Assembly (NCBI GenBank): GCA_000091205.1
Contig: AP006499.2
Source of the DNA: Cyanidioschyzon merolae
Taxonomy: Eukaryota
DNA: 64,000 nt
Direction: 5' to 3' (one strand)
A model generated the notes under the pieces. The model worked only from the letters and a program-made list of their open reading frames with translations. It was not told the origin of the DNA and ran no database searches. Numbering within the stretch: position 1 is the stretch's first letter; each line of letters starts with the position of its first letter. A program made the translations under genes and the position numbers. This document shows positions 1 through 64,000 of the stretch, in pieces.

Positions 1-100
1 CAATGAAACTCGCTCTGGGTCACAAGGAGGTCAAAACTCCAGCGATGTCGAAAAGCACAAGGAGGCGTCTGCCTCATCTGGGCAGTCCGGGAGAAGCGAT

Positions 101-955
101 ATGGGTACGCGGGATATTGAATTTAACCTTGGCCCCAAAGGCGAGTCCCTTACTGCGTCAGCTACCGAAAAACCAAATCCATTCTTGGAATATATCCGCT
201 CCTTGTCTCCGCCAGAGACTTTGAAGCGTTTTGCCGAGTCGGCACCCAAAGAAGTTCAAGCTGCCATGAAACAAATGGTCGTCAACATGTTGGGCAACCT
301 GCCGCCTTTCGCGTATGCAGTTACCATCACCACGCTGGGGCAGCGTCTAGCGGACCTGCTGTATTCTACAGCGATGACGGGCTACATGTTGCGCAATGCT
401 GAGTACCGTCTCTCGCTGACGCGCTCGTTGGGATACTGGAGTCCCAACGATAATCAGAGTAACGAGCGGTTGCGGCAAGAGATCGAGCGCATAGCACCGG
501 ATTCTGTCATTCGTCTGCGCAACTCGGATGGCACAACCACCGAGGTTCCCGCCGCGAAATTCCTCGGAGAGCTCTGTGAAGAAGTGCGCGCTCTGAAAAG
601 CGAATTAGCCCAGTACGAAGCGGGAAGCAATCGGATTCTCTCCTACATTCGCTCTCTGAAACCCGAGAACCTGGAGCAGCTGACAAAAAGCGCAGGCACT
701 GAAGCTGTAGATGCAATGAAAAGGACAGTGAAAACCTTGCTTGAGCAGTCGGGAGTTAAGGGCGAGCTTCCAGTCACCCTCCCGGCAGCTGAGCTGTCAT
801 CGCTCCTCTTCTGGCTCATGGTTCTCGGATATGATATTCGAGAAAAAGAAGTGAAAATGGATTTTGAACGACAGTTTCATAGGGGTTATCTATCGAGTTC
901 GAACGAACAGAAACCGGAGGACGAAGGAAGCGGCCCGGACGCGCCTCAGCCGTAA
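101..955 (+). CDS. DUF760-family protein (plant/cyanobacterial-type; chloroplast proteins in land plants); the frame is open upstream to the window edge, so it may be 5'-truncated
   Basis: 284-aa ORF with DUF760-like conserved blocks (e.g. ...FLEYIRSLSPPE..., ...LSYIRSLKPENL...), an apparent internal duplication of the domain. The reading frame carries no stop between position 2 and 101. Confidence 0.55.
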   Translation: MGTRDIEFNLGPKGESLTASATEKPNPFLEYIRSLSPPETLKRFAESAPKEVQAAMKQMVVNMLGNLPPFAYAVTITTLGQRLADLLYSTAMTGYMLRNAEYRLSLTRSLGYWSPNDNQSNERLRQEIERIAPDSVIRLRNSDGTTTEVPAAKFLGELCEEVRALKSELAQYEAGSNRILSYIRSLKPENLEQLTKSAGTEAVDAMKRTVKTLLEQSGVKGELPVTLPAAELSSLLFWLMVLGYDIREKEVKMDFERQFHRGYLSSSNEQKPEDEGSGPDAPQP

Positions 956-1067
956 AAAAGCGAGGCAAGTCGATGGCTGACAAAATTTGTCGCTACTGTA
1001 TTTGGGCTGGGACGAGGAGGTCCTCGGAGCGCGCTGCATTGTCGCTACGACATCGTCTGAGCATTGC

Positions 1068-4000
1068 TTACAGTACCGGAATAGTTGACTGCTTCTGGGC
1101 AGCATCCCATTGGCGATAAAGTTGATGCCATCGACGCAAACGCCGTCGACGAGCTCGCTCGCTTGCGTGACGTTGGTGGCTGGCAGCGGCCTCCATGTGC
1201 GATGATTCCCCTGAGAAAGAATCTTGCTTACGTCGTAGCAACTCGTCACATGTTTCTCCAATATGGACCAAACGATTCGTGTTGAGAGACATTTTCGATT
1301 CGAGTCCGTTCGAAATCAGAACTTGAAGCATGAGCTGCCTTTTCCAGGTTTCGTAAAGCGATATTCGATCGGGATCCGATGACGTAGCGTGGCCAAGTCG
1401 GCGACACCAGGACGCAAAGGATCGCTCCAGCGGCACGTTCACAACAGAACGCTCGAAGGCGTAGAGTTTGCGGGCATCAACCGCCATCGGCAACATATCC
1501 AGCGTGTGTTGGTGCTGGTGTTGTCCTTGCCAAGCAAAGAATCCTAGATAGCTGGCCGCCGCTTCCGCAGCTGCAGCGGTATCGCGTCGACGTGGAATGC
1601 CCTCATCGCTTGTCAGCAGGGTTACAGTGAGGATTGCTGGAGTCGACGCCAGCGTGGCTCGATCCTCCTTGGGTTCGAGGTCACTGGCGCCTGACCCCAC
1701 TGGCCCCGGAGCGTCCTGCACCTGGAAGCGATAGAGATTCCCACCGCGCTCATCGCGTAGAATTTGTAGCGCTTTGATACAGTACGACACCTCTGCAATA
1801 CATAGAGCTTGCGCTTCCGCGTCGGTAACGCCATCACCATCAGGGACCAGACCGCGCACGAGATCCTGCTCTTGAGCAAAATACAAGGCAACGAGTCTCG
1901 ACTGAGCCGTGTTGTACGCTTGTTTCACTAACTTGAATAGCACCTTGTCTAAGGTAAAGAGCACGTACGATTCAGGCCCCAGTACGCGGCGGCAGTAGTC
2001 TTCATACTCTTGGCTATCGATGGCATTACTCAGGTACCTCCGGAGCATGTCCATATATTCTCTGTATATGTCCGAGGGGGCGCGCAGCGTCGCCTCCGCC
2101 CTCGCTTCACCTTCGGGATTGTAGAGGGAGTCGGAGATGGATTTGAGGTCCATGGCCGCCTCAGGCTGACGTTGCTCGTTCATTCGAGCTGATCGTTGCC
2201 TCTCGTACTGGGACTGCGCCATCTGTCGAGCGGCGGCCAGACGCTGGAATGCGATTTCGTAGAGCCGCATGAGAATATACAGGGACTCGTCGGCGAAAAG
2301 AACCGAGTCGTTCCGATAGCGCATCCTCTCGACTCTTGCATTGCGCTTCGGACCCGGCACAGAAGTCGACCCGGTTTCCGCCTTGATCGCTGGTGCCTCT
2401 CCGGGTCGCACACTGGGCACCTCCTCTGACAACGACAGAATGACTGGATCGAGGCCATTCCCGCCATCCCGTGTGTCCATCTCAGCACAGAAGTTTTCAT
2501 CAGGCGATGACTTTCGCGAGACGCTGTCGGAGGCCGCCGGCGAGTCCCCCGCTGAGCGCTCATCTGCAGCACGAGCCAGCTCATTCCGCAAAAGGCCACT
2601 CACATCCGCAAGCTCCGAATCCGTCTCTTCGCGAACGACGGGCGCAGTGCACTCGCCAGGAGTCTCGACTGCGCGAACACCAGGATCATGCAAATTGATG
2701 CCAAAGAATCTCCCGAAAAGCTCCGCATAGAACTGCAAGAGATGCGCACATTCCATCGGCCCGTACTCTAGATGAGACAAAAACGACACCAGTGCATATA
2801 GGTCCTGATGCGCCTTCTTCAGACGGAGGCGGAATCGCAAGCACGGAGGCTCTAGCGCCGACACCACCGCAAAGGGGTCGCGTTCAGGCGCCGCCGCTGA
2901 ATCGCCACACGCAGCGCTCAGTGATGCGTGCGCGCACTCGAACGTGCCCCCGTGGACGCACTGCAAAGCAACTTGCCGAGCGCGCCAACTGTTTTCGAAC
3001 TCACGGCTGAGCGCAGGGTGTCCGAAACCGCAGCCGAAAGCGACACAATCACAGGAGCCAGCCATGATATTCGCGGCAAAGACAGCGACCGTGATCGCTT
3101 CCATGAGCGTCCGGACCTCTGCGATGTCGTGGATGTCCTGGAGGAGGCCACGGACGCTGATTGTGCGCTTATCACTCTGTCTGAAATAAAAGCTTCGGTG
3201 ATCCAGGCTCTTGAAATAGTTGCGTTCACAGATTTCTCTCCAGAGTTTGTTCATTTCGACGCGAGCTCTTCGCCATTCCTCGTCCTTCTGTTTGAGGCGG
3301 TTCAGGACAATTGGAACTGCCACACTTGGTTGCATCTTCACATGCATGACCATTTCTGGGCCGTGTGCTCCATAGACTCGCTCTATGGCCCGGTAATGCA
3401 CTGCACTGAGGGCGTGCTCGGCGAGCATATGTTTTGCCTTTTCTTCGTCGCTCATATGGGCGATCACCATGGCCAGAGGTTCAAGCTTATGAATCGTTGC
3501 CGCATTCGTCTCGATGACCATATCCAGCTCGTAGCGATCGTCTTCACATCGAAAGAGATTGTCTTCAAACTGATTGCGACGCATGTGCTTGAACGAGCCC
3601 TCCTCGCTCCCGGTCGGCACTGACACCCAGATATCGTTCAGTACCTGTTTCTCAAGCTCACCGCGACCACTACATGGCATGGATTGAAATTCGGAAGGTA
3701 TGCGTTTGTAGCTGGTGTCACAACGTTCCCGGGACTCTGCTGCCGCCTCGCTGAGCGACTTGTAGCGCCAGAGCCCGTCAACCGGGGGGGCGGTCGCCGA
3801 CGGTGGAGCACGGCCCTCTAGAATCGCCAGCGCTGCCTCGACGCCCGACATTGCACTTTCTGCATCGGTTGGATGCTTGGACCTGCGTGCTGGGGCACAA
3901 GCATCCAAGAACGTGCGGAAGGCCTCGCTTAAAATATGCCTGTGTCCGAAAAGTTCATCAGCAAGGCTCATCAGCTCTGTTCTGCCGATAATCTCCTGGT

Positions 4001-5723
4001 TGTAAAGACTCAGGCACTTGATGAACTCATGAAATTGATGTGCTTCCATGCGCTCCCGCAATTTTTCGAAAAAGAGAAGCTCGGCTCGAGCTCCGTAAGA
4101 AATGGGCGAAAGTCCAGACAACGCAGTAGCAGCCGTTGAAGACGCGTGCGGCGCTGTCGCAATCGTCTGTTCCAGGTGCTGTGGAACGAGTGCAGCCTGG
4201 AGCGGAGCATCACGCCCGTCGAGGCTAACTCCCTGCGCAGTTTCGCTGCGTCGACTCCTTTTGGTTCGCTTTGTGGGTCCTCCCGTCGCACCAAGGTTGC
4301 TCGCCGCTCGTTTTGCCCAAGTTATTTGTCTTGCGCTCTCGATTTCATCCTCCACAGAATCTGGAAGAAAACTCTTGAACTCTTCCAGGAGATCTGGATG
4401 ACCGCGAAAGATCTGAGAGACTTCATCCAGCACGCTGAATTTGTCCTCTCCGTCGCGCTGATAGGCCTGCAGAATGTTCAGAAACCTCTGGTAGATTGCT
4501 GGTTGGTTCTGAAAACGCTGCTTGACTTTGTTCACGTATTGGATAGCGTGGTCGAATTCCTCATTGTTGAACGTGGACAAGCTTGGTGGTACCCCAACGG
4601 CTTGTGCGTTCACGACAGCTGCACTGTCGGCGACGGTATCCGCAACACGTTGCGGGACGTGCAGCTGTTTGGGTTCCTGCGAAGGCTGAAACGCTCGAAA
4701 CGCTTCAGGTCCAGCTCTAATGTGGGCGTTTCCCATGGCAGAAGACATTTCAGCGACTCTGTATGCGTCTGGAACAGCATGCTGACTTGGACGAGTGATT
4801 GCGCCTGGATATGGAGCGCGAGCACGGGTATCCTCTGCAGCGACCGTAATCTTCGCATCATCCCTTTCATTTGCAGGGCCGGGTGTTTCTGCGTGAACGG
4901 GTGCTGCATCCAAGCAGTCTGAGAGCTCAATTTTGTATCCCGCCGGCAGAAAAGTGTTGAAGCCAAGCACAAGGTTGGGATAGCCGCGAAAAAGACGCGT
5001 AACTTGCTCAATTACGCCTGGTGTATCGATTGTTTGCGCCTTGAATTCTTTCATGATGTCCAGGAATTTTGCATAGATTCGCGGCCGATCCTCGAACTGG
5101 GCCTTCACCTGCTCTAAATAAGCCAGAGCGTCCTCGACTCTCAAAGCTCGCGCCTGCGAGCCTTCCTCGGTCTCAGCAGGTTGATTCATTCGGTCAGCAG
5201 CTGCACTGGTCTCCTCGGACTGGGGATCGAGCTTAAGCACCGTGCGTGCGGCACCAGCTCGTTCTGTGCTGTCGCTCTCGCGTTTCGAGCTACTATTTTT
5301 ACCGCTCACCGTCGGTTCAAGGTTTTGCGTAACCTGTTTCTCTGTAAACTCTAAGTGCGTTTTGTGCTGGCTCGAAGTAGGCGATATAGGCTGGGTTGCT
5401 GTCTCCCGAACGTGCGAATGCGCACCCTCAACTAGCGTCGCCAGTTCATCTTCTATTGTTCGTGCACCTTCTCTCGGCATGGTGTCCGCCGTGACATCTC
5501 TGGGCACGTTTTCGGTCTCCGAACGTAGCGCTTCAGCGCGTTCGCTACGATCATCTGTGCTTTGCAAAATCATCCCGGCCTCTTCGCTGCTTCCGAGACC
5601 AGCAGATCCCTGCGGACGCTGTGGTTCTGCCTCAACGCGCAGAGGCACTGTTTGCGTTTCTGGTGGCACCAGTGATGCCTCACCCGAGATCCGCTCCAGT
5701 AATCTATCTTCAGACTCCTCCAT
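1068..5723 (-). CDS. SIN3: Sin3-family transcriptional co-repressor (paired amphipathic helix protein), encoded as one uninterrupted ORF
   Basis: Two clear PAH repeats ([32 protein letters not shown]...; [32 protein letters not shown]...). Sin3 HDAC-interaction domain (...[66 protein letters not shown]...) plus a C-terminal Sin3-C-like region. 1551 aa with no in-frame stop. Confidence 0.8.
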   Translation of the reverse strand: [1551 protein letters not shown]

Positions 5724-5889
5724 CTATTGTGGCGAGTTGGCTTTTGCCCAGGTTGCGACCAAGGCAAGCTCACGACTATATTTCCACAGCAGTGCTGGCT
5801 TTCCTCGAGCGAGAGCAACCTGCGCGCAGCAGTCTCAGATCCGACTCCGCTTCCCCGGGGCGCGTAGCTTCTAGAGTGGTGAAAACATT

Positions 5890-6170
5890 ATTAACACAAT
5901 CCGTGACCTGTATTGAAATTGTGCAAGCTAACCAGATTCAAGTAACGGGTAATAAATATAAAAATAAATCTTATCGTCGTCATTCAGGACGTCCAGGAGG
6001 GATGAAGATTCGTTATTTTTATCAAATAGGTGGAAAAAGAGCATTGGAACATGCAATTAAAGGTATGCTTCCAAAAGGTGTGAAAGGTCGCCAATTGTGG
6101 CGAAAAATTCGTATAGAAGCTTAGAAAGAGTTATGTATGCCATAGGAAAACGTAAATGTGCCATCCCCGG
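5890..6170 (+). pseudogene. rpl13: Plastid-derived DNA fragment (NUPT): the 3' two-thirds of rpl13 followed by the first ~12 codons of rps9, then decayed
   Basis: AT-rich island (~35% GC) in ~52% GC surroundings. Translation ...VTGNKYKNKSYRRHSGRPGGMKIRYF...AIKGMLPKGVKGRQLWRKIRI matches bacterial/plastid L13 (VTGNK..Y..H.G.PGG.K......AVKGMLPK...GR....KLKVY). A stop is followed 8 nt later by MYAIGKRKCAI.., matching the S9 N-terminus (Y.TGRRK.AiA), and then similarity is lost. The rplM-rpsI order is bacterial/plastid-like. Confidence 0.55.
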
Positions 6171-7127
6171 GGAAGCAACCAGCCTGTATCGTGTACCAAG
6201 CTGCAATCCATATTTGTGCATATTAATTCTAAACATTCCACGATTGAACTGGATCCAGTGCAGCCTCGAATCGCGATGCCACCCTGGCGGCTAACCTGCT
6301 GCGCGTACCTGGCAGCTAAAAATGATTCTTGTTCCTCTAGTTGCTTTCAACTTAATTCAGTTCCAACCCCGCTGTATAAAATCGAATGATTTTTCTCAGT
6401 GTAGAGCACGAGATCGAGGTCACTATGTAATTTATTGTGTACATCTTAGATGAATAGCCTGTAGGATATATTCTTTAGTAAACAATCCCTGCAGGACTGT
6501 ATTTATCCTTCAGGTCAGTCATACAACAGTACTCAGACGGCTCAGGAACACTGAAAGAAAGGAGTATATGCGCTCCGCGCCAAGTACCGATATTCTCAAA
6601 GCATGGTTGCGGTGAATTGTAGGAATTGGACCCGTTGATCGTTTTTTACGGAAAGCAAAAGCGAAGATAATAGCGAACACGGGCGTCACTTTTCTCACGA
6701 GCTTGTTCGGGTGGCGCTGAAAACAGAGGTATACTGCCGGAGAAAAGAGCCCAGTCTCATGCACGGCAATCTCCCGCTGAAATCGCCTCAGCAGAACTCC
6801 TGGAACGTTGCGATCTGTAAGAAGTAGAGGAACTCCGGATCGTTTTCTCTGTCAATCAGACTTTATTAGGAAAATACGGTCGGTGCGTGTATGGGTATTC
6901 GCAGAGCAGGCAGCCGGTTGTATGTAAGATGAAACTCACAGAGAACGAGGATATTATCATCTATTCTAGCTGCGGTGGATTTACTTGGCGGCCTCGGTTT
7001 CGCTCGTAGAAGAGAATCATGCAACAGCACCTGCTACGTCGAACCATTGAAGACTTTCCCCTGACGTCTCACGACGGCCTTCTATTGGACACCGTAGCAT
7101 TGCAACATTCCCCTTGCGTTCGAGCTC

Positions 7128-7790
7128 TTGCCGATCCTGTCTGGGGTAGAGCTGCTTTTCAATCCTTCATACACTCCCTGGAAAAATCCAATCGAAGGAA
7201 TGTTTTCTATTGTGAAACGTACTGATCGCTCTACTGGACGAATCGCTGAAGATCTCAGCACATGGTTACACCGAGGCACATGTCGCATGTCGTCCGCAAG
7301 TCCTCCTCGCTCCAGGAAGGTCCTCACCTCAGGGCCTAAAGATTTGCATTCATTTTCAAAAACCAAAAATCTCAGGGATGAGCTGGGGTGCACGCTTCAC
7401 AAGGTCGAGATGGAAAGAAGGCAACGGATCGCCTCGGCGATGGAAATGGACAGAGACATCACAGAGCTGCAAGTGGCATTGAGGGCGCGCATTCGAGGAC
7501 TCCTTGCACCGATGAGTATCACGAGTGAGAAGAAATGCATGGAGTTCGCGAACCGAGATTTCAGCGCCATCGTCAATATCAGATGATGTGCGGTGCTGAA
7601 GACAAGACCCGAGGAGCTGACGTGATCCACTTTTTGGGGCAGTATATCAGGCTCTAAGTGTACAGGGATAGAAACTGAACCTGACAGCAGGATATCGGTT
7701 GAAAAAGGCTGGGGCATCCGCGAATGGGCGAATATATACCATCCATAGGCGTGAAATGTGTATCCTTTTTCCTGCAGTATGTATTCATGC
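7128..7790 (+). mobile_element. 3'-terminal remnant of a TnpB/Fanzor-like (OMEGA-type RuvC nuclease) element, copy 1, degenerate
   Basis: ORF end ...DELGCTLHKVEMERRQR...RGLLAPMSITSEKKCMEFANRDFSAIVNIR is homologous to the zinc-finger and RuvC-III ('NRDFNAAINI') region of the 29.5-31.7 kb copy. The downstream ~220 nt is conserved with the other copies (..gatccacttttt...tgaacctgacagcagg...ttgaaaaaggctgggg...). Confidence 0.5.
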
Positions 7791-10700
7791 ATTCATCACG
7801 ATTAGGTGGATCGAGTGGCGACCTCTCGTTCGTACGCTGAACGCGCGTCCGAACAGCAGCTTTGCTGGAACAGGGGCAGTGCTTTGTTGTCGAAAACAGG
7901 CCGAAAACCAAGCCGCGGCTTGTTGCCAGTCAGCATTTTCCCGAGAACGATTCCCATTGATCGACATCGTAAATTTGAATCCGAGATGCCTCCTGCATGA
8001 AGCTTGCTACGCACTGGGTTTTGCTCCACTCGATACAAACCTGCGCAATCTTTCCACGAATGCTGAAGTCCCAGTTTCGGAGCAACGAGTTGTACTATGA
8101 ATAGAGCAAACTTGCAACCAGTTCATGATTTCGTAAACTTGCACTAGGGCGGCTGGCAAGAAACACTGGCTTTTCGATACGGCGCATGCTGAGCGATATC
8201 AGCCCGATATTGAAATACGGTATTTTCTTCTCGTGAAATGCAGCAGGCAGCCCGCGCAGAAGGAACCTGAGCCGAAGCATCCCAGAAGTGCCTTTCGGGG
8301 AGAAAGCAGCAAAGTACATGACAAATTTCTACGCAGATCATTATGCGTATGGCCTGGCCACATCCAGCGGGCATCTTTGTGAAACAGCACTTTCATAAGA
8401 CGCTGCTGTGAAAAGCCCTTGAATGCATCACTATTTCCAAGTTCTGCGCGTGCGCCGCCACCGATACAGCATCTTCGGCTCCTTTATGCATGCACGCAGA
8501 TACATCCACGTCAAATTCAAATGGAACCGGGCACATTCACCTAACACGGATGTTTACTCTAAAGTTTGGGTCCGGTCCCTTTGCCATCAACACCAGCATT
8601 TGCGGCATTTTTACGCGACTGCTTCCTCTTGCTTTCTCTCACCGCCGGCTTTAAATATGCAGGTCTTTCCATTTCTCCAGCCGCGTTGCCAGAATTCGAT
8701 TGATCTGGATGACAGCATCAAGGTCCTGATTATGATGCTTCCGGCAGCTGCCGACGCAATTAAAGCAGATGCGGAAGTTGCTATCTACACCCTGCTTGCC
8801 ATTTTCATCTTCTTCTTACATCGCCTCGGTGTGCCCATTGCAGTAGATGCACTTGGCTGCGGTATAAAATTCCCATGGTTACACCACATATTCTCCTCAT
8901 AGGGCGGCCCTCTGAAGCGTGAACGTTTACTTCATCGCTTGCAGTAGGTCGATGAAGAGTACTTGAGGCTCCCCTCGGTTGCGTTCTCCGTTTCCGATCC
9001 CGATATCATGCCCCAAGATCATAAGCTTTTCCGGGGCAATCACATAAACGAGCTATCTGTCCGATGCGTGAACGCGCACTGTTCCATTCGATAAAAGATT
9101 TGTGGAATTCGATGTTGTCCATGGTGGAACAAATGCTAGAAGGGAAATTCGCGCAAGCGATCGAATCGAGAAATTTCGATCCGTTTACGCTCCATTCGTG
9201 CAAATTGTTGAAGCACTGTCGACTAGAAGCGATCGCTGCTATGATGCGAGTCCGAGTCCAAGAGCCTTTTCTATGGAAACAGAAGATATGGAATCATCTG
9301 AAAGATATCCATGTAGAGGTATGACGCTGGTGTGGACTGCATTTTCGTCGATAGCCACAAAAAGATGAATGATTCGTCTTCCGGAAGAAATTGATTATAT
9401 GGAATGAAATGCTCAGTATGTGTTCGGCGTGAGCTCGTGAAGAAATCGTCATGGAAGGTGACCGAGTGTTTTATTTCGTCCATAGAGCAGCGCGGATTGC
9501 TGCGCCCAAGATTTGCGTTGAAGTAGAAAAAAAATTCTTCGAAATTCCTTATTTGACTATGCAAGAGGTAATAAAAAGATAAGAAAGAATTCTTTTACAC
9601 ATGGATTGGATGATCAAATTGTTTATTCGAAGCACCGTCGTTTGAGGGTGTCACGAATACTCTTTATAACGGTGACGTACCAAAATTCCAGGGGCAGAGT
9701 GTCGACAGTGCTACTCCAAGAGAACGATCGCAAACCCCAAACTGCTTATGCATCCATCAGCCCTTGGTGCTGTGCATCGAATGTTAAGGCTGTACATCTA
9801 TAAAGAAGATCGACAAAGTCGACATGCATAAAGCGAGTGCGCGGCTCAGTTTCACATTTAAATTTCACTTCAGGATTATATCAACTCTAGAGGGCGTACT
9901 GGGCATTCGATAATTGTCCAAAAACGCAGCGCGTCACCTCTGCCAAGTTGTGAAATTCCATGAAGTACAGTATGCGTTCCGTCATGCTGTCGCTTCCACT
10001 AGAAGCACCCGCGGTAACATTCCGTGGGAAAGGATGCGCGGCTGCGCATTGCATGCAAAACAACTTGGTTGTGAGAGAAGAGATCGCTGTTTGAAATATC
10101 CATCACTCTGCATAGCCAACACGGATGCAAAGCACAAGATCTCCAGCGAATCTTCTCGTATAGAGTGTTCTTCTGTCATGTCGCCGTCATTAACAAGAAG
10201 AGCCCTTGAATCCACATATCTTTGGAGCCCAGTAGAGATGCGCAGCGCTCTCGAGCGCAGTATCTGGCGAGGATATCTCTCCTCATCCTGGGTTCGGGGC
10301 TCTTTCGCAAGCTCCAGACGAGACTCTCACTCACGAATGTAGAATGACTTAGCCTCATCGTAGTTCATCACTTGCCACGGAAAATCGTTCCCTGCGTATA
10401 CATGCGACGTTGAAACTTTGCTGGATTAACGAACAGTACCACACCAGCGACACGTGCCAGTTGGGAATCGAGTGCGATCACTCCTGGCGGCTGAGATTCT
10501 TCTCGACGGTCGTCTTCACCGTTTCAGCGCAACGCCGACACTGAGTAATGAGCGATTTCCTCGAAATTTCGCTTGAGACAGAGCTGCTGAAAGCTCAGGA
10601 AGCACGAGAAGTTTCCGGACGTTGGTCGAGATCTTCAAGTCACGATGCAGAAACCGCTTGCCGGAATGCGTAAAGTTGGAATCACAGCCAAGAAAGCATC

Positions 10701-13101
10701 TCATCTTCATCCATGATGGCATCTGACGGTGAACCGGCGTACCGAATAATATCTCGTACACCCAGTTCAGTTTCAATGTATTTTTTTCGACCTGTTCCCG
10801 CAGGCGCCCATGCACATGTTGCCTGGATGCCGTAAAAAACTGATCGATGAGACTCACATAGAATCGATTCTAGCACTTGTCATGCGCTCTCGTTGAAGGC
10901 GTGGGAGTGAAGCCTTTTAACGGTCCAGCACGTTCATAATAATCGGATACCATCAAACGACACGATTTCTCGGTCATATTCTTTCCCAAGTCATTGAAGA
11001 AGTTGGCAAATGCGCGCTGCCCTGCCCTGTACAATTAAAACCGTTGGCGGCTCGAGCACGTTTCCATATGCGCCCAACAGGAATCGTACGCATGAGCCAC
11101 TTGGACGCATTCGCATTCTCTGACTGGAGAAAGCAAAGCATTGTCCCTGCTCGACAAATTGCCAAGGGCGTTGAGACTGGTCCTGAAGCTGCCATTCCGC
11201 CCATTGGTATTCCTAATAGCGCGCATCATTCTCGAGCCCAGATGGTATCGACCTCTGGGAAATTGCTTTTCTTGATCTACTTTCTGTTCATGTATTTAAC
11301 TTGGCCCTCTTTATTTAGAGGTACCCTGGCAGCCATGGCGGTCTTAAATCGGCGATCTATGCCCCTGAAATGATCGTTCTATTCATCTTCTCTAAAGATT
11401 AAAAACGAGTCATGTTGCTCGACTCAGTCCTAGGTTTCACGAGTTTCTTGATGTCCTCCCAGCTAAATTCTCTGCCGGTCTCCGTGGTCCATGTAAAAGC
11501 TTTCCGTTTCACCCCTGTAGACGAGAAACCTTGCACGAGCTCCGCCGATGCTCTTCCCGATATTGTTGGAATGCGTCGTGGTTTCTCGCAGAGGGCAACT
11601 CTATCTTCACCTTTCTCGCTCCATGGCTGGCCAGCATGAACGTTGTTGCTCAGCTTCACATCCGTTTTCCCCGCAGAATCCAGACGCACCGTCCAGACGC
11701 ACTGCTCCGAGCGTGTTACCGAAACTTGCCCTCTCTATTCATGTATCCTCTATTTCTTAACTAAATTTTCGCTTTCTGCTCCGTCGCGAGCATGCCCATG
11801 AACCGAAGCGCGCCTTTTCGCTTCCTCTCTCGCATGAGTTGAGGAGCAACGCAGCAGTCGTGGTGTTTTGAAAGCAGAGAACGATTTTGCGAAGACCGCT
11901 ATCACGGATGCGAATGACTCTTCTGTATCATAGATCATATAAATTGCGTTTGACGGTAGAGTAGACACCTTTGACTGGACTGGGCCAGGGAGAGTAAATA
12001 CGCACGAAGAGAAGCTCAAATCTTGTCCCAGCAGTGTCCCGCTAACCGTTTTGAGTAATATGAAGCAGTGTAATCTAGGAACAGGAAACAGGTATGTGGG
12101 AAGGAGCCGCCCCGAGTTATGCCTCGAGAAATGATGAGCTATTTAATGATTCATTCAGTTTGACCATTCGATTCATACACCGCCGAGGCTGATAATGGCG
12201 GATTACTCGCTTTTCTAGTCTTCAGAAATAGTTATTTGCCTCTTGCTGAGTGCCCGTGTAGAGTTCTCGCATTTCTCTCGAATGCAGTCTCATCTAGTGA
12301 TTCGAAAACCCATCTCCAATCTAATGAGCGCTCCTATTTTAGTACCAATTCTACACCATGCTGCTCAGCGCGCGATGGTTTCCAGTAGAAGCGCGCGTTT
12401 TGCTTTATACATCCACGTCTCTTCGCCACCGTCCGTTCCAACGATGCGAGAAGCTCATTTCCTGTCGATTTTTCAATGTTATTTCTTAGGGAACGTATGG
12501 AGTGGCGTGAATCGGCTACGGGGCAGCCTTGCACATAGTGATCGGATGGTTCTGTTTCGTCGACGCGACCTCCGGGATAAAAGCTAAGATATGGATGGTC
12601 CATCCCCTTGTTGATCCATTGAACGACTAACCTCGTCGAGTAAGTTTTTATTTCTCGCCAGCTAATATTGACAGTATAAAGCCTTTCCATAACCTTTCCC
12701 TAATCTACAGGATACAATACTTTCGTTAAATACCCGCTAGAAGAGCAAACATAACCAGTAAGGTTGCGGTGATCCAGATAGTCCAGAATTCACTGCACTG
12801 AGTACAACGCACATGAAACCAACGCACACAAACCAAGGACAGTTGCATTCTCGCCAAACTGCGCAGCATTCTCAGGCTGATGACTGCCAAATAGAATATA
12901 GGCACGAGAGCAACCGATATGGAACACTGCTTTCCATGGTAGATCGAGAGGTCGGTGTCGTGCACCTGAACAAGCAGCCAGCCTTGGGTGTGAATCCACC
13001 CCTAGGGATGCACGCCCAGAACTGTATCGTCGAAACAAGACGCGTGCCTTGAGTTCGGGAAGCCCAGTTTCTCGCCTATACTTGTTAGGAACTGCAGTTT
13101 C

Positions 13102-13935
13102 TTGAGAAAGGCACTCCCAGTAGTAGTGAGGGCGTGTTGGTGCTTCCTGGCTTCGAAGCTGGAAACGAGAGCACTGAATTCTGGGTTGGCGAGGACTCTA
13201 GGAAACTGGCCTGCGGTCTCAATGATAGAGCGCTGCGGTAGTTCTTTCTGTACAGCCTATATCGCCTTATCCGTCCTCTTCGACGTCTATCTTGTGCGAT
13301 TTTTTTTGGACGCGGTAAAGGTTGCCTTGGGTCTACCCAAATCAGCGGGGGAAAAGCTCTTCTCCGCAAGACTCTACAAAGCCCTTCAGAGCACGAAGAA
13401 GAGATCTATTCCCCTCTTCGTCCGGGTGATTTCTTCGAGTTGTGACGGTACCATTTGGTTCTTCTTCCCTTTGCTTGTGGGGCTCGTCGCAAACAGTCCT
13501 TTTGCATGGCCTCTGCTGCTGCACTGTTTCCTAGTGCCAGCGCTAGCCGAGCTTGTGGTGAAGAGCATCTTCAGACGACCGCGCCCCAGTCACAATACCC
13601 GTCACGTGTTTCTGGCCCCTGGGGAACGCTTTTCCTTTCCTTCTGGCCACTCGACGAGAGCAGCCGCCATCGCATGTTTCTGGACAAGATGGTTATGTTG
13701 CGCTTTGAGTCCTCGAAATGTGTGTTTAGCGCTTTGCGTGCACTTCTGGGCAATCAGCATCTCGCTCTCGAGAGTGACTCTCGGACGCCATTATCCCAGC
13801 GACGTCATCGCAGGGCACTTGGTCGGGACTCTTGCAACGATCATTTCGCAAGAGGTGCTTCTCTTGGATGCGCGATTGCCGCCCCCATGGCAACTCCTGC
13901 ACAGTAACCTGTTGTCCAGGCGTTTTGCAAATTGA
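13102..13935 (+). CDS. PAP2-superfamily lipid phosphate phosphatase (membrane protein)
   Basis: PAP2 signature motifs KSIFRRPRP...(motif 1), SFPSGHS (motif 2), SRVTLGRHYPSDV (motif 3). Multiple hydrophobic segments. Confidence 0.65.
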   Translation: MRKALPVVVRACWCFLASKLETRALNSGLARTLGNWPAVSMIERCGSSFCTAYIALSVLFDVYLVRFFLDAVKVALGLPKSAGEKLFSARLYKALQSTKKRSIPLFVRVISSSCDGTIWFFFPLLVGLVANSPFAWPLLLHCFLVPALAELVVKSIFRRPRPSHNTRHVFLAPGERFSFPSGHSTRAAAIACFWTRWLCCALSPRNVCLALCVHFWAISISLSRVTLGRHYPSDVIAGHLVGTLATIISQEVLLLDARLPPPWQLLHSNLLSRRFAN

Positions 13936-15214
13936 AGCCGCCGGTTACACCGTCGACATCGAGCACTTCCCCGCCAAAGTATAGACCTGGCACGCGCTTG
14001 CTCTCGCACGAGGCCATATTCACATCGCGAAGGTCGACGCCGCCTGCCATTACGAACTCTTCCTTGAAGGGAGAGCGGCCCACTATATGAAGCTCACAGC
14101 GAGTAAGAGCATCACCGAGACGTTTCATTTCCGCTGCGCTTAGGTTTGCGTAATTTTGCGTGCTATGAATTCGAGCTACCTTGGTTACAAGTGCAGCCCA
14201 GAGCCTCCGAGGCAACATGAAGGGATTCCTGGTGAGAATGCCAAGACGACGACCCGAGCTCTTCCGCCAGCTCTCCATGACCTCCGTGAAAGGGCCGAAA
14301 GAAGGAATGAAATTCAATTGAGCAGTGAAGCGGTACTTGCGTTCACAAAATACTCGAGCGCCAAAAGCAGATAGGGCAAGCACCGCTGGCCCCGTTATAC
14401 CACTGTGACTTATGAGCAATGGACCAGTCTCCTTTAGTGCAGGGCCATTTAGAGTTGCTCGGGACGCGGGTTGCGCGCTCGGCTCCGCGAAACTGACCTC
14501 AGCTTCTGGTATCGCGATGCCAGCCAGCTCGAGAAGCCATGCATGTCTCTCGGGGCATACCGTAAAGCTAAACAGACTGGGTACGAGCGGCACGACGCGA
14601 TGATCGCCGAGCATCTGGGCCCAGTCGAGTGCTCTTTGTGAGGCTCCAGTTGCCAACATCAGCCTCCGCGAACTAAAGTGCCCGCGCTTTGCAACGTCGA
14701 CTCGGAACAGCGGCTGGTCGCCCTCGCGCTCGTGTGCAACGTCCGTGACTTTGCAGTTTGTCTCGACTTGCACACCAAGCCGATCAGCCTCTGAAACGAG
14801 GGCGTCTACTATACTCTGGCTTTTATTAGAAACCGGAAAAACTCTTCGATCAGATTCTACCTTTAACTTAACTCCGCGACGCTCAAACCAGTCGAAGGTT
14901 TCGCGAGGCCCAAAGCGACTCAACGGTCCGAGTAGCTCACGACTTCCACGTGGATAACGTCCGGAAAAAGTTTGCAGATCGAACGCTGCGTGCGTCACGT
15001 TACATCGTCCACCACCGCTTATACGAACCTTCCCCAGCACTTGAGAACCGGCTTCGAAGATAAGCACCCGCGGTTGAGTGCCGCTGAGCGCTAGCGCACA
15101 CTGAGCACAATGAATCGCCGCGAAGAAACCAGCGGGGCCTCCACCTACTATGACAACGTCAAATATCATCAGTGAGATACGATTCGATTCATCTAATGCG
15201 CCTTGTCTAGCCAC
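13841..15214 (-). CDS. HI0933-like / BaiN-type FAD-dependent flavoprotein (aminoacetone-oxidase family)
   Basis: N-terminal dinucleotide-binding motif FDVVIVGGGPAGFFAA. Family-typical GGGRCNVTH and ...GRYP... blocks. C-terminal ...YFGGEVLDVDGVTGGFNLQNAWTTG. ~440 aa, typical for the family. Confidence 0.7.
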   Translation of the reverse strand: MARQGALDESNRISLMIFDVVIVGGGPAGFFAAIHCAQCALALSGTQPRVLIFEAGSQVLGKVRISGGGRCNVTHAAFDLQTFSGRYPRGSRELLGPLSRFGPRETFDWFERRGVKLKVESDRRVFPVSNKSQSIVDALVSEADRLGVQVETNCKVTDVAHEREGDQPLFRVDVAKRGHFSSRRLMLATGASQRALDWAQMLGDHRVVPLVPSLFSFTVCPERHAWLLELAGIAIPEAEVSFAEPSAQPASRATLNGPALKETGPLLISHSGITGPAVLALSAFGARVFCERKYRFTAQLNFIPSFGPFTEVMESWRKSSGRRLGILTRNPFMLPRRLWAALVTKVARIHSTQNYANLSAAEMKRLGDALTRCELHIVGRSPFKEEFVMAGGVDLRDVNMASCESKRVPGLYFGGEVLDVDGVTGGFNLQNAWTTGYCAGVAMGAAIAHPREAPLAK

Positions 15215-16121
15215 GGGAGCGTCAAGTAACGCGGCAGTGCCTGGCCCTCAGCACTGAATACACAAAAGTCTTACGAAGGCTGGCGATGCCCTGCCGCAAA
15301 TCACCAGAATCACAGGGATTGGTTCGCTGCTGGGCGCTGTTTGCGCCCCGTATAGGATACAGCATGATTGTTCCGCCTTCTTTGCTTCCGTCATGTCGTG
15401 TCATACGAAACTTGGATGCTTCGAGCCGTTCTGTAGAGTATTGTGGCGGAGCGCATGCCAAAAGATGCCGCTCGTCGAGGCTCCGCGGCTGGCGAGATGC
15501 ACTTTATGCTTGGGTTCGATAGTGGAGCGCATCTGACTTGCGTGATAGGTGTCTGTTCTGGAGGGGTTGTTGGAAAAGCGGAGTCTCTGGACTGAGACAT
15601 TCAATGGTGTGCATCAACGCTATTTGCCGTTTAAATTGGCTCCGGAGCGCCTCAAATCCTGACGATCTGCCGCCGTTTTGGGCGGCATTCTCTGCACCTG
15701 CCTCAAGCAATAGATCGAGTATATCGTGGAACACTACTGGAGCATTTCTTCCCGAAGCAGACACCCGCAGCATTTCGGTCTGACGCCACTGGAGCTTAGG
15801 CTGCTTCTTCGGCAGGGGGTCTAGGTCTTTTTCCCGCAGCGGCTGCATGCAGATAAAAAGGATCCGTCCATTTCTCCAACTGAAGGAAAGATTTTATGTT
15901 CGTGCAAAAGCGGTATTTCTATCGACGGGCATGGCAATGGACACGGGAGGAACTTGAATACATTCGAAGGATTTCAGCGTGTTTAGCTTGCAGACGAACA
16001 CCTGCCTCGAAAAGCAGCTCTCAACGAACCCGACCAGATGCTCCATCGGAGAAATTCACCTTTGTATCTAATGCATGTGCCCTATAGGAATGGATGCTCC
16101 AGTGGAAGGCGCGCCAACGAC

Positions 16122-16988
16122 TCAGCACCGAACGAATCGAATCCGAAAAATCTGTCGACCGTTCAAAATGCAGCGCATCTCACGCTCGCTCCGCACGGGA
16201 TACGGAGAATCGCTCAGGTTTTCGGCGGTGAACTTTCCGCTGCTGACGAAAACCTCTCTGATATACTCGTGGACCTCTGCTACATCGGTTTGGCACACCA
16301 CTTCTGCGCCAGGGGCCAGGCCTTCCGACAAGCAGTGCACCAGCTCAGGCTGCACCACGCGTCTTTTGTGCTGACGTCGCTTAAAATAAGGATCCGGAAA
16401 GTTCAGCGAAATTCGGCGCACCATGCCCAATGTATATGTCGATATAATTTTTTCCATGGCAGCGTTCGCATTACAGCACACGAAAAAGACCCTGTCGGCC
16501 ACGTGTGCGCGCTCTGCGCGTATATTGGCGAACTCTACGAGTGGACGACGAATCTCCAATCCGACATAGTTGTAGCTTGGATCTTCCTGCGATAACTCAA
16601 GCAGAAAAGTTCCGGTCGCACAACCAATATCAATATGCAACGGTGCCCGACGATCGTTATACACTCCGACCGGCCATTCCGGTGGAAGCTCTACCAAAGT
16701 TCGCAGGTGTTCCGATAAAGGGTTCACGTGCTGCCGCACTCTCGGGCGCTTTGCGCGATCTGATCCAGAGTCTCCTACATTGGGAACCATACCTTTCAGA
16801 TCAAAACTGTTATCGGGCGCGTTCTGTGAGGCGTGGGCGCATACTAGACAGCGGCGCGACAGGCAAAGTAGCAGGCTTCGCTGAACGGAGCACGCTCCGG
16901 GCCTTGTGGCGTTCTCCACTGCGAACTGACCAAAAGCACTTCGAGGGAAGCAGAAAAGAGAGGCAAATAAAAGCCTTCTCAGGAGCAT
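16122..16988 (-). CDS. TRMB: tRNA (guanine46-N7)-methyltransferase (TrmB/METTL1 family)
   Basis: Conserved blocks HVNPLSEH, IDIGCATGTFLLEL (SAM motif I), ISLNFPDPYFKRRQHKRRVVQPELV, all characteristic of TrmB/Trm8. Confidence 0.75.
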   Translation of the reverse strand: MLLRRLLFASLFCFPRSAFGQFAVENATRPGACSVQRSLLLCLSRRCLVCAHASQNAPDNSFDLKGMVPNVGDSGSDRAKRPRVRQHVNPLSEHLRTLVELPPEWPVGVYNDRRAPLHIDIGCATGTFLLELSQEDPSYNYVGLEIRRPLVEFANIRAERAHVADRVFFVCCNANAAMEKIISTYTLGMVRRISLNFPDPYFKRRQHKRRVVQPELVHCLSEGLAPGAEVVCQTDVAEVHEYIREVFVSSGKFTAENLSDSPYPVRSEREMRCILNGRQIFRIRFVRC

Positions 16989-19399
16989 TCAACAGGATCA
17001 GGGCTCTTCGTGAAAGTGTATAAGGTGGAGTAACACGAAACTCTTCGGCCTTCGTGCGTGGCGCACAGGGCCAAATGCAATGCCACAGGTGGCTCTTTGA
17101 ACAGCAGGTGCTAGCCCGCGGCATCTTCATTGAGCTCCAGGGGAACAAAAGAACGAGCAGACCTGGTTATCCGGTGTTTGTATGACCCAGAAATGCAAAG
17201 ATAGTGTCCGCAGGTGAGAATCCCCCAGAATAATCAGTTTTGCTACAATATGCCGCCGATGCACGCGGAATGCGCTCGATTTATCGCATGACGCAGTCGA
17301 GGACGCTTAGGTTTTGCACCCGTGTGCATTCGTGCCTTGTCATCGACGCACCATGTGACACCCTCGATAGGATCGGTTTAGGTTCGGCATCCAGGCCTGC
17401 AGATCCGACAAACGCACCCCAGCAGTTAATGTTTGTAATTGAGGTGTGTAGATGAATCGATCCAGACGCTCCTGGATGCGCGAGTATTCAGAGCCTGGAT
17501 GCACGGGAGAGCTCTCGGTTTCGGATTGACGCCTCTTTGTTGCAGCAGCTCCACATCACCTTTCGCAACCGGAAACAGAAGCTCGATCGATCTAGTGATA
17601 CCAGGATGTTGAGTTTACAGCACGCGCATCCAGCAGCACCGAAAGCACCGCCGCCCATGTCCCGAGGAGTTCGCGCGTGTCCGCTATCCCTGAAGGTCTA
17701 CGATCGATGTAACTAGCCAGAATGCTTCAGATAAGTAGTTTTATGGGCGTGGGATCGTTTAAACGAACCAGGGATCCCCTTTCCTGATTTAGTGCAGCAC
17801 TCCAGAGCGTATACGCGGAGTTCTTCAAGGAAATTAGACGAACGGGCCAGATATGCCCTTGCGGCTTTCAGGTTGCAGTCCGTTCGACGCGACGATACCA
17901 CCTGCATTCGAGCGGAATGCGACATGAGGGCAGAATAACGCTAGCGTTGCGGCTTTTAGGACGGAGTTGGTGCACCCGCAACCCGAGTGCGATAGAGCGG
18001 GACAGCCGGGTTGTTCAAACCGGGTTGATCCATTAGAGGCCTTGTGAGACAGCAACCGAGCTTCGGTGCTGTCCGCAAGCGTAACGCTGGAGAACACACG
18101 GTTTCGGCGGCCGTGCGAGTTACTTGTCTTCGAAGGTGCACGGCTTGGTTCCCAAGCAGCTGCTCCCTGCTCGTTGAATTAGCACAGCCGTGGTACACGG
18201 GTGTCGTGTCTTTCCACCACAGCACGGCTGCTAAGCACCGGCACTCGTCGCAAAGTTCCGCTATAGACTGCGACCGCGCCTAACGCGCTCCGACCTTGAT
18301 AGCTCGAAAGCGTCCACGAATTCGTAGGGAGCGAGCCTGGAACGGAGTGCTGGTCTTCAGCGGAACTAACTGCAAAGCTACGTCTTGCACTGCAGCTACG
18401 TCCAGCGAGCGTTGACCAGGACCGCTCAGACGCCTACAGCGAATCATAGAAAGCGGGCCAGAAACTAGTTTCTGTGCAGAAAAGACCTCGGACGTGTCAG
18501 CAGAGAGCCGGACTCCTCAGATCTGCAGACTCGGGTGGCCTGCGCAAGTCGTCGCCGCAGTAACGGTGACTGGACGCCGGTCCAGAAACTTTTGAGCCGC
18601 GTGACGCCAAAGTACACCCATGGTTACTTCATGCGGCAGAGCTGCACGCCTGCGAGCGTGCTCCCGGATGTGCCAGCAACTGGAGCTCGAAGACGGCAGC
18701 AGTGTCCCGTTGAAACAATGGCAACCACAGCCTGCATACCAACGAGACGCTGAGCAGAAGGTCTCCATATATCGCCAAAGCCACTGCATGCTGCTGTGTC
18801 TGTTTCGAGGTGCGCACTCAACGCCATGCGGAAGCAGCTCATCGGCCGAGCAACCGCCTCCGACAGATACTGCTTCTCGAGGAGCCGAGCAGCAACACTA
18901 GTCGACAGCGACCGGTGCTGGGGAGGCCTCGGTCACCCATGCACTTCCGGACGCTCTTGTTCTTCGACTCAACTGCGCACATGTTGTACCAGCCGCTTAC
19001 TGATGCTGGCGCGCGCATAGAGCACGTTGCTGGTGCTTCAGGGTGCATGACTAAACTGAATCACCGCGCGGGGATGTTAACGGCGAGATCGATTTTCCCG
19101 CGGTGGTGCTACTGTAGCGCCTGCTCGCAGCAGCAACAGCAGCATCAAAAGCTGCAGTCATGCCGGTACATGGTGCACTGTTTACTGCGTGCGCGTTGCG
19201 CAAGCAGAGTCCTCTATATCCCGAAATTGTGTTTCGCGCAGTCTCATCACAGGCAGTTTGTTGGCTTCGAGCGCGCTTCATCGAGTCCCGAGTTGGTATC
19301 ACAAATAAAGAAACTTTCGAATGGTGTCTTAGTCGTTGCAGTAGATGCAAACGATCGCGTGATGCCTTTCGTGCAGCACTCTTGCGGTCGCGAATGCCG

Positions 19400-19997
19400 A
19401 TGCCGGGGTTTGCTGTGTCGGCGTCTATGGCGTGCACGCACTCGCAGCAATAAGTACACATGCGGGAGCTTTTGTATCGCCAGTAAAATGGACAACATTT
19501 CATGATCATAGAGGGAAAATATATACCTTCTCACAGACGCTTCCCAGCCTTTTTCAATCAGTTGCCTGCTATCGGTTTCAGTGTTTATCCCCGCACGCGT
19601 CGAGCCTACGAGGCTATCCCAAGAAGTTGGATCGCTCCAGCTCCTTGGGTCTCGTCTTCAGTGCGACACACCTTCTGATATTAATGGCGGCGCTGACGTC
19701 TCGGTGCAAGAACTCCACGCGTGCATTGACGCTGGTTAAACTCGCCACTGCAAGGATTGCTGGAAATCGTGCCCTCTGTGTAACTACAGTCTCGTCATCG
19801 TCCCGTCTCGTAAACACCTTTCCTCGCCTGTCTCCTCTTTTTTCTTCTTCGTCACTTGCTCTGCTTCGCTCAATATTCGGCGAGAAGAGAATTTTTTCCG
19901 TTTCCTTCAGGCAGCCAACGATGACGGCCTTCCAGGATCCGGGACTTCCATGCCCATGCTTTGTCCTTGGATTTTTTATTTCTTCAAATGAACGCAC
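19400..19997 (-). mobile_element. 3'-terminal remnant of a TnpB/Fanzor-like element, copy 2, highly degenerate
   Basis: Minus-strand translation ...VEFLHRDVSAAINIRRCVALKTRPKELERSNFLG (RuvC-III-like). Conserved non-coding tail on the minus strand (...tgaaaccgatagcaggcaactgattgaaaaaggctgggaagcgtctg...) shared with copies at 7.6 kb, 31.7 kb and 38.6 kb. Confidence 0.45.
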
Positions 19998-20208
19998 TTG
20001 GGGTCCATCTGCGATAAACCGCGAAAAAGCATTTGCTTACACGCACCTGGGGTCGGAATATCATTGAGGTCAAAGACTAGAAGCAGAATCCTCTGGGTAC
20101 TTACGCGGGGCGTCGTCCCTCTGGCGAACTTGCGCTCGGAGAGGCGCGCGGATTGTTTATGCAGATTCTCGCGTTTCAACGCATATCAAAAAGGTTTCCG
20201 CAGGCCTC

Positions 20209-20547
20209 ATGGATACGGAACAGCCACAGGATATCTCTCCTGACGAGACTCGGCTGCGGCCTGGCGAGGTTGAGAGGAGAATAATTCAGGTGGAGTCCCA
20301 GCTGACAATGGCTAGGCGCGCCCGTCTGGTAGCCGAGGCGGCACTCGAGGCGCTCGGAACTGTTGCGCCAGAGCGCCAAGTTGCACGCGCCGTCGGCAAG
20401 TGCTTTGTGCTCTCGACACATTCTCGAGTGGAAGATCAGCTACGTGCGGAACTAGTGCGTTCGGAGGAAAGCATCGCGAGGCTCTCGGAACTCAAGTCCC
20501 TGTTTGAGAAAAAGTTAGCACCGCGCACTGTGCGCTCGGAGCATTAG
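20209..20547 (+). CDS. Small coiled-coil protein, possibly a prefoldin beta-type subunit
   Basis: 112-aa ORF with two heptad-rich helices flanking a central ...VGKCFVLSTHSRVEDQL... beta-hairpin-like segment, as in prefoldin beta subunits. Weak. Confidence 0.3.
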   Translation: MDTEQPQDISPDETRLRPGEVERRIIQVESQLTMARRARLVAEAALEALGTVAPERQVARAVGKCFVLSTHSRVEDQLRAELVRSEESIARLSELKSLFEKKLAPRTVRSEH

Positions 20548-22096
20548 GTGCCTCATTCCGCGCAGCGAGTGCACGCAGATTTGCGCAGAACCCACGGTCC
20601 GCCGAGCTTGCGCGTTAAGAGAGCTTGACGTGTGCGTCCGGCTGCAGCTGGAGCGGTATATTGGTGAATACGGTCTCAAAGTTTGGGGCACCTGCCCAGC
20701 CGGAGCATGACAGCTGCGGATAGTTATGGGATAGCAGCATACACGAGTAGCTTCGGAAACGCAGTGTATCTGCAGCGAGCTCGCCTAACAGCCGTACTGA
20801 TGCGAGCGGCTTGCGCATAGACTGCAAACGGATCTCGATGACGCTACGAAGTGGTGCCTTTGTCTCGCCAGCTGTGTCCTCGGCATCGGGCCAGCACTGA
20901 GCCCTGTAGAATGCGAAGGACCGACTATTCGTACGATAGAATGGGGTGAGGGGTTCGCGTTGTACAGTTGCACACCACCTGTTCGTGAGCATCCGAGCGC
21001 CGCGAGTCGAGAGCTCGCGTCTTCCCATATGATCGCCAGATCAGGGGCACCTGCTGCAATGCATTGCGAAGGCCGTGCATTGCTTATCAGAGCTGGCACG
21101 CTGCATCTGCGTTGTCGCGATACAACGCGAATATGCCGTGAGCCGAGTGGTGCTCTTGTGGCAGGGGGCGTAGCGCTGCCTTGTGGCCTGCACAGCATCA
21201 CGCGATGTCATCGAACGATGACTCGCCATTGCTGTCTGTAAAGCATTTACACACAGTTATTGCGCTCATTGCATGTCATGCAACCAGGCGTCGATTGCGA
21301 GTGACTGGCCTGGGCGCAGGTGCAGTTTATGAACATGCCAGCGACCGGGTGCTCCTGGCCCTTTTTCAGACGAGTTGCTACGTAGAGCATGCGACTCCAA
21401 TATCTCAGGTCTGAATGGCTGGCAAGCTGGCTGGCCCTGGGTGCTCTGGAGATGCATCCGCAGCGTAGTCCGTGCCGGCTCGCATAACCGAACAAATATA
21501 TACATTTTTGTATCTTTTAGACCATCGATGATTCACCAGACGGTGCGCGAGACGGAAGTCACCCGCCGGGGTGGCATGCATATGACGCTCCACGAGCGCG
21601 TCGCTCGAAAGCGTCCAAGTTCCTTGGTACGCCGGGCCTCCCTGTGGCTGGCTTATCCGACAGGCCAACCACTTGTATCGTGCTTCTCTTCACGCTGATT
21701 CTATGAATCGAATACCCCCTCCTCGGCACCATGCACATGCCCGAACGCAAGTCGTTTTTCGCAGTACGTCAGATCCAAGTATTCCTGATCGTTAAATTCT
21801 TTTTAGGCACTTTTATGAATGGACGTCTAATGCTCTTCTGCTGAGCCAGCTCGCGAATCTAAGGTCGGTTGTTAATTTGAAGTTTTACGTTCAACACTCA
21901 CGAAGCGTCCGCATGAATGCGCACCGCCGATTGAAAGAACAAAATCGATCGCAATAGCGTCTACAGCCATGTTCTCGTGGAAGTATTGCTGCGTATGTGA
22001 AGGCTCAGATACACAGATATCTAAGAAGCTTGGATCCGTTCACCCTCTGGATCGAAGCACTGAGTTACAACACCAAGCTTCAGATGCTGGTACAAT

Positions 22097-23164
22097 ATGC
22101 CAAAGTGGTCGCCCTCGAGGTTCCACCGCTACCGGGCACGTCTGTTTTCTCTACTATTCGCTTACACACTAGCACTTGTTGCGTTCGCTGCAGCCCTGCG
22201 CGCACTTTCCCTTAGGGGCTTCTCTAAGACCCCATTTCCCGCCCAAAAGGCACCAGTCTCGTTGCTCATTATAGTTTTAGGTTATAATCGACCGTTGGCG
22301 CTTCGGAGGCTCTTAGAGTCGCTAGCCAAAGTCAACTGGCTGCAAACTCGTATAGACTTGAGAGTTTGGATCGATGCTGGGGATATTGCGGCTTCCTACG
22401 ACGTAGCTAAGGGCTTCCATTGGGACCACGGCCAGAAAATTGTTCGCCAACGTCTGAGGCACCACGGCCTGTGCGGGTCCTGGCTGAACGCCTGGCCAGC
22501 CTGGGACACGCACGAGTATGCCCTGATACTGGAGGATGATCTAGAGGTCCACCCACAAATTTTCGAAGTTTTCCAATACCTGATTGCAAAGGGCGTTCGG
22601 GCGAACGCTTCTGGCTTTATACTGGAAAAGCTTGCCGAGGTTCCCTGTGGGTCTCTTGTTCATTACGCTTCCAGCTGGGCCCCCGTTTTCTCGCGCCGCC
22701 TTTTCCAGGACTTCGCGCGCTGGTACGATTCACGTCGAAAATGCGCCCCAGACTTTAGACCTTTCATTCGCGGCCATGATGAAACGTACAACCTTTGGAT
22801 TCGGGAGCATCGCGACGTATGGTCACCATGGCTCCGGAGATTTCTCTTCGAACGCGGCATCGCTCTTACGTATCTGGGTTCTCTCGATCTGGTGCATAAT
22901 CATCAGGAGCGAGGTTCCAGTCGAAAGGGTGCTTCTCCTTTCTTCATTCGCACAGTTGATTGGAGGCATATCGAATTGGATCTAATTGACACCTGCGTCG
23001 TGAGAGAGCCGCCTGTGTACGAGTGCTTCCTGAAAGCGAGCAAACATTTTTGCACGCGTTTAGACGGCAATCGAAGCTCTCTTGTAGACCGAGGCTGGAT
23101 CGAGTTTTTGACGGACAAACTCTGGATCTGCTCACCATCGGCCCCGTCTGTAAAGGCGAAATGA
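22097..23164 (+). CDS. Putative glycosyltransferase, GnT-I (GT13)-like fold
   Basis: N-terminal membrane anchor. ...IIVLGYNRPLALRRLLESL... and ...EYALILEDDLEVHPQIFEVFQYL... resemble the GT13 (GnT-I/POMGNT1) EDDLEVAPDFFEYF catalytic block. Confidence 0.4.
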   Translation: MPKWSPSRFHRYRARLFSLLFAYTLALVAFAAALRALSLRGFSKTPFPAQKAPVSLLIIVLGYNRPLALRRLLESLAKVNWLQTRIDLRVWIDAGDIAASYDVAKGFHWDHGQKIVRQRLRHHGLCGSWLNAWPAWDTHEYALILEDDLEVHPQIFEVFQYLIAKGVRANASGFILEKLAEVPCGSLVHYASSWAPVFSRRLFQDFARWYDSRRKCAPDFRPFIRGHDETYNLWIREHRDVWSPWLRRFLFERGIALTYLGSLDLVHNHQERGSSRKGASPFFIRTVDWRHIELDLIDTCVVREPPVYECFLKASKHFCTRLDGNRSSLVDRGWIEFLTDKLWICSPSAPSVKAK

Positions 23165-23767
23165 TCGGTTTTGGGTAAGAAACACAGAGCAAGGCAAGTG
23201 AAGACGCCTATTCAGATTCTGGCATTCAGAATCCAGCTCGGATATCTATTATCTTCGAAGTGCGGCGCGCTTGAACATCCCGACCGGATGCTCTAATACT
23301 GAAATTTGCGAATGAATTTTTCGATGCCTCGAACGATGGTTCATGAAAGCGTTTTGGGCCAATCGTCCCGTATGTGCAACTGACAGAGCGTGGCGTGTTC
23401 ACAGGGCGGAGACAAAGCTATCATAACATGGAAGTTGAAGGAATCCACGTTCTGAGCGCAACGCTAGTAAACTTGACCGAGCAAGCCAGATAACCTTCGG
23501 TGACGGCGCTGAATATCTAAATGACGGCGAAGTTTGTTGGTCAAATCCGGTGACAAGGCTCAAAACACGTTCCGAGTCCAGACATACAAATCGAAGGAGC
23601 AAGGCTGTTTTACCGCATACATCTTCAGAACCAACTCACTGGGATACATATCCCCCGGTTTCTAGAATCATGCATCTTAGGCTGATGTCAATCGGACACA
23701 GCGATTTGGTAATCAATGCGGATGCGTTTGCATGAAAACGACGAAAAAGCATTCACCATCTCGGGGT

Positions 23768-26002
23768 TCAACTCGTCTGCTCCGGCTCGCGGTATCCATA
23801 CGCGACATCCTCGCGTTCGACGATACCGACTAGTTTCCCACGTTCGGTGACATATATCATTGAAGGCATCAGCATAACGAAAAGAAAATGAAGTTGTCGA
23901 ACGAGCGAGTAGCTCGTGACCACAATGGGCGAAACATCACAAGGGACGACAAGAGAGGAGGTTGGTTCCAAAACTGTCGCGGTCCGCTTGCCTTTGGATG
24001 AATGCTCGCCACTTGGCGTTTCATCGACAAGACCCTCGATATTCTCACTCAGATCCGCAGCGTCCAGAAGGACTAAGGTCCGGTGGCCGGCGATCGGCTC
24101 TGGAACATCTTCTAGTACGTGTTGCAGTCGATCCACAATTTCCTTCCGAGATATAGCGCCAAGAAGGTATCCGTTTGCGTCGATCACGGGAAAAACCAGT
24201 CTATTCGGAAACTTCTCAAGGATCCCCTTAATATGTTGTGGCTCTGAATCTGGAAAAAGATGAGGTTCTCCCTCTATCGGGTGCATGATTTCTCGAGCCG
24301 TCATCTCAGGGCTCCTATCTCTCCGCAAAATTGGCATATAGGGGAGGTGTTTCATCAGAACAAGCGTTTCGTACAGCGATCGATTGAAAGCGTTGCCCAC
24401 AATAACTGCCAGCAAAACCGAAATCAGAACAGGCACAAGGTGCCGAATCTGACCGGTTACCTCGAAGATGATTACTGCACACGAGAGCGCCCTAGTGACG
24501 CCTGCTGTGAAGGCGGCTGCCCCCACAACTGCATAGCTGCCGGGAACGATCGCATTCCCGAACACAACACGCATCAGCTCACCGTACAGCCGCCCGAAGC
24601 CGGCTCCGATGAGAAAGCTGGGCACAAAGACACCGGCGGGAAGTGGAAGACCGATGGACAAAGCAACCAAAATGAACTTAATTATAGGCATTAGTATCAG
24701 TTCTGTCCAGCCAAAATGATCCGTTTGGTACAGCGGCACAGCCTTGAACAGATCATTGATCGTGGCGCGTGGGTCCAACGCAAACAAGCGAAATGGATAC
24801 TGCAGCGCCGACGCAAAAAGCGCCACGACACCCACAAGAAAGTAGCGATTAGTGCCTGGATAGTGTCGCATTCGTAGTTCGTAGATGCTACGGACACAGC
24901 GGATGAATAATGCTCCAAGAACGCCCATGAGAGCCCCCAGAATGGCGTACAGCAAAGTTTGTGTTCGGCTCACATCGGAAGCGTCAAAGTTTGTACCCTC
25001 AAATGCCTCAACGAGTGGCGTCGTATAGAGCAGCTCGTAAACGATGGCACCGGATAGCGCACTCAGCACCCCCTTCCAAAAAGCTTGCACGAGATAGAAT
25101 GAAGCTATGGTTTCAATGGAATAGAGTACGCCTCCAAGAGGCGCACCAAACGAGGATGCAAGACCCACTGCGCATGCTGCCGCCAAAGTCTGCAGGCGCA
25201 GGGCCCGGTCTGTACAAAGCTCCTTGAAAACACCTAGCCGATAGAACTGATGAGCAATGATGCAGGCGATATGCACGTTGGGGCCCTCCCAGCCTACGGG
25301 CAGGCCACCACCGATCGCACATATGAGGCCCAGTGCTTTTGCAAAAAGAACTCGAAGTTCAAGAGCACTTCTCATTTTGTCATAGAACCCTGAAAGTATT
25401 GACTTCATCTGCGGGAGGCCGGACCCCTCCGCCTCGGTGCTTAGAACAGCGCACCAAAACGTCGACAGCAGGCACAACGCGACGCCGGATACTACGTACA
25501 GAATATAGCCGGCGAACCGTCCAGCGAGACGGCTGATCTTCATGCGCAGCTCCTCCAGTCCGTGCACCGCGAGATCCACAGCGAAAATAAACAGCGCCGC
25601 GGTCACTCCGAGCAGGGTTAAGAAACAGACGAGCCGCAGGAGGTACATCAGAGATCCCCTTGGCGTGCAGCTACCAAGCGCATTCCAACAACGGTATGCA
25701 TCTCGCGGTGAGACGGAGCCGTATGATCGCTCGTTGGCGTCAAAACCTGTGTCGTAGGGAGCCAGCCTCAGACCGCTCTCCGTTTCCTCGAGGGAGATTT
25801 GCTGACTCGATTCCGACGCTCTCGTTCCCACCGGGGTTGGATGGCGGGCGAGGTTGCCCATACTATCAAGAAGTCCATAGTCTACTTCAAGTGTCCCAGT
25901 TATTTTGGAGCTCATGAACGCTCGCTGAAGCGTTCTATGGATACGCGTCTGAAACTTGTTTTCGATGTCAACAATATGAATTGTTATTAAGGTAAACGTC
26001 AT
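23768..26002 (-). CDS. CLC: CLC-family voltage-gated chloride channel / Cl-/H+ antiporter with C-terminal CBS pair
   Basis: CLC selectivity motifs GSGLPQMK (GSGIP), GLPVGWEGPNVHI (GKEGP), GVFVPSFLIGAGFGRLYG (GxFxP). ~10-12 predicted TM helices. Two CBS-like domains at the C-terminus (...HPIEGEPHLFPDS..., ...SMIYVTERGKLVGIVERED...). Confidence 0.8.
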   Translation of the reverse strand: MTFTLITIHIVDIENKFQTRIHRTLQRAFMSSKITGTLEVDYGLLDSMGNLARHPTPVGTRASESSQQISLEETESGLRLAPYDTGFDANERSYGSVSPRDAYRCWNALGSCTPRGSLMYLLRLVCFLTLLGVTAALFIFAVDLAVHGLEELRMKISRLAGRFAGYILYVVSGVALCLLSTFWCAVLSTEAEGSGLPQMKSILSGFYDKMRSALELRVLFAKALGLICAIGGGLPVGWEGPNVHIACIIAHQFYRLGVFKELCTDRALRLQTLAAACAVGLASSFGAPLGGVLYSIETIASFYLVQAFWKGVLSALSGAIVYELLYTTPLVEAFEGTNFDASDVSRTQTLLYAILGALMGVLGALFIRCVRSIYELRMRHYPGTNRYFLVGVVALFASALQYPFRLFALDPRATINDLFKAVPLYQTDHFGWTELILMPIIKFILVALSIGLPLPAGVFVPSFLIGAGFGRLYGELMRVVFGNAIVPGSYAVVGAAAFTAGVTRALSCAVIIFEVTGQIRHLVPVLISVLLAVIVGNAFNRSLYETLVLMKHLPYMPILRRDRSPEMTAREIMHPIEGEPHLFPDSEPQHIKGILEKFPNRLVFPVIDANGYLLGAISRKEIVDRLQHVLEDVPEPIAGHRTLVLLDAADLSENIEGLVDETPSGEHSSKGKRTATVLEPTSSLVVPCDVSPIVVTSYSLVRQLHFLFVMLMPSMIYVTERGKLVGIVEREDVAYGYREPEQTS

Positions 26003-26037
26003 GTGGCCGGTTAGCGCAAGCGCGCTACAATAATCAT

Positions 26038-26880
26038 TTGAGTCTCGCAGTCTCTACAAGTTCGGTGTCAGCCTCTTGCCACTCTGGCCGTTTCTGCTTT
26101 AATTCTGTAGAACACTTTGTTCAAGCAAGAGGAATTCTCGTTCCCAGGAGCCAAAAAGCGCTGCTGAATATGGGTCAGGCTATGTCTAGGTGGTACGAAA
26201 CAACCCTCTTCGATGGGGCGATGGAACTCTTCGAGTCCAATACGCAACGGAAACTGCGCCAGAGACTCTTTCAGTACATGGATTGCGATGAGCCAACGAA
26301 TACTACGTCGGTGCTCGAAATAGGAGCTGGCGCAGGTTTGAATCTCCCACACTATCCGGTATGGGTCAAAGAGCTTCACGCTTCGAGTCTATCGCCCGAC
26401 TTACCACCAAAAGCTAAAAAACGAGCGAGGAAGAGGAACATCAAGGTATACTACAAACAAGGAAAGCCAATAGGTCTACCATATCCGGAAAACTCGTTCG
26501 ACTATGTCGTTGCTACGTTGATCCTTTGCTCTCTACCGGATCGCGAAGGTTTCGTGAAGGAGATCTATCGAGTACTCAAGCCAGGCGGAAAGTATTTGTT
26601 CATGGATCACGCTTGGCAAAGTGCGGAGGCTCAGACTCATCTGTCCCGCATGCTTGCCCCGCTACATCGTAGGCTAGCTCTCGGATGCAGCCTCAAAAGT
26701 GTCTGGGCTGACTCAGTTTTTACCTCTGCTGGTTTCAAACGAGAGGATCTTCATGTAGAAGAAGAGATACCGAAGGGGTTTTCATGGCTTGTAGGTAAAA
26801 TTTTTCTGGGCTATGCGACAAAGCGTCCGGAGGCTAGCGACTTTAAAATGGACGACCGGCATGGCCAGAGGGCGTGTTGA
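26038..26880 (+). CDS. Class I SAM-dependent methyltransferase, METTL7 (AAM-B)-like
   Basis: VLEIGAGAGLNLPHYP (motif I), DYVVATLILCSLPD, IYRVLKPGGKYLFMDH closely parallel the METTL7A/B blocks (LEvGcGTGaNF.fYP ... DvVVcTLVLCSV ... RVLrPGG.fyF.EH). Confidence 0.7.
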   Translation: MSLAVSTSSVSASCHSGRFCFNSVEHFVQARGILVPRSQKALLNMGQAMSRWYETTLFDGAMELFESNTQRKLRQRLFQYMDCDEPTNTTSVLEIGAGAGLNLPHYPVWVKELHASSLSPDLPPKAKKRARKRNIKVYYKQGKPIGLPYPENSFDYVVATLILCSLPDREGFVKEIYRVLKPGGKYLFMDHAWQSAEAQTHLSRMLAPLHRRLALGCSLKSVWADSVFTSAGFKREDLHVEEEIPKGFSWLVGKIFLGYATKRPEASDFKMDDRHGQRAC

Positions 26881-29530
26881 ATTTACTTGTGTCGATGTGT
26901 AGAACAGGTGAGCAGTCCAAAGAGCACACAGCATTGGATGGGTGCGATAGCCATATGGCTATGCTGATGAAGTCTGTGACGAGGTCCCTCTGCTTAATCG
27001 CTGAGAAACTTTTCTCGTCCGATACAGTGCCTTGCATGGGTTTCGGATGTTCGGCTTGAACGCTGTTTCCGTCAAAACGCCGCACGGGTGCAACCGCACG
27101 AAACCTCTCCCAGCCTTTAAACATCTAGGGAGCACCCCCTTTGGATTCTACGCTTCTACCAGCGAGCAAGCAAGAGAGATTTTTGCTGATGATTCAGAGG
27201 CCGTCAGAATAATTAGAAGGGTCTTCCTTAACGTTTACCCGAAAGGCTGTAGCACGCCAGCTCGACAGGAGTCTTCAAAAAAGCTCAAAGTGTTGACAGT
27301 ACGTGAGCGAAGAGCAACTGCACTCATGCAAACGTCTACCCCTACACCGCATGGAGACTTTCCAGTATGCGGGATTCTTGGATACAGCATCCTCCAAACC
27401 AGTGGGAAAATGAATTTTACTTAACGCGTCCTTGAGCCGCCGCCCGCGAGGGTGCTGTAAAGCTGCGCTGCCTCTGTACGACGTGCACAGACCCGCGCCT
27501 CGCACCCGAGAGAGCCCCCACTGGAGACTAGGCTGCTGGAGAGCCGCGTGCTCGATCAAGCCAATATTCCACAGGCGTTTCCATGACTAAAGCTGGCTGA
27601 GCGAGGAAATGCCCGTGGGTGAGGTGAATTCTCTGTTCTGAGCATTGAGAGTACGTCCACATCAGTGGAAACTTTTAGAAGCTTTCATCTAAATGAAATA
27701 ATTAGTGCATTTACCTCATCGGGCTGTGCCCGACTCATGAAATGACTAAGCGTTTGAACTAGACTGTCTCATTTCCGCACCAATGAAATGGCGCTTTTTT
27801 CCCGCGGAGCTGTTTGTTCACTTACGTTGTAGCTGTATATCAACGAATCCAATCATCACTATCCAAAAGCTGAGTTGCAGTTGGATGCTGAGGAAGAAAT
27901 CACTGTAGCAATCGAGGCCTCCGTAAGTTAGACCGACCCCACCCGTGTGTCAGAATAAAACGGAACGTCGCACTGCTCGCTTTTCCCATGCCTTTCTAAT
28001 TTTAGCCCAATCATTTCTTAGATGCGCATCCTCCGCACTCAAACTAAAATAATAAAAGTTTACAGGTTCACTCGTGGTTTTTTTGGATTCTCGTTCGTTT
28101 TTCCGTGGTAGCTTGTTCGACTCTTTGTTGCTGGAATGCGTTTCTTTGTCGAAATCATAATGATTCACGACGCCATTGAACAAGGATTCGTAAAGTACCC
28201 GATTATATTATCCAGTTGATACGTCCAAGATTCCATTTTTCTCCTTTCTTTGCGTCTAGTACGATGAAACAGCGCATTCTTCAAGTGTTTGACCTTTCTG
28301 CTTCAAGACAGCTGGAGCGCGTAGCAACTTGCACCGCTGGATTGACGACGACGAAGAAAATTCGACATCGTCCCTTGAATAGCGTTTCGTAAACGCACGC
28401 CAAACGCTCACTGAACCAATCACAGCAAGTAATCGATGCGGTTCGAAAAGCAAGTCCTTCCCTCTTGATCGCCATCGACGAAACGGGATTCCGCCGCAAT
28501 TATAAGCTATCTCTCACGGGACCCGCTCCCAGAGGCACCCATCTCATTTTCCGCGCGGAAAAGGTTCTTGGACTAGAACTAGAGTCGTCGCTGCGATCGC
28601 TTCCACTCGGGATTCCGTCACCGCTTTGAGCCTGGGGGCGTACACGGATCGAGATCTCTCGAGCGCTTTCACAACCTGGAGCTTCCTTCTGGTACTTGTT
28701 TCAGCATGGTCAACATAGCGTTCCGTGAATCCTCTATCGAATAGAACAGCGAGCACTCGGGCGCGCAGCAGACATAGTACTCGCCAAGTAGTCACCCAGC
28801 TCAAGCACGTCATCGTAGAGTTCGCCGTCGGACCCGGAAACGGAGGAGCGAACGGACAGGACCCTTTTCTGGCTGTCAAATTGGCATGTGCCGAACGATG
28901 AAGAAAGGGTTCATGATCTGCAGGGCGACCCTTTGAGGAACAGTTTTCGGGTATATAGGGGAACACTTGACCACAATCAGATGTCATCGCCGCGATGAGC
29001 GCACCGCGACTTTACGCGAGGAAGACGCAAATGGCAAGCAAAGCGTAGATCGCATCTCCCTTTCGAGCATTAGATGCGTGAGCAGCAGCCGGAAGCAGTG
29101 AAATGGTGGCTTTGACACTGCCATCAACATACTTCTACTTCTGAAAACGGAGCTAGAGGGACAAGAGAATTCTGCGTTGCTACAGGCGCATATGAGAGAG
29201 ACAAGGGAAGTAGTCAAACATCATGCCCGCCAAGACTGGTATTGACGAAAGTGAGAAGCGACCCAAAGCCTAGTCTTTTCTCCCGAGTTAGAGGGTCGGT
29301 CCTCGTTTGTTCAGAAATGAGTGTAGATCTGCCTCCACGTTGGGGGCCTATTAATGAAATGATTCATAATCCGCGTCCTCCTGCTGGCAAACCTGCTCTT
29401 TCTACTTATGGTCTATCACCTCAATTTAGTTCCAATCTCAGGTGAGCGTCATCGAATGCTTTTTCGCAGTTTTCAGCAGGAGCATTGGAGTGCATTCATT
29501 TTGAAGAAATGAATAATCCAAGGTGAAGCT

Positions 29531-31800
29531 ATGGATATGCAGGACAGAGATCCTGTTCACCAAGTGTCGCCGGCTGCCAGAGAAAAGCAAAAAGCAGTGT
29601 CTAGTCCAGAGGAAAAGGAGAGGACAAGAAAGAAACGGCAGGTGGCCCGAAGTCAATGGCCGCAAGAAAGACGAATGTACGACGATACGGTGGTGATAGC
29701 CTGTCTTTTCGGACATATCACGGATACGTACGAGGAAAAATTGCGAGACGCCATCAGAAACCGTGTCGATTCGTACTCCATGAGTACTAGAAAGGCGTCG
29801 TCAGGGCTAATGCATTTGGTGATGAAGATGAACGAAAACGTGACGCACATGGAAACAGTCGCGGTTCCGGACGAGTTTTTCGACAAGACCTTTATTCGTA
29901 ACCTAATGCTTGGCACAGGCGAAACACGGAGAGAAAATAGCGGGTTCACGCCCTCCACGAAAATTATGCCGAACTCCGCTTCGAGGGTACTCGAAACAGG
30001 GGTGACCAGGATATTTACGCATGCGGAGCGATGAAGTATCTCACGAACCTGAAGAACCATTTGACGATGAACCTCGAACGTTCCATGATACGCGCCGTGG
30101 TTGCACTCTACTCGGGCCTGTCTCGCAAAGGACTGCGGGCGATTATCAATGGCATCACGAAGGATCGCAAGCATGAAGATGAGATCGAATTCGTCGACAA
30201 GAAGACGTCACGCAGGAGCACAAATGAAGCGTCTGTAATCCAAGGGGTTATAAAAGAGCGCCGTACAGTGTTGGGGCTGGCGAATCCAGTAGAAGAGGTA
30301 TCAGATATGAAAAAAATGAAGAGAGACACTATCGCCTCGTCCTGCGATATTTCGTGTTTTTGGACCAAGAGGTCGAACGCAAGAAGGAGATGAAGCTGAG
30401 TGAGCAAAAAATGAAGATTGGGAGAGACGGAAGGCTGCCCTGACGGGGAAGCGCTTCAACGTCGATCCGATATGTAACGTCAAGTCATACTTTGTGGGTA
30501 TCGATTCAAGAGTCCTCCATGGAATCATGAAGGAGATCAGTCCGGAGTTCAATGTAAGGAAGATAGAGTTCACTGGTGAAACAAGTGAGACGTACTGGAA
30601 AAACATCTTCGATATCAAACATCTCAAAACGAGCAAGCAAAAGGTATTTACTGGGATGATTGAAACCGATGGAGTAGCCTCGTGTGTGCACTATCGGCGG
30701 TTGAAGAAAGATCGGCCAGTCCCTTCGTCGGCTGCGCCCGTTACGAAGGATGAAGAAAACAATGAGGAGGATCCTGCGATGCAGGAGGTGCAGGATAACG
30801 ACCTTGTCTTTGACATGACGAAGGATGAAGAAAAGAAGAAGGCGGATCCTGCGATGCAGAAAACGCAGGATAACGACTTTGCCGTCGGCGTGGACCCTGC
30901 GAATACGAATGTCATAAGTATCGCAGTACCTAAGCGTGCGGAAAACGGTACTGACGGTAATTTACGTCAGAAAGACATGCGTCTGTTGAGATTCTCGAGA
31001 GCGAGATTCTATTGGGAATCGGGAATAATGAATGCGAGGAAGAAAATCGACACTTAGAATGCAGGAATGAATAATCACCTGGAAGCTTTGAGCGAGGTGA
31101 CTAGCCGAGGAGCGTACTATGAAGCCTTTCGGAAATTCATGGAAGTTCGTGTTGCCCACTGGGATGCGCTGTGGGAAGAGTATACTAAGCCCCGGTGGGC
31201 TCTTTTGCGAATGAATCTATACGGTGAGAGGCAGCGGGCGTTCGCGAATCTTTTCAATCAGTTGAGCGCCCTCAAAGAGGATCAAAGTCAGAGGCTGGTA
31301 GTGGCATACGGAGCACGGCGATGGAAGACCAAAAAAGGGTATACGCCAGCTCCAACGACAAGAACGTACAAGGATTCCGCAAGGCGTTTCGTCACGATAC
31401 CTCTAGATGAGTTTCGAACATTGCATACACACCATGAACTGGGGTGTACATTTCAGAGAGTGGAGATAGAAAAGTGCCAGAGGAGCCCTGAGGATATAAA
31501 AAAGTATGGACCGCTGACGGAAGAGCAAATGGAAAGGATTTCGAAAGTTCGTGGACTACTTGCATTAGTAAGTAAAACCAGTGATGGTAAGAAACGTATG
31601 GAGTATGTGAACCGAGATTTTAATGCCGCTATCAATATTAGGGAATGTGCGGTGCTGGAGAATAGGCCTCCAAAGTAGACAAGAGAGAACTTTATTGGAC
31701 AACCTCTCAAAGTGGAACTATATGAGAGAAAGTTGGAAGCAGTGGTGGATGCCCGGTCCGAAAAGACGGGGAGGCGTCTGCACGTCAGCTGGAGAGGATT
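29531..31800 (+). mobile_element. Near-full-length TnpB/Fanzor-like RuvC-nuclease gene (OMEGA-type), disrupted. ORF pieces are 29531..30034, 30031..30393, 30494..31057 and 31067..31678; likely a pseudogene, or a gene with short introns.
   Basis: RuvC-I-like ...FAVGVDPANTNVISIAV... Then ...GYTPAPTTRTYKDSARRFVTIPLDEFRTLHTHHELGCTFQRVEIEKCQ... (the TnpB 'DPAYTSQxCxxCG' region with a zinc finger). RuvC-III ...RMEYVNRDFNAAINIRECAVL... An in-frame TAG at 31055-31057 separates the last two pieces in the same frame. Protein-level similarity to copy 4 continues past the stop at 31676-31678 (TRENFIGQPLKVELYERKL vs TRVNFVGQPLRIELYNDKL). Confidence 0.55.
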
Positions 31801-31836
31801 TGTCTAAGGCGCGCTGATCGCCACTACTGTCCACCG

Positions 31837-31870
31837 CCGGCGAGCACGCGCTCGTGCGCGTGCTCGCCGG
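31837..31870. repeat. Perfect GC-rich palindrome / hairpin (15-bp stem, 4-nt loop)
   Basis: ccggcgagcacgcgc-tcgt-gcgcgtgctcgccgg. The two arms are exact reverse complements. It lies ~40 nt past the conserved 3' segment of the Fanzor-like copy and ~90 nt upstream of the PPR ORF. Confidence 0.8.
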
Positions 31871-31958
31871 ATGCCGCTCCGCGACATGAAATCCGCCACC
31901 AACCCCCTTTTCGGTTTATTGCTGAGGTGGTGGGAGTGTATTGCTCGTTTGAAAAACC

Positions 31959-34391
31959 GTGAATTCGGGAAAGATGCGGGAATCAAAAATTTGCAAGCCA
32001 CGTGCGGTCTGCTTTCTGACGCCCTCAACAGCGTCGGCCACGCCAGCTAGAGGAAAGCCGACTCGAACTGCGCAATGTGAGACGCGCCCACAGCAGGACC
32101 TTGGGACGACAGAGTTCGCGGATGAGCAGGAGATCTCGGTAGGAGGCTTGGTTGACTCAACGTCTTCACGTGCGCAGCGGACCTGTGACTCATCAGGAGC
32201 GGTGTGTATTGAGCCCGTTTCAGAGTTCAGCGAGAGGCTTGTCGTGTCCACTGAAACGAACCCGCGTACCGAAGGTAACTGGTATTTTGAGCTTCCCTGG
32301 CCAGATGGAGGACTTTGCTCCCAAGACCAGGGAGGCGCTTGTAGAAAAGCTCCAGATGTTCGTCTTCCGCGAGGCGCCGCCCAGGGTGGGGCAGCTGCTA
32401 CGAGTGTACTGCTGAAGCACTCGGCTAGTCTTTCACGAGACTCGAGTTCTGCGAGGCGCCAGACGAAACCGGGCCCGTCCCAGACGGTTGCGTCTTTTCT
32501 TTTTAGCGCTCAAAAAGTGGTTGACGCTCCCCGGAATTTCTTCGTATCAAGCTGCGGATATGTTGCGAACGAGCCTGATTCAGCGAAAAATCTCTCAAAT
32601 TGCTGGCAGGTACCTCTCGAAGGTGCCTCAGACAAGCCTGCGGTCTGGAGGCAAGACGTTCAGGAAACTTCTCATGGTTATGAGTATTCTCTTGCGACAG
32701 AGCGTGTTGCGTTTGAAACTGCATCCGATGTGCTTGCCGATGAGGAGCAGAAATTATTCAACCAACAAGAATCGAGCCATCCTACAGTGCGGGACAACAT
32801 GTCGCCATCCTTCTCCACAAGCGGGGACTCTACGAACGAGGATCCTGAAAGGAACGAAATTACTCGTTTCACGCCACCAAGAGCTCCAGCTTCGAAGACA
32901 TCGTATGAGCGCAGACTTGCTGAGAGCAGGAATCTGTTCCCCGTTTCAAATCTGAATGTTGCAGATGCAGACCTCAGATCTCCGTTACATAGAAGCGCTT
33001 CACAACATCGGAGCGATGGAAGCCTAGCACCTCAAGTAAGAGAAATCAGATCTACACGACAGCTGAATAAGATACTCAGCGCACTATACAAATCAGGTCG
33101 GGCAGCGGATGCACTCAGTTTGTGTAGAATTGTGGAGAGAGAGGGACATATTGAGATAGATGTAGCATCCTACTCTATCCTTATCTCGTGTCTTGGGAAA
33201 TGCGGCGCGTCGGCACAAGCAATCGAAATGTTTCACAAAATGATAAGAAATGGCGTAGCGCCCAATGCATTCACGTTTTCAGCGCTCTTCGGAGCGTTGA
33301 CTGACGGTGCCTTCTTCGATCAGGCAATGCGGCTCTTTCAGATGATCAGAGCAAGCTATCCCAATGAGCTTAATGTCGTAGTATACAATGCCGTTCTGAA
33401 ATACGTGGGCCGGGCGGGCAGAATCGACGCAGCGTTGGATCTACTGGGGCAGATGGAACAAAACCGGAACGTGCAACCAGACATCGTAACATACGGGACA
33501 ATACTCGATATTTGCGCAAAGAAGCAAGACGTCTCGCTGGCGTATGCGGTTCTCGATCGGATGCGAAAACGTGGCATGCGACCGAACAACTTCTGTTACG
33601 CGTCTCTCATTGACGCATGTGCACGTGCGGGTCTCCCGGACCAGGCCGAGTCTCTGTTCCGGCAACTACGAGCCGAAGGCCTGGAGTACGACTTGTTTAT
33701 CTGCAATGCCCTGCTTGGCGCTTTCGCCCGGGCAAAAATGGTGGAGCGAGCTTTTCAGGCCTTCGAGGAAATGCGCAGCGCGGGCGTGCGAGGAGATCGC
33801 ATCACCTTTAACACCTTGATCACCGCAGCGGCGCGTGCACGCGAGTTCGACAAAGCCTGGAAAGCTTTCGAGACGATGAAAAAGTCGAACATTTCTGCAG
33901 ACGCAACGACATACAATGCTCTGATTGATGCCTGTAGCAAGAGCGGCATGACTGAGCTGGCGTTTGCGCTTTTCAACGAAATGCGCCAAGCTCATCTGCA
34001 GCCGACGATCTTTACCTTCAATGCTCTCATTGGAGCATGCACGAAATTACAGGATATGCGCAGAGCCACGCAGGTTTTAATGCTCATGCATGGCTTTGGT
34101 GTGTATCCGGATACATTTACACTGAACATTCTTTTAACAGCATGTGCGCGGAACGAAGACTTTGACTATGCGATAAGTTTGGTTCGGGAGTTCGAAACGA
34201 ATTATCGCGTTCGCCTGGATCGCCTCGGTTCTAGCATTGTAACAAACCTTTGCATCAAAGCGTGCGACTCTCAATCAAGGGACCGTTGCTTGAGGCTTCT
34301 TGAGGCTGCAGTACTCGAAGGCTACGAAACATTACGAGAGGTTCGAGATCGAGCTCGTAGCGCTTTCGCAAACCCAATGACTGGCTCATGA
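31959..34391 (+). CDS. Pentatricopeptide-repeat (PPR) protein with a long low-complexity N-terminal extension (organelle RNA metabolism)
   Basis: From ~aa 360 onward there are >10 tandem 35-aa PPR motifs (e.g. VASYSILISCLGKCGASAQAIEMFHKMIRNGVAPNAFTFSALFGAL...; ITFNTLITAAARAREFDKAWKAFETMKK...; TTYNALIDACSKSGMTELAFALFNEMRQAHLQP...). The true start may be downstream of the first ATG. Confidence 0.75.
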   Translation: MNSGKMRESKICKPRAVCFLTPSTASATPARGKPTRTAQCETRPQQDLGTTEFADEQEISVGGLVDSTSSRAQRTCDSSGAVCIEPVSEFSERLVVSTETNPRTEGNWYFELPWPDGGLCSQDQGGACRKAPDVRLPRGAAQGGAAATSVLLKHSASLSRDSSSARRQTKPGPSQTVASFLFSAQKVVDAPRNFFVSSCGYVANEPDSAKNLSNCWQVPLEGASDKPAVWRQDVQETSHGYEYSLATERVAFETASDVLADEEQKLFNQQESSHPTVRDNMSPSFSTSGDSTNEDPERNEITRFTPPRAPASKTSYERRLAESRNLFPVSNLNVADADLRSPLHRSASQHRSDGSLAPQVREIRSTRQLNKILSALYKSGRAADALSLCRIVEREGHIEIDVASYSILISCLGKCGASAQAIEMFHKMIRNGVAPNAFTFSALFGALTDGAFFDQAMRLFQMIRASYPNELNVVVYNAVLKYVGRAGRIDAALDLLGQMEQNRNVQPDIVTYGTILDICAKKQDVSLAYAVLDRMRKRGMRPNNFCYASLIDACARAGLPDQAESLFRQLRAEGLEYDLFICNALLGAFARAKMVERAFQAFEEMRSAGVRGDRITFNTLITAAARAREFDKAWKAFETMKKSNISADATTYNALIDACSKSGMTELAFALFNEMRQAHLQPTIFTFNALIGACTKLQDMRRATQVLMLMHGFGVYPDTFTLNILLTACARNEDFDYAISLVREFETNYRVRLDRLGSSIVTNLCIKACDSQSRDRCLRLLEAAVLEGYETLREVRDRARSAFANPMTGS

Positions 34392-34802
34392 TGAGCTGGA
34401 AAGCGACTTGATTTGACCAGGATCGTCGGACTTTGAATCGAACGGGATTCGCTTAACGTATTTGGGATATTTAGTCATTTTCATGGGACAGATACGTCGT
34501 TGCAGCCGCAACGGTTTGCGATGAGGCGTTGATACTGCTTTAGACTGATGCGCTCAAACCTAGCGAGCTGTCCTGCATAGCTATACGAGCGCACCGGCAT
34601 TCTTTAGAGTGAATACAACGTGTCGAGATTTGGAGGTACTCGCTTCACCGGCGCACAATATGCCGACGTCGCGATATGCAGCCGATCCCTGAGCTCCTGT
34701 ACAGAGGAGGCAATATCTCCCAGCGGGTAGCTTTTGGAAATTAATCCGTCGAAAATTATGGGAATCTGAACATGTACATATGATTGGTCACAATGAGGCT
34801 AA

Positions 34803-36043
34803 AGCACCCGCCGTAGCTCGGTTGCAAGGGACTCCACCCCCGCCCGGTCGACCGCTCGCCAATCGTCCGGCCGCATGCAGCGTCACTGGCGGACCCAAGT
34901 ACCAAACGCCCCGTGCGAAAGGCACAGCGCCATCGCCGATGGCCCGGGGGCCGCTGCGCCGGCGCACTGACACCCAAACAAGATGCGTCCCGCCTTTACG
35001 CTCCATGATTGATGAATCTAGCCTGACCTTCCCGGATGCGCGCATGCTCTGGCGAGCAACAGCGGTATACGCCGTCAGCTCCATCCGTGTGCCATCGCCA
35101 GCCGCAGCTTTCGCCGCTCGCGCGCGCACGCACGAGCATGGCTGCGGACGCACACGCACGCCATGCGCATCTCAGCTATCATAGGCACAGGGAATGAACG
35201 TCGCTGGTGCGGCCGCGCGCTACCATATCGTGCAGCCGCATTGCAAATCAAGTCGCACACGCATCACCCGATACATGCGACGTCTGGCGCCGCTGCACGC
35301 TGCCCACAAATCATCGCAACATGATCGGAACTTGCCAGCGCCGGTGAATCTGCATGCAGCGCGCCACAGTCCAGATATGAGTACGAAGCGGGACTTTCGC
35401 GCTCTGTATGGTCGATCCCAACTGTAGCGTACAGCACGTCAACTGGCGGTCCACAGAACGGCGCATCGATTCCGGCTTCGTTACTTTGCAAAACGCTACA
35501 AGCGTCTGCGCGGTTGAGTCGCTCCTGCTGCGCGGACGTTACTGCATATGCCCCTGTTGCGTCTTTCTGAGACTGCATAGTGTGTGCGTAGACGCACGCA
35601 GGCGCACATCGCGGGCGTTGTCCATCCGGTCGCTCTTCAGCATTGCATTTCAGTAGCATGTGCGCCGCACATCAAACATGAATCTATGCGTGCGCATCGA
35701 GCGCGGCTTCCTCGGAGCCCAGCTTCCGCTGCAACGGAACACGCCGCAGCTGTGGGCAGAGGCGCGCTCATCGCCAGTGATGAGCGTACATGTGTCGAGC
35801 TGTTATTCGAGCGCACACAAGGAGAACTTGCATGCCGAGAATTTTCGCTCAGGGTGCCCTGAGATGGTGCTCGTGTGGGGTCATCAGGCGGACCCAGCAG
35901 TTCCTCCGTTCCATCAAGAGCCGAGTGAATAGCGGAGACTACAAGCGCTACCGAGTGACCCATGAGGCATCGCATGCTCCAGGCGCAGACGCTAGCAGTC
36001 GGGGCGCGTGCAGCGCAAGTGTCATATCAGGAGAGATGGTTTC
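34803..36043. repeat. Inverted-repeat arm A (~1.24 kb), partner of 39800..41037
   Basis: Reverse-complement identity is seen through identical or near-identical ORF translations on opposite strands (e.g. 35637..35975- equals 39868..40206+; 34788..35159- equals 40684..41073+), with only a few substitutions. The boundaries were mapped by loss of complementarity. Confidence 0.8.
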
Positions 36044-36618
36044 GGCCCCGCTCAAAAACTCTGATTTGGGATCTCAGTGATATGGGACTGAGCGGGGAGC
36101 GCGCATGTTTGCATAAATCTGTTCCAGATCGCCTGTGAAGTTCCCTCTTTCCGAGCAGATGTACGAATGAGGAACCAAGTGCAATCTTCCCGGATTTTCA
36201 GGATATCTGCTCAGCATGATCCAGGGTGAATTGCGCGATCACTCTACATATTCCAAGTTGTCTTCCACAAAAAGCATGAAGAATTCGGGTCATTCAGAAA
36301 CCAAGAAGCAGTATGCTAGTGCAAAACGAAACCGTGCTCATCACGTGCCGAACTTTTTTAAGAGCGCGCACGATGCTCCTTGTTATGCTTGCAGACCAAT
36401 GCGTGGAGCAAAGTAGTGCCCGCTTACCTAAATGCGGAGAGCAATCGCGCATTGAAACGATCCCTGCTAAGACTAATTGAGTTCTAGCCATGAAAATCTA
36501 CATAAAAGATTACTACTGGCTCTAAGCACAGCATGCTCGACAGGAAAAAAGCTCATTTCACGAAAATTTCCGAACTGATTCTGATCCGGAATGAAAATAC
36601 TTGAAAAAGAGAAAGCGT

Positions 36619-38538
36619 CTAAAAAGCCGGCAAGAATGCCTTGTCGCGTGCCAGCGGATTTGCTCTGCCATCTTGGGGTCCATTTCTGAGCATCTGAAGA
36701 ATCAAGACGGATGATAAAATGAAACCGATGTGACGCACTCGGACGTGTGATGGCACTAATGATCGCACTTTCAGACGAGGACGATCGCGGTTTCTCAGAA
36801 ACACATTTTCACCAATGGTCACAAAACGATCGAGGAAAGAGATCCCGTTGGGAAGAATCAAATTACCCGCCGAATCCCGCGGACAAGACTCCGAGTTTTC
36901 GACTACACAGACAGGAATGAATATATCCCTTCGACCGGATACGCGATGTACTTCCTCTTGTGCAAGATGCATCCTTCTAGCAAGATTCTCTTCAAATGTG
37001 AGGCCCTCTGGAGGGAGCGCATACCCATGTGTGAAAACCAGTATGCATCGCTCCCATACTCCACCATCGAAGAGACTCTTCAGTTCCTCCAAAACTAGCC
37101 TGAAACAATGGGATCGGTACGAATCCAGTCGCTCTATAATGCAGACAATGTCGATTTCCAAACCGCGAAGCGCAGCTGCGACACTCTCGCATGTTCCAGC
37201 GCGGCTCCATTTCTTAGAATCCTCCCCAGCTTCATCGTAAAAATATTTTTCAGAGGAAGGGATCTCAATCAAACGCAGAGACATCCCTTCCTTTTCTACA
37301 GGATAAATCAGAACGTTTTCGTTCGGCGAAGGAACGAATTCAGTCTTGCGATTTGGATGCGCTCTTTGTTCCCTTTCACGTTCATACGATCGCTCTTCTA
37401 TTACTTCGAGCCCATGCTCTGGATCTCGTTCTAAAATCTCATCATCCGATAGTATGAGAGCCATGGTGTGGTTGGTTCGTGCGACAGGGCTTCCAAGAAT
37501 GCGGTTAATTGTGGCAGACTTTCCTGCACCGATCGTGCCAGCGAAAAGAATAGTGGCATCTCGAAATGGAGAATGCGCGCGAACGACGTCCACTAATTGA
37601 TTTACAGTGGCGCACCCTGGCCGCGAATCATTCCCAAAGCCGCGAATGATTTCCTCATAGTTCCTTCTTTGGAGACCGACTTGCTTCATGCAAGCTGTGA
37701 ATGCTTCCGAGTCCGTCTTTTCGGCGTAAGCACAAAGCACTTTGCACGCAAGGTGCAGATTTTTTCCTTCAATAACGTCTTCTGGCTCAAACAGTGCATT
37801 GGCATCGAGCCCCGCATTCCGTGCAGAATCCAGAAAGAGCTGAATGCACCGCCGCATGCTGTCCAAATTCCGTGCATCTCCAGAGCACGGAGCGTCTATT
37901 CCGGCAATATGCAAGAAAACGTTAGGGTCGCTGAGCACAGCCCGAAGCCCGTTTGAAGAAGATTCCGATGCGCCTGTTTTTCGTGCGATCCACAACAGGC
38001 AGAGCCTTTCCAAGGCTTTTTCAGTGGCATCTGGAATAGCTCCCCAAGGTTGCTCCCCACAGACCTCCGACAGCGAAGGCTTATCAGAAAGCGTAGGGCT
38101 GGGCCCCTGCTGCCAACTCGACCCAGACTCTTTGAGATCTTTGCTATATGGCGCTGGGCTTGTCACCACGAGTGCTGCGAGACGAGACAGGTTAAGCTCT
38201 TGCTTCACGTGTATACCCATGTTGTAAAGATGTCGCTCATCGGATATGAAGAATTCTCCGTCAGCTGCGTTTTCCGCTCCGTGTCCTTCAGATTCCGTGC
38301 CTTTTCGGGACTGGCTAAGCACCCCTGGAAGAAGATTACGCCGAAAGAGTTGGCGCCGACGTGACCGAGTTCGTCCTGTGGAAGGCCTCGAGCCTCTCGT
38401 GGTTTTATCCGAGTCGGCTGTGCGCCGGCCAGAGACGTCGCGCCTTTCAGCAGCATCATCACCGCGAGGCTCGACACGCTCTGCAAAATCCAGTCTGACT
38501 TGTTCTCTAGTCTGCGGAGAGGTAAAGCTCTCCGTCAT
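36619..38538 (-). CDS. Toc34/Toc159-family GTPase (chloroplast outer-envelope translocon receptor-like; AIG1-type G domain) with an N-terminal extension
   Basis: G1 motif FAGTIGAGKSATIN. Then ...IDIVCIIERLDSYRSHCFRLVLEELKSLFDGGVWERCILVFTHGYALPPEGLTFEENLARR..., which aligns closely with Toc34 (IDVLLYVDRLDAYRVDNLD..GKGIWNKAIVALTHAQFSPPDGLPYDEF.SKR). The annotated N-terminus (38507-38538) overlaps the TnpB-remnant tail, so the true start is probably an internal Met. Confidence 0.6.
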   Translation of the reverse strand: MTESFTSPQTREQVRLDFAERVEPRGDDAAERRDVSGRRTADSDKTTRGSRPSTGRTRSRRRQLFRRNLLPGVLSQSRKGTESEGHGAENAADGEFFISDERHLYNMGIHVKQELNLSRLAALVVTSPAPYSKDLKESGSSWQQGPSPTLSDKPSLSEVCGEQPWGAIPDATEKALERLCLLWIARKTGASESSSNGLRAVLSDPNVFLHIAGIDAPCSGDARNLDSMRRCIQLFLDSARNAGLDANALFEPEDVIEGKNLHLACKVLCAYAEKTDSEAFTACMKQVGLQRRNYEEIIRGFGNDSRPGCATVNQLVDVVRAHSPFRDATILFAGTIGAGKSATINRILGSPVARTNHTMALILSDDEILERDPEHGLEVIEERSYEREREQRAHPNRKTEFVPSPNENVLIYPVEKEGMSLRLIEIPSSEKYFYDEAGEDSKKWSRAGTCESVAAALRGLEIDIVCIIERLDSYRSHCFRLVLEELKSLFDGGVWERCILVFTHGYALPPEGLTFEENLARRMHLAQEEVHRVSGRRDIFIPVCVVENSESCPRDSAGNLILPNGISFLDRFVTIGENVFLRNRDRPRLKVRSLVPSHVRVRHIGFILSSVLILQMLRNGPQDGRANPLARDKAFLPAF

Positions 38539-38824
38539 TTACGGTGCCCTGGAGGTGTCGAGTCCTGCAACTATGCACCTGAGACGCAGCTGAACGAAGC
38601 CCAAACGTTCTGCAGAATCTGAGTAAATTAATACCGGCGTGCAGACGCATACCAACTTTTTTTGACCGTCTCCATGCTATCGGTTTCAACTTGTCATTGT
38701 ACAGCTCGATCCTGAGAGGTTGCCCCACAAAGTTGACTCTTGTCAGCTCCTTGGGTCTCATTTTCAGCACCGCACATTTTCTGATATTGATGATGGCATG
38801 GAAGTCTCGGTTCACGAACTCCAT
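38400..38824 (-). mobile_element. 3'-terminal remnant of a TnpB/Fanzor-like element, copy 4
   Basis: Minus-strand ORF MEFVNRDFHAIINIRKCAVLKMRPKELTRVNFVGQPLRIELYNDKLKPIAWRRSKKVGMRLH.. (RuvC-III plus a conserved tail). The downstream nucleotides ...agttgaaaccgatagcatggagacggtcaaaaaaagttggtatgcgtctgcacgc... match the tails of copies 1-3. Confidence 0.5.
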
Positions 38825-39799
38825 GCGTTTATTGCCTCTGGATCAACGCACTATTGCTAGAGTTCCTCGAACTCGTACCCACTGTCCCACTACAGTCTCG
38901 TCATCCTCCCGTTGGGCATACATCTTTTGCTCAGTTGGCTCCCCTATTTTTCTTCGTCTTCGTTATTTCCTCTTCTTCGCTGCATGGTTGGCGAGAACGA
39001 GATGTTCCGTTTATTACTGCAGTCATCGATGACGGCCCTCAAGGATTCGCAAATTCCAGATCCATAACATTCTCACAGATTTTTACTTTTGGAAAAGAAC
39101 GCACTTAGAACGTATTTACTGAAACCTGGGAAAAAGCATTTGCTTACGCTCATCTGCGGACGGAACACAGATGAGGTGCAAGCCTCGAAATGACGCGATC
39201 GCAAATTTGCACAGTCCATTCGGTTTGGAAAGTCTTGATTAGAAAGTCTTCTGCTCTACTAGAACGAATCCGGATATGCTTGGGAGGACGCTGAGTTTAT
39301 TAAAGTCAAAAGTGGCCAGAAGTGCCCCGTTTCTTCACGCGAAGCATGGACCGCAGAACTACTACAAAGGAAACCGCTGTCGTCGGCTGGGTCGACACAC
39401 GCGCAAGGGTGGGTACGTCGTAGACCACGCAAACAAGGTCCCTGACTTCAGAATACCGCAAATTCCAGAAGATTTTCCACTGAAACCATATGTTGCAGTT
39501 GGTTCGTAAAGGTTTCTGGGGCTACGTTTGGACACCTTTCGTCGTGGCGAGGGAAAAATCTGCAGGGAGTTTCAAATAACGCTGCAATATGGACGACTAT
39601 GATGAGAAGACGCTTCTTTCCCCAACTGAGGCGCAACGGTTTTTACACCACTGCCAATATGACGATTAAGGCAAGTACTTACCTCTGAGAGTCCTGATGC
39701 AACCCTGTCAAAAACATATAGCGCAAAAGCACGAATAAGGTCACGGTCCTTCTGTGAGTGGCAGTATTTCACAACGTTGAGTTTTACTCGAAGCAGCTG

Positions 39800-41037
39800 G
39801 AAACCCTCTCTCCTGATATGACACTTGCGCTGCACGCGCCCCGACTGCTAGCGTCTGCGCCTGGAGCATGCGATGCCTCATGGGTCACTCAGTAGCGCTT
39901 GTAGTCTCCGCTATTCACTCGGCTCTTGATGGAACGGAGGAACTGCTGGGTCCGCCTGATGACCCCACACGAGCACCATCTCAGGGCACCCTGAGCGAAA
40001 ATTCTCGGCATGCAAGTTCTCCTTGTGTGCGCTCGAATAACAGCTCGACACATGTACGCTCATCACTGGCGATGAGCGCGCCTCTGCCCACAGCTGCAGC
40101 GTGTTCCGTTGCAGCGGAAGCTGGGCTCCGAGGAAGCCGCGCTCGATGCGCACGCATAGATTCATGTTTGATGTGCGGCGCACATGCTACTGAAATGCAA
40201 TGCTGAAGAGCGACCGGATGGACAACGCCCGCGATGTGCGCCTGCGTGCGTCTACGCACACACTATGCAGTCTCAGAAAGACGCAACAGGGGCATATGCA
40301 GTAACGTCCGCGCAGCAGGAGCGACTCAACCGCGCAGACGCTTGTAGCGTTTTGTAAAGTAACGAAGCCGGTATCGATGCGCCGTTCTGTGGACCGCCAG
40401 TTGACGTGCTGTACGCTACAGTTGGGATCGACCATACAGAGCGCGAAAGTCCCGCTTCGTACTCATATCTGGACTGTGGCGCGCTGCATGCAGATTCACC
40501 GGCGCTGGCAAGTTCCGATCATGTTGCGATGATTTGTGGGCAGCGTGCAGCGGCGCCAGACGTCGCATGTATCGGGTGATGCGTGTGCGACTTGATTTGC
40601 AATGCGGCTGCACGATATGGTAGCGCGCGGCCGCACCAGCGACGTTCATTCCCTGTGCCTATGATAGCTGAGATGCGCATGGCGTGCGTGTGCGTCCGCA
40701 GCCATGCTCGTGCGTGCGCGCGCGAGCGGCGAAAGCTGCGGCTGGCGATGGCACACGGATGGAGCTGACGGCGTATACCGCTGTTGCTCGCCAGAGCATG
40801 CGCACATCCGGGAAGGTCACGCAAGATTCATCAATCATGGAGCGTAACGGCGGGACGCATCTTGTTTGGGTGTCAGTGCGCCGGCGCAGCGGCCCCCGGG
40901 CCATCGGCGATGGCGCTGTGCCTTTCGCACGGGGCGTTTGGTACTTGGGTCCGCCAGTGACGCTGCATGCGGCCGGACGATTGGCGAGCGGTCGACCGGG
41001 CGGGGGTGGAGTCCCTTGCAACCGAGCTACGGCGGGT
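39800..41037. repeat. Inverted-repeat arm B (~1.24 kb), partner of 34803..36043
   Basis: See arm A. Near-perfect reverse complement. Together the arms bracket a 3.76-kb unique core holding the Toc-family GTPase gene and the TnpB remnant. Confidence 0.8.
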
Positions 41038-42253
41038 GTGCTGTATTTAGTTTTCATGGGTCGGAGGAGGTAACCTTCGCGATGCCGCTCCATGCGTCGC
41101 GACCGTATTGGAGAGAGCCACATTGTACCAATTGGCATGATGAACTGACCCGTTTGCGTAGATGCAACTAGCATTGAAAGAAATCGCAGCACGACTTCAT
41201 GAAGGATCCGAATCACGAAAATCGATACCACAGATTAATTGAACTTCCTCCAGTGCGCATTGGCCTTCTACACGGAGAATGGAGTATACTACACCGACGT
41301 CGAACTGCGCGACAATCTTCCATCTATTCGTCTTCATAGTCCAATCGGATAGATTACACCCGGGGTCCGAGAAAGATCCCTCAATTTTTGTGCGGGGCGT
41401 CGAGTCCACTGCGTCCAGTTCATTCTGTTCAGGGATCGTCTCCCTTTAGCTACGGCACGCATGTCCAACGCTTCGTGCATGATTGCGAAAAGGGTCTCAT
41501 GGAGGCTGAGCCCCCGATAGACGAGACCCCAATCAGTTCCGGCCAAAATGGTCGCGAAGTATTGTTGCTACGCAGGTTGCCGCACCCTCTGGTGGGACGC
41601 CTACTGCCCGCCAGCGAACGCGAGCGCTCCTATCTAAAAAATAGACGTAAGCGCTAAAACGGTTTTCGATGTGTAAAAGGCTTAGAAACTCCGTGAAAAG
41701 TTTGTCCTTCCGTGAAGGTGTGTAAATCAGACTCCCAGCAGGCAGCAACTGTTTCTGAAAACCTACCAGAAGGCGATCAAGCAGCCTTTCATTTACTGTT
41801 AACTCATATATGGGAAGTCTTTTTTCTGCCTCAGTCAGAATTCCGCGCCATGTGTCTAGTGCCTGTTGAGAAAACGCACGAAAGCCCAAAAGAAGCCAGC
41901 TTTCCTGCTTCCCTCCACTGGTAAGGTATGCGCGAGAGTCCTTAACGACAGTGCTTTTCCCTGCAACTTCGAATGCGATTTCCGGAAAGAGCCGCGCTTC
42001 CTCCGTTCGGATAAGACTAGGCAACAAGAAACTGTCCTTTAGACCGCGGATAACCTTCGGCGACAACCTAGTCATGAAACCAGGACGCTACGAGGCGCAT
42101 ACAGACGATAGAAATTTTGCCCGCATTCTAGCCACACGCCGCTCGCTCGCCGAAATGCACTGCAGGCAGCTGCTAAATAGATGACAAACGCTTAAATGCG
42201 AAGCAAAACAGACGCTGCTACAATGATCCATCGACGGCTTCTCGGGGCATTCG

Positions 42254-44872
42254 TTATGGAAACTCATAGGCGACTTCCAAAAGAGCAAAATCACATCCCG
42301 GTGCCGCGCGATACAGAGCCAGCAGGCAAGCCATTGGTTTGTTACGAATAGCGGCGAGTCCCTTCTCACGTAGCGAGCCGCGCAAGCTTGCGCCGAAGCG
42401 ACCCAGAAATGCTGTGCGTTTGTTGTAAGTTTTGGCGATCCCTGACCCGAAAACAGTTCTTCCAGGGGTGATGACGACAGGGATCCAGCTATTGTTGTCA
42501 TTCAGAGCGCGAAGGTGCCCAATGTGAATCTCATCGAAGTAAACAGTAGCGAATGAGGATCCTGCTAGCCCTAAAGCCTTCGCTTCCTCGAGCTGAGCCT
42601 TCTCAGGTTTTGAGGTGGATCTGAAGCACGAAAGATATCCGTATACCAGAACCTCTCGTCTTTCTCGTAGAAAGATTTCCGACTGGACTGCTCTAAGTCG
42701 CTCAAACTCAATGCAAAGGTTTTCAATTTTCTCCTGGCCTCCATACAGTGCTGCTAATTGCTCTAGCGTGTCAGTGTATCGAAAGGTGCTATGCTGGATC
42801 CTTCCAAGTGCGAATGTTTGACGTATCTTGACAGATTTTTTCCCCTCCGAGGATTGAATCCATCGAGCTAATGCCAGTATACGACGAACAAGACGATCCT
42901 GCAGAATTACTTTCGGAATATTTTCAGGGAGGCTCGTGCCCTCCGTTCTTTTTTGCTGTTCTCTTACTCCATCTAGCAGGTACATTGAGGTCCATCGGGT
43001 CGAATGTACCTCCATGATGCTGACACCATCAAAAGGAGCATTGTACAGCTCTCGCTTTTCGAGGGATGTTAGCAGGATTGCCGCACCTGGAACGCAGATA
43101 GCATCAAATGCATCGCGTTGGGAGGTTTCATAAAGGCGAATGCAGACGTCTCGCGCTTCGGATCCATCGCGCGCCAAAATGATTCTATATTTCCTAAAAA
43201 TGTAGTAGTCATCTGATGCACTCAGTATTTGCGGTGCACTCGTCCGTTCTGCAGACCTGTACGTCCCGCGCTCTCGATACAGAGGTGACACATGTGTCAC
43301 AATGCATGCTAGAGAGAAATACGAGCGGTCGTCCCATGCATCCAGAGCGCTGGTAAGAATGCAGGGGTGGTAGAGTTCACCCGTTCGACCACCGCCAAGC
43401 TTTGCAATAGGTCCGAAATCAAGTAACTCCTCATAATTATCTGAAAGCTTCCGAATAATGCCCTGGGGCGATGATGCATTCAGGTGAATCTCGCCTCTGC
43501 GTACACGGTAATTCTCTATGATAAGGATGTCACCGAGTTGAATGTGATAAAAATATTTGGAACAAAGCGAATTCCACACGACAACAGTAGCAGAATCCGC
43601 ACCGTCACCTATCTCAAATTCGAATTTGAATGGCACTGACTGCCGCATGTCACTCTTTTTCGGCCATGGCATTAGGGACGTCTTTCTGAGGACGCGCCCG
43701 ATGATTGGTCGCTTCACGTCTCCCATCAGCGCCCTGGCGATGCGCACCGCTGCACTAGTGACTGATTTAATCGAAGCTGGGTCTTCGACACGCTCTACGT
43801 TGCTAGGGTCTCGCAATCTGGAATCGACAGGTAAGGCATCAAACGCTCCAGGACCAAGATAACTCTTTCTCGACGATGCCAAAGGGACATTTGCAGCAGT
43901 CTCAAGCGGGGTGGATGACGTTGTCCAAGCGCATGTCAGGGGAACGTCTATCCAAAAATCCTCGTGGGGTCGACGTAGTACGAGACAGTCATACACAACG
44001 ATTACTCGAGGCGGGTAGAGTCCGCGCAATTCGTTGAAACGAACTGACCATTTTCTTATTTCTAAAATGCTCCCTCGATCTAGGTCACCGGACTGGACGA
44101 TTGAATTCAAATGTGGGTGTAGGCAAAAGCGTGTTTTCGTCTGCTCAACCGGATTGCAGACGGTAATGTCATACGCATCTGCATCCATCTCAGGGATTTC
44201 ATCTTTTGTGCCGTTGACCGTAAACCAATAGGCTTGATCCCGGATATAATGCCGGACGCATAGAACTAGGAACACGATTGAACCGCGGCATTCTTCCCCA
44301 GGAGCACACTCGTGGAGCTTTTCCGTGCCAGCAGTCGTGAATATTTGGTCTCGTTCCTTTGGCTCTGAAGAGCCGCTCTGAACCAGGCTTGAAGAGGCTG
44401 AAACCTGACCTGTGTTGGACTTTGCAAGCTTTTGATTTGCGACTTTTAACGTGCCCTCCCTCGGCCGCTTGCGCTGGTTTCCACGGTTTCCAGTCTGTCG
44501 CTTGCTGCGTGAGTCCCGCGAGTCAGACCCTTCGACCTGTACTGTACGATTCTCTACAGCCTTCTGCAGCGGCTTTGCTCGACTCTTTTGCAGCTCTTCG
44601 TCTTGCCTCCTTTGGAAAATAGGTTTCACATAGTCATCAGCCTTGGTGTCGCCGAAGCGTCCACTTTTACGAGGCATTAACCGTTCTGTACGAGAACGTT
44701 TGTTGTTTTCTCGGATACACTCGCAATCAGAAATTTGCGCCACATTCAAATTGGGCGCGTGCTGGACAGATGGTGCATCATAAGCACAGGATGTATCCAG
44801 CTGCGCGCAGCTTCCGCCTATATCAGTCAAAGATAGAATAGACCCCGTGAGGAAAGTCGGACGTACTCGCAC
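42254..44872 (-). CDS. Large hypothetical protein with possible OB-fold-like segments (RMI1/RPA/CST-like?); function unassigned
   Basis: 872-aa uninterrupted ORF with a basic/acidic low-complexity N-terminal third. The C-terminal part (...SFATVYFDEIHIGHLRALNDNNSWIPVVITPGRTVFG...) looks like a nucleic-acid-binding OB-fold, but I cannot place it. The first ~22 codons (44805-44872) lie inside a dispersed repeat, so the true start is probably an internal Met (~44677). Confidence 0.4.
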   Translation of the reverse strand: MRVRPTFLTGSILSLTDIGGSCAQLDTSCAYDAPSVQHAPNLNVAQISDCECIRENNKRSRTERLMPRKSGRFGDTKADDYVKPIFQRRQDEELQKSRAKPLQKAVENRTVQVEGSDSRDSRSKRQTGNRGNQRKRPREGTLKVANQKLAKSNTGQVSASSSLVQSGSSEPKERDQIFTTAGTEKLHECAPGEECRGSIVFLVLCVRHYIRDQAYWFTVNGTKDEIPEMDADAYDITVCNPVEQTKTRFCLHPHLNSIVQSGDLDRGSILEIRKWSVRFNELRGLYPPRVIVVYDCLVLRRPHEDFWIDVPLTCAWTTSSTPLETAANVPLASSRKSYLGPGAFDALPVDSRLRDPSNVERVEDPASIKSVTSAAVRIARALMGDVKRPIIGRVLRKTSLMPWPKKSDMRQSVPFKFEFEIGDGADSATVVVWNSLCSKYFYHIQLGDILIIENYRVRRGEIHLNASSPQGIIRKLSDNYEELLDFGPIAKLGGGRTGELYHPCILTSALDAWDDRSYFSLACIVTHVSPLYRERGTYRSAERTSAPQILSASDDYYIFRKYRIILARDGSEARDVCIRLYETSQRDAFDAICVPGAAILLTSLEKRELYNAPFDGVSIMEVHSTRWTSMYLLDGVREQQKRTEGTSLPENIPKVILQDRLVRRILALARWIQSSEGKKSVKIRQTFALGRIQHSTFRYTDTLEQLAALYGGQEKIENLCIEFERLRAVQSEIFLRERREVLVYGYLSCFRSTSKPEKAQLEEAKALGLAGSSFATVYFDEIHIGHLRALNDNNSWIPVVITPGRTVFGSGIAKTYNKRTAFLGRFGASLRGSLREKGLAAIRNKPMACLLALYRAAPGCDFALLEVAYEFP

Positions 44873-47635
44873 TATATTCTGGACCTATTTTGCACGACCA
44901 TCAGCACAAGTCATTGCAGTTTGCACCGCGACCGCTTCCTTCTCCTTTCCCGTATCTCCGACTTTCAATACGCTGGCGTCTCCTAGCCCTCCAGCTTCGA
45001 TGTCAGCAGGCGAAGGATGCCGATGGCTGCGTTCATTCGAACCCAGAGTTTCCTGCTTCCAGCCCTCATCGACGTACTTCATGCAAAGGCGGAAGTTGTG
45101 ATCTGCGCTTCTTTTAGCATTTTCATCCTTTTTGTCCACAACTCCGGTGCACCCTTCGCAGCGAGGACACTTGCCCGTTGTCCGGTGCCGCCATACGTCC
45201 ATCGCACGTCTTGCTCCGAGTGCCGCCCTGTGGCGCATGCCTGCTTGCAGTGTCGCTCGGTACACGCCCTCGACGGGTGCAGAGCGCTCCGCTCCATGCG
45301 CTCTTCAGTTTCTGTGCCCAGCGCCATACCCTGCGATCACAGGCTCGGGCTGGGCGATCCCCGCGGCAAGCACCCTCACTGCTGGGCGCGTAAACGCTCG
45401 CTGCTCGATTCGAGTACTCGGAATCCGCTCCCTCGCACGCTCTTCGTTTTTCGCGTACGCTTCCCATCGAAGCTGCCGACGAGCATCACGCGACTCGAGG
45501 TGCCGTGCCAGCTCATGAGTATTGTGCGCGCAGGTTCCATCCACTTGCGACGATGCGGGTCAGCCATCTGCGACTCCCTTCGTCTCCGGTCGCTCGCTCG
45601 CTCGCTTGCGTGTTCTTCTATCCCCATACTCGTTCGCTTCCGCTTCAGCGAAGATGGCAGGCGCGGGAGGAGAAGTCACGACTGTGGGCGTAACTCGGAC
45701 GTTTCCGATCCCGTGCCCCGGGACGGGGTGTCGGTTTCCACATGGGCGTCGGGCTTCGCCTCGGGTCTCACGGAGGCGCTGGTGCAACGCTTCGCTCTCC
45801 TTGGGCTCCTGCCGTTGCTAAGTGCACTGGATTGCAGGTTCACGAGGCCACGCATCTGTACAGCTTGCTGCTCATCGTCGCCGTGTTTCCTGTTCTGAGC
45901 AGGGGTGCGTTGGAGCTCTGATGGGGCCTTGAGGCATGTAGGGCGCTCACGACTGATAGCGGTGGATGCTGCCAGGCCATCGGTCTCGAACGAGGACACC
46001 ACGCCTCCTCGACTTTATGTGAGCGTTCTGTTTCTATCTGTTCCCTGCCTGTCGCATCTCTCTTTAGCGTCGTTCGCTTTTCGTTCCCCCAGCGGTTCAT
46101 GAGTGTCTCCGAAGTTTCGGGCGAAATTTGCGTAGTACGCTTCATGTACTCTATGCTGTCGATGGATACCTCCTCTTCTTCGATGTGCTCCTTGGCCTCC
46201 ATAGGACGTTTCCATGCCCTAATCCCTCGTGCGTGGGCGCCCACTTCGCAGCGAGGCGAAAAAGCCGCGAACCGGGGCGCGCGTACGAGCGACCTATAAA
46301 TGCGTTTACAGCAAGGCGAAAATCCATTCCATTCAGGGGCTCTGGAACAGTTCCCGAGGTGCAGAGGCTGTTTCACTCGCTCGGGTAGGCACTCGCAGGC
46401 TGCAGGTCTATAGTCTCCTCGACATGTTCGTCTTCCAGGATACTCAACGGAGGCTCACGCGCTCTGTATATCCGCCCAGCATATTCAAGTCGGCGAAGCG
46501 CCCGTCATGAAGAGCTCGTCCATGCCGTCCAGGCTGGTATCTGAGTCGTCATCCGCACGTATCCACGTCATCGAATCCTTCACGCGCCATGGGAATGAAT
46601 GCTGGCATGATCCAGGGTCGCGCGGCGTAGTTTTCCGCCCATATACACCTTTGAGTTATCCAGGCTGATTTGGGTCGCGAAGCGAATGCTGGCCTCGAAA
46701 TGCGCAACGTCGTTCGGCTATGGAGCCAAAGTGCCCGCGACGTCGATGAAAGCACAGTGCAGGTGAGGTGTGTCCCGACTACGCTTCGAGACAGTGACGG
46801 CATGAAAGGCCATCGATGCCAACGGTGCATCTACGAAGTTGTTCGGTTTCTCAGGGACCCCGATGCACTGGACGTACACGGTCCTAGGCAGGAGGTAAGC
46901 GCGCCACTGACGCATGCTGCAAAGAAGCGCATGTTTGCGGACGCGGAATCTGATATCCGGCGGGTGCGGGTGCATTTCGAAGTATCCCTTGCCGACAGTG
47001 GTGCCGTAGAATACCTCATACAAACAGCGAAGGAGGGAGTTTCCGAGATCGTATCCCGTGAGATGTAGCGCACTGCTTATTTGGGATGTGGTTTCGTTGA
47101 TGGTTGGAAAGCGAGAATATTTTGTGTTTCAAACGGAATCGATTATATGAGGTGAGGATTTGAACATACTTTCGGTATGAGCTCTTGAAGAAGTATTCGC
47201 ACGAAAACTTCCAACTTTTGCGTCGTCAACCGAGCGTAGCGGCCTGGTGCGCCCACGAGTAGCCTTGAAACATGGAGATCGGAAGCGTGCAGAATGCCTG
47301 ACTTGAGCGTGCAACGCGTAACTAAAGGAAAAGAGTTCAGGCTTCCTTGTACGAATTGCATCATGATATCGGCTATTTTAGGCAACGGTATGTGAGGATA
47401 TCTCGAATCACCTTGATGCTGGTGATGTAACGAATCCCTTCGGTGCAAAGTCGAGGGAGCCACTTTGAAGAGTCGACCGAGAATCCTAGAACGATGCATG
47501 AGTCCTGAGGCCCTCATTGCTGGACTATGAATACTCGGGTCCTGCATCTGAAAATGAGTTCGGGTGAAAAATCGAAATCGAGGAACACAGGCAGCAGCTC
47601 CGTGTTCTACTTCACTCCGACCCGGGTGCCGACTC
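44805..47635. repeat. Unclassified ~2.8-kb GC-rich dispersed repeat, copy 1 (full length)
   Basis: Identical ORF-track translations recur at 50.6-52.0 kb and 60.1-62.9 kb (e.g. the 293-aa ORF at 45017/50774/60270). End points were mapped where the copies diverge. There is no long conserved ORF and no recognisable transposase, RT or LTR/TIR structure. Confidence 0.75.
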
Positions 47636-47858
47636 CGGCGATGCATCGCTGTGACGGCCAGCGGGCCCGCTGAGCTGCTTGCCCGGCGGCGGCAAACGGA
47701 CACGCTGTTGAGTGCACTCGGGGCACACGTTGATCTCGCGCCGGCGTCTATGCGACGCGTTTGAATAGGAACAAACAACAGCAATTTGCTCAACGAACAT
47801 AGTTCTGTGCCAAAGCTTTCCTGGGGAAGGCAGCTATCGAATATGCACAACTTTTAAT

Positions 47859-49118
47859 ATGCCGCAGTACGGAGCTCAAAATTGTTTTCTTCTGCGGGAG
47901 CTTTTCAACCATGTGGGGGATGGAGGATCCTTTTGGCAAAGACAAGCTCTCGTGCTGGTATTCGTGTGCCTCGCGGCGTTTTTGAATTCCATCACAGTCA
48001 TACTTCATTTCGTTGGCCAGAACTGGATGGCTCGTTGCTTGCAGTTCCATCTCGCAAAACAGGTTGTGAGGGCTCAGAGGAGGGCCGCGCAAGACAGAGC
48101 TTTTCGCTTAGGCAGCACGGTTGGACACACCGGCACCGGGGGCACACCTGAGTTTCTGTGCGCTTGCAAAGGCTGTAGGAAACTGAGCTCTGTGCTGAAC
48201 CCACAACAACGGCAAGCACTTGAGGCGAGCAGAGTTGTTAGAGTGAGGAAGCTTCTCGGTCAGCAAGGACTGCACGCTGAGGCCGCGAACAGCTCACAAT
48301 GGTGCTCTGACCTAACAATCATGCGCTATCTTGACTCGTACGGCTCTTGCCCTGCTCTCGCGGCGAAATATTTAGCCGCTACCATTAAGTGGAGGATCCA
48401 AAATTCTGTCCATGAGCTTACTGTCACTGAGTTTACTGAGGAGCTCAGAAAAGGTGTCGTTTCTTTCGGTGGGTTTGATTCGCAGTCACGACCGGTTTTC
48501 ATCGTCCGGTTCGTACCTGGTTTCAGCTTGAGACTTTTAATTTTCATGCTTGAAGTTGGTGAAAGCATCATTCGTAACTCTATGGAGCCTGATGTGCTGC
48601 GCAAGGATGCGCCAAGCGCATCAGCCACTCCAGGTGTCTGGCAAAGGATATACCGTTCAATGTTTCGGGGTATGAAACGGGTAGAATCTGACCGCAAGGT
48701 GCAAAATCGGGATCGATGGGTCTGGATCGTGGAATGGGGGAGCGTTCAGAGAGAATGCACCCGGGAAGCTTGCACGCAATGCACCCCTTCCGAAGACAGC
48801 CCTGTCCCTACAAAATACGCCGGCGGTGTCTCCGCATCGGAGCTTATAGGCGCCTTCCGAATATGTAATGAGCACTACCCGAACCGCTTGCATGCTGCAT
48901 ACGTCCTTGGAGCACCGGAACCTATCGTATCGCTGTTCAGAATCTTGGCAAAGAAGTCTACGAAGCGGAAGGTGCGATTTGTGCGACTAAGAGACGGATG
49001 TGATAGGGGTTCGCTTAGCGAATACGGTCCAATATGGCGCCGGCCCTGGGCTGCTACGGATTTTATTCAGCTGATCAACTATATTGATGGATCACTTGCC
49101 GTACAGAAGAGCAAATAA
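47859..49118 (+). CDS. Sec14/CRAL-TRIO-domain lipid-transfer protein
   Basis: CRAL-TRIO N-terminal helix bundle (...QWCSDLTIMRYLDSYGSCPALAAKYLAATIKWRI...) followed by ...GGFDSQSRPVFIVRF... and ...LGAPEPIVSLFRILAKKSTKRKVRFV..., matching the Sec14 core blocks (g.D..GRPV ... iiNaP..f...w...kp.l...T..Ki.f). The first ~100 aa may not be real; the start is uncertain. Confidence 0.55.
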   Translation: MPQYGAQNCFLLRELFNHVGDGGSFWQRQALVLVFVCLAAFLNSITVILHFVGQNWMARCLQFHLAKQVVRAQRRAAQDRAFRLGSTVGHTGTGGTPEFLCACKGCRKLSSVLNPQQRQALEASRVVRVRKLLGQQGLHAEAANSSQWCSDLTIMRYLDSYGSCPALAAKYLAATIKWRIQNSVHELTVTEFTEELRKGVVSFGGFDSQSRPVFIVRFVPGFSLRLLIFMLEVGESIIRNSMEPDVLRKDAPSASATPGVWQRIYRSMFRGMKRVESDRKVQNRDRWVWIVEWGSVQRECTREACTQCTPSEDSPVPTKYAGGVSASELIGAFRICNEHYPNRLHAAYVLGAPEPIVSLFRILAKKSTKRKVRFVRLRDGCDRGSLSEYGPIWRRPWAATDFIQLINYIDGSLAVQKSK

Positions 49119-49674
49119 GGCAGTCCATATACAATTTACAGCTCGAGTGCTTCGCCTAAGCATTCGATATCGCGAATTGATCAGAATTTCTTCTGTTAGT
49201 TATGATGCGGCGGTCGGCTTTGTGCGTGCAAAACCCAAACAATGGAACAATGGTGACTGTTTTCTACGCGTTGCAGCCATCCGTTCCCACGTGCGACTCG
49301 GTTTCAGGACCTTCGGATCAGTACCTGAGCTCGCCACTTATTCGAATACTTTTCATGCTATTGGACGAAGCAGATCACCTCCGCGAAAGTTGACACCGCA
49401 TGAGACTTATTTCGTGGACGCGATGTCCAGAAGGCATGCTTAAAGAGCGGCTTGGATGCCTTGACGAGGTGCAGTTCGCCATCTGGCATTTAGGAGAAAA
49501 TGGCCGTACGAGCAAGGGCAGCAGAATCTGCGAGCATTCTAAAGGAAGAATATATGAAGCATCATCTCGAAGATGGCATGGCAGAATTATCTCATCTTTT
49601 ACCACCGTCAAATACTATTCCCCAAGCTTCTAAAATCCTCCGAAGCGTACGTCTCTTACAGTCCCTTTGCCCCT

Positions 49675-50319
49675 TCACTGTAATGGTTGAAAGTTCGTTA
49701 TCTGCTCGAAAGGCATCTTCCCGTTCAAGAACTCACCATGGATGATGCCCGCAAAGCCGAGCATGGCAAGTCGCCCGTTATTCACTTCCCGATCCCGCAT
49801 GGCCTTGTCGTTCGGCAAGTTGAGGGGATTGAAGCCCAGCTCACCAGGCTTCCGCCCTTTCCATTCCATATCGGAATAGAGCACCTTGCCACGGTGGAGC
49901 AGGAACTCAAGAAACCCGATGAATGCTAAGATCTGAATCATGGCCCCAGACTTGACGAAATAGTCATGGGCTGGTCCAGCGAGTTTAGGAGCCCCCGCGA
50001 AGAACGGAAACTGGTAAAACTCGGTTACGAAGAAGTGCAGGCAAGCGAGCATTGCGACGCGCCCGTTCTTAATCTCGCCCTCTTGAAGCCAGTTAACGTC
50101 GAACGCATCAGAGAAGCGAAGCGGGTCAAAACCACGATATCCCGGCATATCAGGCGACAGGTTAGGCGGTTTCGAAAGGAACGGTAGCGCCGGCGACTGC
50201 TCCATTTTTAGAGTAGCATAACCCGAAGCATGTCTCGAACGGATAGCGCTGGTGCCAGTTGCCTTGGATACCGTATTGGCGCGCTGAACAAGTGGAGCGA
50301 AACTCACGAAAGCGTACAT
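49675..50319 (-). CDS. LHC: Light-harvesting complex protein (LHC superfamily; red-lineage Lhcr/FCP-like chlorophyll-binding protein) with N-terminal transit-type presequence
   Basis: Both LHC helix motifs are present: PGYRGFDPLRFSD...EIKNGRVAMLACLHFFV (helix 1) and GFNPLNLPND...REVNNGRLAMLGFAGIIHGEF (helix 3). ~214 aa, three predicted membrane helices. Confidence 0.85.
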   Translation of the reverse strand: MYAFVSFAPLVQRANTVSKATGTSAIRSRHASGYATLKMEQSPALPFLSKPPNLSPDMPGYRGFDPLRFSDAFDVNWLQEGEIKNGRVAMLACLHFFVTEFYQFPFFAGAPKLAGPAHDYFVKSGAMIQILAFIGFLEFLLHRGKVLYSDMEWKGRKPGELGFNPLNLPNDKAMRDREVNNGRLAMLGFAGIIHGEFLNGKMPFEQITNFQPLQ

Positions 50320-50562
50320 TATCCAACAGTTGCCTCTGTCGAGAAAGAACGATCACCACACAACCCGAGGGCTTCTAGCGAGAATCTCCGGGCATTTTAC
50401 AGCGCACATGGAGCTGTTGCCGATCGCGGGAGCTCTGCGCCTGCACGCCGCTGCTGTGAGCTCGACGCTCGAAAAGCGATCGTGCCTTCCGAGGCGTCGC
50501 GCGTCACCACAAAATCGGTGGGTGCGCTCGAGCCAGCAACCTCGCCGATGCTGCAGCGGGCG

Positions 50563-51950
50563 CGCAGCTTCCGCCTATATCAGTCAAAGATAGAATAGAC
50601 CCCGTGAGGAAAGTCGGACGTACTCGCACTATATTCTGGACCTATTTTGCACGACCATCAGCACAAGTCATTGCAGTTTGCACCGCGACCGCTTCCTTCT
50701 CCTTTCCCGTATCTCCGACTTTCAATACGCTGGCGTCTCCTAGCCCTCCAGCTTCGATGTCAGCAGGCGAAGGATGCCGATGGCTGCGTTCATTCGAACC
50801 CAGAGTTTCCTGCTTCCAGCCCTCATCGACGTACTTCATGCAAAGGCGGAAGTTGTGATCTGCGCTTCTTTTAGCATTTTCATCCTTTTTGTCCACAACT
50901 CCGGTGCACCCTTCGCAGCGAGGACACTTGCCCGTTGTCCGGTGCCGCCATACGTCCATCGCACGTCTTGCTCCGAGTGCCGCCCTGTGGCGCATGCCTG
51001 CTTGCAGTGTCGCTCGGTACACGCCCTCGACGGGTGCAGAGCGCTCCGCTCCATGCGCTCTTCAGTTTCTGTGCCCAGCGCCATACCCTGCGATCACAGG
51101 CTCGGGCTGGGCGATCCCCGCGGCAAGCACCCTCACTGCTGGGCGCGTAAACGCTCGCTGCTCGATTCGAGTACTCGGAATCCGCTCCCTCGCACGCTCT
51201 TCGTTTTTCGCGTACGCTTCCCATCGAAGCTGCCGACGAGCATCACGCGACTCGAGGTGCCGTGCCAGCTCATGAGTATTGTGCGCGCAGGTTCCATCCA
51301 CTTGCGACGATGCGGGTCAGCCATCTGCGACTCCCTTCGTCTCCGGTCGCTCGCTCGCTCGCTTGCGTGTTCTTCTATCCCCATACTCGTTCGCTTCCGC
51401 TTCAGCGAAGATGGCAGGCGCGGGAGGAGAAGTCACGACTGTGGGCGTAACTCGGACGTTTCCGATCCCGTGCCCCGGGACGGGGTGTCGGTTTCCACAT
51501 GGGCGTCGGGCTTCGCCTCGGGTCTCACGGAGGCGCTGGTGCAACGCTTCGCTCTCCTTGGGCTCCTGCCGTTGCTGAGTGCACTGGATTGCAGGTTCAC
51601 GAGGCCACGCATCTGTACAGCTTGCTGCTCATCGTCGCCGTGTTTCCTGTTCTGAGCAGGGGTGCGTTGGAGCTCTGATGGGGCCTTGAGGCATGTAGGG
51701 CGCTCACGACTGATAGCGGTGGATGCTGCCAGGCCATCGGTCTCGAACGAGGACACCACGCCTCCTCGACTTTATGTGAGCGTTCTGTTTCTATCTGTTC
51801 CCTGCCTGTCGCATCTCTCTTTAGCGTCGTTCGCTTTTCGTTCCCCCAGCGGTTCATGAGTGTCTCCGAAGTTTCGGGCGAAATTTGCGTAGTACGCTTC
51901 ATGTACTCTATGCTGTCGATGGATACCTCCTCTTCTTCGATGTGCTCCTT
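50563..51950. repeat. Dispersed repeat, copy 2 (3'-truncated, ~1.39 kb)
   Basis: Shares the same 5' boundary (including ~70 bp gcgcagcttccgcctatatcagtcaaagatagaatagaccccgtgaggaaagtcg) with copy 1. Identity ends at ...gatgtgctcctt | gttctaacgc. Confidence 0.75.
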
Positions 51951-52155
51951 GTTCTAACGCGGCCTCAAAACCTTTTTCTTGATCGCGGGACACCTACTTA
52001 GCTGGAACATTGTATGCAAAATCGCTCATGTTTGTTAATACAGAGACCCCGGAGGCACATTCACATGCACGTTCGGGCCCACATTCTCATTCGAAAAAAC
52101 TAACATACAAGTAAGTTCCACAATGCCAAATCTGGCGTGGTTTATGGCGGTACAA

Positions 52156-53922
52156 CTATTTTCTGCTATTCATAGGCTTGGGATCACGAAAAAGTTTCTC
52201 GTCGCTCAGACCATGTGAGTTGAGAAATGTCACTAGAAGTCGCACACGTTTTTCGATTTTTGTAGGCTCTGCCACAACTGAAGTATCCACAGATCGTTCC
52301 GCAGTAGGACACGTGTTTCGTAGCACTTGGCGGAGAGGAGAAAGAGCTTTTCTTCCATAAAAGGAGCAAAGTTCAATCAGAAGATGGCCGTAAAACTCGT
52401 TCGTCTTCTTTTCATTCAGATAACACTGGAGAATAGCTTCTAAAGCCTGATACAGCGAAGCGCTTCGTGAACTACGGCTTAGTAACTTGTAAATTCTTGA
52501 AGCGGCTTCTATGAAATTCACAGAGGAGGCCAAAATCTCAACAACTGATCTGCCAGTCGCGCTCCAGATACGATTCCTATCCAGTAAAGAAGAGATTCGA
52601 TCCTTGGATTCCAAGAGCTCAGTAGCTCCTGACGTACCCTTCGACGAAGCCCTTCTGGTGAGGCTAGAATTCTCCCAAAGGATCCCGCCATCAGTTACTA
52701 GGCTCTCCTTGCTCGCATCATCACAAACTTCGGGGCGTTTTGAAATAGTCGCGTTTGCTCTAATGCGTTTTTCGTAAACGAAAGATGATCCTAGTTTGGC
52801 ATGAACCCACAGTAAAGCTTCGGGCACAGGTTCCAGAGCGCTCTGAGCGCTCAGCTCTTGTGATCGACTTTCGCGTACGACGTCCGCAATAACTGTTTCT
52901 ATCATGTAAACTGTGCAGCCTTCATGAAACTCTCTGAAGTGGCTGCTTCTTTCGCATCCACACGAGGTAGTCTCATGCATGTTCCTACAGATACTTCTTA
53001 GTTGAGCCTCGAATGCCGCAAACTTTTCGGGAAAAGAATTACGAAGATGCAAACCACAGAGCTTCGTGACATGAAGCATACCAACGAGACCGACTGCGTT
53101 TCCGCTGTTGAGCACGGATGACTTGGCAAGTTCAAATACGACTTCCCATTCAATCATTCCGCCCAGAAACAGATGGCATAGCGGCGTTAAAGCATCAAGC
53201 AAATTTTGCAAGTCTAATCTTCCGGATGCTCCAACATTTTGGAGCCTCTCTGTGACTTTCACGAAAAAGCAGTTGACGAAACTAGCGTCGACGGTGCAGT
53301 GAAGATAAATCAGAACAGCACACAAAGCTGCACAGTTAAATGTTGATACGCCTTCATGCTGCCCTTTTGGGTTTTCCATAGCAACCGAATTTTCAAACGT
53401 GCGCCCCATGCGAGCAGAACAAAGAACTGTACAAAATATGTCTCTCAAATGGACGAACCCAAGGGGGTCATGACGAATCTCAGAAAAATACTTGTAAAGT
53501 TTGCTGCAAGTGAGGTCCAGATTCGTGTCCGAAACTCGGTTAAGAATGCTGCTCAGTTGCGAAACGAGACTATCAATCTCATTTTGGGTCCAGGTTTTTC
53601 CCTTTTCCCGCGCACTCGACAGCTTGGTAGCCGTCCCCTCTTGTGGGGCCACATCTTCGTCAACTGCATCTGCGGAAAGACTGGTCTCAGCACCAGACTT
53701 CATCGACTTAACCTTCTGGTTGTTGCTTTTTAAAAGCGGTCCTATGATCACGCCCAGAGAGTCTACGTCGTTTGAAAGAAACTCCGCAGCCTCCCACGTC
53801 TTCAAATCAGTTTGAGGAAAGGCGTACGGGCTCCCACGGCTCTTTCTCTTTCTTGAAAACTTCCGATCGAAGCCTTCAATCTTTCTCTTCAATCTGCTTT
53901 GCAGGCTCAGCTCCTCGTCCAT
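52156..53922 (-). CDS. MIF4G/MA3-domain protein, NOM1/Sgd1-like (nucleolar, ribosome-biogenesis family), tentative
   Basis: Central segment ...FNCAALCAVLIYLHCTVDASFVNCFFVKVTERL... resembles the NOM1/Sgd1 MIF4G block (...vyAALvaaL...G.efga.flq.lve.l). Basic N-terminus, and a C-terminal helical region compatible with MA3. Confidence 0.4.
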   Translation of the reverse strand: MDEELSLQSRLKRKIEGFDRKFSRKRKSRGSPYAFPQTDLKTWEAAEFLSNDVDSLGVIIGPLLKSNNQKVKSMKSGAETSLSADAVDEDVAPQEGTATKLSSAREKGKTWTQNEIDSLVSQLSSILNRVSDTNLDLTCSKLYKYFSEIRHDPLGFVHLRDIFCTVLCSARMGRTFENSVAMENPKGQHEGVSTFNCAALCAVLIYLHCTVDASFVNCFFVKVTERLQNVGASGRLDLQNLLDALTPLCHLFLGGMIEWEVVFELAKSSVLNSGNAVGLVGMLHVTKLCGLHLRNSFPEKFAAFEAQLRSICRNMHETTSCGCERSSHFREFHEGCTVYMIETVIADVVRESRSQELSAQSALEPVPEALLWVHAKLGSSFVYEKRIRANATISKRPEVCDDASKESLVTDGGILWENSSLTRRASSKGTSGATELLESKDRISSLLDRNRIWSATGRSVVEILASSVNFIEAASRIYKLLSRSSRSASLYQALEAILQCYLNEKKTNEFYGHLLIELCSFYGRKALSPLRQVLRNTCPTAERSVDTSVVAEPTKIEKRVRLLVTFLNSHGLSDEKLFRDPKPMNSRK

Positions 53923-54029
53923 GGTCAGCTAAACCCGTCTCCAGTAAAGCAAGGGAAACCAGCTGTGCACGCACGCCTTTTATCGAGGGACTGCCGTTTT
54001 CGAAATCGCGTTGTATGGATCGCTAACTG

Positions 54030-55393
54030 CGCCCATGCAGGAGTGATTTGGAACTGGTCCCACGTAATTTACTCGGTCGAACACTCTAGTCTTTCAGCCT
54101 CTTCCGTCCGTCATTAACTTCAGCCTTTGCGAGCAGTTTCTGCGTATGTTTCCTTTCCTTTTCCCGTACCTCCGGCTTTAAGTGTGCCGGTACCTCACTT
54201 CCATCCAGCTCCGTTCGAAGCAGTCGAAGGATGGTAATAGTGGCCTTAGGGTCCCGAGTTCATTGCCTACGGTTGCTTTCTACGCATTTCATGCACAGAC
54301 GGTAGTTGCGGCCTGCGCGTCACTTCCCATTTTTATTTTCTATGCATACAGCCTACGTGTGCCCTTCGCTGCGGTGAGACTCGGCCCGGTTCAGTTGTTC
54401 ACATATTTCTACAATGTCCCGTCCTCCGCGGGCACCCCTGTGGCTCGAGGTAGCTTGCTATATCGCTCAGTATATGCCTTTGACCCGTACAGAGGTCTTG
54501 TATCGATGCCCTCCTCGGTTTTTCGCGCGCGGTGCCGTATCCTACGATCATGGGCTTCTTCTGGACGGTTTTCTCAGCGAACATGCTGAAGGCTGCATGC
54601 ACGTGCGAACCTTGTTCCATTTGATAAAAGATTTCTTGTATGCGTGAATGCCCTTGATGGTGCACGCACCGGTAGGTTAATCCCGCATGGAGAAGTCTAG
54701 AAATTCCGATCCGAGTGCGCTTCCTCTGTGGAGAGCGGTGACGCAGACGCCACAGGGAGCGATCGTTGTCATGACTGAAGACGGAGTCCAAAAACATTCT
54801 CCAAGCGAACAGACGACTCAAGAGCCACTCGGAGCGCATCCCTAGAAGGTACCATGCTCCTGCAGAGTCTTATTTAATCGACGGCCGCTAAAAGAGGTAG
54901 ACCAGTTCGTCGAACAAAATCGACTGTTGAACTTGGCAAGTTAGGTCAACTTTCTGAACGACTTTGTGAACATGTCGTTCATGGACGACGTAGAGCCTAT
55001 TTTCTCGTCAATTCATAGGCACGAATTACCGCGACAATGAGTTGCCTTGAAGCAGAGAGATCCGCAACATGAAGAACGCGGGATATGAAAATGTTACAAG
55101 AAAAGAAAGGAAAATACCATGGGTGTGGCAGTATTAATTGGAAACGGTGCCGGCCATTGTACGAACGCTCGTTCCACGGCACCGCGAATCATCCTGATTC
55201 CGGTGATGCGTTTAACTCCGGCAGCGAAACGTCGATGTAAACTTTCCGAAAATACGACCAAGCACCCTGAACTAAGAATGAAACAGTCAAGCCTTATTGC
55301 GACACCTGAGAGAGTCGAGGCTGAACGACTGAAAACCTGGGGGAAGATCATAGCACAAGTATAGAGCAAACCATTCAGTGGTGCACTTAATGC
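54030..55393. repeat. Inverted-repeat arm (~1.36 kb), partner of 56856..58225
   Basis: ORF translations are mirrored on opposite strands (54182..54589+ equals 57661..58068-; 54399..54839- equals 57411..57851+; 55119..55364+ equals 56886..57131-), with one or two substitutions. Confidence 0.8.
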
Positions 55394-56855
55394 TTGCGCA
55401 TATGGTTACTGTGCACGGGATAATAGTATGGAGAGATCTCTTCTATACATCATCAATATGCTGTGTGGGAGGAAGGAATTCATATTCCTACCGCGTAAAA
55501 ACTCGTGCATTTCTATTCGCGTTCGGACAGTAACGTCTTCTAGTCACTGTCTGCGTCACCTTCGAAGACAAAAAAGCTTTGCTCGCAAAACTGACATTTT
55601 TCCGGAATATTTTTACAACGCCCGCAAATAATCGCTAATCCTACTCTATAACCGAATTGTTTAAATAACGGGTACCGGGAAAGATCTGGTTGTTCTACAA
55701 ATTGTGCACTGAACGTTCTGCGCGTGATGCATTTTACTTCTATAGAAAATTGAATTTTCAACACCGAAACCGCTTATTGCGCGCAACCTAAATCGGCGCA
55801 GCGGATTGAGTTTTGATTTACTGCTTGGAAGCTAACTGTTCTATGCTGAATATTCTCTGCGATACGGCAATTCTTTGATCACTTAGTAGACGTCGTTCTA
55901 CTTTTAACATATTCTAACTCTTTTGGGGTTGGCGTGTTCAATTTCGCCTGGCCCGTTCTAGCTGGGGCTGTCTAAAAAGACCAGTTGTCTCTTGTCGTGC
56001 GTTCCATTGCTGCCCGAATGCCATTTCATATTTATTGGTTCAAACCCAAAAAAACTGTCTGACTCTGCTCCGTTGTATCAAGCGAGCCACTTCAATGGGT
56101 CAGAGGTTGTTGAGAACGTCGTATTCTTTCAACCATTAACACAGTTTCAGAAGACGACCGAAGGTTTGCTGGCTGGGACAAGATTTTGCGAAAATTTGCA
56201 GTGCAGCAAATCGGGGATCGATTATTCTTAACAAGTAGAAATGAGATCAAGCTCGAAGAATCAATGAAAATGTGTTTATTCTGCCGTAGGTCGCTCGTTT
56301 TCATCCTTCTGTGCACCCATTATTGTTGGATGTTGTTGCGCTTGAGATGAAGACCCTTTCATAGCTCTCCTAGAATAGAAGTTCATTAGAAATGAAAACT
56401 GCACGATTCAGAAATAAGCTACAGATTCAGGAGTATCTGTTTTGATTCATTCTATTCTCTTCAATTTTTGCTGCCCAAAAAATGCATGTCCAGAGCCCCG
56501 ACGATTCTAGCTAAGCCCTATCTTTCCAGTTTTGCGAACCAGAGTAGTTTTCGACACTAGACATCAAATATTCGGCGTAGAGCGAGGCCGTTTATGATTT
56601 TGTAGCAGAAGAGAGCAAAGCATTCAATTCACGCGTGGTATCTCAGATCAAATGCAGAGTCTCAATCATGACCGTGCCATTTCCATGGCTTCATTTTAGT
56701 GGTGTATCTTCAGGATGTTTTCTGCAGCCGCTGACCGCAGGAAACCACAGTTTCATCGTACACAGACGCTAATTCACCTTGATGAGAGGCTATGGCAGGC
56801 ATATTGCGATGCAGGCGGATGCTGCGACCACAGCACTTCTTTGTACTTCAGTGTC

Positions 56856-58225
56856 AGCTTTAAGTGCACCACTGAATGGTTTGCTCTATACTTGTGCTAT
56901 GATCTTCCCCCAGGTTTTCAGTCGTTCAGCCTCGACTCTCTCAGGTGTCGCAATAAGGCTTGACTGTTTCATTCTTAGTTCAGGGTGCTTGGTCGTATTT
57001 TCGGAAAGTTTACATCGACGTTTCGCTGCCGGAGTTAAACGCATCACCGGAATCAGGATGATTCGCGGTGCCGTGGAACGAGCGTTCGTACAATGGCCGG
57101 CACCGTTTCCAATTAATACTGCCACACCCATGGTATTTTCCTTTCTTTTCTTGTAACATTTTCATATCCCGCGTTCTTCATGTTGCGGATCTCTCTGCTT
57201 CAAGGCAACTCATTGTCGCGGTAATTCGTGCCTATGAATTGACGAGAAAATAGGCTCTACGTCGTCCATGAACGACATGTTCACAAAGTCGTTCAGAAAG
57301 TTGACCTAACTTGCCAAGTTCAACAGTCGATTTTGTTCGACGAACTGGTCTACCTCTTTTAGCGGCCGTCGATTAAATAAGACTCTGCAGGAGCATGGTA
57401 CCTTCTAGGGATGCGCTCCGAGTGGCTCTTGAGTCGTCTGTTCGCTTGGAGAATGTTTTTGGACTCCGTCTTCAGTCATGACAACGATCGCTCCCTGTGG
57501 CGTCTGCGTCACCGCTCTCCACAGAGGAAGCGCACTCGGATCGGAATTTCTAGACTTCTCCATGCGGGATTAACCTACCGGTGCGTGCACCATCAAGGGC
57601 ATTCACGCATACAAGAAATCTTTTATCAAATGGAACAAGGTTCGCACGTGCATGCAGCCTTCAGCATTTTCGCTGAGAAAACCGTCCAGAAGAAGCCCAT
57701 GATCGTAGGATACGGCACCGCGCGCGAAAAACCGAGGAGGGCATCGATACAAGACCTCTGTACGGGTCAAAGGCATATACTGAGCGATATAGCAAGCTAC
57801 CTCGAGCCACAGGGGTGCCCGCGGAGGACGGGACATTGTAGAAATATGTGAACAACTGAACCGGGCCGAGTCTCACCGCAGCGAAGGGCACACGTAGGCT
57901 GTATGCATAGAAAATAAAAATGGGAAGTGACGCGCAGGCCGCAACTACCGTCTGTGCATGAAATGCGTAGAAAGCAACCGTAGGCAATGAACTCGGGACC
58001 CTAAGGCCACTATTACCATCCTTCGACTGCTTCGAACGGAGCTGGATGGAAGTGAGGTACCGGCACACTTAAAGCCGGAGGTACGGGAAAAGGAAAGGAA
58101 ACATACGCAGAAACTGCTCGCAAAGGCTGAAGTTAATGACGGACGGAAGAGGCTGAAAGACTAGAGTGTTCGACCGAGTAAATTACGTGGGACCAGTTCC
58201 AAATCACTCCTGCATGAGCGCATTC
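56856..58225. repeat. Inverted-repeat arm, partner of 54030..55393
   Basis: See partner arm. The arms flank a ~1.46-kb AT-richer, ORF-free core (55394..56855). Confidence 0.8.
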
Positions 58226-58886
58226 CATACAATGATCACCTCTGGCAAGCTCGAATCGCCCGAGAAACCTTGAAAGCATTCTATACTTTTTCAGAATTGG
58301 AGGGAAAATTGAAAGCTTTGCCTCAAAACGATTGATAACAAAAAAGGCTGCCTAACCCGAAACCCCGAACTCATACGTCCGTACGCTTGACTTAAAAACT
58401 CGTGCATGAAAACTATTCGAGATTGCCGTATACCAAAAAGTAGATCGATTCATCACATAAGTGCATATCTGCACCCTTTCGCTAATCTGAAACTTGTTCG
58501 TCTGTGGGTTCCAGGTCGCGTGAATAACTCTGCTTGAAGATACAAATCATGATAACGTGTGAAGTCTATGAATTACCACTGGATTGATGAAAAATTTCTC
58601 AGCATATGCGCATCACCTACTGTTTAAAAAGCTCTTGAGAATTTTTACAGAACATGCTCACAATTTCGAAATGCGCGGTTACTTGGTAAGCGACTCTCGT
58701 CTAGGCTGTACTGAACTCGGGGAGTATCTGATAATGAGATGCAGAAATATTGCAAGTATCTAGGCTCTCGAAAGCTTCTCATACCTTGCTAAGGATCACT
58801 GCCTGAAGCATGGCTGATCCTGGGAACATCGCTGTGGAAAATTCAGTTCCTCTAAATTAAGCGTTCTGTAAGTTTGTAGCCAGAAT

Positions 58887-59912
58887 ATGGTATTTGTTAG
58901 GGTACTAGCCAAACCTATTACCTTTCGCTATCTTTCCTTGATTTTAATTTTATACGGAAGTCTTTCTGCTTCTATTGTTGCTGAGAAAAATTGCGTAGTC
59001 TTGGCGGCAAATGTTTTCAACAACGTAGGAACGGTAGACCTGTTTCACACGCTCCTCTCTGACTTAGAGGGAATGCTACAAGCCGCTGGGTTTTCCACAG
59101 GCCTGTGCATCTACGAAGACAACTCGAGGGATGGTACCGACGTTCGAGTTTCCCAGTGGAATCAGTCCCGGCGAGGAACACCGTTCACGAGGATCCTTGC
59201 AGACAAGACACCCCCCACGGCAACGGAACGCGTGTCGAGAATAGCAGTTGTTCGCAGCCGTTTGCTGAATCTTATCCATGAGGTTCTGGCGGAAATGCAA
59301 AATTGTTCTGGACGGTATATATTATTTTTTAACGATGTTGTCTTCGAACCATCGGATGTTCATAAGATGGTGCTAGACGGAATCCGGCAGAACTTTGACA
59401 TGCTCTGCGCAGTGGACGTCTATCGAGGGTTTTATGACCGTTGGGTTACTCGGGATGCCTCTGGATTGATCCCATCGCGGTGGGCATCTGTCTTCTTCAC
59501 CGGGAAAACTGGTTCCAGAATACGCAATAAAGATGCAACTGAGTGGCGGACAGATTTTTGGCCTTCGAGAGCCTGCTGGAATGGAGCTGTTTTGGTTAAC
59601 GCAGAAAGTGCACCGCGCAGTTTCCGCAGTGCGAGGAATGACGAATGCTATGCTTCAGAATGCAAGCTTTTTGTTGACGATCTCTTGAAGGAACGTGGCG
59701 GCCAAGCGCGTGTTGCGGTGAGACTCGATACGCTTGTGGCGTACGACGTTATCCATCTCTTACTACATAAGTTTGTTATCAGGACATATGCCTCCCATAT
59801 TGCTGCTTTTCAAAGCCTCGGAGAACTCATTGTGAAAGCGAAGCATCGCTATCAGGCGGAGAGGGTTCTCCAATCAGACCCCTGTCCGAAATTACCAATG
59901 CTTTGTTGTTGA
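58887..59912 (+). CDS. Putative type-II membrane (Golgi-type) glycosyltransferase-like protein; family unassigned
   Basis: N-terminal signal-anchor (ITFRYLSLILILYGSLSASIV), then a globular domain with ...RYILFFNDVVFEPSDV... and ...DMLCAVDVYRGFYDRWVTRD.... Topology and spacing recall fungal/algal Cap59-like (GT69) or related transferases. Weak. Confidence 0.3.
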   Translation: MVFVRVLAKPITFRYLSLILILYGSLSASIVAEKNCVVLAANVFNNVGTVDLFHTLLSDLEGMLQAAGFSTGLCIYEDNSRDGTDVRVSQWNQSRRGTPFTRILADKTPPTATERVSRIAVVRSRLLNLIHEVLAEMQNCSGRYILFFNDVVFEPSDVHKMVLDGIRQNFDMLCAVDVYRGFYDRWVTRDASGLIPSRWASVFFTGKTGSRIRNKDATEWRTDFWPSRACWNGAVLVNAESAPRSFRSARNDECYASECKLFVDDLLKERGGQARVAVRLDTLVAYDVIHLLLHKFVIRTYASHIAAFQSLGELIVKAKHRYQAERVLQSDPCPKLPMLCC

Positions 59913-60102
59913 TTGCTACGGAAATGTTTTGAACTGTTTCACGAATCATTGTTATTTATTTTCAAAAGTAACTCATGAAACTCTCGCAAAGAATTGAAGC
60001 GCATGTGGCCATCCTCCTGTAAGGCGCTTAGCCGTTTAAAAACCATTAATATGGCCCACGCAGATCGTCTTAGACCTATATTAATTTCAGATGGAGGAGA
60101 TC

Positions 60103-62875
60103 CTCGCACACGGACGTACTCGCACTATATTCTGGACCTATTTTGCACGACCATCAGCACAAGTCATTGCAGTTTGCACCGCGACCGCTTCCTTCTCCTT
60201 TCCCGTATCTCCGACTTTCAATACGCTGGCGTCTCCTAGCCCTCCAGCTTCGATGTCAGCAGGCGAAGGATGCCGATGGCTGCGTTCATTCGAACCCAGA
60301 GTTTCCTGCTTCCAGCCCTCATCGACGTACTTCATGCAAAGGCGGAAGTTGTGATCTGCGCTTCTTTTAGCATTTTCATCCTTTTTGTCCACAACTCCGG
60401 TGCACCCTTCGCAGCGAGGACACTTGCCCGTTGTCCGGTGCCGCCATACGTCCATCGCACGTCTTGCTCCGAGTGCCGCCCTGTGGCGCATGCCTGCTTG
60501 CAGTGTCGCTCGGTACACGCCCTCGACGGGTGCAGAGCGCTCCGCTTCATGCGCTCTTCAGTTTCTGTGCCCAGCGCCATACCCTGCGATCACAGGCTCG
60601 GGCTGGGCGATCCCCGCGGCAAGCACCCTCACTGCTGGGCGCGTAAACGCTCGCTGCTCGATTCGAGTACTCGGAATCCGCTCCCTCGCACGCTCTTCGT
60701 TTTTCGCGTACGCTTCCCATCGAAGCTGCCGACGAGCATCACGCGACTCGAGGTGCCGTGCCAGCTCATGAGTATTGTGCGCGCAGGTTCCATCCACTTG
60801 CGACGATGCGGGTCAGCCATCTGCGACTCCCTTCGTCTCCGGTCGCTCGCTCGCTCGCTTGCGTGTTCTTCTATCCCCATACTCGTTCGCTTCCGCTTCA
60901 GCGAAGATGGCAGGCGCGGGAGGAGAAGTCACGACTGTGGGCGTAACTCGGACGTTTCCGATCCCGTGCCCCGGGACGGGGTGTCGGTTTCCACATGGGC
61001 GTCGGACTTCGCCTCGGGTCTCACGGAGGCGCTGGTGCAACGCTTCGCTCTCCTTGGGCTCCTGCCGTTGCTGAGTGCACTGGATTGCAGGTTCACGAGG
61101 CCACGCATCTGTACAGCTTGCTGCTCATCGTCGCCGTGTTTCCTGTTCTGAGCAGGGGTGCGTTGGAGCTCTGATGGGGCCTTGAGGCATGTAGGGCGCT
61201 CACGACTGATAGCGGTGGATGCTGCCAGGCCATCGGTCTCGAACGAGGACACCACGCCTCCTCGACTTTATGTGAGCGTTCTGTTTCTATCTGTTCCCTG
61301 CCTGTCGCATCTCTCTTTAGCGTCGTTCGCTTTTCGTTCCCCCAGCGGTTCATGAGTGTCTCCGAAGTTTCGGGCGAAATTTGGGTAGTACGCTTCATGT
61401 ACTCTATGCTGTCGATGGATACCTCCTCTTCTTCGATGTGCTCCTTGGCCTCCATAGGACGTTTCCATGCCCTAATCCCTCGTGCGTGGGCGCCCACTTC
61501 GCAGCGAGGCGAAAAAGCCGCGAACCGGGGCGCGCGTACGAGCGACCTATAAATGCGTTTACAGCAAGGCGAAAATCCATTCCATTCAGGGGCTCTGGAA
61601 CAGTTCCCGAGGTGCAGAGGCTGTTTCACTCGCTCGGGTAGGCACTCGCAGGCTGCAGGTCTATAGTCTCCTCGACATGTTCGTCTTCCAGGATACTCAA
61701 CGGAGGCTCACGCGCTCTGTATATCCGCCCAGCATATTCAAGTCGGCGAAGCGCCCGTCATGAAGAGCTCGTCCATGCCGTCCAGGCTGGTATCTGAGTC
61801 GTCATCCGCACGTATCCACGTCATCGAATCCTTCACGCGCCATGGGAATGAATGCTGGCATGATCCAGGGTCGCGCGGCGTAGTTTTCCGCCCATATACA
61901 CCTTTGAGTTATCCAGGCTGATTTGGGTCGCGAAGCGAATGCTGGCCTCGAAATGCGCAACGTCGTTCGGCTATGGAGCCAAAGTGCCCGCGACGTCGAT
62001 GAAAGCACAGTGCAGGTGAGGTGTGTCCCGACTACGCTTCGAGACAGTGACGGCATGAAAGGCCATCGATGCCAACGGTGCATCTACGAAGTTGTTCGGT
62101 TTCTCAGGGACCCCGATGCACTGGACGTACACGGTCCTAGGCAGGAGGTAAGCGCGCCACTGACGCATGCTGCAAAGAAGCGCATGTTTGCGGACGCGGA
62201 ATCTGATATCCGGCGGGTGCGGGTGCATTTCGAAGTATCCCTTGCCGACAGTGGTGCCGTAGAATACCTCATACAAACAGCGAAGGAGGGAGTTTCCGAG
62301 ATCGTATCCCGTGAGATGTAGCGCACTGCTTATTTGGGATGTGGTTTCGTTGATGGTTGGAAAGCGAGAATATTTTGTGTTTCAAACGGAATCGATTATA
62401 TGAGGTGAGGATTTGAACATACTTTCGGTATGAGCTCTTGAAGAAGTATTCGCACGAAAACTTCCAACTTTTGCGTCGTCAACCGAGCGTAGCGGCCTGG
62501 TGCGCCCACGAGTAGCCTTGAAACATGGAGATCGGAAGCGTGCAGAATGCCTGACTTGAGCGTGCAACGCGTAACTAAAGGAAAAGAGTTCAGGCTTCCT
62601 TGTACGAATTGCATCATGATATCGGCTATTTTAGGCAACGGTATGTGAGGATATCTCGAATCACCTTGATGCTGGTGATGTAACGAATCCCTTCGGTGCA
62701 AAGTCGAGGGAGCCACTTTGAAGAGTCGACCGAGAATCCTAGAACGATGCATGAGTCCTGAGGCCCTCATTGCTGGACTATGAATACTCGGGTCCTGCAT
62801 CTGAAAATGAGTTCGGGTGAAAAATCGAAATCGAGGAACACAGGCAGCAGCTCCGTGTTCTACTTCACTCCGACA
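60103..62875. repeat. Dispersed repeat, copy 3 (near full length; lacks the first ~70 bp seen in copies 1 and 2)
   Basis: Co-linear with 44875..47635 at near identity. Single-aa differences appear in the mirrored ORF translations (e.g. RSMRSS vs RFMRSS). The end point cttcactccgac | atgagtcc is identical to copy 1's. Confidence 0.75.
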
Positions 62876-64000
62876 TGAGTCCTGAGCGAGCCCAATAGGC
62901 GCAGGCTTCCATTAACTATGGAATCGGAGCTGTCGAGGTAACCATAAGCAAGAACTGCTAAACATTCCTGTATCTTCTCCATATTACGTGCGCAACCAAG
63001 TAGTAATGAGTCTCACAGGGTTTTGATTATGCTTATGTACCGCCTACGGTCGAAGCATTGTATTTTTATAGGGCATCCCGCTTCCTGGAGCTACTCGCTC
63101 AAAGGCTGGAAACTGTTCTGCAACCAGTTTTTATCCATGATACTGCTGGGGAATAGGTTTAAAAGCTTTCAGAGATTAAATTCCATTTTGTTAGAATGTT
63201 CGATGCCACTTTTGCGGGAACGTAAACCATATTTTTGTGGTTCTGAATTACTTTCCGCGTTCCGGATCCTCTGTTTGTTGGTGTACCTGCGCTTTGCTTG
63301 CATATAGAATTTCTGAAATCGCTGAAAGCCTGAAAGAGAATATTGAGCCCAAACACATAGAGGAAGACCCGCTGAACGAAGGCCGGTGCGCAGCATGAAG
63401 CGTCATAGCGTGCTCGAGCACCGAAGACAGGCGTCCCAGTGCAGAACAGTGGAAGCTGTTCTACGCCACTATTCTTTTGCATTTATCGTGGTATTCCGTA
63501 TGTCCAGAGAAAAATCAGAAGGTTCGAAATGGGTTCGCGACGTACTCCACCACAATCGTAGGGGCGATATTGTCTTCGAAGCGGACAGGGCTCCTGAACA
63601 TATTATACGGGCGAGAGAGAAAATTTGGTTTCGATCTAATGACCACATGCATCATATTTTTGGGCAGACTTGCCTCTCTTTAGTCTAGCATTTATGGCAT
63701 CAAAAAATAGGCACCATCGGATCCCTTAAAATTGCACATCGCTGGTGCAGTCCAAGGAAGCAACCAATGGTAGTGTGCCGCGCAAGTTTTCAGGGTTTCA
63801 GCTGCTACTGGGTGATACTCCTCCAGGCCTGGCCCTAACAAAATGCTCAAGGAACTCAGCTACTTCATCGGGATCTCGAAGCCGCCAAGTCGCTGCCGTT
63901 TCGCGTGAATCATCCTCCGTGACGATGATGCCAACGCCGCCGAAGTTTGTGACGAATCTCAAGGCGTCCTCGTCGGTGACGTCATCTCCAACGTAAACAG

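Follow-up and report, generated by a model that had tools for sequence, protein, structure and literature searches.

The window, i.e. the whole 64,000-nucleotide stretch of Cyanidioschyzon merolae DNA analysed here, contains four loci that resemble one another at the nucleotide level across the NRDF..INI codons and beyond, and whose flanks are unrelated (Table 1). Both points had been made in an earlier note on this DNA and were borne out by blastn of the window against itself, with E-values from about 1e-18 to 1e-57: 7481-7774 matched 19776-19481 (70% identity, E 5e-30), 7530-7712 matched 38833-38652 (76%, E 7e-28), 19534-20082 matched 38642-39189 (70% over 556 nt, E 3e-57) and 31546-31709 matched 38873-38713 (73%, E 4e-18). 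The earlier list of four copies was incomplete, as it lacked a fifth, more diverged Fanzor1-like fragment. The motifs quoted as the shared core, TGAAACCGATAGCA, AAAAAGGCTGG and GCGTCTG, occur in copies 1, 2 and 4, and in diverged form in copy 3. The element 'atatata..atgaaatgt' is indeed common to copies 1 and 2, and was further seen in L030b, L061b and the L086 paralogue. The stops also differ as claimed, with TGA in copy 1, TAG in copy 3 and read-through in copy 4. Elsewhere in the window, the SIN3 ORF at 1068-5723 (minus strand) matches BAM82035.1 of C. merolae 10D exactly. The identity of metagenome contigs to the window is 99.1-99.8%.

Table 1. Fanzor1-like copies in the window and their sub-features.
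Feature	Position	Strand	Description	Basis
Copy 1	~7359-7795	+	Revised extent	
Copy 1, coding fragment	7359-7586	+	5'-truncated Fanzor1 pseudogene fragment, ~CMe-1 residues 605-680	Translation
Copy 1, RuvC-III codons	7551-7583	+	NRDFSAIVNIR; premature TGA at 7584-7586	
Copy 1, tail	7587-7712	+	Homologue of the last ~43 CMe-1 codons; stop and frameshift	blastn against copies 2 and 4; alignments
Copy 1, 3' UTR	7713-7795	+	Subfamily-2 3' UTR (GAATATATACC..CCATAGGCGTGAAATGT..GTATGTATT) to the approximate element right end	
Fifth fragment	10516-11265	-	Fanzor1-like (..FLHRDLKISTNVRKL..)	tblastn, CMe-1 residues 463-700 (31% identity, E 4e-23); ORF
Copy 2	20092-19481	-	~610-nt internal-deletion derivative, several stops	blastn, translation
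Copy 3	~29398-31870	+	Near full-length CMe-1A core, frameshifts and stops	tblastn with CMe-1
Copy 3, codon 45	31676-31678	+	Codon 45 (T-N-G), hypervariable, reads TAG in frame	
Copy 3, tail	31679-31807	+	TRENFIGQPLKVELYERKLEAVVDARSEKTGRRLHVSWRGFV; conserved stop TAA at 31805-31807	Frame and end as in intact relatives and the published protein
Copy 3, domain 1	31740-31829	+	Predicted fold; 5' strand CAGTGGTGG (31740-31748) pairs with CCACTACTG (31821-31829)	
Copy 3, terminal hairpin	31837-31870	+	Perfect 15-bp stem CCGGCGAGCACGCGC / GCGCGTGCTCGCCGG, loop TCGT	
Copy 4	~39195-38640	-	Same internal-deletion derivative as copy 2	blastn, tblastn

The element CMe-1A was described from C. merolae in 2013 (Bao & Jurka, Mob DNA 4:12; PMC3627910), with ~150 copies, a length of 3169 bp, no TIRs and TSDs not determined. 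Its protein, CMe-1, has 734 aa, and the consensus ORF includes the tail discussed below. Organism and family are the same here: judging from sequence similarity, the repeats almost certainly belong to the CMe-1 / Fanzor1 family. Copy 3 spans residues 1-734 of the published protein (29531-31804) and, at 88% nucleotide identity to the CMe-1A consensus over 555 nt (31288-31842), lies above the cut-off of ~80% used for CMe-1A membership. Copies 1 and 4 reach 73-74% over ~235 nt, copy 2 falls under the blastn threshold, and all three are only 47-65% identical to the CMe-1 protein. On these identities copies 1, 2 and 4 are a diverged, decayed subfamily, relatives rather than CMe-1A proper, which is not described in the text of PMC3627910.

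Copy 1 is 53% identical to CMe-1 at 7359-7643 (tblastn), and its tail forms the core of the block flagged earlier. Its 3' UTR is common to copy 2, L030b, L061b and the L086 paralogue, which diverge beyond it. Alignment showed copies 2 and 4 to be one amplified internal-deletion derivative with both ends kept. In copy 2, a 5' part made up of the 5' UTR and ~55 N-terminal codons, with its homologue in copy 3 at 29400-29523, is fused to a 3' part with ~90 C-terminal codons, tail and subfamily-2 3' UTR. The tail frame of copy 4 is open; it is annotated as a 105-aa ORF in metagenomes and shows 65% amino acid identity to CMe-1 residues 647-727.

The Fanzor/TnpB-type nature of the copies, also claimed earlier, was upheld by a family profile of 70 members, one of which, P0006, shares 67% identity with the copy 3 query. 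The profile matched the solved Fanzor1 structures PpFz1 (9cf0, E 2.3e-21), SpuFz1 (8gkh, E 7e-13) and GtFz1 (9cer, E 8e-6). Searches for Fanzor1 homology with a single sequence and with a shallow profile gave no match. The DPG, DEFRT and NRD motifs were aligned between the profile and the solved structures, and the split RuvC motifs (D ... [TS][TS] ... RD in Bao & Jurka), here GADPGNTN, VDEFRTSYT and NRDFNAAINI, align with PpFz1 and SpuFz1. Copy 3 retains GVDPANTN, LDEFRTL and NRDFNAAINI, while copies 1, 2 and 4 retain the RD motif only. At the place of the C4 zinc finger (TNB / OrfB_Zn_ribbon, between RuvC-II and RuvC-III), CMe-1 has THHELGC..EKC and the second CxxC is absent. A Pfam search with CMe-1-like proteins gave no match; weak, sub-threshold matches to PF07282 (Cas12f1-like_TNB) were found for 24 of 70 distant relatives. 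An AlphaFold2 model built from a shallow alignment had a mean pLDDT of 31.5.

The block had been described as non-coding. It is however in frame in intact relatives and in the published 734-aa protein (...RPPELTRENFVGQPLKVELYEKKLEAVVGGRSKKTGRRLHVSWRRFV*), of which the whole block constitutes the C-terminus. As read from the conserved frame, most of the block consists of the nuclease ORF's final ~43 codons, which a 3' UTR follows. The 3' end of the element would accordingly consist of the RuvC-III motif NRDFNAAINI, ~55 further nuclease codons, the last ~40 of which exceed the end of the solved Fanzor1 proteins, and a 65-90-nt 3' UTR reaching the element right end. Since similarity is about equally high before and after the RuvC-III motif, the block does not form a module of its own.

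The tail very probably is, or was, translated. In copy 3 the same frame runs on past the TAG to the conserved TAA, and many copies end at one common stop after SWRRFV. Between copy 4 and the CMe-1 consensus, dN/dS is 0.27 in the tail (dS 0.94) and 0.14 upstream (dS 0.90), and replacements between the subfamilies are conservative (K/R, V/I). Among CMe-1A copies, the real frame has a tail dN/dS of 0.46, against 0.71 and 1.09 for the other two. In a consensus alignment, the first ~20 tail residues are conserved even in relatives that are only 30% identical. The differing stops of the window copies are pseudogene lesions, and together with the frameshifts they make the tail look non-coding. The four loci are alike through descent from one element family and long-term protein-coding selection on the tail.

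Signs of a second layer of constraint were seen in CMe-1A itself, for which 47 other genomic copies were analysed besides copy 3. Coding constraint is weak in the tail of these copies (dN/dS 0.46 vs 0.16 upstream), and dS drops from 0.58 upstream to 0.36. In the tail, codon positions 1/2/3 have entropies of 0.49/0.46/0.59, as against 0.40/0.31/0.71 upstream, differences that are only marginally significant (p 0.005-0.05), and codon periodicity is almost gone. No reduction of synonymous change in the tail was seen between subfamilies in the comparison of copy 4 with the consensus. Codon 45 (T-N-G) is hypervariable: in the 37 copies counted it reads TAG in 10, TTG in 5, TCG in 5, TGG in 4 and others in the remainder. 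Its middle base has an entropy of 1.98 bits, and the TAG-bearing copies are scattered over a star-like tree.

The block was claimed to reach the element right end, and it does. Conservation over the 47 copies stays at 0.8-0.9 for ~65 nt past the stop and then falls sharply to background. In copy 3, similarity to the other copies stops at 31870, and the foot of the terminal hairpin was therefore taken as the right end. An equivalent hairpin of 15-25 bp, differing in sequence, is present in nearly all 47 copies. The published consensus ends ...GAAAGGCG, within the 3' arm of this hairpin, and many copies remain similar for ~10-15 nt further. PMC3627910 predates omega-RNA and is silent on the hairpin, on the hypervariable codon and on any RNA.

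Further copies were also used for a covariation check, as the earlier note had proposed, and the outcome was divided. The arms of the terminal hairpin co-vary: pairing of a copy's own arms gave -22.7 kcal/mol vs -18.8 with the arms of other copies, and the own-arm value was reached in 0 of 5000 permutations. The stems of the coding tail showed nothing beyond shuffles. Inheritance of two main hairpin types accounts for part of the co-variation between the arms, and maintenance at the DNA level is also possible. RNAalifold on the MAFFT alignment returned almost no structure.

Upstream of the hairpin, the CCACTACTG strand of domain 1 belongs to the near-invariant motif GCCACTACTGTA, and the domain encloses small stems around the stop codon, with mean pair probabilities of 0.3-0.7 and covariation that does not exceed that of shuffles. 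The fold z-score was -5.1 for copy 3 (31740-31870) and likewise -5.1 for L065. Averaged over the 47 copies and relative to shuffles, it was -2.0 for domain 1, -2.2 for the hairpin and +0.2 for the flank. Over the terminal ~155 nt of CMe-1A the sense strand was more stable than the antisense strand in 47/47 copies. This bias is partly compositional, as the sense strand is G-rich; with composition controlled, z(+) was -2.0 vs -1.3 for z(-) (p = 0.006). G.U pairs numbered 164 vs 13 A/C mismatches. Rfam 15 gave no hit at gathering thresholds and chance-level hits only at E up to 10, and no inverted repeat joining the left and right ends of the element was found. Taken together, these data show in part that CMe-1A is under extra nucleotide-level constraint over its final ~155-200 nt, from the second half of the tail through the 3' UTR. 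The earlier argument, that persistence of the block whatever its stop points to constraint as RNA or DNA and not as protein only, has some substance for CMe-1A, with its dS drop, nearly lost periodicity, sense-strand fold and co-varying hairpin. Between subfamilies the tail behaves as coding sequence, and the stops of the window copies are lesions.

The copies that bear the quoted core gave a different result. No fold beyond chance was detected in copies 1, 2 and 4, the interval 7560-7800 included (z 0.08, 0.48 and -0.06), nor any significant structure in the 3' UTR of copy 1 (7713-7795), which speaks against an RNA scaffold in these copies. The terminal hairpin of copy 3 lies in its 3' UTR, outside the interval given earlier, and is absent from copies 1, 2 and 4, whose 3' UTR is unrelated to that of CMe-1A. 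The omega-RNA, if any, is therefore not the quoted shared core, and that one should still function in copy 1, 2 or 4 is very improbable.

As the earlier note rightly stated, the guide RNAs of Fanzor and TnpB systems come from this position (Saito 2023, PMC10432273; Jiang 2023, PMC10530073). In Fanzor1 systems (SpuFz1, GtFz1, PpFz1, CrFNuc; PMC10432273, PMC11423790, PMC10530073) the omega-RNA or fRNA runs from the 3' end of the nuclease gene to the right end. The conserved region of CMe-1A likewise ends sharply with variable DNA beyond, and its stem-loop lies directly 5' of the would-be guide. The guide RNA of ISDra2 TnpB (reRNA/omega-RNA) likewise covers the end of the nuclease ORF together with the right end. 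The CMe-1A candidate would overlap the ORF end as in ISDra2 TnpB and GtFz1 (17 aa), but over a much longer stretch than in GtFz1, up to ~43 codons. The short CMe-1 deletion derivatives keep the 3' module, as do the ~550-nt 'ghost loci' of S. punctatus. The omega-RNA of SpuFz1 extends across a 30-nt IR, whereas terminal inverted repeats are lacking in CMe-1A, and the candidate has no sequence or Rfam match among described guide RNAs.

As an element, CMe-1A resembles IS200/IS605 in its hairpin-containing ends and in having no TIRs and no TSDs. It differs in its eukaryotic host and in its protein, Fanzor1 and not TnpB; a TnpA (Y1) gene was not found in it and a pair of left-end and right-end hairpins is not demonstrated. 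[quoted passage not shown] Helitron-type ends were defined as 5'-TC ... CTRR-3' with a hairpin placed 10-12 nt short of the 3' end, or as conserved asymmetric terminal inverted repeats (Helitron2). CMe-1A has neither: its right end, at the hairpin foot, often reads ...GGTG and not CTRR, and a 10-nt 5'/3' inverted match of the consensus is not conserved among copies. Its 5' end, CGATGACAAAACG, is preceded by a T-run.

We consider it probable that the shared block represents the 3' ends of decayed paralogous CMe-1 (Fanzor1) copies, and that CMe-1A copies carry a second, nucleotide-level constraint that by analogy may be an omega-RNA. By analogy with SpuFz1, GtFz1 and ISDra2 TnpB, the scaffold would be encoded by the final ~155-200 nt of CMe-1A and the 15-20 nt of flanking DNA past the hairpin would supply the guide, with the same DNA also acting in cis as the transposon end. 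That an omega-RNA is made from the CMe-1A 3' end is, on this analogy, quite possible, just short of probable; no literature on a C. merolae Fanzor RNA was found. A more specific proposal is rather unlikely: that the scaffold lies within the translated ~43-codon C-terminal extension, with dual coding, that a nucleotide free of constraint, by giving TAG at codon 45, toggles between a long ORF and one of canonical length, and that the co-varying hairpin is the transposon end abutting the guide. If true, this dual-coding overlap would be far longer than that of GtFz1, and C. merolae would have, or would recently have had, a native RNA-guided nuclease with ~150 guide-bearing loci plus deletion 'ghost' derivatives.

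The constraint may also be explained by a coding tail and a DNA-level transposon end only, with the hairpin as a cis signal for transposition or as an mRNA 3' end or terminator, and no guide RNA. The low synonymous change would then reflect cis DNA requirements, or noise over 42 codons. Hairpins act as cis signals for transposition in Helitron and IS200/IS605-type ends. The lack of TIRs and the undetermined TSDs of CMe-1A (PMC3627910) are expected of hairpin-ended elements, and Chlamydomonas Fanzor1 genes lie within Helitron2 elements with terminal hairpins (PMC3627910; PMC10530073). Copies 2 and 4, as deletion derivatives, retain both ends, the tail stems show no covariation, tail dS is not lowered between subfamilies, and single-stranded DNA hairpins tolerate G.T pairs too. 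Against this stand the sense-strand bias, which persists under the composition control, and the fact that all Fanzor/TnpB tested so far use RNA from this exact position (PMC10432273; PMC11423790; PMC10530073). The ends are moreover unlike Helitron1 (no CTRR 3' end), left and right ends are not joined by an inverted repeat, and the candidate asymmetric repeat is not conserved. An explanation without guide RNA is a real possibility, if a somewhat unlikely one.

The version of the earlier note, a non-coding omega-RNA scaffold in all four copies with an ORF that ends near RuvC-III, roughly at the codon-45 stop, would agree with the solved Fanzor1 proteins, which end a few residues past an RPxxFSR motif aligned with codons 42-48, and with the conservation downstream of codon 45 in the copies where it is TAG (10/37). 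Stops are also about twice as common in codons 46-87 (21/53 copies) as in codons 1-44 (9/53), and the codon periodicity of the tail is weak. We nevertheless judge it improbable, given the dN/dS values by frame and between subfamilies with their conservative replacements, the tail residues kept in distant relatives, the common stop after SWRRFV, the published ORF that contains the tail, and the missing fold in copies 1, 2 and 4. Similarity by chance, or through a generic repeat that has nothing to do with the nuclease, was refuted by the blastn E-values, by the continuity of the similarity with Fanzor coding sequence and by its occurrence at the same position in >50 copies, and its likelihood is negligible.

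These results clarify an apparent conserved non-coding module as the decayed end of a transposon family on record since 2013, made up of C-terminal coding sequence and 3' UTR. The flagged copy (7560-7800) is itself dead, a fragment in which no RNA structure could be detected. The general picture of OMEGA/Fanzor systems is unchanged, and what emerges is a known element with, by analogy, a plausible guide RNA in its CMe-1A copies. The better-preserved CMe-1A copies are a concrete candidate for a red-algal Fanzor1 guide RNA, in that their right end is defined, the arms of their terminal hairpin co-vary, and coding constraint seems to coincide in one region with constraint at the nucleotide level. 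With its excellent genetics, proficiency in homologous recombination and tiny genome, C. merolae is a tractable alga that could serve for in vivo study of the role of Fanzor for its host element.

The four flagged Fanzor-like loci of the window belong to an element that is already known, the published CMe-1 Fanzor1 transposon. CMe-1A was described as a Fanzor1 family of C. merolae by Bao and Jurka in 2013, with a copy number of about 150, an identity of about 80% between each copy and a 3169-bp consensus, no TIRs, TSDs undetermined and a single 734-aa protein (PMC3627910). Copy 3 was 88% identical to this consensus, taken from the supplement of the same paper, over 31288-31842, and it covers CMe-1 residues 1-734 (29531-31804), interrupted by frameshifts and stops. 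CMe-1 residues ~605-700 (53% identity), 647-727 (65%) and 640-705 (47%) are matched by copies 1, 4 and 2, respectively. Single sequences gave no match in Pfam, and neither a single sequence nor a shallow profile gave one in PDB. Membership of Fanzor1 required a diverse profile of 70 relatives, and an exhaustive search yielded 1467 representatives. The 70-relative profile matches the solved Fanzor1 structures PpFz1 (E 2e-21), SpuFz1 (E 7e-13) and GtFz1 (E 8e-6), with which the DPG, DEFRT and NRD motifs align. An AlphaFold2 model from a 16-sequence alignment was unusable (pLDDT 31.5). Just upstream of the RuvC-I motif, an acidic unit of 75 nt (25 codons; ..KDEEKKEADPAMQEVQDNDLVV..) is repeated in tandem; the number of units differs between elements, from 1 to at least 5 in the homologous proteins compared.

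An earlier note had taken 7560-7800, 3' of the RuvC-III codons NRDF..INI of copy 1, for a separate non-coding module shared by four loci. Sensitive self-comparison of the window showed that the nucleotide similarity is real and well above chance: 7481-7774 matches 19776-19481 (70%, E 5e-30), 7530-7712 matches 38833-38652 (76%, E 7e-28), 19534-20082 matches 38642-39189 (70% over 556 nt, E 3e-57) and 31546-31709 matches 38873-38713 (73%, E 4e-18). The quoted core motifs were recovered at the copies, copies 1 and 2 do share the additional 'atatata..atgaaatgt', and the stop codons of copies 1, 3 and 4 are as the note gave them. Since the similarity runs unbroken and at equal strength across the NRDF..INI codons, the block does not form a module of its own. 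The four loci stand but are not the complete set, as a fifth, more diverged pseudogene fragment was found. Its RuvC-III motif is degenerate (HRDLKISTNV), and it is probably a member of a different, older Fanzor1 family.

Coordinates of features in the window and, where prefixed by an L-number, at loci on metagenome contigs
Feature	Position	Strand	Remarks
SIN3 ORF, 1551 aa	1068-5723	-	exact match to SIN3 protein BAM82035.1, C. merolae 10D
AT-rich insert, 299 nt	5866-6164		
Composite containing copy 1, 1.3 kb	6411-~7795	+	70%-identical direct copy at L086:13196-14496
Fifth Fanzor1-like pseudogene fragment	10516-11265	-	31% identity to CMe-1 residues 463-700, E 4e-23
Copies 2 and 4	19481-20092; 38640-39195	-	about 600 nt
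Acidic tandem repeat	30743-30892; L028:4297-4596; L004:4284-4508		
Inverted repeat, 1239 nt	34805-36043 / 39800-41038		99% identical, arms 3.8 kb apart
Large near-identical repeats	44803-47621, 50560-51951, 60056-62874; 54028-55394 and 56856-58222		99.8-100% identical
Dispersed repeat family	8675-9286, 28558-29158, 54613-54816, 57434-57637		65-69% identical
5' terminus of composite CMe-1A / TE-N2_CMe module	L073:1215, L074:1834, L064:2089, L051:2171, L030:1030, L068:2170		

Most of the block is coding sequence. It is read through to one common stop (...NRDFNAAINIRRCAVLEKRPPELTRENFVGQPLKVELYEKKLEAVVGGRSKKTGRRLHVSWRRFV*) in homologues that share up to 78% identity with the copy 3 query, and the published 734-aa protein has the same C-terminal end, which contradicts its description as non-coding. 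In copy 3 the frame runs on beyond the TAG at 31676-31678 to a TAA at 31805-31807. The stops and frameshifts of copies 1-3 are pseudogene lesions. When copy 4 was compared with the CMe-1A consensus, the tail (codons 46-87, at the C-terminal end of the ORF) showed a dN of 0.26 and a dS of 0.94 (ratio 0.27), and the upstream codons a dN of 0.13 and a dS of 0.90. With these values the tail behaves, between subfamilies, as ordinary coding sequence under purifying selection. Its first ~20 residues are kept even in relatives only ~30% identical. Solved Fanzor1 proteins stop a few residues past an RPxxFSR motif, which aligns with codons 42-48, so that the last ~40 CMe-1 codons are an extension.

Within CMe-1A, constraint beyond coding is partly supported. 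Among its copies, dN/dS was 0.16 in codons 1-44 (the RuvC-III region) versus 0.46 in the tail, and dS was 0.61 versus 0.37. Two wrong frames of the tail gave dN/dS values of 0.71 and 1.09, indicating that a weak coding signal is left there. Entropy at codon positions 1/2/3 was 0.40/0.31/0.71 in the 170 upstream codons versus 0.49/0.46/0.59 in the tail (p 0.005-0.05), and stops occurred in 9/53 copies in codons 1-44 and in 21/53 in codons 46-87. Between RPPE and TRENF, about where the solved Fanzor1 proteins end, sits the hypervariable codon 45 (T-N-G; 31676-31678 in copy 3 and the same codon in L003-L082), the middle base of which is fully unconstrained (entropy 1.98 bits). Ten of 37 copies have TAG here, and they are dispersed across a star-like tree.

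The right end of CMe-1A was located with one scan of metagenome contigs, which gave 80 loci; 50 three-prime ends were aligned once duplicates were removed. Contigs syntenic with the window are 99.1-99.8% identical to it and thus represent C. merolae-type genomes, the loci being paralogous genomic copies. Conservation is 0.8-0.9 throughout the tail, persists about 65 nt beyond the stop (TAG GGCGnG TTTCTC GCCACTACTGTA CAC...) and then drops to background. Nearly every copy bears a 15-25-bp hairpin in its last 40-55 nt, with the sequence GTCGTTCGA-CTT-TCGAACGGC in one group of copies, CGTTTTTC-TTTT-GAAAGGCG in another and CCGGCGAGCACGCGC-TCGT-GCGCGTGCTCGCCGG in copy 3 (31837-31870); several variants are unique to single copies. 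Hairpin covariation was assessed by per-copy folding and by permuting own and other arms. The 5' arm reached -22.7 kcal/mol with its own 3' arm versus -18.8 with the arms of other copies, and none of 5000 permutations was as low; for the lower stem alone this preference was weak (p = 0.013). The published consensus ends within the 3' arm of the hairpin. No left-to-right terminal inverted repeats were found in CMe-1A. A Helitron2-like asymmetric repeat, which would match the 5' GACAAAACGT of the consensus with its reverse complement ACGTTTTGTC at the stop codon, was rejected for lack of conservation among copies.

Copy 3 and the metagenome locus L065 both folded with z = -5.1 over their last 131 nt, and the equivalent regions of copies 1, 2, 4 and L030b with z between -0.4 and +0.5. 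Over 47 copies, mean z was -2.0 for the ~100 nt before the hairpin, -2.2 for the hairpin window, -0.7 for the 100 nt further upstream and +0.2 for the flank. The sense strand was stabler than the antisense strand in 47/47 copies (164 G.U pairs versus 13 A/C mismatches), a modest bias still present after composition control (z -2.0 versus -1.3, p = 0.006). Recurrent predicted pre-hairpin stems include the tail CAGTAGTGG pairing with the invariant 3' UTR CCACTACTG. Covariation in these stems, which make up the predicted 'domain 1' fold, was no more than in shuffles. RNAalifold on MAFFT alignments of the tails returned almost no consensus structure, because sequence alignment fails where the register shifts between hairpin types. 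Rfam gave no match at gathering or permissive thresholds.

Copies 1, 2 and 4 form a diverged subfamily. They share with L030b, L061b and the copy 1 paralogue beyond SIN3 a 3' UTR (GGTATAnATTT..CCATG..GTGAAATGT..) that lacks a hairpin and is not related to the CMe-1A 3' UTR. Copy 1 has its right end near 7795, close to the 7790-7800 proposed earlier. A protein search for further members gave only CMe-1A proteins and copy 4 itself, and the right end of this subfamily is therefore based on five sequences. Copies 2 and 4 are the same internal-deletion derivative, in which the 5' UTR with some 55 N-terminal codons adjoins some 90 C-terminal codons followed by the 3' end. They are a non-autonomous 'ghost'-like subfamily with both ends retained, and recall the 'ghost loci' of ~550 nt in S. 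punctatus (PMC10432273). Directly upstream, copy 1 is joined to the remnant of a DDE_3 transposase of Tc1/IS630 type (about 6900-7230; Pfam E 1e-8). This remnant, the last ~130 Fanzor codons and the 3' UTR are part of a composite that is repeated outside the window, past the SIN3 and DUF760 genes. No empty site for copy 1 was found, as the syntenic 99%-identical contigs of other strains also carry it.

The window contains several other repeats. Copy 4 lies inside a long inverted repeat. A dispersed family has two oppositely oriented members near the Fanzor copies, one downstream of copy 1 and one just upstream of copy 3. Large direct and inverted repeats in the second half of the window indicate that segments were duplicated recently or that a repeat family is young. 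Downstream of SIN3, the AT-rich insert sits between the arms of a perfect palindrome (CTTCCCCGGGGCGCG..CGCGCCCCGGGGAAG), in its loop. It codes for a C-terminal portion of ribosomal protein L13 (Pfam E 2e-12) and is therefore probably organelle-derived; metagenome contigs otherwise 99-100% identical are without it. Either organelle DNA was inserted in a strain-specific manner or the insert is an assembly artefact. To our knowledge, C. merolae has very few organelle-DNA insertions.

On the left, the repeated modules that precede the Fanzor core are of at least five different kinds. One of them, the TE-N2_CMe-like module that takes up 635 bp in the published consensus, occurs in either orientation. 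The composite CMe-1A / TE-N2_CMe module has a sharp 5' terminus (CGATGACAAAACGTTT...), which nearly always follows a T-run in the flank; this terminus also occurs inverted directly upstream of the Fanzor core in L007, L048 and L032. No TAM-like motif could be derived from the left end of the core.

In the Fanzor and TnpB systems reported in the studies cited here, the guide RNA comes from the gene 3' end through the right end. In SpuFz1 a 75-nt scaffold extends from the stop to the 3' IR and is followed by a 14-15-nt guide, the GtFz1 RNA overlaps 17 codons, and in Fz1 RNAs the guide is preceded by a conserved SL1 and by stem-loops that vary (PMC10432273, PMC11423790, PMC10530073). The CMe-1A 3' end resembles such loci in its position, its sharp boundary, the stem-loop adjoining the flank and a hint of nucleotide-level constraint. 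These features also fit a transposon end acting at the DNA level, and our literature search found no paper tying a C. merolae Fanzor to an RNA. By analogy with the characterized systems, CMe-1A may make an omega-RNA from its 3' end, a possibility that we rate slightly below even. The decayed copy at 7560-7800, with no fold (z ~0), does not fit the guide-RNA role proposed for it, which would be plausible only for the 3' UTR and distal tail of CMe-1A.

Follow-up and report, generated by a model that had tools for sequence, protein, structure and literature searches.

Between positions 29242 and 31870 of the window, by which we mean the whole 64,000-nt stretch of Cyanidioschyzon merolae DNA analysed here, a broken reading frame with TnpB/Fanzor-like motifs raises the question of whether it is a working gene, perhaps with introns, or the remnant of one, and in the latter case, of what it was once a part. 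Fanzors, the RNA-guided nucleases of eukaryotes, attract interest as compact tools for genome editing. Our answer, which we hold with high confidence, is that positions 29407-31842 represent one decayed, dead copy of CMe-1A, a known C. merolae element that encodes a Fanzor1 protein. All features of this element given below lie on the plus strand.

Genomic setting of the locus

Comparison of the LHC open reading frame of the 64-kb window (49675-50319, minus strand) with chain 4 of a PSI structure from C. merolae (PDB ID: 6FOS) gave 100% identity over 214 aa, and the host DNA is therefore identified as nuclear DNA of the red alga C. merolae. The other neighbouring genes, Sin3 (1068-5720, minus strand), PPR (31959-34388, plus strand) and an AIG1-type GTPase (36619-38535, minus strand), likewise agree with the first-pass annotation, and its description of the surroundings as eukaryotic nuclear DNA holds. 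Moreover, the GC content of the Fanzor1 relic is similar to that of the C. merolae nuclear genes around it. Four further relics of the same family are found inside the window. Here, we also noticed 'ghost' copies of about 570 bp, which are internally deleted derivatives of the CMe-1A family.

Identity as a copy of CMe-1A

The family to which the relic belongs is already known, having been described as CMe-1/CMe-1A by Bao and Jurka (2013, Mob DNA 4:12; PMC3627910), who gave a 3169-bp CMe-1A consensus encoding the 734-aa Fanzor1 protein CMe-1 and reported that C. merolae carries about 150 diverged copies, some of them still intact. With the consensus DNA and the protein taken from the supplement of that paper, the relic was recognised as a degenerate, 5'-truncated copy (29407..31842) corresponding to consensus positions 786-3145, with blastn identities of 82.6% at 29407-30812 and 87.1% at 30816-31842. 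Homology thus begins at about 29407, whereas the element had been annotated as starting at 29242; nhmmer and blastn against metagenomic copies place its ends at 29452-29460 and 31841-31843. Once three single nucleotides are repaired, the Fanzor1 pseudogene (29531..31807) reads through 759 codons, and this translation (1-759) aligns end to end with the CMe-1 protein consensus (1-734) at 75% amino acid identity.

Relic and consensus share family, host, the positions of the ATG and the final stop, and a lack of terminal inverted repeats (TIRs). In contrast, the window copy is without consensus positions 1-785, including the 635-bp part common to TE-N2_CMe, and this 5' part of CMe-1A had no match either at the locus or elsewhere in the 64-kb window. 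The window copy also differs from the consensus by three frameshifts, two premature stops, a unique perfect hairpin in place of the last 24 bp, and a second unit of a 75-nt repeat. This tandem repeat (30743..30892), which encodes an acidic stretch of 25 aa per unit, lies directly upstream of RuvC-I, and its two units are 81% identical; one unit is present in the consensus (a 25-aa gap in the protein alignment), and four to six are found in two other copies (P0001 and P0008). A transposase, TIRs and target-site duplications were sought for the element and none was found, and Bao and Jurka came to the same conclusion on the mobility mechanism of CMe-1A (PMC3627910).

Assignment to the Fanzor1 family

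Homology searches returned 43 close homologues (E down to 1e-294) and 2024 cluster representatives (E<=1e-3), which is far beyond chance. No PDB match was obtained with a single CMe-1 sequence. A profile of 72 diverse relatives, however, matched PpFz1 (PDB ID: 9CF0; 8.9e-23), SpuFz1 (PDB ID: 8GKH; 7.7e-16) and GtFz1 (PDB ID: 9CER; 1e-10), and Fanzor1 chains were the only significant hits, the next having E >= 1; there were no TnpB or Cas12 chains among them. A Pfam search of the window pieces gave no match, and the relatives reached Cas12f1-like_TNB (OrfB_Zn_ribbon) at sub-threshold level only (best E = 0.0023). The 43-sequence alignment was shallow, and the AlphaFold2 model made from it (mean pLDDT 35, pTM 0.20) was unusable for a fold search. 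The only gene of the element is assigned to Fanzor1, which is related to TnpB and Cas12 of bacteria and occurs in eukaryotes. The annotated identity as a eukaryotic RuvC nuclease gene of the Fanzor/TnpB family agrees with this profile result and with the alignment of the active-site residues.

Despite very low sequence similarity, CMe-1 resembles the solved Fanzor1 proteins SpuFz1, PpFz1 and GtFz1 in a profile homology that runs from REC/WED through RuvC to the C-terminus, and in the shared DPG, DE[FY][RK]T, GLL and NRD motifs. Moreover, CMe-1A has conserved sequence at its 3' end, where Fanzor ωRNAs are encoded. Unlike Spu-1, which has 30-nt inverted repeats, CMe-1A has none. With bacterial TnpB (IS200/IS605, IS607), the element has in common the ancestral RuvC nuclease family, the absence of target-site duplications and, putatively, a guide RNA encoded at the 3' (right) element end. 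It departs from TnpB in that CMe-1 is about 300 aa longer, has no TnpA partner and resides in a eukaryotic nuclear genome, and in that its relatives and the window pieces stay below the Pfam TnpB-domain threshold.

Active site and zinc-finger region

The quoted motifs are all present in frame 2, starting with GVDPANTNV (RuvC-I) at 30887-30913. Its catalytic Asp codon, GAC (30893..30895), belongs to a column (D484 in P0001 numbering) that is invariant in the 72-sequence alignment; its counterpart in chain 8gkh is D777, equivalent to D383 of SpuFz1. LVVAYGA (31295-31315) occupies the canonical RuvC-II site, where the first-pass annotation had rightly read this motif and found no evident glutamate; a Gly stands at the canonical position (31310..31312; G623, 72/72 relatives). 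Yet an alternative Glu codon (31409..31411) lies downstream in LDEFRT, 33 residues after G623, and this E656 is present in 72/72 relatives and aligns with E935 of 8gkh, or E541 of SpuFz1. In Fanzors, the canonical RuvC-II Glu is replaced by Gly or Pro and an alternative conserved Glu is found downstream, a rearrangement also seen in some TnpBs (PMC10530073), and the absence of the canonical Glu here is therefore no defect. RuvC-III, NRDFNAAINI, follows at 31610-31639 with its Asp codon at 31616..31618 (D725, 71/72 relatives), which aligns with D1000 of 8gkh, corresponding to SpuFz1 D606. The order RuvC-I, alternative Glu, RuvC-III thus aligns residue for residue with the catalytic D383, E541 and D606 of SpuFz1 (PMC10432273). 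All three catalytic codons survive in the window copy. Substitutions have occurred at conserved sites, for example DPG to DPA and, after DEFR, TS to TL.

The segment annotated as a zinc finger, TIPLDEFRTLHTHHELGC, is indeed present (frame 2, starting at 31394), but the canonical CCCC cysteines are not. The CCCC zinc finger of the NUC/TNB domain between the Glu and RuvC-III, which SpuFz1, PpFz1 and TnpB possess, is lacking in the clade, and all four of its cysteines are replaced in CMe-1 and in most related proteins of the clade. CMe-1 has H, L, L and S at the positions of SpuFz1 C942, C945, C980 and C985 in the chain 8gkh alignment, of which only the third is mostly Cys among the 72 relatives (53/72). 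Since the clade is without this zinc finger, nuclease competence is at most predicted even for intact CMe-1 copies.

Lesions of the window copy

Alignment to other copies, which had been suggested as a check, allowed the frame to be repaired to 759 codons. Against eight aligned paralogues, we called three 1-nt deletions, with the frame changes also seen in tblastn: one at 29938..29939 (frame 2 to 1; AAAAT-AGC, a gap relative to all eight), one at 30315..30316 (frame 1 to 3; end of an A-run) and one at 30408..30409 (frame 3 to 2; within an A-run). The two frame breaks reported earlier (30031 and about 30400) are in reality these three deletions, as the quoted positions are ORF ends. As all three lie within A-runs or adjoin them, an assembly error is possible in principle, though the change of TGG to TAG is not so explicable.

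This latter lesion, the in-frame TAG of the first-pass annotation at 31055..31057, is confirmed as a derived nonsense codon in place of a Trp (Trp538) that hardly varies across the wider family, with TGG in 70/80 loci and TAG in 3/80. A further, early TAG (31676..31678) lies 43 codons short of the consensus stop. It is not the natural stop that it had been taken for, given that the consensus and the repaired reading both continue to a TAA at the consensus stop position (31805..31807), the relic ending in HVSWRGFV and the consensus in HVSWRRFV. At this codon, TAG is found in 8/44 aligned copies, most others have TGG, TCG or TTG, and the consensus has Leu. The reading frame at the locus is thus disrupted five times, by three deletions and two TAGs, and with the truncated 5' end and the replaced 3' end, the window copy cannot make a Fanzor1 protein. 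The claim of inactivation is borne out by these lesions relative to the paralogues, though not that it was recent: the copy is about 13-17% off the family consensus, and its inactivation is therefore not clearly recent. Typical CMe-1A copies are similarly diverged, at about 20% (PMC3627910).

State of the family and its 3' end

The family as a whole is multi-copy and mostly dead. A metagenome scan found 378 relatives of the element, and an open stretch of >=650 codons is retained by 6/58 full-length copies, two of which (L039 and L040) appear to owe their openness to a different reading frame. Among intact copies, Ka/Ks is 0.4-0.5.

In the window copy, the 3' end module (31679..31870), the putative ωRNA-coding region, ends in a perfect 15-bp hairpin with a loop of 4 (31837-31851/31856-31870), the sequence of which is unique. 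A terminal hairpin is found at the same place in most copies, its sequence differing by subfamily and including many G-U pairs, and in 32/43 copies it is more stable on the sense strand than on the antisense. RNAalifold on the 3' alignment returned almost no consensus structure, the fold of the 3' region of a typical copy was no better than shuffles (z = -1.1), an Rfam search gave no match, and conservation of the 3' region does not exceed that of the coding region. By analogy with other Fanzors, the 3' end of CMe-1A may encode an ωRNA.

Alternative explanations

Introns are very few in C. merolae. Were the locus a live Fanzor gene, its frame breaks would be spliceosomal introns, as the first-pass annotation had allowed, or programmed frameshifts, and the three intact catalytic codons, together with a GT...AG pair flanking 29442-29469, upstream of the ATG, might be cited in favour, as might the introns in some Fanzor genes of other eukaryotes (PMC10530073). 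However, each break amounts to exactly one base that eight paralogues have and the window copy has not, with no inserted intron-like sequence, the Trp-to-TAG change at 31055 sits inside well-aligned coding sequence, and there is a single exon both in the intact paralogues and in the published consensus ('734 (1)' in the supplement table of PMC3627910), so that we regard a live gene as very improbable. A nearly intact locus obscured by homopolymer sequencing or assembly errors is improbable too: each of the three deletions falls within an A-run or next to one, but the TGG-to-TAG substitution is no homopolymer error, the copy is 5'-truncated and 13-17% diverged from the consensus, the 25% amino acid divergence includes substitutions at conserved sites, and most family members elsewhere are broken as well.

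That a bacterial IS200/IS605-type TnpB arrived by contamination or recent horizontal transfer is hardly credible. Fanzors descend from TnpB, the relatives have weak sub-threshold Cas12f1-like TNB matches, and the lack of TIRs together with end hairpins gives the element an IS605-like form. Yet the Fanzor1-only PDB matches and the C. merolae nuclear genes of similar GC content on its flanks sustain the annotated placement as eukaryotic rather than a bacterial IS, as do a protein of about 750 aa with a long Fanzor1-type N-terminal region, the absence of TnpA, and the family's roughly 150 diverged copies in the C. merolae genome (PMC3627910). Domestication as a Fanzor-derived host gene with a cellular function would fit the Ka/Ks below 1 among intact copies and the finding of Bao and Jurka that coding capacity was kept for a long time (PMC3627910), but we consider it very unlikely for a locus disrupted five times. 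Moreover, the family's many scattered copies are mostly degenerate and include internally deleted derivatives, and in this it behaves like a mobile element rather than one conserved host locus. The reading of the relic as a dead CMe-1A copy is therefore retained.

Proposed mode of action and significance

By comparison with solved and tested Fanzor1 proteins, an intact CMe-1 would adopt a WED/REC/RuvC nuclease fold, with its active site made up of the Asp in GxDPG, the rearranged Glu in DEFRT and the Asp in NRD. The protein would bind an ωRNA from the element's 3' end, made up of the ORF tail and the terminal hairpin, whose transcript would run on into the flanking DNA, with the flank serving as guide. 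The complex would then cleave matching DNA that lies next to a short motif, and such cutting may help the element to persist or spread.

The locus itself contributes just one further dead copy to a family known since 2013, and rhodophytes are listed among Fanzor hosts in later surveys. As a speculation that we ourselves consider doubtful, the CMe-1 lineage and its metagenomic clade (2024 cluster representatives) might constitute a zinc-finger-less Fanzor1 branch that is still a working RNA-guided nuclease in the thermoacidophilic Cyanidioschyzon, with an ωRNA ending in a G-U-rich hairpin and with the ghosts of about 570 bp acting as additional genes for guide RNA, which the few intact proteins would serve in trans. 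If true, this would be a heat- and acid-adapted Fanzor without a zinc finger, and with an ωRNA of an undescribed kind.

Identity of the locus and its surroundings

For C. merolae, one Fanzor1 family, CMe-1, has been listed (Bao & Jurka 2013, PMC3627910), whose element CMe-1A is present in ~150 copies of ~3 kb (some still intact, with identity to the consensus of about 80% per copy), lacks TIRs, has undetermined TSDs, and holds its 5' 635 bp in common with TE-N2_CMe (PMC3627910). Using the consensus sequences from the supplement of that paper, we found that window positions 29407-31842(+) correspond to positions 786-3145 of the 3169-bp CMe-1A consensus, with 82.6% and 87.1% identity. Moreover, the repaired translation of the locus aligns end-to-end with the 734-aa CMe-1 protein consensus at 75% identity, with the sole gap being an additional 25-aa repeat unit in the window copy. 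Given this match at both the nucleotide and protein levels, the locus therefore belongs to the published family. The finding of the first-pass annotation is real and its interpretation essentially correct; judged by its sequence, the locus holds a pseudogenised copy from a family of elements already published in 2013.

The surroundings had been read as eukaryotic nuclear from Sin3, PPR, LHC, and GTPase genes, and these ORFs were all recovered, namely a Sin3 gene at 1068-5720(-), a PPR protein gene at 31959-34388(+), an AIG1-type GTPase gene at 36619-38535(-), and an LHC ORF at 49675-50319(-), with a CLC channel and other genes also among the ORFs around the Fanzor copy. Here, 214/214 residues of the LHC ORF (100%) are those of chain 4 in PDB 6FOS, a photosystem I structure from C. 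merolae. On this sequence identity, C. merolae nuclear DNA is the source of the window. We also observed segmental repeats of 1.2-2.8 kb with 99.3-99.9% identity, all inside 30 kb and in GC-rich stretches (44858-47621 with 60111-62874, and 44803-46194 with 50560-51951), with two of the pairs inverted (54028-55394 with 56856-58222, and 34805-36043 with 39800-41038). Three of these repeats carry a 293-codon ORF of the same length without a Pfam match, and the inverted pair 34805-36043/39800-41038 encloses the AIG1-type GTPase gene and one of the "ghost" elements described below.

Assignment to Fanzor1

With Pfam, no significant match was found for the four ORF pieces or their close homologues, and the sole precomputed tag on the homologues was PF26935/DUF8286, marked as weak. 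In a database search, 43 close homologues came up (46-75% identity), 42 of them from JGI metagenomes. A phmmer search of the PDB with one intact metagenomic homologue (P0001) alone gave no match, and a profile of the 43 close homologues retrieved only SpuFz1, the Fanzor1 of Spizellomyces punctatus, at a marginal E = 0.53. An exhaustive profile search then yielded, at E <= 1e-3, 2024 cluster representatives with a typical length of 600-700 aa, and the PDB result became decisive only once 71 diverse representatives (25-40% identity to P0001) had joined the profile. This 72-sequence profile has exactly three significant matches in the PDB, all of them Fanzor1 proteins, from Parasitella parasitica (E = 8.9e-23), Spizellomyces punctatus (E = 7.7e-16), and Guillardia theta (E = 1e-10), which, together with the aligned catalytic residues, upholds the Fanzor-family reading. 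An AlphaFold2 model built on a shallow alignment had a pLDDT of 35 and was discarded.

The active site of SpuFz1 consists of D383, E541, and D606 (PMC10432273); as the numbering of 8gkh_P is that of native SpuFz1 +394, these are D777, E935, and D1000 of the chain. In P0001 numbering, they pair with the RuvC-I aspartate D484 (GxDPG; codon 30893-30895(+)), the alternative glutamate E656 (vDEFRT; codon 31409-31411(+)), and the RuvC-III aspartate D725 (NRDxNAAxNI; codon 31616-31618(+)), and all three codons are kept in the window copy. The RuvC-II glutamate reported as missing at LVVAYGA is indeed absent there, its canonical position being an invariant glycine (G623), but this is not a true loss, as the alternative glutamate E656 sits 33 residues downstream. 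Fanzors are known to have Gly or Pro at the canonical RuvC-II site and an alternative Glu downstream (Jiang et al., PMC10530073).

Likewise, the segment taken for a zinc finger, TIPLDEFRTLHTHHELGC, is present, though the canonical CCCC cysteines are not: opposite the four zinc-finger cysteines of SpuFz1 and TnpB, CMe-1 has H, L, L, and S, and in the clade as a whole Cys is common at just one of these positions. Within P0001 645-735, other residues are conserved among the 72 aligned relatives, these being C645 (58/72), C708 (53/72), C735 (62/72), and H663 (26/72).

State of the window copy

The motifs quoted in the first-pass annotation were all located in frame 2 of 29531-31678(+), with GVDPANTNV at 30887-30913, the TIPLDEFRTLHTHHELGC segment starting at 31394, and NRDFNAAINI at 31610-31639. 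Its account of the gene left a choice between recent inactivation and unresolved introns. The ORFs carrying the coding signal do shift among frames 2, 1, and 2, and an intact homologue aligns (tblastn) collinearly in four segments, which lie in frames 2, 1, 3, and 2. However, alignment with eight paralogous copies revealed 1-nt deletions after 29938, 30315, and 30408(+), each in or beside an A-run, so the breaks are point lesions and introns are ruled out as their source; the frame is broken as claimed, though three times rather than twice. Adding one base per site gives a 759-codon reading that ends with a TAA at 31805-31807 and is interrupted solely by the TAG noted earlier at 31055 and another at 31676. 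The former replaces a TGG found in 70/80 related loci, and the Trp at this position is nearly invariant across the wider family. The latter removes 43 codons of the consensus C-terminus at a variable codon, which is TAG in 8/44 copies. Consensus positions 1-785 are missing as well. Inactivation is thus the reading that stands, with three deletions, two stop codons, and the 5' loss.

The window copy is closed by a perfect 15-bp hairpin (31837-31870(+)) that stands in for the final 24 bp of the consensus and whose sequence is found in no other copy. Immediately upstream of RuvC-I (30743-30892), a 25-aa acidic repeat (TKDEE..DPA.Q..QDND..V) occurs twice, as compared with once in the published consensus and 4-6 times in some metagenomic copies (P0001 and another homologue, P0008). 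Inside the 5' edge, 29439-29470 (AG/GTGAGC...TTTTTCGCAG) reads like a 28-nt mini-intron, with what would be its donor, pyrimidine tract, and acceptor; its TTTTTCGCAG part is also kept in other copies, and the likeness is probably a coincidence, the genome being intron-poor.

Decay and boundaries across the family

Decay such as that of the window copy is typical for the family. Only 6/58 distinct full-length metagenomic copies stay open over 650 codons or more, and in two of these (loci L039 and L040) this appears due to another reading frame. Ka/Ks between intact copies is 0.4-0.5, with the L039/L040 pairs left out because their longest open stretch is not the Fanzor frame. A metagenome scan gave 378 relative-encoding stretches from a handful of samples, on long contigs (up to 160 kb) of eukaryote-like character; the sampled metagenomes evidently hold Cyanidioschyzon-like algae with many CMe-1 copies. 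Mutual identity among these copies (L002-L081, JGI contigs) is only 60-86%, so the family is an old, diversified one rather than a recent burst.

Searches for TIRs and TSDs came back empty, and the element showed no transposase either. The left boundary differs, lying at consensus ~786 in the window copies versus ~640, preceded by variable upstream modules, in the metagenomic ones. Here, the 5' ends at window 29407, 20079, and 39150 all begin near consensus ~786-825, and none of these three copies keeping a 5' part has consensus 1-785. As the metagenomic copies share the leader from ~640 behind several alternative modules, each common to 17-31 loci, the family looks modular or composite in its 5' region.

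A putative ωRNA at the 3' end

Going by homologous Fanzor1 nucleases that have been tested (PMC10432273, PMC10530073), the CMe-1 protein, where intact, would be the partner of an ωRNA specified by the element's 3' end and running into the flank as guide. In favour of this, most copies have a hairpin at the extreme 3' end, rich in G-U pairs, with terminal helices that differ per subfamily (CGTTCGA/TCGAACG, AACGTTTTTC/GAAAGGCGTT, and that of the window copy), and the sense fold is more stable than the antisense in 32/43 copies (means of -19.3 versus -15.4 kcal/mol). On the other side, RNAalifold on 44 3' ends gave nine weak pairs and no convincing consensus structure, a result made uninformative by indels in the terminal hairpin; on manual checking, compensation in the lower stem was inconsistent between subfamilies, so we claim no covariation. 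Moreover, the folding of a typical 3' region does not surpass that of its shuffles (z = -1.1), Rfam has no match to it, and better conservation of the 3' non-coding than of the coding sequence is ruled out (0.78 and 0.68 versus 0.81-0.83). On this balance, an ωRNA at the 3' end is something we infer rather than demonstrate.

Other relics and significance

Other CMe-1A remains lie in the window. Two ~570-bp internally deleted derivatives, at 19515-20082(-) and 38626-39205(-), have consensus ~788-969 fused directly to ~2840-3087, are without a Fanzor ORF, and share ~70% identity between them. In this they recall the "ghost" Spu-1 elements described from S. punctatus, and they could carry the 3' RNA module without an ORF. 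A 3'-only relic at 7358-7737(+) covers consensus ~2737-2971, comprising the ORF end and some downstream homology. A very decayed Fanzor-like relic at 10516-11265(-), with ~32% aa identity to CMe-1 over 239 residues and degraded motifs (LIDQFFTAS, with Glu to Gln, and FLHRDLKISTNV), stems from an insertion of far greater age or else from a second, divergent family.

What is of interest here lies at the level of the family, in its zinc-finger-less Fanzor1 clade, its putative ωRNA, and its "ghost" derivatives, rather than at the window locus.

Follow-up and report, generated by a model that had tools for sequence, protein, structure and literature searches.

The textbook case of non-allelic homologous recombination between inverted segmental duplications is the FLNA-EMD region. 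At this place in Xq28, in human and other eutherian genomes, inverted repeats of about 11 kb have reportedly led to recurrent inversion, in work by Small et al. in 1997 and Caceres et al. in 2007. [quoted passage not shown] It differs in belonging to a haploid-phase genome of 16.5 Mb with very few repeats, in having arms ten times shorter, in that sequence comparison shows no homology of the arms across genera, and in that the polymorphism within C. merolae is suggested by short-read contigs. The structure appears to be of a known kind, one that the human FLNA-EMD inversion exemplifies, though the setting is new.

Three other systems invite comparison. Plastid genomes with a large inverted repeat exist as flip-flop isomers, present at about 1:1 in every cell. 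They are alike in that recombination between identical inverted copies flips a segment, and in that the copies are concerted and GC-richer than single-copy DNA; the plastid repeats, however, belong to an organelle, and their arms are 10-25 kb long and contain rRNA genes, whereas the arms described here are nuclear and non-coding. Foldback transposons, such as Drosophila FB and Galileo, are marked by target-site duplications, multiple copies, a transposase or binding sub-repeats, and variable insertion sites. Foldback and composite transposons share with the present locus their long inverted termini around unrelated cargo, and are able to bring about inversions, but the duplications, copies, transposase or sub-repeats, and variable sites that distinguish them were not found here. 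Site-specific inversion systems (FLP/FRT of the yeast 2-micron; Hin, Gin and Fim of bacteria) depend on a dedicated recombinase with short, defined target sites, and in most cases they move a promoter. These too hold a segment between inverted repeats in two orientations; in contrast, the present locus encodes no recombinase and leaves promoter-gene relations unchanged.

Anatomy and content of the inverted repeat

Within the 64-kb window (the whole stretch of DNA that was analyzed), a repeat finder and self-BLAST returned the structure as a single inverted pair, 34805-36043 matching 41038-39800. The arms are 1239 nt each and align without gaps at 99.27% identity, with nine mismatches, at positions 191, 216, 219, 235, 667, 684, 941, 1148 and 1233 as numbered from the outer end. 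A preliminary description of the same DNA had reported arms that are near-perfect reverse complements; self-alignment confirms this, and moves the boundaries given there by 1-2 nt. All four arm ends are sharp: over the 300 nt past each boundary, the alignment does not exceed that of shuffled sequence. In 64 kb, chance cannot produce a repeat of 1239 nt. The two arms are separated by 3756 nt, and hairpin or cruciform formation is improbable with a 3.8-kb spacer.

The left arm (34805-36043) begins 413 nt past the stop codon of a PPR protein gene (31974-34391, plus strand), and its inner end lies 575 nt from the stop codon of a Toc34-like gene. The right arm (39800-41038), the reverse complement of the left, begins 290 nt past the stop codon of the gene for the mitochondrial ribosomal protein mL41, and its other end lies 494 nt from the stop codon of an ATP10-like gene (41533-42075, minus strand), beyond which the right flank continues with a RADX-like gene (42254-44872, minus strand). 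Both arms thus occupy 3'-to-3' intergenic spacers, with the PPR gene and the ATP10-like gene presenting their 3' ends to the left and right arm, respectively, and all four bordering genes facing the arms in this way. Elsewhere in the window are further young duplications, 99.8-99.9% identical, at 44803-47621, 50560-51951 and 60111-62874, together with a second inverted pair of the same identity range at 54028-55394/56856-58222; these other young duplications sit at synteny breakpoints.

The segment between the arms (36044-39799) was previously thought to enclose exactly one host gene, but it contains two. The first (36619-38538, minus strand) encodes an AIG1-type GTPase of 639 residues, identical to C. 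merolae 10D BAM82044.1, "similar to chloroplast outer membrane protein Toc34". It scores 35.6 bits to the Pfam model AIG1, against a cutoff of 27, and its best matches in PDB are pea Toc34 (3bb1, E 4e-18) and Chlamydomonas Toc34 (7vcf_G, 2e-15), from which the protein is predicted to be a GTPase of the TOC type (Toc34/Toc159), nearest to Toc34. The second, missed earlier, is the mL41 gene (39276-39509, plus strand), which encodes the 77-residue BAM82045.1 and matches Pfam model MRP-L27 with an E-value of 2.7e-12.

Between these two genes lies what is probably a degenerate 3' fragment of a Fanzor1 (TnpB-like) interspersed element, CMe-1A, of about 550 nt (38642-39189, minus strand), with reading frames broken by stop codons. 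A residual ORF of this fragment (38507-38824) bears the RuvC-III-like motif NRDFHAIINI, and a sister copy at 31.5 kb shows DEFRT...NRDFNAAINI; the fragment is 70-76% identical to four others in the window, making five related fragments in all. Searches of Pfam and PDB gave no profile support for the Fanzor-like ORFs, and the assignment to CMe-1A is based on motifs and on published descriptions (PMC3627910 and PMC1955436). The CMe-1A family of C. merolae was described by Bao and Jurka in 2013 (PMC3627910) and corresponds to the "253 copies of a WSV486-like element" in PMC1955436; it comprises about 150-250 copies, about 80% identical to their consensus (PMC3627910, PMC1955436). The remnant between the arms would be a degenerate copy of the family, with the NRDxxAxxNI motif, and differs in being only a 3' fragment of some 550 nt with stops. 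It is a passenger in the segment, not the agent of its inversion.

The arms lack coding sequence and any known RNA. Their GC content is 61%, versus 46-51% in neighboring unique spacers. ORFs within the arms reach 134 residues, or 190 when entered from a flank, but none has a Pfam match and all score as non-coding by a codon-usage score trained on the genes of the window, which bears out the earlier view of GC-rich arms with spurious ORFs and no transposase. No arm ORF is present as an NCBI-sourced protein by exact-sequence look-up. An exhaustive HMMER search of 1.8 billion representative proteins with the best-scoring ORF, of 131 residues, found, apart from the ORF itself, a single protein, of 1102 residues, that matches weakly (E 3.2e-05, 34% identity) and probably spuriously. 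Rfam models found nothing at the gathering threshold in the whole window, and nothing at E <= 1 in the arm-bearing spacers of three species, and the search for tRNA and tmRNA was likewise negative.

Orientation of the segment in relatives and wild strains

In the cyanidiophyte represented by L011, the order of genes is PPR(+), mL41(-), MA3(-), CAP59(-), Toc34(+), ATP10(-), RADX(-). Cyanidiococcus yangmingshanensis (L049) has the same order from mL41 to RADX, and PPR was not found in that sequence. The order in 10D is PPR(+), arm, Toc34(-), Fanzor fragment, mL41(+), arm, ATP10(-), RADX(-). Because the order in 10D differs from that in L011 and L049 in this way, it is exactly the inter-arm segment that is inverted, flipped relative to the flanking PPR and ATP10/RADX genes. 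The mL41 gene is conserved in both relatives, and the enclosed genes are found at their syntenic place beside ATP10-RADX in all three lineages. A Toc34 profile search aimed at a fourth lineage, Cyanidium, returned no more homologs at E <= 1e-10.

Cyanidiococcus has an inverted repeat as well, at 963-2865 and 12417-14319 of L049, with arms of 1903 nt that are about 100% identical. It encloses mL41 to Toc34, and its arms lie in the same two intergenic positions as those of C. merolae. A PacBio assembly of Cyanidiococcus strain 8.1.23 F7 (L050) has this arm-core-arm unit between flanks that have changed places; two chromosome-scale assemblies of this genus (GCA_013995675.1 and GCA_026122185.1), then, carry the segment in opposite orientations. 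One explanation offered in the preliminary description was a palindromic duplication prone to inversion, and the inversion part of that proposal stands, with 10D flipped versus both relatives and the Cyanidiococcus assemblies differing from each other. In an alignment of the four Cyanidiococcus arms, both arms of one strain differ from those of the other at six sites, no site follows orthology, and the arms of strain 1 are identical. Judged from this alignment, the Cyanidiococcus arms demonstrably evolve in concert and appear to be homogenized by gene conversion.

The L011 lineage, represented by four assembly records (NCBI, two from JGI, and Logan) that may derive from one strain, was used as a natural control. 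It has no inverted repeat and shows one orientation in all four records, with only a diverged direct repeat of about 200 bp in the same two spacers.

For strains resembling C. merolae, the source of evidence is contigs from short-read assemblies of hot-spring metagenomes. All four types of flank-arm-core junction are present: PPR-arm-Toc34 (contigs L004-7), ATP10-arm-mL41 (L019, L031), PPR-arm-mL41 (L034, L035) and ATP10-arm-Toc34 (L001-3). Because short-read assemblies cannot rigorously phase a repeat of 1.24 kb, the four junctions do no more than suggest both orientations among C. merolae-like strains, and both junctions of one orientation were not found in any single sample. The arm haplotypes are mosaic and are reproducible between samples. 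Most contigs keep the entire arm haplotype on the side of the core, so that an exchange point would fall in the outer 190 nt, 15% of the arm; such a position fits assembler joins at the boundary and recombination equally well.

Origin and upkeep of the repeat pair

The explanation that we consider probable is that the structure is a low-copy inverted repeat of non-coding DNA, not a mobile element, which drives inversion by homologous recombination and is homogenized by gene conversion. It would be an inverted segmental duplication, with 1239-nt copies in both of the 3'-to-3' spacers that bound the 3.76-kb segment. Crossing-over between the copies would flip the segment, leaving it in 10D opposite to its orientation in the related genera, while gene conversion without crossing-over would keep the copies nearly identical and may also have raised their GC content. 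In either orientation, neither the promoter of a gene nor the sequence downstream of it would change; because the 3' ends of all four genes face the arms, and the arms are the same sequence, a flip should be essentially neutral. To call this an unstable configuration around an essential gene is therefore an overstatement, as arms placed in 3'-to-3' spacers should allow a flip that spares every gene and promoter. We infer that recombination between the arms caused the inversion in C. merolae and that both orientations still segregate in its populations.

The C. merolae repeat pair is possibly ancient. Four of its nine arm differences (191, 216, 219 and 1233) are common to 10D and wild strains, and the repeat therefore predates the split between these strains; divergence between the arm paralogs is 0.73%, versus 0.1-0.2% between strains. 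Of the two readings first proposed for the near identity of the arms, recent origin is disfavored by the four differences older than the strain split, and ongoing homogenization is favored, the Cyanidiococcus arms evolving in concert. No site with both arms changed together since the split of 10D from the wild strains was found in C. merolae, little time having elapsed. The pair 580T/582C was considered as a concerted change in both wild-strain arms and was rejected, since the mL41-side arm in L019, L031 and L034-38 does not have it. The GC content of the arms exceeds that of adjacent spacers by 8-12 points in both C. merolae and Cyanidiococcus, and such an elevation is consistent with gene conversion.

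The repeat pair would, in our reading, have been inherited from the common ancestor of Cyanidioschyzon and Cyanidiococcus. Repeats make up only 0.59% of the Cyanidiococcus genome (PMC9812998), and chance placement in the same two spacers is for that reason very unlikely. The inner spacers are similar in length: after mL41 they measure 290 nt in C. merolae and 286 nt in Cyanidiococcus, and after Toc34 575 and 514 nt, respectively. Comparisons of the C. merolae arms with the Cyanidiococcus arms or the L011 spacers by sensitive blastn, six-frame blastp and nhmmer gave chance-level matches only; with no arm sequence common to both genera, the argument for common origin is therefore one of position alone. 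The L011 lineage is nearer to Cyanidiococcus than C. merolae is, and since it nevertheless has no such repeat, parsimony does not favor a gain and a loss over two gains.

Two gains are what the foremost alternative proposes, namely that the inversion itself, arising from staggered double-strand breaks or from a template switch in replication, made the inverted duplication as a one-off event. A single-copy spacer would have been copied to the other breakpoint at the first inversion, and the Cyanidiococcus repeat would have formed separately in the same way. We regard this as unlikely, though worth serious consideration, for it accommodates the sharp arm ends without transposon features, the absence of an inverted repeat in the L011 lineage, and arms without sequence homology between the two genera, and the other 99.8-99.9% duplications at synteny breakpoints show that the region duplicates and rearranges. 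It needs, however, two independent events, one per genus, that both put kilobase repeats into this pair of spacers, in one case against a background of only 0.59% repeats, while arm differences shared with wild strains, elevated GC and concerted evolution point to long residence. Furthermore, the opposite orientation with both arms exists in Cyanidiococcus and in contigs L001 and L002, so arm recombination must be invoked afterwards even if the first inversion created the duplication.

A role for the repeat under selection is harder still to credit. There is a slim chance that the repeat pair is an ancient nuclear flip-flop module, which selection has retained on either side of the mL41-to-Toc34 segment from a time before the divergence of Cyanidioschyzon and Cyanidiococcus, for the sake of an unrecognized element in the arms or of orientation; such an element, required in each of the two convergent spacers, may be a terminator or insulator, a replication origin or a non-coding RNA. 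Very improbable is a switch that works by inversion and is kept by selection, or a function in the arms, such that orientation matters or an arm element is required at both spacers. Conservation of position in two deeply diverged genera with compact genomes, similar inner spacer lengths and the apparent presence of both orientations in both genera would suit it, but the arms contain neither a recombinase gene nor any known RNA, nor sequence that is conserved, their identity places the same 1.2-1.9 kb downstream of each gene either way, and the sister lineage L011 manages with no inverted repeat. Pfam scans of ORFs found no recombinase encoded in the core, arms or flanks.

Less probable again, to the point of being scarcely tenable, is the composite or foldback transposon of the preliminary description, an element with kilobase terminal inverted repeats and the Toc34-like gene as cargo. 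Long inverted termini do surround a cargo that includes a fragment of the TnpB family (Fanzor1), and in metagenome contigs the whole arm haplotype moves with the core, as if the entire unit had turned. The proposal nevertheless fails every test run. No target-site duplication of at least 3 nt was found, with the flanks paired either directly or as swapped by inversion; terminal inverted repeats and terminal motifs are absent from the arms, whose internal repeats are at chance level only; no transposase was found, as among ORFs of the arms and core only the host genes have Pfam matches. A k-mer scan for the arm and 19 contigs carrying an arm ORF revealed no other context and no further copy of the arm, all ten of the places listed, out of the 19, being this locus. 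The supposed cargo genes sit at their ancestral place by ATP10-RADX in three lineages, and the Fanzor piece is a short, stop-broken fragment of a family of about 150-250 copies. The last possibility, an artefact of the reference assembly in the form of a collapsed or chimeric contig, is negligible: near-identical repeats are a classic source of misassembly, and nothing more specific speaks for it, but the arms differ at nine sites, the two arms recur around the same core, with both flanks, in many independent metagenome assemblies (contigs L001, L008, L009, L014 and L026 each contain the core and parts of both arms), and the 10D genome is finished from telomere to telomere (PMC1955436).

Implications for Cyanidiophyceae genomes

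The locus presents no evident threat to the Toc34-like gene. Its orientation cannot be called from short reads, and it thus serves as a warning for Cyanidiophyceae assemblies and for synteny analyses that draw on them. C. merolae is a model of the minimal, repeat-poor eukaryotic genome with efficient homologous recombination, and the locus shows that this genome has kilobase inverted repeats, which mark an inverted segment. If the pairs in Cyanidioschyzon and Cyanidiococcus are orthologous, they would be among the longest-lived nuclear inverted repeats known outside animals, and would provide a convenient, tractable system for rates of inversion, of gene conversion and of GC-biased conversion, rates that are measurable at this locus because gene targeting works in C. 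merolae.

Anatomy and content of the inverted arms

The inverted repeat reported in the preliminary description was borne out by a repeat search and self-BLAST of the window, which found one inverted pair at this locus (34805-36043 and 41038-39800). Its arms, 1239 nt long and 3756 nt apart, align without gaps at 99.27% identity, with nine mismatches at positions 191, 216, 219, 235, 667, 684, 941, 1148 and 1233, numbered from the outer end. Similarity is lost sharply at all four boundaries, and over the 300 nt past each the alignment is at the level of shuffled sequence. Arm GC content is 61%, versus 46-51% in the unique spacers touching the arms. The C. merolae 10D genome is finished telomere to telomere (PMC1955436).

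The arms contain short ORFs on both strands, with the codon usage of non-coding sequence. A Pfam search of these ORFs returned no match, a search of 1.8 billion representative proteins gave no homolog of the 131-aa arm ORF, and none of five arm ORFs checked by exact-sequence look-up is present as an NCBI-sourced protein; neither a tRNA gene nor an Rfam family was found in the arms. A 28-mer scan of metagenome contigs matched arm sequence at this locus only, and in an arm ORF look-up for which 19 contigs were read, all ten of those listed place the arm here. A foldback or composite transposon had been proposed initially. With no gene or RNA in the arms, no target-site duplication in any pairing examined, no terminal inverted motif, internal repeats at chance level only, and no second locus in the contigs scanned, that reading failed every test run.

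The core, said earlier to hold one host gene, contains two. The Toc34-like GTPase gene (36619-38538, minus strand) scores above the cutoff for Pfam AIG1, has pea and Chlamydomonas Toc34 as its best solved-structure matches, and corresponds to BAM82044.1, a 10D protein named "similar to chloroplast outer membrane protein Toc34". The gene overlooked (39276-39509, plus strand) encodes mitochondrial ribosomal protein mL41 (Pfam MRP-L27, E 2.7e-12); its 77-aa ORF is BAM82045.1 and neighbours the Toc34-like ORF. In the mL41 3' spacer, outside the coding region, a short stretch at ~39570-39640 (CTCAGTTGGGGAAAGAAGC...TTCTCATCAT) is conserved in the related cyanidiophyte contig L011 (~2640-2700, nhmmer E 6e-4) and may be a 3'-UTR element.

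The core also holds a putative, degenerate 3' fragment of a Fanzor1/CMe-1A interspersed element (~38642-39189, ~550 nt, minus strand), recognized by self-BLAST and by an NRDFHAIINI motif in frames interrupted by stop codons; a profile search of the fragment returned no match. The family has been described (PMC3627910, PMC1955436), and the window carries five such degenerate, WSV486-like fragments (the others at 7481-7774, 19481-20088, 29400-29523 and 31546-31709) with mutual identity of 70-76%. DEFRT... and NRDFNAAINI motifs survive in the copy at 31.5 kb.

Gene order and repeats in related genomes

Four assembly records (L011, L051, L052 and L053, from NCBI, JGI and Logan) stand for the L011 lineage and may all come from a single strain. 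The gene order in this lineage is PPR(+) mL41(-) MA3(-) CAP59(-) Toc34(+) ATP10(-) RADX(-), and the inverted repeat is absent. The 10D order is PPR(+) arm Toc34(-) Fanzor mL41(+) arm ATP10(-) RADX(-): exactly the inter-arm segment is inverted relative to L011, and the MA3-CAP59 block is relocated ~15 kb away. One Fanzor1/CMe-1A fragment sits where the relatives carry MA3-CAP59. L011, like L051, has a diverged direct repeat (2006-2202 and about 12209-12400; ~200 bp, ~75% identical; local alignment score 71, shuffle maximum 20) in the spacers after PPR and before mL41, and between Toc34 and ATP10, which are the two arm spacers.

Cyanidiococcus yangmingshanensis L049 (GCA_013995675.1) has the L011 order from mL41 to RADX; a PPR gene was not found in this assembly. 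It carries an inverted repeat (963-2865 and 12417-14319; 1903 nt, about 100% identity) with arms just outside mL41 and between Toc34 and ATP10, the same two spacers as in C. merolae. From stop codon to arm, the inner spacers measure 290 nt in C. merolae versus 286 nt in Cyanidiococcus for mL41, and 575 nt versus 514 nt for Toc34. With repeats occupying only 0.59% of the Cyanidiococcus genome (PMC9812998), it is very unlikely that the two genera have pairs in the same spacers by chance. Only ~12 nt separate the outer end of the right L049 arm from the stop codon of ATP10 (14319-14331), so the ATP10 3' UTR must fall within the arm, and the opposite arm holds a duplicate of it.

In a second assembly, L050 (GCA_026122185.1, strain 8.1.23 F7; PacBio reads, 15-kb size selection), the arm-core-arm unit is 98.9% identical to that of L049 and the two flanks are exchanged and reversed, so the segment has opposite orientations in the two strains. 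The published two-strain comparison names only a few departures from collinearity, an inversion on the largest chromosome among them (PMC9812998); we found no description of the 13-kb inversion at this locus. Aligning all four arms gave six sites at which the bases group by strain, the two arms of a strain sharing a state absent from the other strain's pair, and none that follows orthology; the two arms of strain 1 are identical. The pattern is one of concerted evolution by gene conversion.

Junctions and rearrangements in C. merolae

Contigs from hot-spring metagenomes, which match 10D at 99.7-99.9% identity, include all four possible flank-arm-core junctions: PPR-arm-Toc34 (L004-7), ATP10-arm-mL41 (L031 and L019, the latter the same contig as L030), PPR-arm-mL41 (L034 and Logan contig L035) and ATP10-arm-Toc34 (L001-3). 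Arm haplotypes recur across samples and track the core side, the Toc34-side arm having "left" bases at 191, 216, 219 and 1233, plus 580T/582C, and the mL41-side arm mostly "right" bases. Such consistency of phasing speaks against random chimerism. The contigs were nonetheless assembled from short reads; the two junctions of a given orientation were never both recovered from a single sample, and in most contigs the flank switch falls within the outer 190 nt of the arm, where assembler mis-joins are also expected. Inversion polymorphism within C. merolae is likely but unproven. The differences at those four positions are common to 10D and wild strains, so the repeat predates the strain split; divergence is 0.73% between arm paralogs versus 0.1-0.2% between strains.

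A second foldback-like pair (54028-55394 and 56856-58222; inverted arms of 1367 nt, 99.78% identical, 1461 nt apart) is flanked by the genes for an MA3-domain protein (52156-53922, minus) and the CAP59 mannosyltransferase (58887-59912, plus). In both relatives these two genes are neighbours on one strand; in the window their orientations are opposite. Wild contigs break at the boundary of this pair, which therefore exists in natural strains. Three direct copies (44803-47621, 50560-51951 and 60111-62874; 1.4-2.8 kb, 99.8-99.9% identical), GC-rich (56-59%) and non-coding in appearance, represent a sequence that begins just upstream of RADX. These copies and the two inverted pairs lie at every synteny breakpoint between the window and its relatives (MA3-CAP59 block relocated, CAP59 inverted), and taken as a whole the 30-kb stretch resembles a hotspot of duplication and rearrangement. 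Contig L054 (JGI 3300001340) joins 56860-61447 to 51952-52678, running from CAP59 through the direct repeat into sequence that follows another copy, on the MA3 side; it is either a recombinant between direct copies or an assembly chimera. Elsewhere, two tandem 75-nt units (30743-30892, 81-86% identical) within a 187-aa ORF of coding-like codon usage (30494-31057, plus) are an internal protein repeat of an uncharacterised gene.

Probable recombination between the arms and origin of the repeat pair

The best-supported reading is that the locus is a low-copy inverted repeat serving as a substrate for homologous recombination. Crossover between the arms would flip the 3.76-kb core, and non-crossover conversion would keep the arms alike; a GC comparison suggests that such conversion is also the likely cause of raised arm GC in both genera. 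All four arm-bordering genes (PPR, Toc34-like, mL41 and ATP10-like) have their 3' ends toward an arm. Because the arms are essentially identical and lie in 3'-to-3' spacers, each gene would keep its own promoter and the same downstream sequence in either orientation, and a core flip should be neutral, with no danger to the Toc34-like gene. Cruciform extrusion is improbable given the 3.8-kb spacer. The structure is neither a foldback or composite transposon nor a site-specific switch; in mode of action it parallels the eutherian FLNA-EMD inversion at Xq28 and the flip-flop of plastid inverted repeats.

Arm sequences of C. merolae and Cyanidiococcus show no detected similarity, which is what one would expect of non-coding DNA in genomes this far apart (identity between orthologous proteins is 30-84%, mostly 48-54%). 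Cyanidiococcus is more closely related to the L011 lineage than to C. merolae, and the L011 lineage is without the inverted repeat, so that one origin with a loss and two origins are equally parsimonious. Because of the shared position and the genome-wide scarcity of repeats, we lean slightly toward one ancient origin of the pair, with a loss. The locus is of interest for its organism, for the great age that the repeat may have, and because it lends itself to experiment.

Follow-up and report, generated by a model that had tools for sequence, protein, structure and literature searches.

The window analyzed here, a 64,000-nucleotide stretch of nuclear DNA from Cyanidioschyzon merolae 10D, contig AP006499.2 (assembly GCA_000091205.1), contains a Toc34-like GTPase gene, a divergent neighbor encoding a mitochondrial ribosomal protein and, in the spacer between them, a decayed copy of a Fanzor1 transposon family (copy 4). 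The features that bear on their relationship are as follows.

29400-31870, plus strand: copy 3, a nearly complete Fanzor1 pseudogene carrying in-frame stops and a single frameshift
34805-36043: inverted-repeat arm a, pairing with 39800-41038 at 99.3% identity
36619-38538, minus strand: Toc34-like (AIG1-type) GTPase gene, 639 aa, assigned by identity to C. merolae 10D XP_005538080.1 / BAM82044.1
38507-38824, minus strand: mechanical 105-aa ORF, with 63 Fanzor-homologous codons followed by 42 non-homologous read-through codons
38524-38538, minus strand: GTPase start, ATG and codons MTESF, placed by an in-frame TAA at 38539-38541 and by orthologue comparison
38539-38624, minus strand: 86-nt spacer from the last detectable element homology to the ATG, with no similarity to any family copy
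38624-38633, minus strand: TATTAATTTA, a TATA-like stretch lying 86-95 nt before the ATG
38625-39205, minus strand: copy 4, a non-autonomous Fanzor1 copy of the 'B-type' subfamily, decayed and with an internal deletion
38633-38821, minus strand: part of copy 4 aligning to the family 3′-tail profile (nhmmer E = 1.1e-42) and encoding the RuvC-III motif NRDFHAIINI
39276-39509, plus strand: mitochondrial ribosomal protein L27 (MRP-L27) gene (PF09809, E = 2.7e-12)
39800-41038: inverted-repeat arm b, pairing with 34805-36043

The GTPase protein matched XP_005538080.1 ("similar to Toc34") at 100% over 639 aa, and the start codon annotated in C. merolae is the same as the one found here. The protein contains an AIG1 domain (PF04548, E = 7.6e-9) with the P-loop GAGKS at residues 337-341, and it matched the Toc34 structures 1h65 (pea Toc34, E = 8.7e-21), 3bb1 and 7vcf_G, with E values of 1e-21 to 2e-15 overall. 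The two annotated Toc34 homologues of C. merolae, CMP284C and CMQ137C, show weak preprotein binding, and their role has been questioned (Baek et al. 2022, PMC9407449). The gene at 36619-38538 is likely CMQ137C. The GTPase and MRP-L27 genes diverge from a spacer of 737 bp, of which copy 4 makes up ~580 bp, and 71-98 bp separate copy 4 from the MRP-L27 ATG. Both genes and copy 4 are together flanked by the inverted-repeat arms. Neither Rfam nor tRNA scans had any hit in the copy 4 region or elsewhere in the window.

The first-pass annotation had described the repeat as TnpB/Fanzor-like, and this was confirmed. The repeat-family profile A4 matched the Fanzor1 structures of Parasitella (9cf0, E = 1.3e-21), Spizellomyces (SpuFz1, 8gkh, 1.4e-13) and Guillardia (GtFz1, 9cer, 1.4e-9) over the RuvC and preceding domains. 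It took a profile of distant relatives to reach these matches; when the reconstructed copy 3 protein and intact relatives were searched singly against Pfam and PDB, nothing significant came up. The RuvC triad, D484 (GxDPG), E656 (VDEFRT) and D725 (NRDxNAAxNI), is invariant in 32 relatives. The C. merolae family shares the D/E/D columns with the characterized Fanzor1 nucleases, and also the DEFRT and NRDxNAAxNI motifs. At the zinc-finger position, as read off the protein sequences, the family carries HHELGC...EKCQR, with no clear CxxC pair. Judged by these sequence features, the family is a true, TnpB-descended Fanzor1.

In the available part of their account of C. merolae CMe-1A, Bao and Jurka (2013, Mob DNA 4:12, PMC3627910) put the family at ~150 copies, with about 80% identity to a consensus of ~3 kb. 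The family in the window fits CMe-1A, the match being one of published description and not of sequence alignment. Both are old multi-copy families of the same organism, with copies about 70-80% alike, a ~3 kb consensus, no terminal inverted repeats and ORFs that are mostly degraded, few being intact, and the window copies together with 71 metagenome loci agree with what is available of that description. In contrast to CMe-1A as described, copies 1, 2 and 4 of the window constitute the 'B-type' subfamily, which has a different 3′ tail, and copies 2 and 4 are short, internally deleted derivatives that are absent from the same part of the account. To that extent, the Fanzor1 family of C. merolae is already known from this genome.

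In the family as a whole, the 3′ tail is conserved for about 65 nt beyond the stop, after which similarity falls sharply; intact members have the stop, TAG, about 30 nt past GCGTCTGCAC. In a hand-built four-stem model of the family right end, 85% of cells pair and covariation is not above shuffles, and RNAalifold predicted no consensus structure and no pairs for this region. Copy 3 is 67% identical to the Fanzor protein P0007 over residues 273-752 and aligns to the family tail profile up to position 242. It does lie upstream of the PPR gene, as had been noted, at a distance of about 104 bp (31870 to the ATG at 31974) rather than ~160 bp.

Of what the characterized nucleases contain, copy 4 retains the RuvC-III end only. 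Two observations show it to be internally deleted. Copies 4 and 2 (the latter at about 19517-20100) are collinear, with 70% identity over ~570 bp and a common 5′ boundary, and about 100 bp in the 5′ part of copy 4 match positions -200 to -1 relative to the Fanzor ORF in full-length copies. Only residues 700-752 of P0007 were recognizable in it by tblastn, that is, the last ~53 Fanzor codons including RuvC-III; RuvC-I and RuvC-II are absent and the nuclease ORF is incomplete. In an nhmmer profile built from 59 family tails, about 260 positions are conserved, and copy 4 aligns to positions 1-189 of them, with the envelope reaching 38625. About 60% of the family 3′ tail is retained. What is missing amounts to the terminal ~70-75 nt if measured on the main family right end, or to 36 nt or more if measured on the tail that copies 1 and 2 share, and includes the family stop codon and the terminal hairpin.

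Scattered MAFFT blocks had raised the possibility that copy 4 retains a diverged right end. This was ruled out by the nhmmer result and by two further comparisons: blastn from ~80 family copies found no match beyond 38623, and the 160 nt past GCGTCTGCAC, including the first GTPase codons, resembled the family tail or copies 1-3 at shuffle level (p = 0.41-0.96). The RNA fold of the copy 4 tail was not unusual (z = -0.69), and the tail had no Rfam match. Copy 4 was present in all contigs of this species that cover the region (L003, L004, L010 and L005). It is old and dead, and has no activity as a nuclease or as a guide-RNA unit. Since its right end is truncated, there is no intact OMEGA right end to serve as a transcription unit, and the earlier suggestion of a strong one at this site fails with the loss of the terminal 36-75 nt.

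The same annotation had gone further and read the locus as a fusion, in which a conserved right end runs straight into the GTPase N-terminus, supplies its first ~10 codons, and could drive or modulate the gene through the OMEGA right end. The overlap on which this was built is real: 32 nt (38507-38538) are shared by the 105-aa ORF, which carries the RuvC-III-like motif MEFVNRDFHAIINIRKC, and the 639-aa GTPase ORF. Both ORFs have the same orientation, and the retained RuvC-III-coding segment points toward the GTPase. In bacterial IS200/IS605 elements, omega-RNA promoters are located in that very segment. However, family similarity stops at 38633-38623, which is 86-95 nt before the ATG. The two ORFs are also in different frames (38824 mod 3 = 1 for the 105-aa ORF, 38538 mod 3 = 0 for the GTPase), and the TAA at 38539-38541 lies in the GTPase frame directly before its ATG. 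The loss of the terminal right end likewise speaks against this reading, as do the insignificant fold of the copy 4 tail and the shuffle-level covariation of the family model.

The orthologous loci point the same way. They were obtained by homologue search, an exact-sequence look-up of the GTPase having given no contig. In the first of them, L001, the orthologue opens with ATGACGGAGGCTTTC (MTEAF) at L001:9809, its first in-frame ATG, compared with ATGACGGAGAGCTTT (MTESF) in C. merolae; in the second, L002, the start is at the equivalent position. The GRTRSRRR motif downstream of the start is conserved in all three. Against a protein identity of ~50% between the orthologues, the MTE-F match comprises 4/5 residues and 9/9 nt of the first three codons. 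Neither protein search nor DNA profile detected Fanzor sequence in the L001 and L002 loci. At the DNA level, aligning the three species around the start gave no useful information. Comparison with orthologues free of the insertion, which had been proposed as the way to define the true start codon, thus revealed no different N-terminus. The first GTPase codons are not element-derived, because homology stops early, the frames differ and an orthologue without Fanzor sequence opens alike. The GTPase start codon is ancestral, and the 32-nt overlap is an incidental product of the ORF finder, not a junction of conserved sequence. We regard a fusion as very improbable, since the sequence comparisons already contradict it.

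Overall, we consider copy 4 to be dead Fanzor1 debris in the intergenic spacer, not fused to the GTPase gene, whose start is ancestral, and we put the probability of this reading at roughly 85%. On this reading, a Fanzor1 copy in the spacer that separates the GTPase gene from the divergent MRP-L27 gene has decayed, has been internally deleted, and has lost the family stop codon together with the terminal 36-75 nt of its right end. Because the stop codon was lost, the leftover reading frame runs on, drifting through 42 unrelated codons and closing by chance 32 nt inside the GTPase ORF. The GTPase uses its ancestral start (MTESF...), with copy 4 contributing no codons and acting at most as passive promoter-proximal DNA. 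We infer that copy 4 has no transcriptional influence on the GTPase.

How the debris came to occupy this spacer may be connected with a rearrangement. The gene order at L001 is PPR(+), MRP-L27(-), a 604-aa gene(-), CAP59(-), GTPase(+), ATP10(-) and RADX(-). In both L001 and L002, the upstream neighbor of the GTPase is a CAP59-type glycosyltransferase gene 1.1-1.5 kb away, whereas in C. merolae the CAP59-type gene lies about 20 kb from the GTPase. Flipping the 3.76-kb repeat-flanked segment of C. merolae restores the L001 order and places copy 4 exactly where two genes are missing; these genes, one encoding an MA3-domain protein and the other of CAP59 type, are now at 52156-53922 and 58887-59912. 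An 84-nt repeat in L001 that was suspected to be 5S-like matched nothing in Rfam and was not homologous to the window inverted repeat.

One could therefore view copy 4 as a rearrangement scar that marks, and may have mediated, the loss of the MA3-domain and CAP59-type genes that once separated MRP-L27 from the GTPase. A possible route would be ectopic recombination involving two copies of the element, and such an origin is compatible with copy 4 being a dead copy. Besides the position of copy 4 in the restored order, it fits this proposal that the 3′ terminus of copy 4 is missing just where the element meets the GTPase flank. On the other hand, copy 4 follows copy 2 collinearly from end to end and so bears no sign of being a hybrid of two different copies, no Fanzor fragments were found beside the relocated genes, and the long outgroup context comes from one locus only. 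We hold the proposal as a tentative one, with the odds somewhat against it. Whatever the route, the ancestral upstream neighbors were removed in the C. merolae lineage, so some of the original GTPase 5′ flank was probably lost, and the lost flank may have been functionally replaced.

This bears on a part of the first-pass annotation that survives in reduced form. Copy 4 does belong to the 5′ flank of the GTPase, because it shares the orientation of the gene and ends 86-95 nt before the ATG; what stands there is a truncated copy, and the right end that had been assigned a promoter role is lost. A passive promoter contribution to the GTPase is possible, because copy 4 fills so much of the spacer and sits where the ancestral neighbors were removed. 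A more specific proposal would be promoter exaptation after the lineage-specific rearrangement, with copy 4 supplying the core or proximal promoter of the GTPase, and possibly of MRP-L27. Only 86 bp and 71-98 bp remain at the sides of copy 4, its presence is fixed in the contigs named above, and the displacement of the CAP59-type neighbor is in keeping with the proposal. The candidate element is TATTAATTTA, the last stretch that copy 4 has in common with copy 2 (TATATATTTT there), and it is element-derived because of this sharing. Its position would be plausible for a core promoter element. A heterologous TATA-dependent core promoter functions in C. merolae, and no endogenous promoter of the species had been dissected as of 2025 (PMC12770821).

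Nevertheless, the 86-nt spacer could hold a whole core promoter and could itself be ancestral; it showed no detectable similarity to the upstream regions of L001 or L002 (p = 0.28 and 0.75, respectively, with shuffle controls). Proximity alone carries little weight, because any insertion in a compact genome adjoins a gene start. Promoter exaptation seems unlikely to us. Its fullest version, in which copy 4 was co-opted as a shared promoter of the GTPase and MRP-L27, both organelle-related genes, after a transposon-associated rearrangement deleted the ancestral upstream region, with the TATA-like end at 38624-38633 positioning the GTPase transcription start, we consider quite unlikely. The contigs L006-L008 were also considered as alternative upstream haplotypes and rejected, their junctions being chimeric, 19-80 nt before the ATG, with one of them leading into the interior of the gene itself.

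Copy 4 resembles transposon-derived promoters and promoter-proximal debris in being a fixed fragment, <100 bp from a start codon and in the same orientation; the likeness is one of position and orientation, known here from the DNA alone. TldR proteins (PMC10705468) are domesticated TnpB relatives that act as RNA-guided transcription factors, as intact proteins with guide RNAs. The two cases have in common a TnpB-lineage sequence beside a host gene promoter, but the analogy fails because copy 4 is only a ~53-codon remnant without an intact right end.

The significance of the locus is small, given that the GTPase start was already annotated and that the family, as far as the available part of its description goes, had already been described in this genome; a compact genome can be expected to have transposon fragments next to the starts of genes. 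The lesson is that the overlap of a decayed transposon frame with a host ORF does not amount to a fusion until the end of homology and the orthologues have been checked. C. merolae permits homologous recombination, which makes the promoter reading accessible to experiment. If that reading were true, copy 4 would be a small example of a red alga reusing sequence of Fanzor origin for gene regulation.

As the first-pass annotation had stated, the 105-aa ORF containing the end of copy 4, the Fanzor-related repeat copy upstream of the Toc34-like GTPase gene, overlaps the start of that gene, and 32 nt (38507-38538) are common to both ORFs:

38507-38824, minus strand: 105-aa ORF, N-terminus MEFVNRDFHAIINIRKC
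36619-38538, minus strand: GTPase ORF, 639 aa, with an AIG1 GTPase domain

Nevertheless, we rejected a transposon-gene fusion as an ORF-finder artefact: the two ORFs lie in different frames, a TAA in the frame of the gene stands immediately 5′ of the GTPase ATG, and an 86-nt spacer (38539-38624) without element homology separates this ATG from copy 4.

Over 639 aa, the GTPase ORF matches XP_005538080.1 ("similar to chloroplast outer membrane protein Toc34") at 100% identity, so its ATG is also the start codon chosen in the public annotation. Several other ORFs in the window are exact C. merolae 10D proteins, e.g., BAM82048 (light-harvesting protein) and BAM82038. The nearest solved structures are Toc34 and Toc33 (1h65, E = 8.7e-21; 7vcf_G, E = 2.1e-15). 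Two Toc34 homologues are annotated in C. merolae (CMP284C and CMQ137C), and doubt has been cast on their role in protein import (PMC9407449); the window gene is probably CMQ137C. Solved Toc34/Toc33 chains gave no match beyond the GTPase region of this gene and its orthologues. N-terminal of the GTPase domain, residues ~176-272 (37723-38013, minus strand) form a calponin-homology-like region, also present in both orthologues (Pfam CH E = 5.6e-4, under the cut-off; profile match to transgelin-2, 1wym, E = 3.8e-6).

Two orthologues from related algae (loci L001 and L002), each ~49-50% identical at the protein level, were used to examine the start of the gene. At L001, which lies on a 430-kb contig, the first in-frame ATG past a stop gives MTEAFEKSRPEQ, and the start DNA reads ATGACGGAGGCTTTC compared with ATGACGGAGAGCTTT (MTESF) in C. 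merolae; the L002 orthologue starts at the equivalent position. Further inside the protein, GRTRSRRR.L.RR.L is common to all three GTPases. Neither tblastn nor the DNA profile detected Fanzor sequence at the two loci. The first ~10 GTPase codons had been considered element-derived, and comparison with orthologues lacking the insertion had been proposed for defining the true start. Given a comparable start in L001 without Fanzor at the locus, and element homology that ends 86 nt before the ATG, the compared sequences place these codons as ancestral, not element-derived.

The Fanzor-like nature of the fragment itself was correctly recognized. The window contains the following copies and one pseudogene:

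about 7380-7774, plus strand: copy 1
about 19481-20100, minus strand: copy 2
about 29400-31870, plus strand: copy 3, near full length, with stops and one frameshift
about 38625-39205, minus strand: copy 4
10558-11265, minus strand: a fifth pseudogene, Fanzor-like but much more divergent (32% identity to residues 516-752 of P0007)

P0007 (752 aa), a protein of an intact relative, is the best of the many metagenome relatives of copy 3 (67% identity), and a full scan with P0007 as query returned 1232 relatives. In an alignment of 32 of these 1232, D484 (GxDPG), E656 (VDEFRT) and D725 (NRDxNAAxNI) are invariant. Direct Pfam and PDB searches with family proteins gave no significant match; the family profile reached solved Fanzor1 structures from Parasitella (E = 1.3e-21), Spizellomyces (1.4e-13) and Guillardia (1.4e-9). 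The repeat family is Fanzor1. It agrees, as a match by description, with CMe-1A, the one Fanzor1 family of C. merolae described in 2013 by Bao and Jurka (PMC3627910). According to them, CMe-1A lacks terminal inverted repeats and comprises ~150 copies, each with ~80% identity to a consensus of ~3 kb.

Several additional features were observed. In the fifth pseudogene, missed by repeat comparison, the RuvC-III motif has decayed to HRDLKISTNV. An acidic tandem repeat with a unit of ~25 aa (75 nt, ...KDEE..DPAMQEVQDNDLV...) directly precedes RuvC-I in copy 3 (30743-30892) and in the proteins P0004, P0005 and P0007; the number of units varies, with two at the low end (copy 3) and five or six at the high end (P0005). 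The Fanzor tail of copy 1 closes an ORF at 7128-7586 (plus strand) that starts ...FNPSYTPWKNPIEGMFSIVKR; this start resembles the DDE_3 transposase family weakly (E = 3.5e-4, under the curated cut-off) and may be a piece of another transposon abutting copy 1.

Where the element ends was determined from 71 related loci, with 59-63 non-redundant 3′ tails aligned. The family is conserved for ~260 nt past the MEFVNRD codon, to ...CGTCGTTCGACTTTCGAA(A/C)GGCGTT, after which similarity collapses; its usual stop codon is a TAG ~30 nt past the motif GCGTCTGCAC. Positions 1-242 of the tail profile align on copy 3, and solely positions 1-189 on copy 4 (38821-38633, envelope to 38625). Blastn from all gathered loci gave no match beyond 38623, and the 160 nt of copy 4 past the motif resemble the family tail and copies 1-3 only at chance level (p = 0.41-0.96). 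The tail type particular to copies 1 and 2 continues in both for a further 36 nt or more, a stretch also absent from copy 4. Copy 4 has thus lost the stop codon and the terminal 36-75 nt, and the 105-aa ORF closes with 42 codons of read-through into unrelated sequence. The conserved tail thus does not run into the GTPase N-terminus, contrary to the first-pass annotation.

Nor was there support for the suggestion that an OMEGA right end, a guide RNA-encoding 3′ end, could drive the gene, since the right end of copy 4 is incomplete and its tail shows no unusual fold (z = -0.69). For the intact family right end, RNAalifold predicted no conserved structure and a hand-built model was no better than shuffles, in a test of low power, since most of the copies are pseudogenes that decay neutrally. 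The family right end terminates in a hairpin, of which at least three versions unrelated in sequence were seen (31837-31870; loci in family alignments A3 and A5), including CGTCGTTC...GAACGGCG and AACGTTTTT...AAAGGCGTT; in copy 3 it is a perfect 15-bp stem, CCGGCGAGCACGCGC-TCGT-GCGCGTGCTCGCCGG. These versions hint at a structural requirement at the element terminus, with column-wise covariation not significant.

At the protein level, copy 4 retains recognizable similarity solely to the C-terminal 53 residues of P0007 (38723-38878). At the DNA level, copies 2 (19481-20100) and 4 (38625-39205), both on the minus strand, are collinear over ~570 bp at 70% identity with a common 5′ boundary, and their 5′ part (~100-200 bp) corresponds to the 200 bp that immediately precede the Fanzor ORF of full-length copies; it is followed directly by the final ~150 codons and the tail. 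Therefore, both are the same internally deleted, non-autonomous derivative, which suggests either the spread of a short non-autonomous element or a duplication of old date. By their coding tails, copies 1, 2 and 4 belong to one subfamily, together with L067 (minus strand), a copy from a metagenome.

The surrounding locus has been rearranged. Gene order in L001 is PPR(+), MRP-L27(-), a 604-aa gene(-), a CAP59-type glycosyltransferase(-), GTPase(+), ATP10(-) and RADX(-). In C. merolae 10D, a 3.76-kb segment (36044-39799) with the GTPase gene, copy 4 and MRP-L27 is inverted relative to L001 and lies between inverted repeats:

34805-36043 and 39800-41038: 1239-nt inverted repeats, 99.3% identity, 9 differences

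Flipping the segment restores the L001 order, save that copy 4 occupies the position of the 604-aa gene and the CAP59 gene, which in 10D are found at 52156-53922 and 58887-59912. Because gene order differs, the ancestral upstream neighbourhood of the GTPase gene was remodelled in the C. merolae lineage. Among same-species bulk-metagenome contigs, L003 and L004 have the L001-like orientation and L006-L009 that of 10D, and their repeat copies are mosaics of both arms; the difference could reflect a real inversion, polymorphic or flip-flopping, or else ambiguous assembly across a repeat that had been collapsed. We discarded L006:1-615, L007:1-98 and L008:1-108 (samples 3300050388, 3300053660 and 3300050367) as haplotype evidence because they are chimeric, with joins that lie 19-80 nt 5′ of the GTPase ATG; one of these joins leads to an internal piece of the GTPase gene itself. 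A 36-nt block (39598-39633), ~90-125 nt past the MRP-L27 stop, is 89% identical to L001:2649-2684 and without an Rfam match; the non-coding DNA around it is not alignable between the two species.

Other repeats in the window are listed below:

44803-47621, 50560-51951 and 60111-62874: very young segmental repeats, 99.8-99.9% identity, up to 2.76 kb
45017-45898, 50774-51655 and 60270-61151: identical 293-aa ORF in each segmental repeat, no Pfam match
54028-55394 and 56856-58222: second inverted-repeat pair, 1367 nt

The segmental repeats and the 1367-nt pair sit between blocks rearranged relative to L001.

Of the proposal that the element end forms the GTPase 5′ region, only the promoter-proximal part stands: copy 4 takes up ~580 of the 737 bp between GTPase and MRP-L27, but contributes no codons, and its right end is incomplete. 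The bases at which its homology ends read TATTAATTTA, a TATA-like stretch located 86-95 nt 5′ of the GTPase ATG. Copy 4 might possibly, at modest probability, be a passive promoter contributor. According to a 2025 paper, no endogenous C. merolae promoter has been characterized so far (PMC12770821). The Fanzor1 family and the GTPase gene are both already known, and their juxtaposition is therefore ordinary; a passive promoter role of copy 4 is testable in C. merolae.

Follow-up and report, generated by a model that had tools for sequence, protein, structure and literature searches.

A probable Fanzor1-type relic in three near-identical copies on chromosome 17 of Cyanidioschyzon merolae, and ectopic gene conversion as the likely source of their identity

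Three near-identical copies of a 2.8-kb unit lie in the same orientation within one 18-kb stretch of chromosome 17 of Cyanidioschyzon merolae 10D. They were found in a window of 64,000 nucleotides, by which we mean the whole stretch of DNA that was analysed, and the ORFs flanking them are exact matches to proteins of this strain, including CMQ144C, CMQ146C and Lhcr1. An earlier note on this DNA had left them as an unclassified dispersed repeat, which raises the questions of what the repeat is and how its copies came to be so alike. The reading that we consider rather likely is that a pseudogenised Fanzor1 (TnpB-like) gene is encoded on the minus strand of the unit, and that the copies are relics homogenised by gene conversion.

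On self-BLASTN of the window, 44858-47621 aligns with 60111-62874 over 2764 nt (99.86 % identity, 4 mismatches, 0 gaps) and 44803-46194 aligns with 50560-51951 over 1392 nt (99.93 %, 1 mismatch, no gaps), the complete unit being 2819 bp long (Table 1). The earlier description of three near-identical copies was therefore borne out, its coordinates being off by 2-14 nt only and its figure of more than 98 % identity being exceeded; it was also right about the left junction common to copies 1 and 2 (44803/50560), the end nucleotide common to the full-length copies 1 and 3 (47621/62874) and the adjoining host genes. In copy 1, family-level similarity may extend about 15-20 nt further left of 44803. 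Copy 2 ends abruptly at unit position 46194 and is located upstream of Lhcr1 (LHC), 240 bp from the start codon. Copy 3 had been described as starting 70 bp later; its near-identity begins 55 nt later than in copy 1, and these 55 nt are a diverged homologous terminus rather than a truncation. This was decided by an anchored ungapped test against copy 1, in which the best 36-nt ungapped window of 60056-60110 versus 44803-44857 held 23 matches, a value reached in 0 of 3000 shuffles (p<3e-4). When the same 55 nt were compared with the other family termini, local alignment was underpowered under harsh scoring and a pooled global test gave p~0.02. Copy 3 is hence a mosaic, with a probable conversion boundary at 60110/60111.

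Table 1. Positions of the repeat copies, motif remnants and related elements in the window
Feature	Positions	Strand	Basis or remark
Copy 1, full-length 2.8-kb unit, probable decayed Fanzor1-type element	44803-47621	-	self-BLASTN; junctions; both termini are those of the diverged members
Copy 2, 1392-nt fragment corresponding to the sense 3' half	50560-51951	-	self-BLASTN; junction comparison
Copy 3, 2764 nt, same terminal nucleotide as copy 1	60111-62874	-	99.86 % identical to copy 1
Own 55-nt 3' terminus of copy 3	60056-60110	-	homologous to 44803-44857, ~64 % identical
'FETDGLA', conserved Fanzor1 'xTDGvA' motif preceding RuvC-I	45970-45990	-	tblastn, CMe-1 aa 379-455
'LRWEAYAK...EQRAF...VIAGYGAG', Fanzor1-specific motifs	45317-45472	-	tblastn E 0.016, in frame, colinear; hmmsearch, hhalign
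Zinc ribbon 'MDVWRHRTTGKCPRCEGC...NFRLCMKY'	45074-45202	-	[TS][TS]xxCxxC...FRxCxxC, 4th Cys to Tyr
RuvC-III remnant 'VRMNAAIGILRLL'	45004-45042	-	other frame (frameshift); catalytic RD to RM
Short (~1.3 kb) diverged member lacking unit positions ~45415-47020	8530-9905	-	
Short diverged member, opposite orientation, abutting the CMe-1A copy	28055-29335	+	
Short member, left arm of 99.8 % identical inverted pair	54028-55394	-	
Short member, right arm of inverted pair	56856-58222	+	
True CMe-1A copy	29407-31842		

As had been claimed, LTRs, TIRs and a tail are all absent from the unit. Terminal-repeat and tandem-repeat searches returned no terminal direct or inverted repeats (none of at least 14 nt pairs the two ends), no tandem repeats and no tail, and neither tRNA nor Rfam matches were obtained for the unit. 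The junctions were inspected for the ends of a Helitron (5'-TC...CTRR-3' with a hairpin), a Replitron or an IS605-like element, and none was seen; they also show no TSDs and no common target motif. Red algae are reported to lack Replitrons (PMC10288648).

Fanzor1 is the eukaryotic homologue of TnpB, an omega-RNA-guided RuvC nuclease carried by transposons, and seven colinear Fanzor1 motifs are preserved on the minus strand of the unit (for positions see Table 1). The Fanzor1/TnpB motif has been formulated as D-X(125,275)-[TS]-[TS]-X-X-[C4 zinc finger]-X(5,50)-RD (Bao and Jurka 2013, PMC3627910). Its [TS]-[TS]-X-X and C4 portion reads TTGK-CPRC...(21 aa)...LCMKY in the unit, where three of the four Cys are kept; all four are kept in the paralogue at 8654-8878 (TAAK-CIYC...ICFNC), and the zinc ribbon of the arm paralogue keeps CMKC. 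The RD, expected 5-50 residues past the zinc finger in the context RDxNAAxNI, can be recognised in the family (TRDPKATITIL in the arm paralogue, GFDTAINIL in c28k, NQDLDAVIQI in c8k) and is degenerate in the unit, which reads VRMNAAIGIL after a frameshift and has lost the Asp. The Fanzor1-type core 'kQRAF...VVxyGxG', which stands in place of the RuvC-II ExL, is present in frame as EQRAF and VIAGYGAG, the counterpart of this segment in CMe-1 being 'HWEALWEEYTK...KQRAF...VVAYGAG'. At the position aligned with GADPGN the unit reads VNLQSS, with no recognisable RuvC-I Asp, while the 'TDGvA' motif upstream of it is present. 'CAFIDVAGT' (~46740) was also considered as RuvC-I and was rejected, since colinearity with CMe-1 puts RuvC-I near 45770-45800.

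Profile comparisons point to the same assignment. A Fanzor1 HMM built from seven sequences detected the unit peptide at E 2.2e-5, the best of 1000 shuffles reaching 0.22. With hhalign, the family profile, for which the frames of two of the four peptides had been joined by hand with the motifs known beforehand, aligned to Fanzor1 with a score of 70.2 (probability 96.6 %, E 6.8e-10), the best of 60 column-shuffled controls scoring 16.2; against Fanzor2, represented by a profile of only 2 sequences, it scored 15.9, which is the level of the shuffled controls. Curated libraries gave no match to the unit or family peptides at gathering threshold. The single-frame paralogue peptide at 8654-8878 reached E 0.003 against Pfam PF07282 (TnpB/Cas12f TNB domain), which is below the gathering score, and the bona fide CMe-1 protein was weaker still at E 0.52. 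The repeat can thus be classified. The Cys-rich peptide which the earlier note had thought could be part of a spliced gene corresponds to the Fanzor zinc ribbon, and its statement that no transposase-like ORF is present stands insofar as the ORF is broken, and fails insofar as the minus strand appears to hold the remains of a Fanzor1/TnpB-like gene.

The Fanzor1 homology is located in the 3' half of the unit, and the assignment as proposed here comes from this decayed half only. For the central 1.6 kb no homologue was detected among 1.84 billion proteins (exhaustive HMMER), in Pfam or in PDB; one exhaustive-HMMER match to the central peptide was dismissed as a spurious repetitive protein. A Pfam search of the ORFs of the repeat gave no matches, and nothing was obtained at E up to 10 when the conceptual translation of the N-terminal and central parts was compared with PDB sequences. 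Three queries, namely a conceptual peptide of the minus strand, the 132-aa ORF of the plus strand and a 4-paralogue profile, were run against a collection of 5.8 billion proteins and matched only ORFs called on the same element. The central 1.6 kb would be the N-terminal half of the Fanzor.

Read on its sense strand, the element consists of a 5' leader of ~470 nt (47621-47150), a former ORF of ~2.2 kb (47150-44890) and a short 3' end. An intact ORF of about 600-950 aa with its catalytic residues is absent; there are 16-19 stops per sense frame, the longest open stretch in the sense frames is 204 aa, and at least one frameshift accompanies the losses of a zinc-ligand Cys and of the RuvC-III Asp. 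With a broken ORF and lost catalytic residues the copies cannot make a nuclease, which leaves them as relics of selfish DNA. No codon-position periodicity was found among the family members, as expected for neutrally decaying copies, and codon-usage scoring is too weak in the C. merolae genome to choose the strand. The 3' end was also examined for an omega-RNA. A conserved omega-RNA-like fold found no support either in the single-sequence fold (z=0.10) or in the 5-sequence consensus fold, where the covariation term was unfavourable (+5.48), with 7 pairs showing compensatory changes.

The unit belongs to an older family. Four diverged members in the window have both termini in common with it as well as one common internal gap; members are ~55-60 % identical, and seven of them are present in the 64-kb window. 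The family is old, and these four members are 1.3-kb internal-deletion derivatives that retain both ends. Self-BLASTN also revealed two further young inverted duplications in the window. Separately, the locus-tag numbering omits CMQ145 where the inverted short members sit, which fits annotated non-CDS features at that place without proving them.

CMe-1A, the only Fanzor family listed for C. merolae by Bao and Jurka (2013), is a Fanzor1 family of ~3 kb without TIRs (PMC3627910), and the copies of this Repbase family are ~80 % identical. The unit resembles it in host and size class (a 3169-bp consensus versus 2819 bp), in having no TIRs and undeterminable TSDs, in having old and diverged copies, in a single Fanzor1 ORF that fills most of the element between a long 5' leader and a short 3' tail, and in the short non-autonomous relatives (TE-N2_CMe) beside the long form. 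However, TE-N2_CMe is the 5' 635 bp of CMe-1A only, whereas the short forms described here retain both ends, and identity of the unit with TE-N2_CMe was rejected. Identity with CMe-1A was rejected as well: the ends of CMe-1A (5' 980 nt, 3' 159 nt) gave no blastn match in the unit, and tblastn with CMe-1 gave E=2.4 in the unit as against ~0 at the true copy at 29531-31804. As judged from motifs and profiles, the only level at which homology is seen, the unit is a deeply diverged relative.

Nozaki et al. (2007, PMC1955436) described 253 repeats in C. merolae with an average length of 3.2 kb and a truncated ORF that resembles WSV486 weakly; these 'WSV repeats' account for ~5 % of the genome, and they are transcribed and frequently carry H3K27me3 (PMC1955436; Mikulski et al. 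2017, PMC5405695). WSSV carries a Fanzor1 (PMC3627910), and from that report we infer that WSV486 is this protein. The size of the unit and its truncated Fanzor-like ORF fit the description, seven family members lie in 64 kb, and the copies are presumably among these repeats. Bacterial IS200/IS605-type TnpB elements and the active Fanzor systems described by Saito et al. (2023, PMC10432273) have a RuvC and zinc-ribbon gene on the 3' side of an element without TIRs and TSDs, and transcription from the end of the transposon yields their guide RNA; the unit differs in that its gene is dead, the element contains no TnpA-like transposase and no conserved RNA structure is supported at its 3' end.

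Metagenome contigs of wild relatives, which are 99.8 % identical and were assembled independently, reproduce the copies. They also reproduce the right junction of copy 1 (47621), both junctions of copy 2 (50560 and 51951) and the right junction of copy 3 (62874): contigs L001, L006, L019 and L023 span the left junction of copy 2, L021 spans its right junction at 51951/51952, and L001 and L006 end exactly at 51951. All 23 contigs recovered through the unit ORF or a left-end 24-mer map to this locus. Judged from metagenome contigs, the near-identical form looks restricted to the locus, which was the outcome that the earlier note itself had named as refuting a 'dispersed' repeat; what is dispersed is the old ~55-60 % identical family. 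At unit positions 47273, 47468 and 47528 the wild contigs carry C/G/C in the context of both copy 1 and copy 3, where 10D carries T/A/T in both copies. The contigs with copy-1 and copy-3 contexts come from different metagenome samples and assemblers can collapse repeats, so that the argument from shared alleles is strong only at 47528, a site 93 nt away from the unique flank. Some 5880-bp 'circular' metagenome contigs were considered as an episome; this was rejected, and they were read as a de Bruijn cycle passing through copy 1 and copy 2 (5757 + 123 nt overlap).

Concerted evolution by ectopic gene conversion is known, for example, from yeast Ty or delta elements and from duplicated gene pairs. 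The present locus shares with it paralogues that are more alike within a strain than orthologues are between strains, and an identity that drops abruptly from 99.9 % to ~64 % within one homologous element; it differs in that one end of the tract coincides with the element terminus. Given 99.86 % identity over 2764 nt next to a terminus at ~64 %, together with shared private alleles, ectopic gene conversion between linked old copies is probably what happened, rather than a recent genome-wide burst; of the recent amplification or gene conversion proposed earlier, the recent homogenisation stands and the latter is favoured. Linked copies in the same orientation would have been homogenised by recombination at the DNA level, with conversion between copies 1 and 3, and copy 2 would be an internal fragment that arose, or was overwritten, by the same route. 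Two observations speak against conversion. The identity of copies 1 and 3 reaches exactly to the 5' terminus, as end-defined transposition predicts and as is less expected of a conversion tract, and the left boundary of copy 2, at or within ~20 nt of the family terminus, looks end-defined. We give little credence to a further version, in which linked relics of a second, uncatalogued and very deeply diverged Fanzor1 lineage were homogenised by break repair at element ends: breaks would have been made repeatedly there, for example by a still-active Fanzor nuclease of intact CMe-1 copies, and mended from a paralogue. The result would be a 'homing/retention' footprint of the TnpB style within a eukaryotic genome, and its signature would be that the conversion tract begins precisely at the 5' terminus.

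Recent copy-and-paste transposition would account for the precise terminus of copies 1 and 3, which is the family terminus. A non-autonomous Fanzor-bearing element, mobilised in trans either by the resident non-LTR reverse transcriptases or by some unknown transposase, would have inserted three times nearby; copy 2 would have lost its sense 5' end by truncation, and copy 3 would owe its 3' end to a template switch. Copy 2 does keep the sense 3' end without the 5' part, a LINE-like or rolling-circle-like pattern; the two-ended 1.3-kb deletion derivatives imply past mobilisation in trans, and such repeats are reported to be transcribed in a genome with three intact RT ORFs (PMC1955436). Nevertheless we regard this as unlikely: the junctions carry none of the marks of insertion looked for, no copy outside the locus was found in the metagenome contigs, the homologous terminus of copy 3 requires a second parent, and copies and junctions are older than the split of 10D and the wild strains, yet the paralogues share strain-specific alleles, which transposition leaves unexplained. 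A plain segmental or tandem duplication, unrelated to a mobile element and followed by deletions, is decidedly less probable. Copies 1 and 2 are indeed spaced 5757 bp apart in direct orientation as if in a tandem remnant, in three metagenomes the assemblers closed a cycle of 5757 bp, both ends of copy 2 look truncated and the window holds the two young inverted duplications already mentioned; but the ends of the unit are those of four old, independently located members, making the block an element and not an arbitrary segment, self-BLASTN shows no second occurrence, past copy 2, of the 4.4 kb that separate it from copy 1, and no flanking DNA is co-duplicated at 47621/62874.

Several short minus-strand ORFs with mildly gene-like codon usage might suggest a spliced host gene present in several copies, one of its exons encoding the Cys-rich peptide. 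This is highly improbable, as only 26 C. merolae genes have introns (PMC1955436, PMC5405695), the motifs run colinear with one continuous Fanzor1 ORF, stops and frameshifts rather than introns lying between them, catalytic residues are lost, and no protein homologue exists apart from ORFs called on the same element. Near-identical repeats are also a classic source of mis-assembly, and some metagenome paths here are ambiguous (L014, L021); an artefact in the reference sequence is nonetheless barely credible when independent short-read assemblies from more than 15 samples join every copy to a unique flank of its own, with breaks that fall precisely on the boundaries of the repeat. We infer gene conversion, and not transposition, as the source of the identity of the copies.

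The TE content of C. merolae is famously tiny, and elements carrying Fanzor1 only are known without TIRs, LTRs, tails or obvious TSDs. A repeat left unclassified is now classified, and its odd anatomy would be explained by its Fanzor1 nature. Repeats of ~3 kb with truncated WSV486/Fanzor-like ORFs were already in the C. merolae literature of 2007 and 2013 (PMC1955436, PMC3627910), and current understanding is not overturned by the present findings. The results suggest the presence in C. merolae of two or more very divergent Fanzor1 lineages, each accompanied by derivatives that are short and non-autonomous, a picture which may aid curation of the 'WSV repeats'. With its mosaic copy and shared private alleles, the locus would offer a clean example, on a small scale, of how dead transposon copies are kept identical by ectopic gene conversion, and it cautions against dating TE activity by copy identity alone.

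Self-comparison of the window bore out the near-identical three-copy repeat described in the earlier note, with 44858-47621 matching 60111-62874 over 2764 nt (99.86 % identity, 4 mismatches, 0 gaps) and 44803-46194 matching 50560-51951 over 1392 nt (99.93 %, 1 mismatch). The copy coordinates reported there were nearly right, being off by 2-14 nt; copy 3, however, thought to start 70 bp later, is in fact offset by 55 nt and carries no deletion, homologous diverged sequence being present at that place. Copies 1 and 2 have the same start nucleotide and copies 1 and 3 the same end nucleotide, and copy 2 stops at unit position 46194 (copy-1 coordinates are used for the 2.8-kb unit). Only four sites vary across the three copies, 3 private to copy 3 and 1 to copy 1. 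No terminal direct or inverted repeats, tandem repeats or tail were found in the unit, and tRNA and Rfam scans of the window gave no match.

Nozaki et al. (2007, PMC1955436) reported 253 interspersed repeats with a mean length of 3.2 kb and a truncated ORF weakly similar to WSV486 of WSSV, which Mikulski et al. (2017, PMC5405695) name "WSV repeats", and it is very likely, going by sequence, that the unit belongs to this bulk class of 2007. Bao and Jurka (2013, PMC3627910) noted that WSSV carries one Fanzor1, and described a C. merolae Fanzor1 (TnpB-like) family, CMe-1A, of about 3 kb, without TIRs, with undeterminable TSDs and otherwise unclassified. On the minus (sense) strand of the unit, Fanzor1 motifs occur in the correct order and mostly in one frame (see table). 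The unit peptide matched a small Fanzor1 HMM at an E-value of 2.2e-5 (best of 1000 shuffles, 0.22). Using hhalign, a profile of the unit and three window paralogues scored 70.2 against a Fanzor1 profile (probability 96.6 %, E 6.8e-10) and 15.9 against Fanzor2, where the best of 60 column-shuffled controls reached 16.2. One paralogue, in plain single-frame translation, matched the zinc-ribbon "TNB" domain of TnpB/Cas12f (Pfam PF07282) at E 0.003; CMe-1, the protein of CMe-1A and an accepted Fanzor1, hits it at E 0.52 only. Tests for membership of the Fanzor1 superfamily, on the zinc ribbon, RD and the Fanzor1-core motif, were positive. The Cys-rich peptide, previously considered as a possible part of a spliced gene, is thus recognised from motifs and HMM, profile and Pfam matches as a Fanzor zinc ribbon. 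It is highly probable that the unit is a Fanzor1-type element. Its central 1.6 kb (about 45415-47020) showed no detectable homologue in Pfam, PDB or large protein collections, HMMER searches included, and from colinearity and size would correspond to the variable N-terminal half of Fanzor1.

Features of the window discussed in the text
Feature	Position	Strand	Remark
Unit, copy 1	44803-47621	minus
Unit, copy 2	50560-51951
Unit, copy 3	60111-62874		diverged end 60056-60110
FETDGLA	45970-45990	minus	'xTDGvA' motif upstream of RuvC-I
LRWEAYAK...EQRAF	45392-45472	minus	cf. CMe-1 HWEALWEEYTK...KQRAF
VIAGYGAG	45317-45340	minus	cf. CMe-1 VVAYGAG
MDVWRHRTTGKCPRCEGC	45149-45202	minus	zinc ribbon, first half
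NFRLCMKY	45074-45097	minus	zinc ribbon, second half
VRMNAAIGILRLL	45004-45042	minus	RuvC-III remnant, past a frameshift
132-aa ORF	46670-47068	plus	antisense to Fanzor remnant
Short member	8530-9905		tblastn/blastn with unit
Short member	28055-29335		tblastn/blastn with unit; reversed orientation
Short members, inverted-pair arms	54028-55394, 56856-58222		tblastn/blastn with unit
Second inverted pair	34805-36043, 39800-41038		GC-rich
AIG1/CH-domain ORF	36619-38538
CMe-1A copy, nearly full-length	29407-31842	plus	CMe-1/CMe-1A end matches
Fanzor1 fragment	7359-7643	plus	found with CMe-1
Fanzor1 fragment	10555-11265	minus	found with CMe-1
Fanzor1 fragment	19599-19793	minus	found with CMe-1
Fanzor1 fragment	38639-38878	minus	found with CMe-1
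Lhcr1/LHC	49675-50319		exact 10D protein match

The ORF annotated on the unit by gene callers is the 132-aa plus-strand one. Its codon usage is host-like, and among the variants listed for its 18-member 90 % cluster almost all retain the full length (one has 122 aa); since a homologue search found none outside the locus, it is probably a chance ORF.

The Fanzor gene itself is heavily damaged, with 16-19 stops per sense frame and a longest open stretch of 204 aa. The fourth Cys of the zinc ribbon is Tyr, the RD of RuvC-III has become RM, and no recognisable RuvC-I Asp was found in the unit. Tests for a functional Fanzor system were negative and, as read from these lesions, the gene is dead and cannot encode a nuclease. 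Active Fanzor/TnpB systems encode a guide RNA at the element 3' end (PMC10432273); for the corresponding end of the unit, folding did not support any conserved RNA structure.

Using CMe-1 and the CMe-1A consensus ends (5' 980 nt, 3' 159 nt) from the supplement of Bao and Jurka, identity of the unit with CMe-1A was rejected, as blastn with the consensus ends gave no match and tblastn with CMe-1 gave E=2.4. In kind the unit resembles CMe-1A as a Fanzor1-only element without TIRs or determinable TSDs, in which a single ORF follows a long leader and which has short non-autonomous relatives. The window does hold a CMe-1A copy (65-81 % aa identity to CMe-1), 5'-truncated near consensus position ~786 and frameshifted over at least 3 frames, hence also a pseudogene, which lies head to tail with the reversed short member, about 70 bp past its 3' end. 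Among the further Fanzor1 fragments, 10555-11265 shows 31 % identity only, over CMe-1 aa 463-700, and may represent a third diverged lineage. Fanzor relics thus form a cluster in this window, between ordinary genes.

The unit has four diverged ~1.3-kb relatives within the window, detected by tblastn and sensitive blastn, which are colinear among themselves and about 55-59 % identical mutually and to the unit. Relative to the unit they have a single internal gap in common, and they align with both its ends, which argues that its boundaries are element termini and not arbitrary duplication breakpoints. Judged by these alignments, the short forms are deletion derivatives keeping both ends, as is usual for non-autonomous elements. 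Family members showed no codon periodicity, as expected for neutral decay of copies, and no junction had TSDs or a shared target motif. The two inverted short members (1367 nt each, 99.8 % identical, 1461-bp spacer) represent a further young duplication or conversion at the local scale; it is at this pair that the locus tags skip CMQ145. The arms of the second inverted pair, each of 1239 nt and 99.3 % identical, bracket the AIG1/CH-domain ORF; they have no recognisable ORF themselves and resemble neither the unit nor the CMe-1A ends. In one metagenome contig from wild relatives (L023) their spacer runs the other way, which could be a flip-flop inversion or an ambiguity of assembly.

ORFs flanking the copies match chromosome 17 proteins of the reference strain 10D exactly (Lhcr1, a CRAL-TRIO protein, CMQ144C and CMQ146C), and the remaining large ORFs of the window represent unremarkable host genes, among them those for Sin3, a CLC channel, a PPR protein and a RADX-like protein. 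Copy 2 sits upstream of Lhcr1, 240 bp from the start codon, where it could possibly have some regulatory effect. Wild-relative contigs, 99.8 % identical, show every copy beside its own flanking sequence and are interrupted precisely at repeat boundaries; the arrangement is therefore real and common to natural populations. Three contigs of 5880 bp proved to be rotations of a single 5757-bp cycle with 123 nt of overlap; the circular-looking rotations of this cycle (window 44803-50559), from several metagenomes, are L001-L003 and L006-L008 (5880 bp) and L004 (5843 bp). An extrachromosomal circle or variable tandem array is possible; as evidence of a circle these contigs were rejected, because such a cycle is expected from assembling through copies 1 and 2, and most simply it is an assembler graph path. 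In the wild-strain contig L014 (JGI 3300053687, positions 1639-1640), DNA 90 bp past copy 3 (window 62964) is joined to unit 45531 via 2-nt microhomology, the breakpoint lying within GCGCGCAGGTTCC, which nearly repeats GCGCGCAGCTTCC, the opening sequence of copies 1 and 2 at 44803; this may be a structural variant or an assembly chimera.

Several findings bear on how an old family came to include near-identical copies. The 55 nt left of the copy 3 identity boundary are homologous to 44803-44857 at about 64 % identity (best ungapped window 23/36 matches, reached by 0/3000 shuffles), and the true flanks show no similarity. Copy 3 is thus a mosaic in which 55 nt at about 64 % are followed by 2764 nt at 99.86 %. 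In wild strains all three copies are present, with junctions as in 10D wherever contigs span them. At unit 47273/47468/47528 these strains have C/G/C in both copy-1-flank and copy-3-flank contigs, which come from different metagenome samples, and 10D has T/A/T in both copies; 47528 is phased with its flank, being only 93 nt from unique sequence. Strain-specific alleles common to paralogues are, on this comparison, a signature of concerted evolution. Differences between 10D and wild strains, counted across 46072-51951, cluster in the 5' leader of the unit (47273-47528), where 3 fixed ones fall within about 350 nt; for unique sequence the figure is about 3 over roughly 3 kb.

Recent trans-mobilisation is the main rival explanation for the near-identical copies, and the identity of copies 1 and 3 reaching the exact 5' terminus would be more natural under end-defined transposition. 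All contigs recovered via the unit ORF, or in the metagenome scan via a 24-mer from within its left end, map to this locus, to which the near-identical young form appears to be confined among these contigs. Copy 2 has the appearance of an internal fragment, lacking 1.4 kb of the sense 5' part and, probably, the final ~18 nt of the 3' end. Together with the mosaic copy 3 and the common strain alleles, these observations favour conversion over a transposition burst, which we consider unlikely. Ectopic gene conversion or recombination would have homogenised linked, same-orientation old copies; gene conversion is the probable homogenising process, and a Fanzor1 relic evened out by conversion is, as a combined statement, moderately likely.

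On the sequence evidence the unit behaves as a passive relic moved about by the host recombination machinery, and its gene-conversion footprint is a neat, if unsurprising, example. Given that one Fanzor family only was reported for C. merolae (PMC3627910), a second, deeply diverged lineage would be a modest addition.
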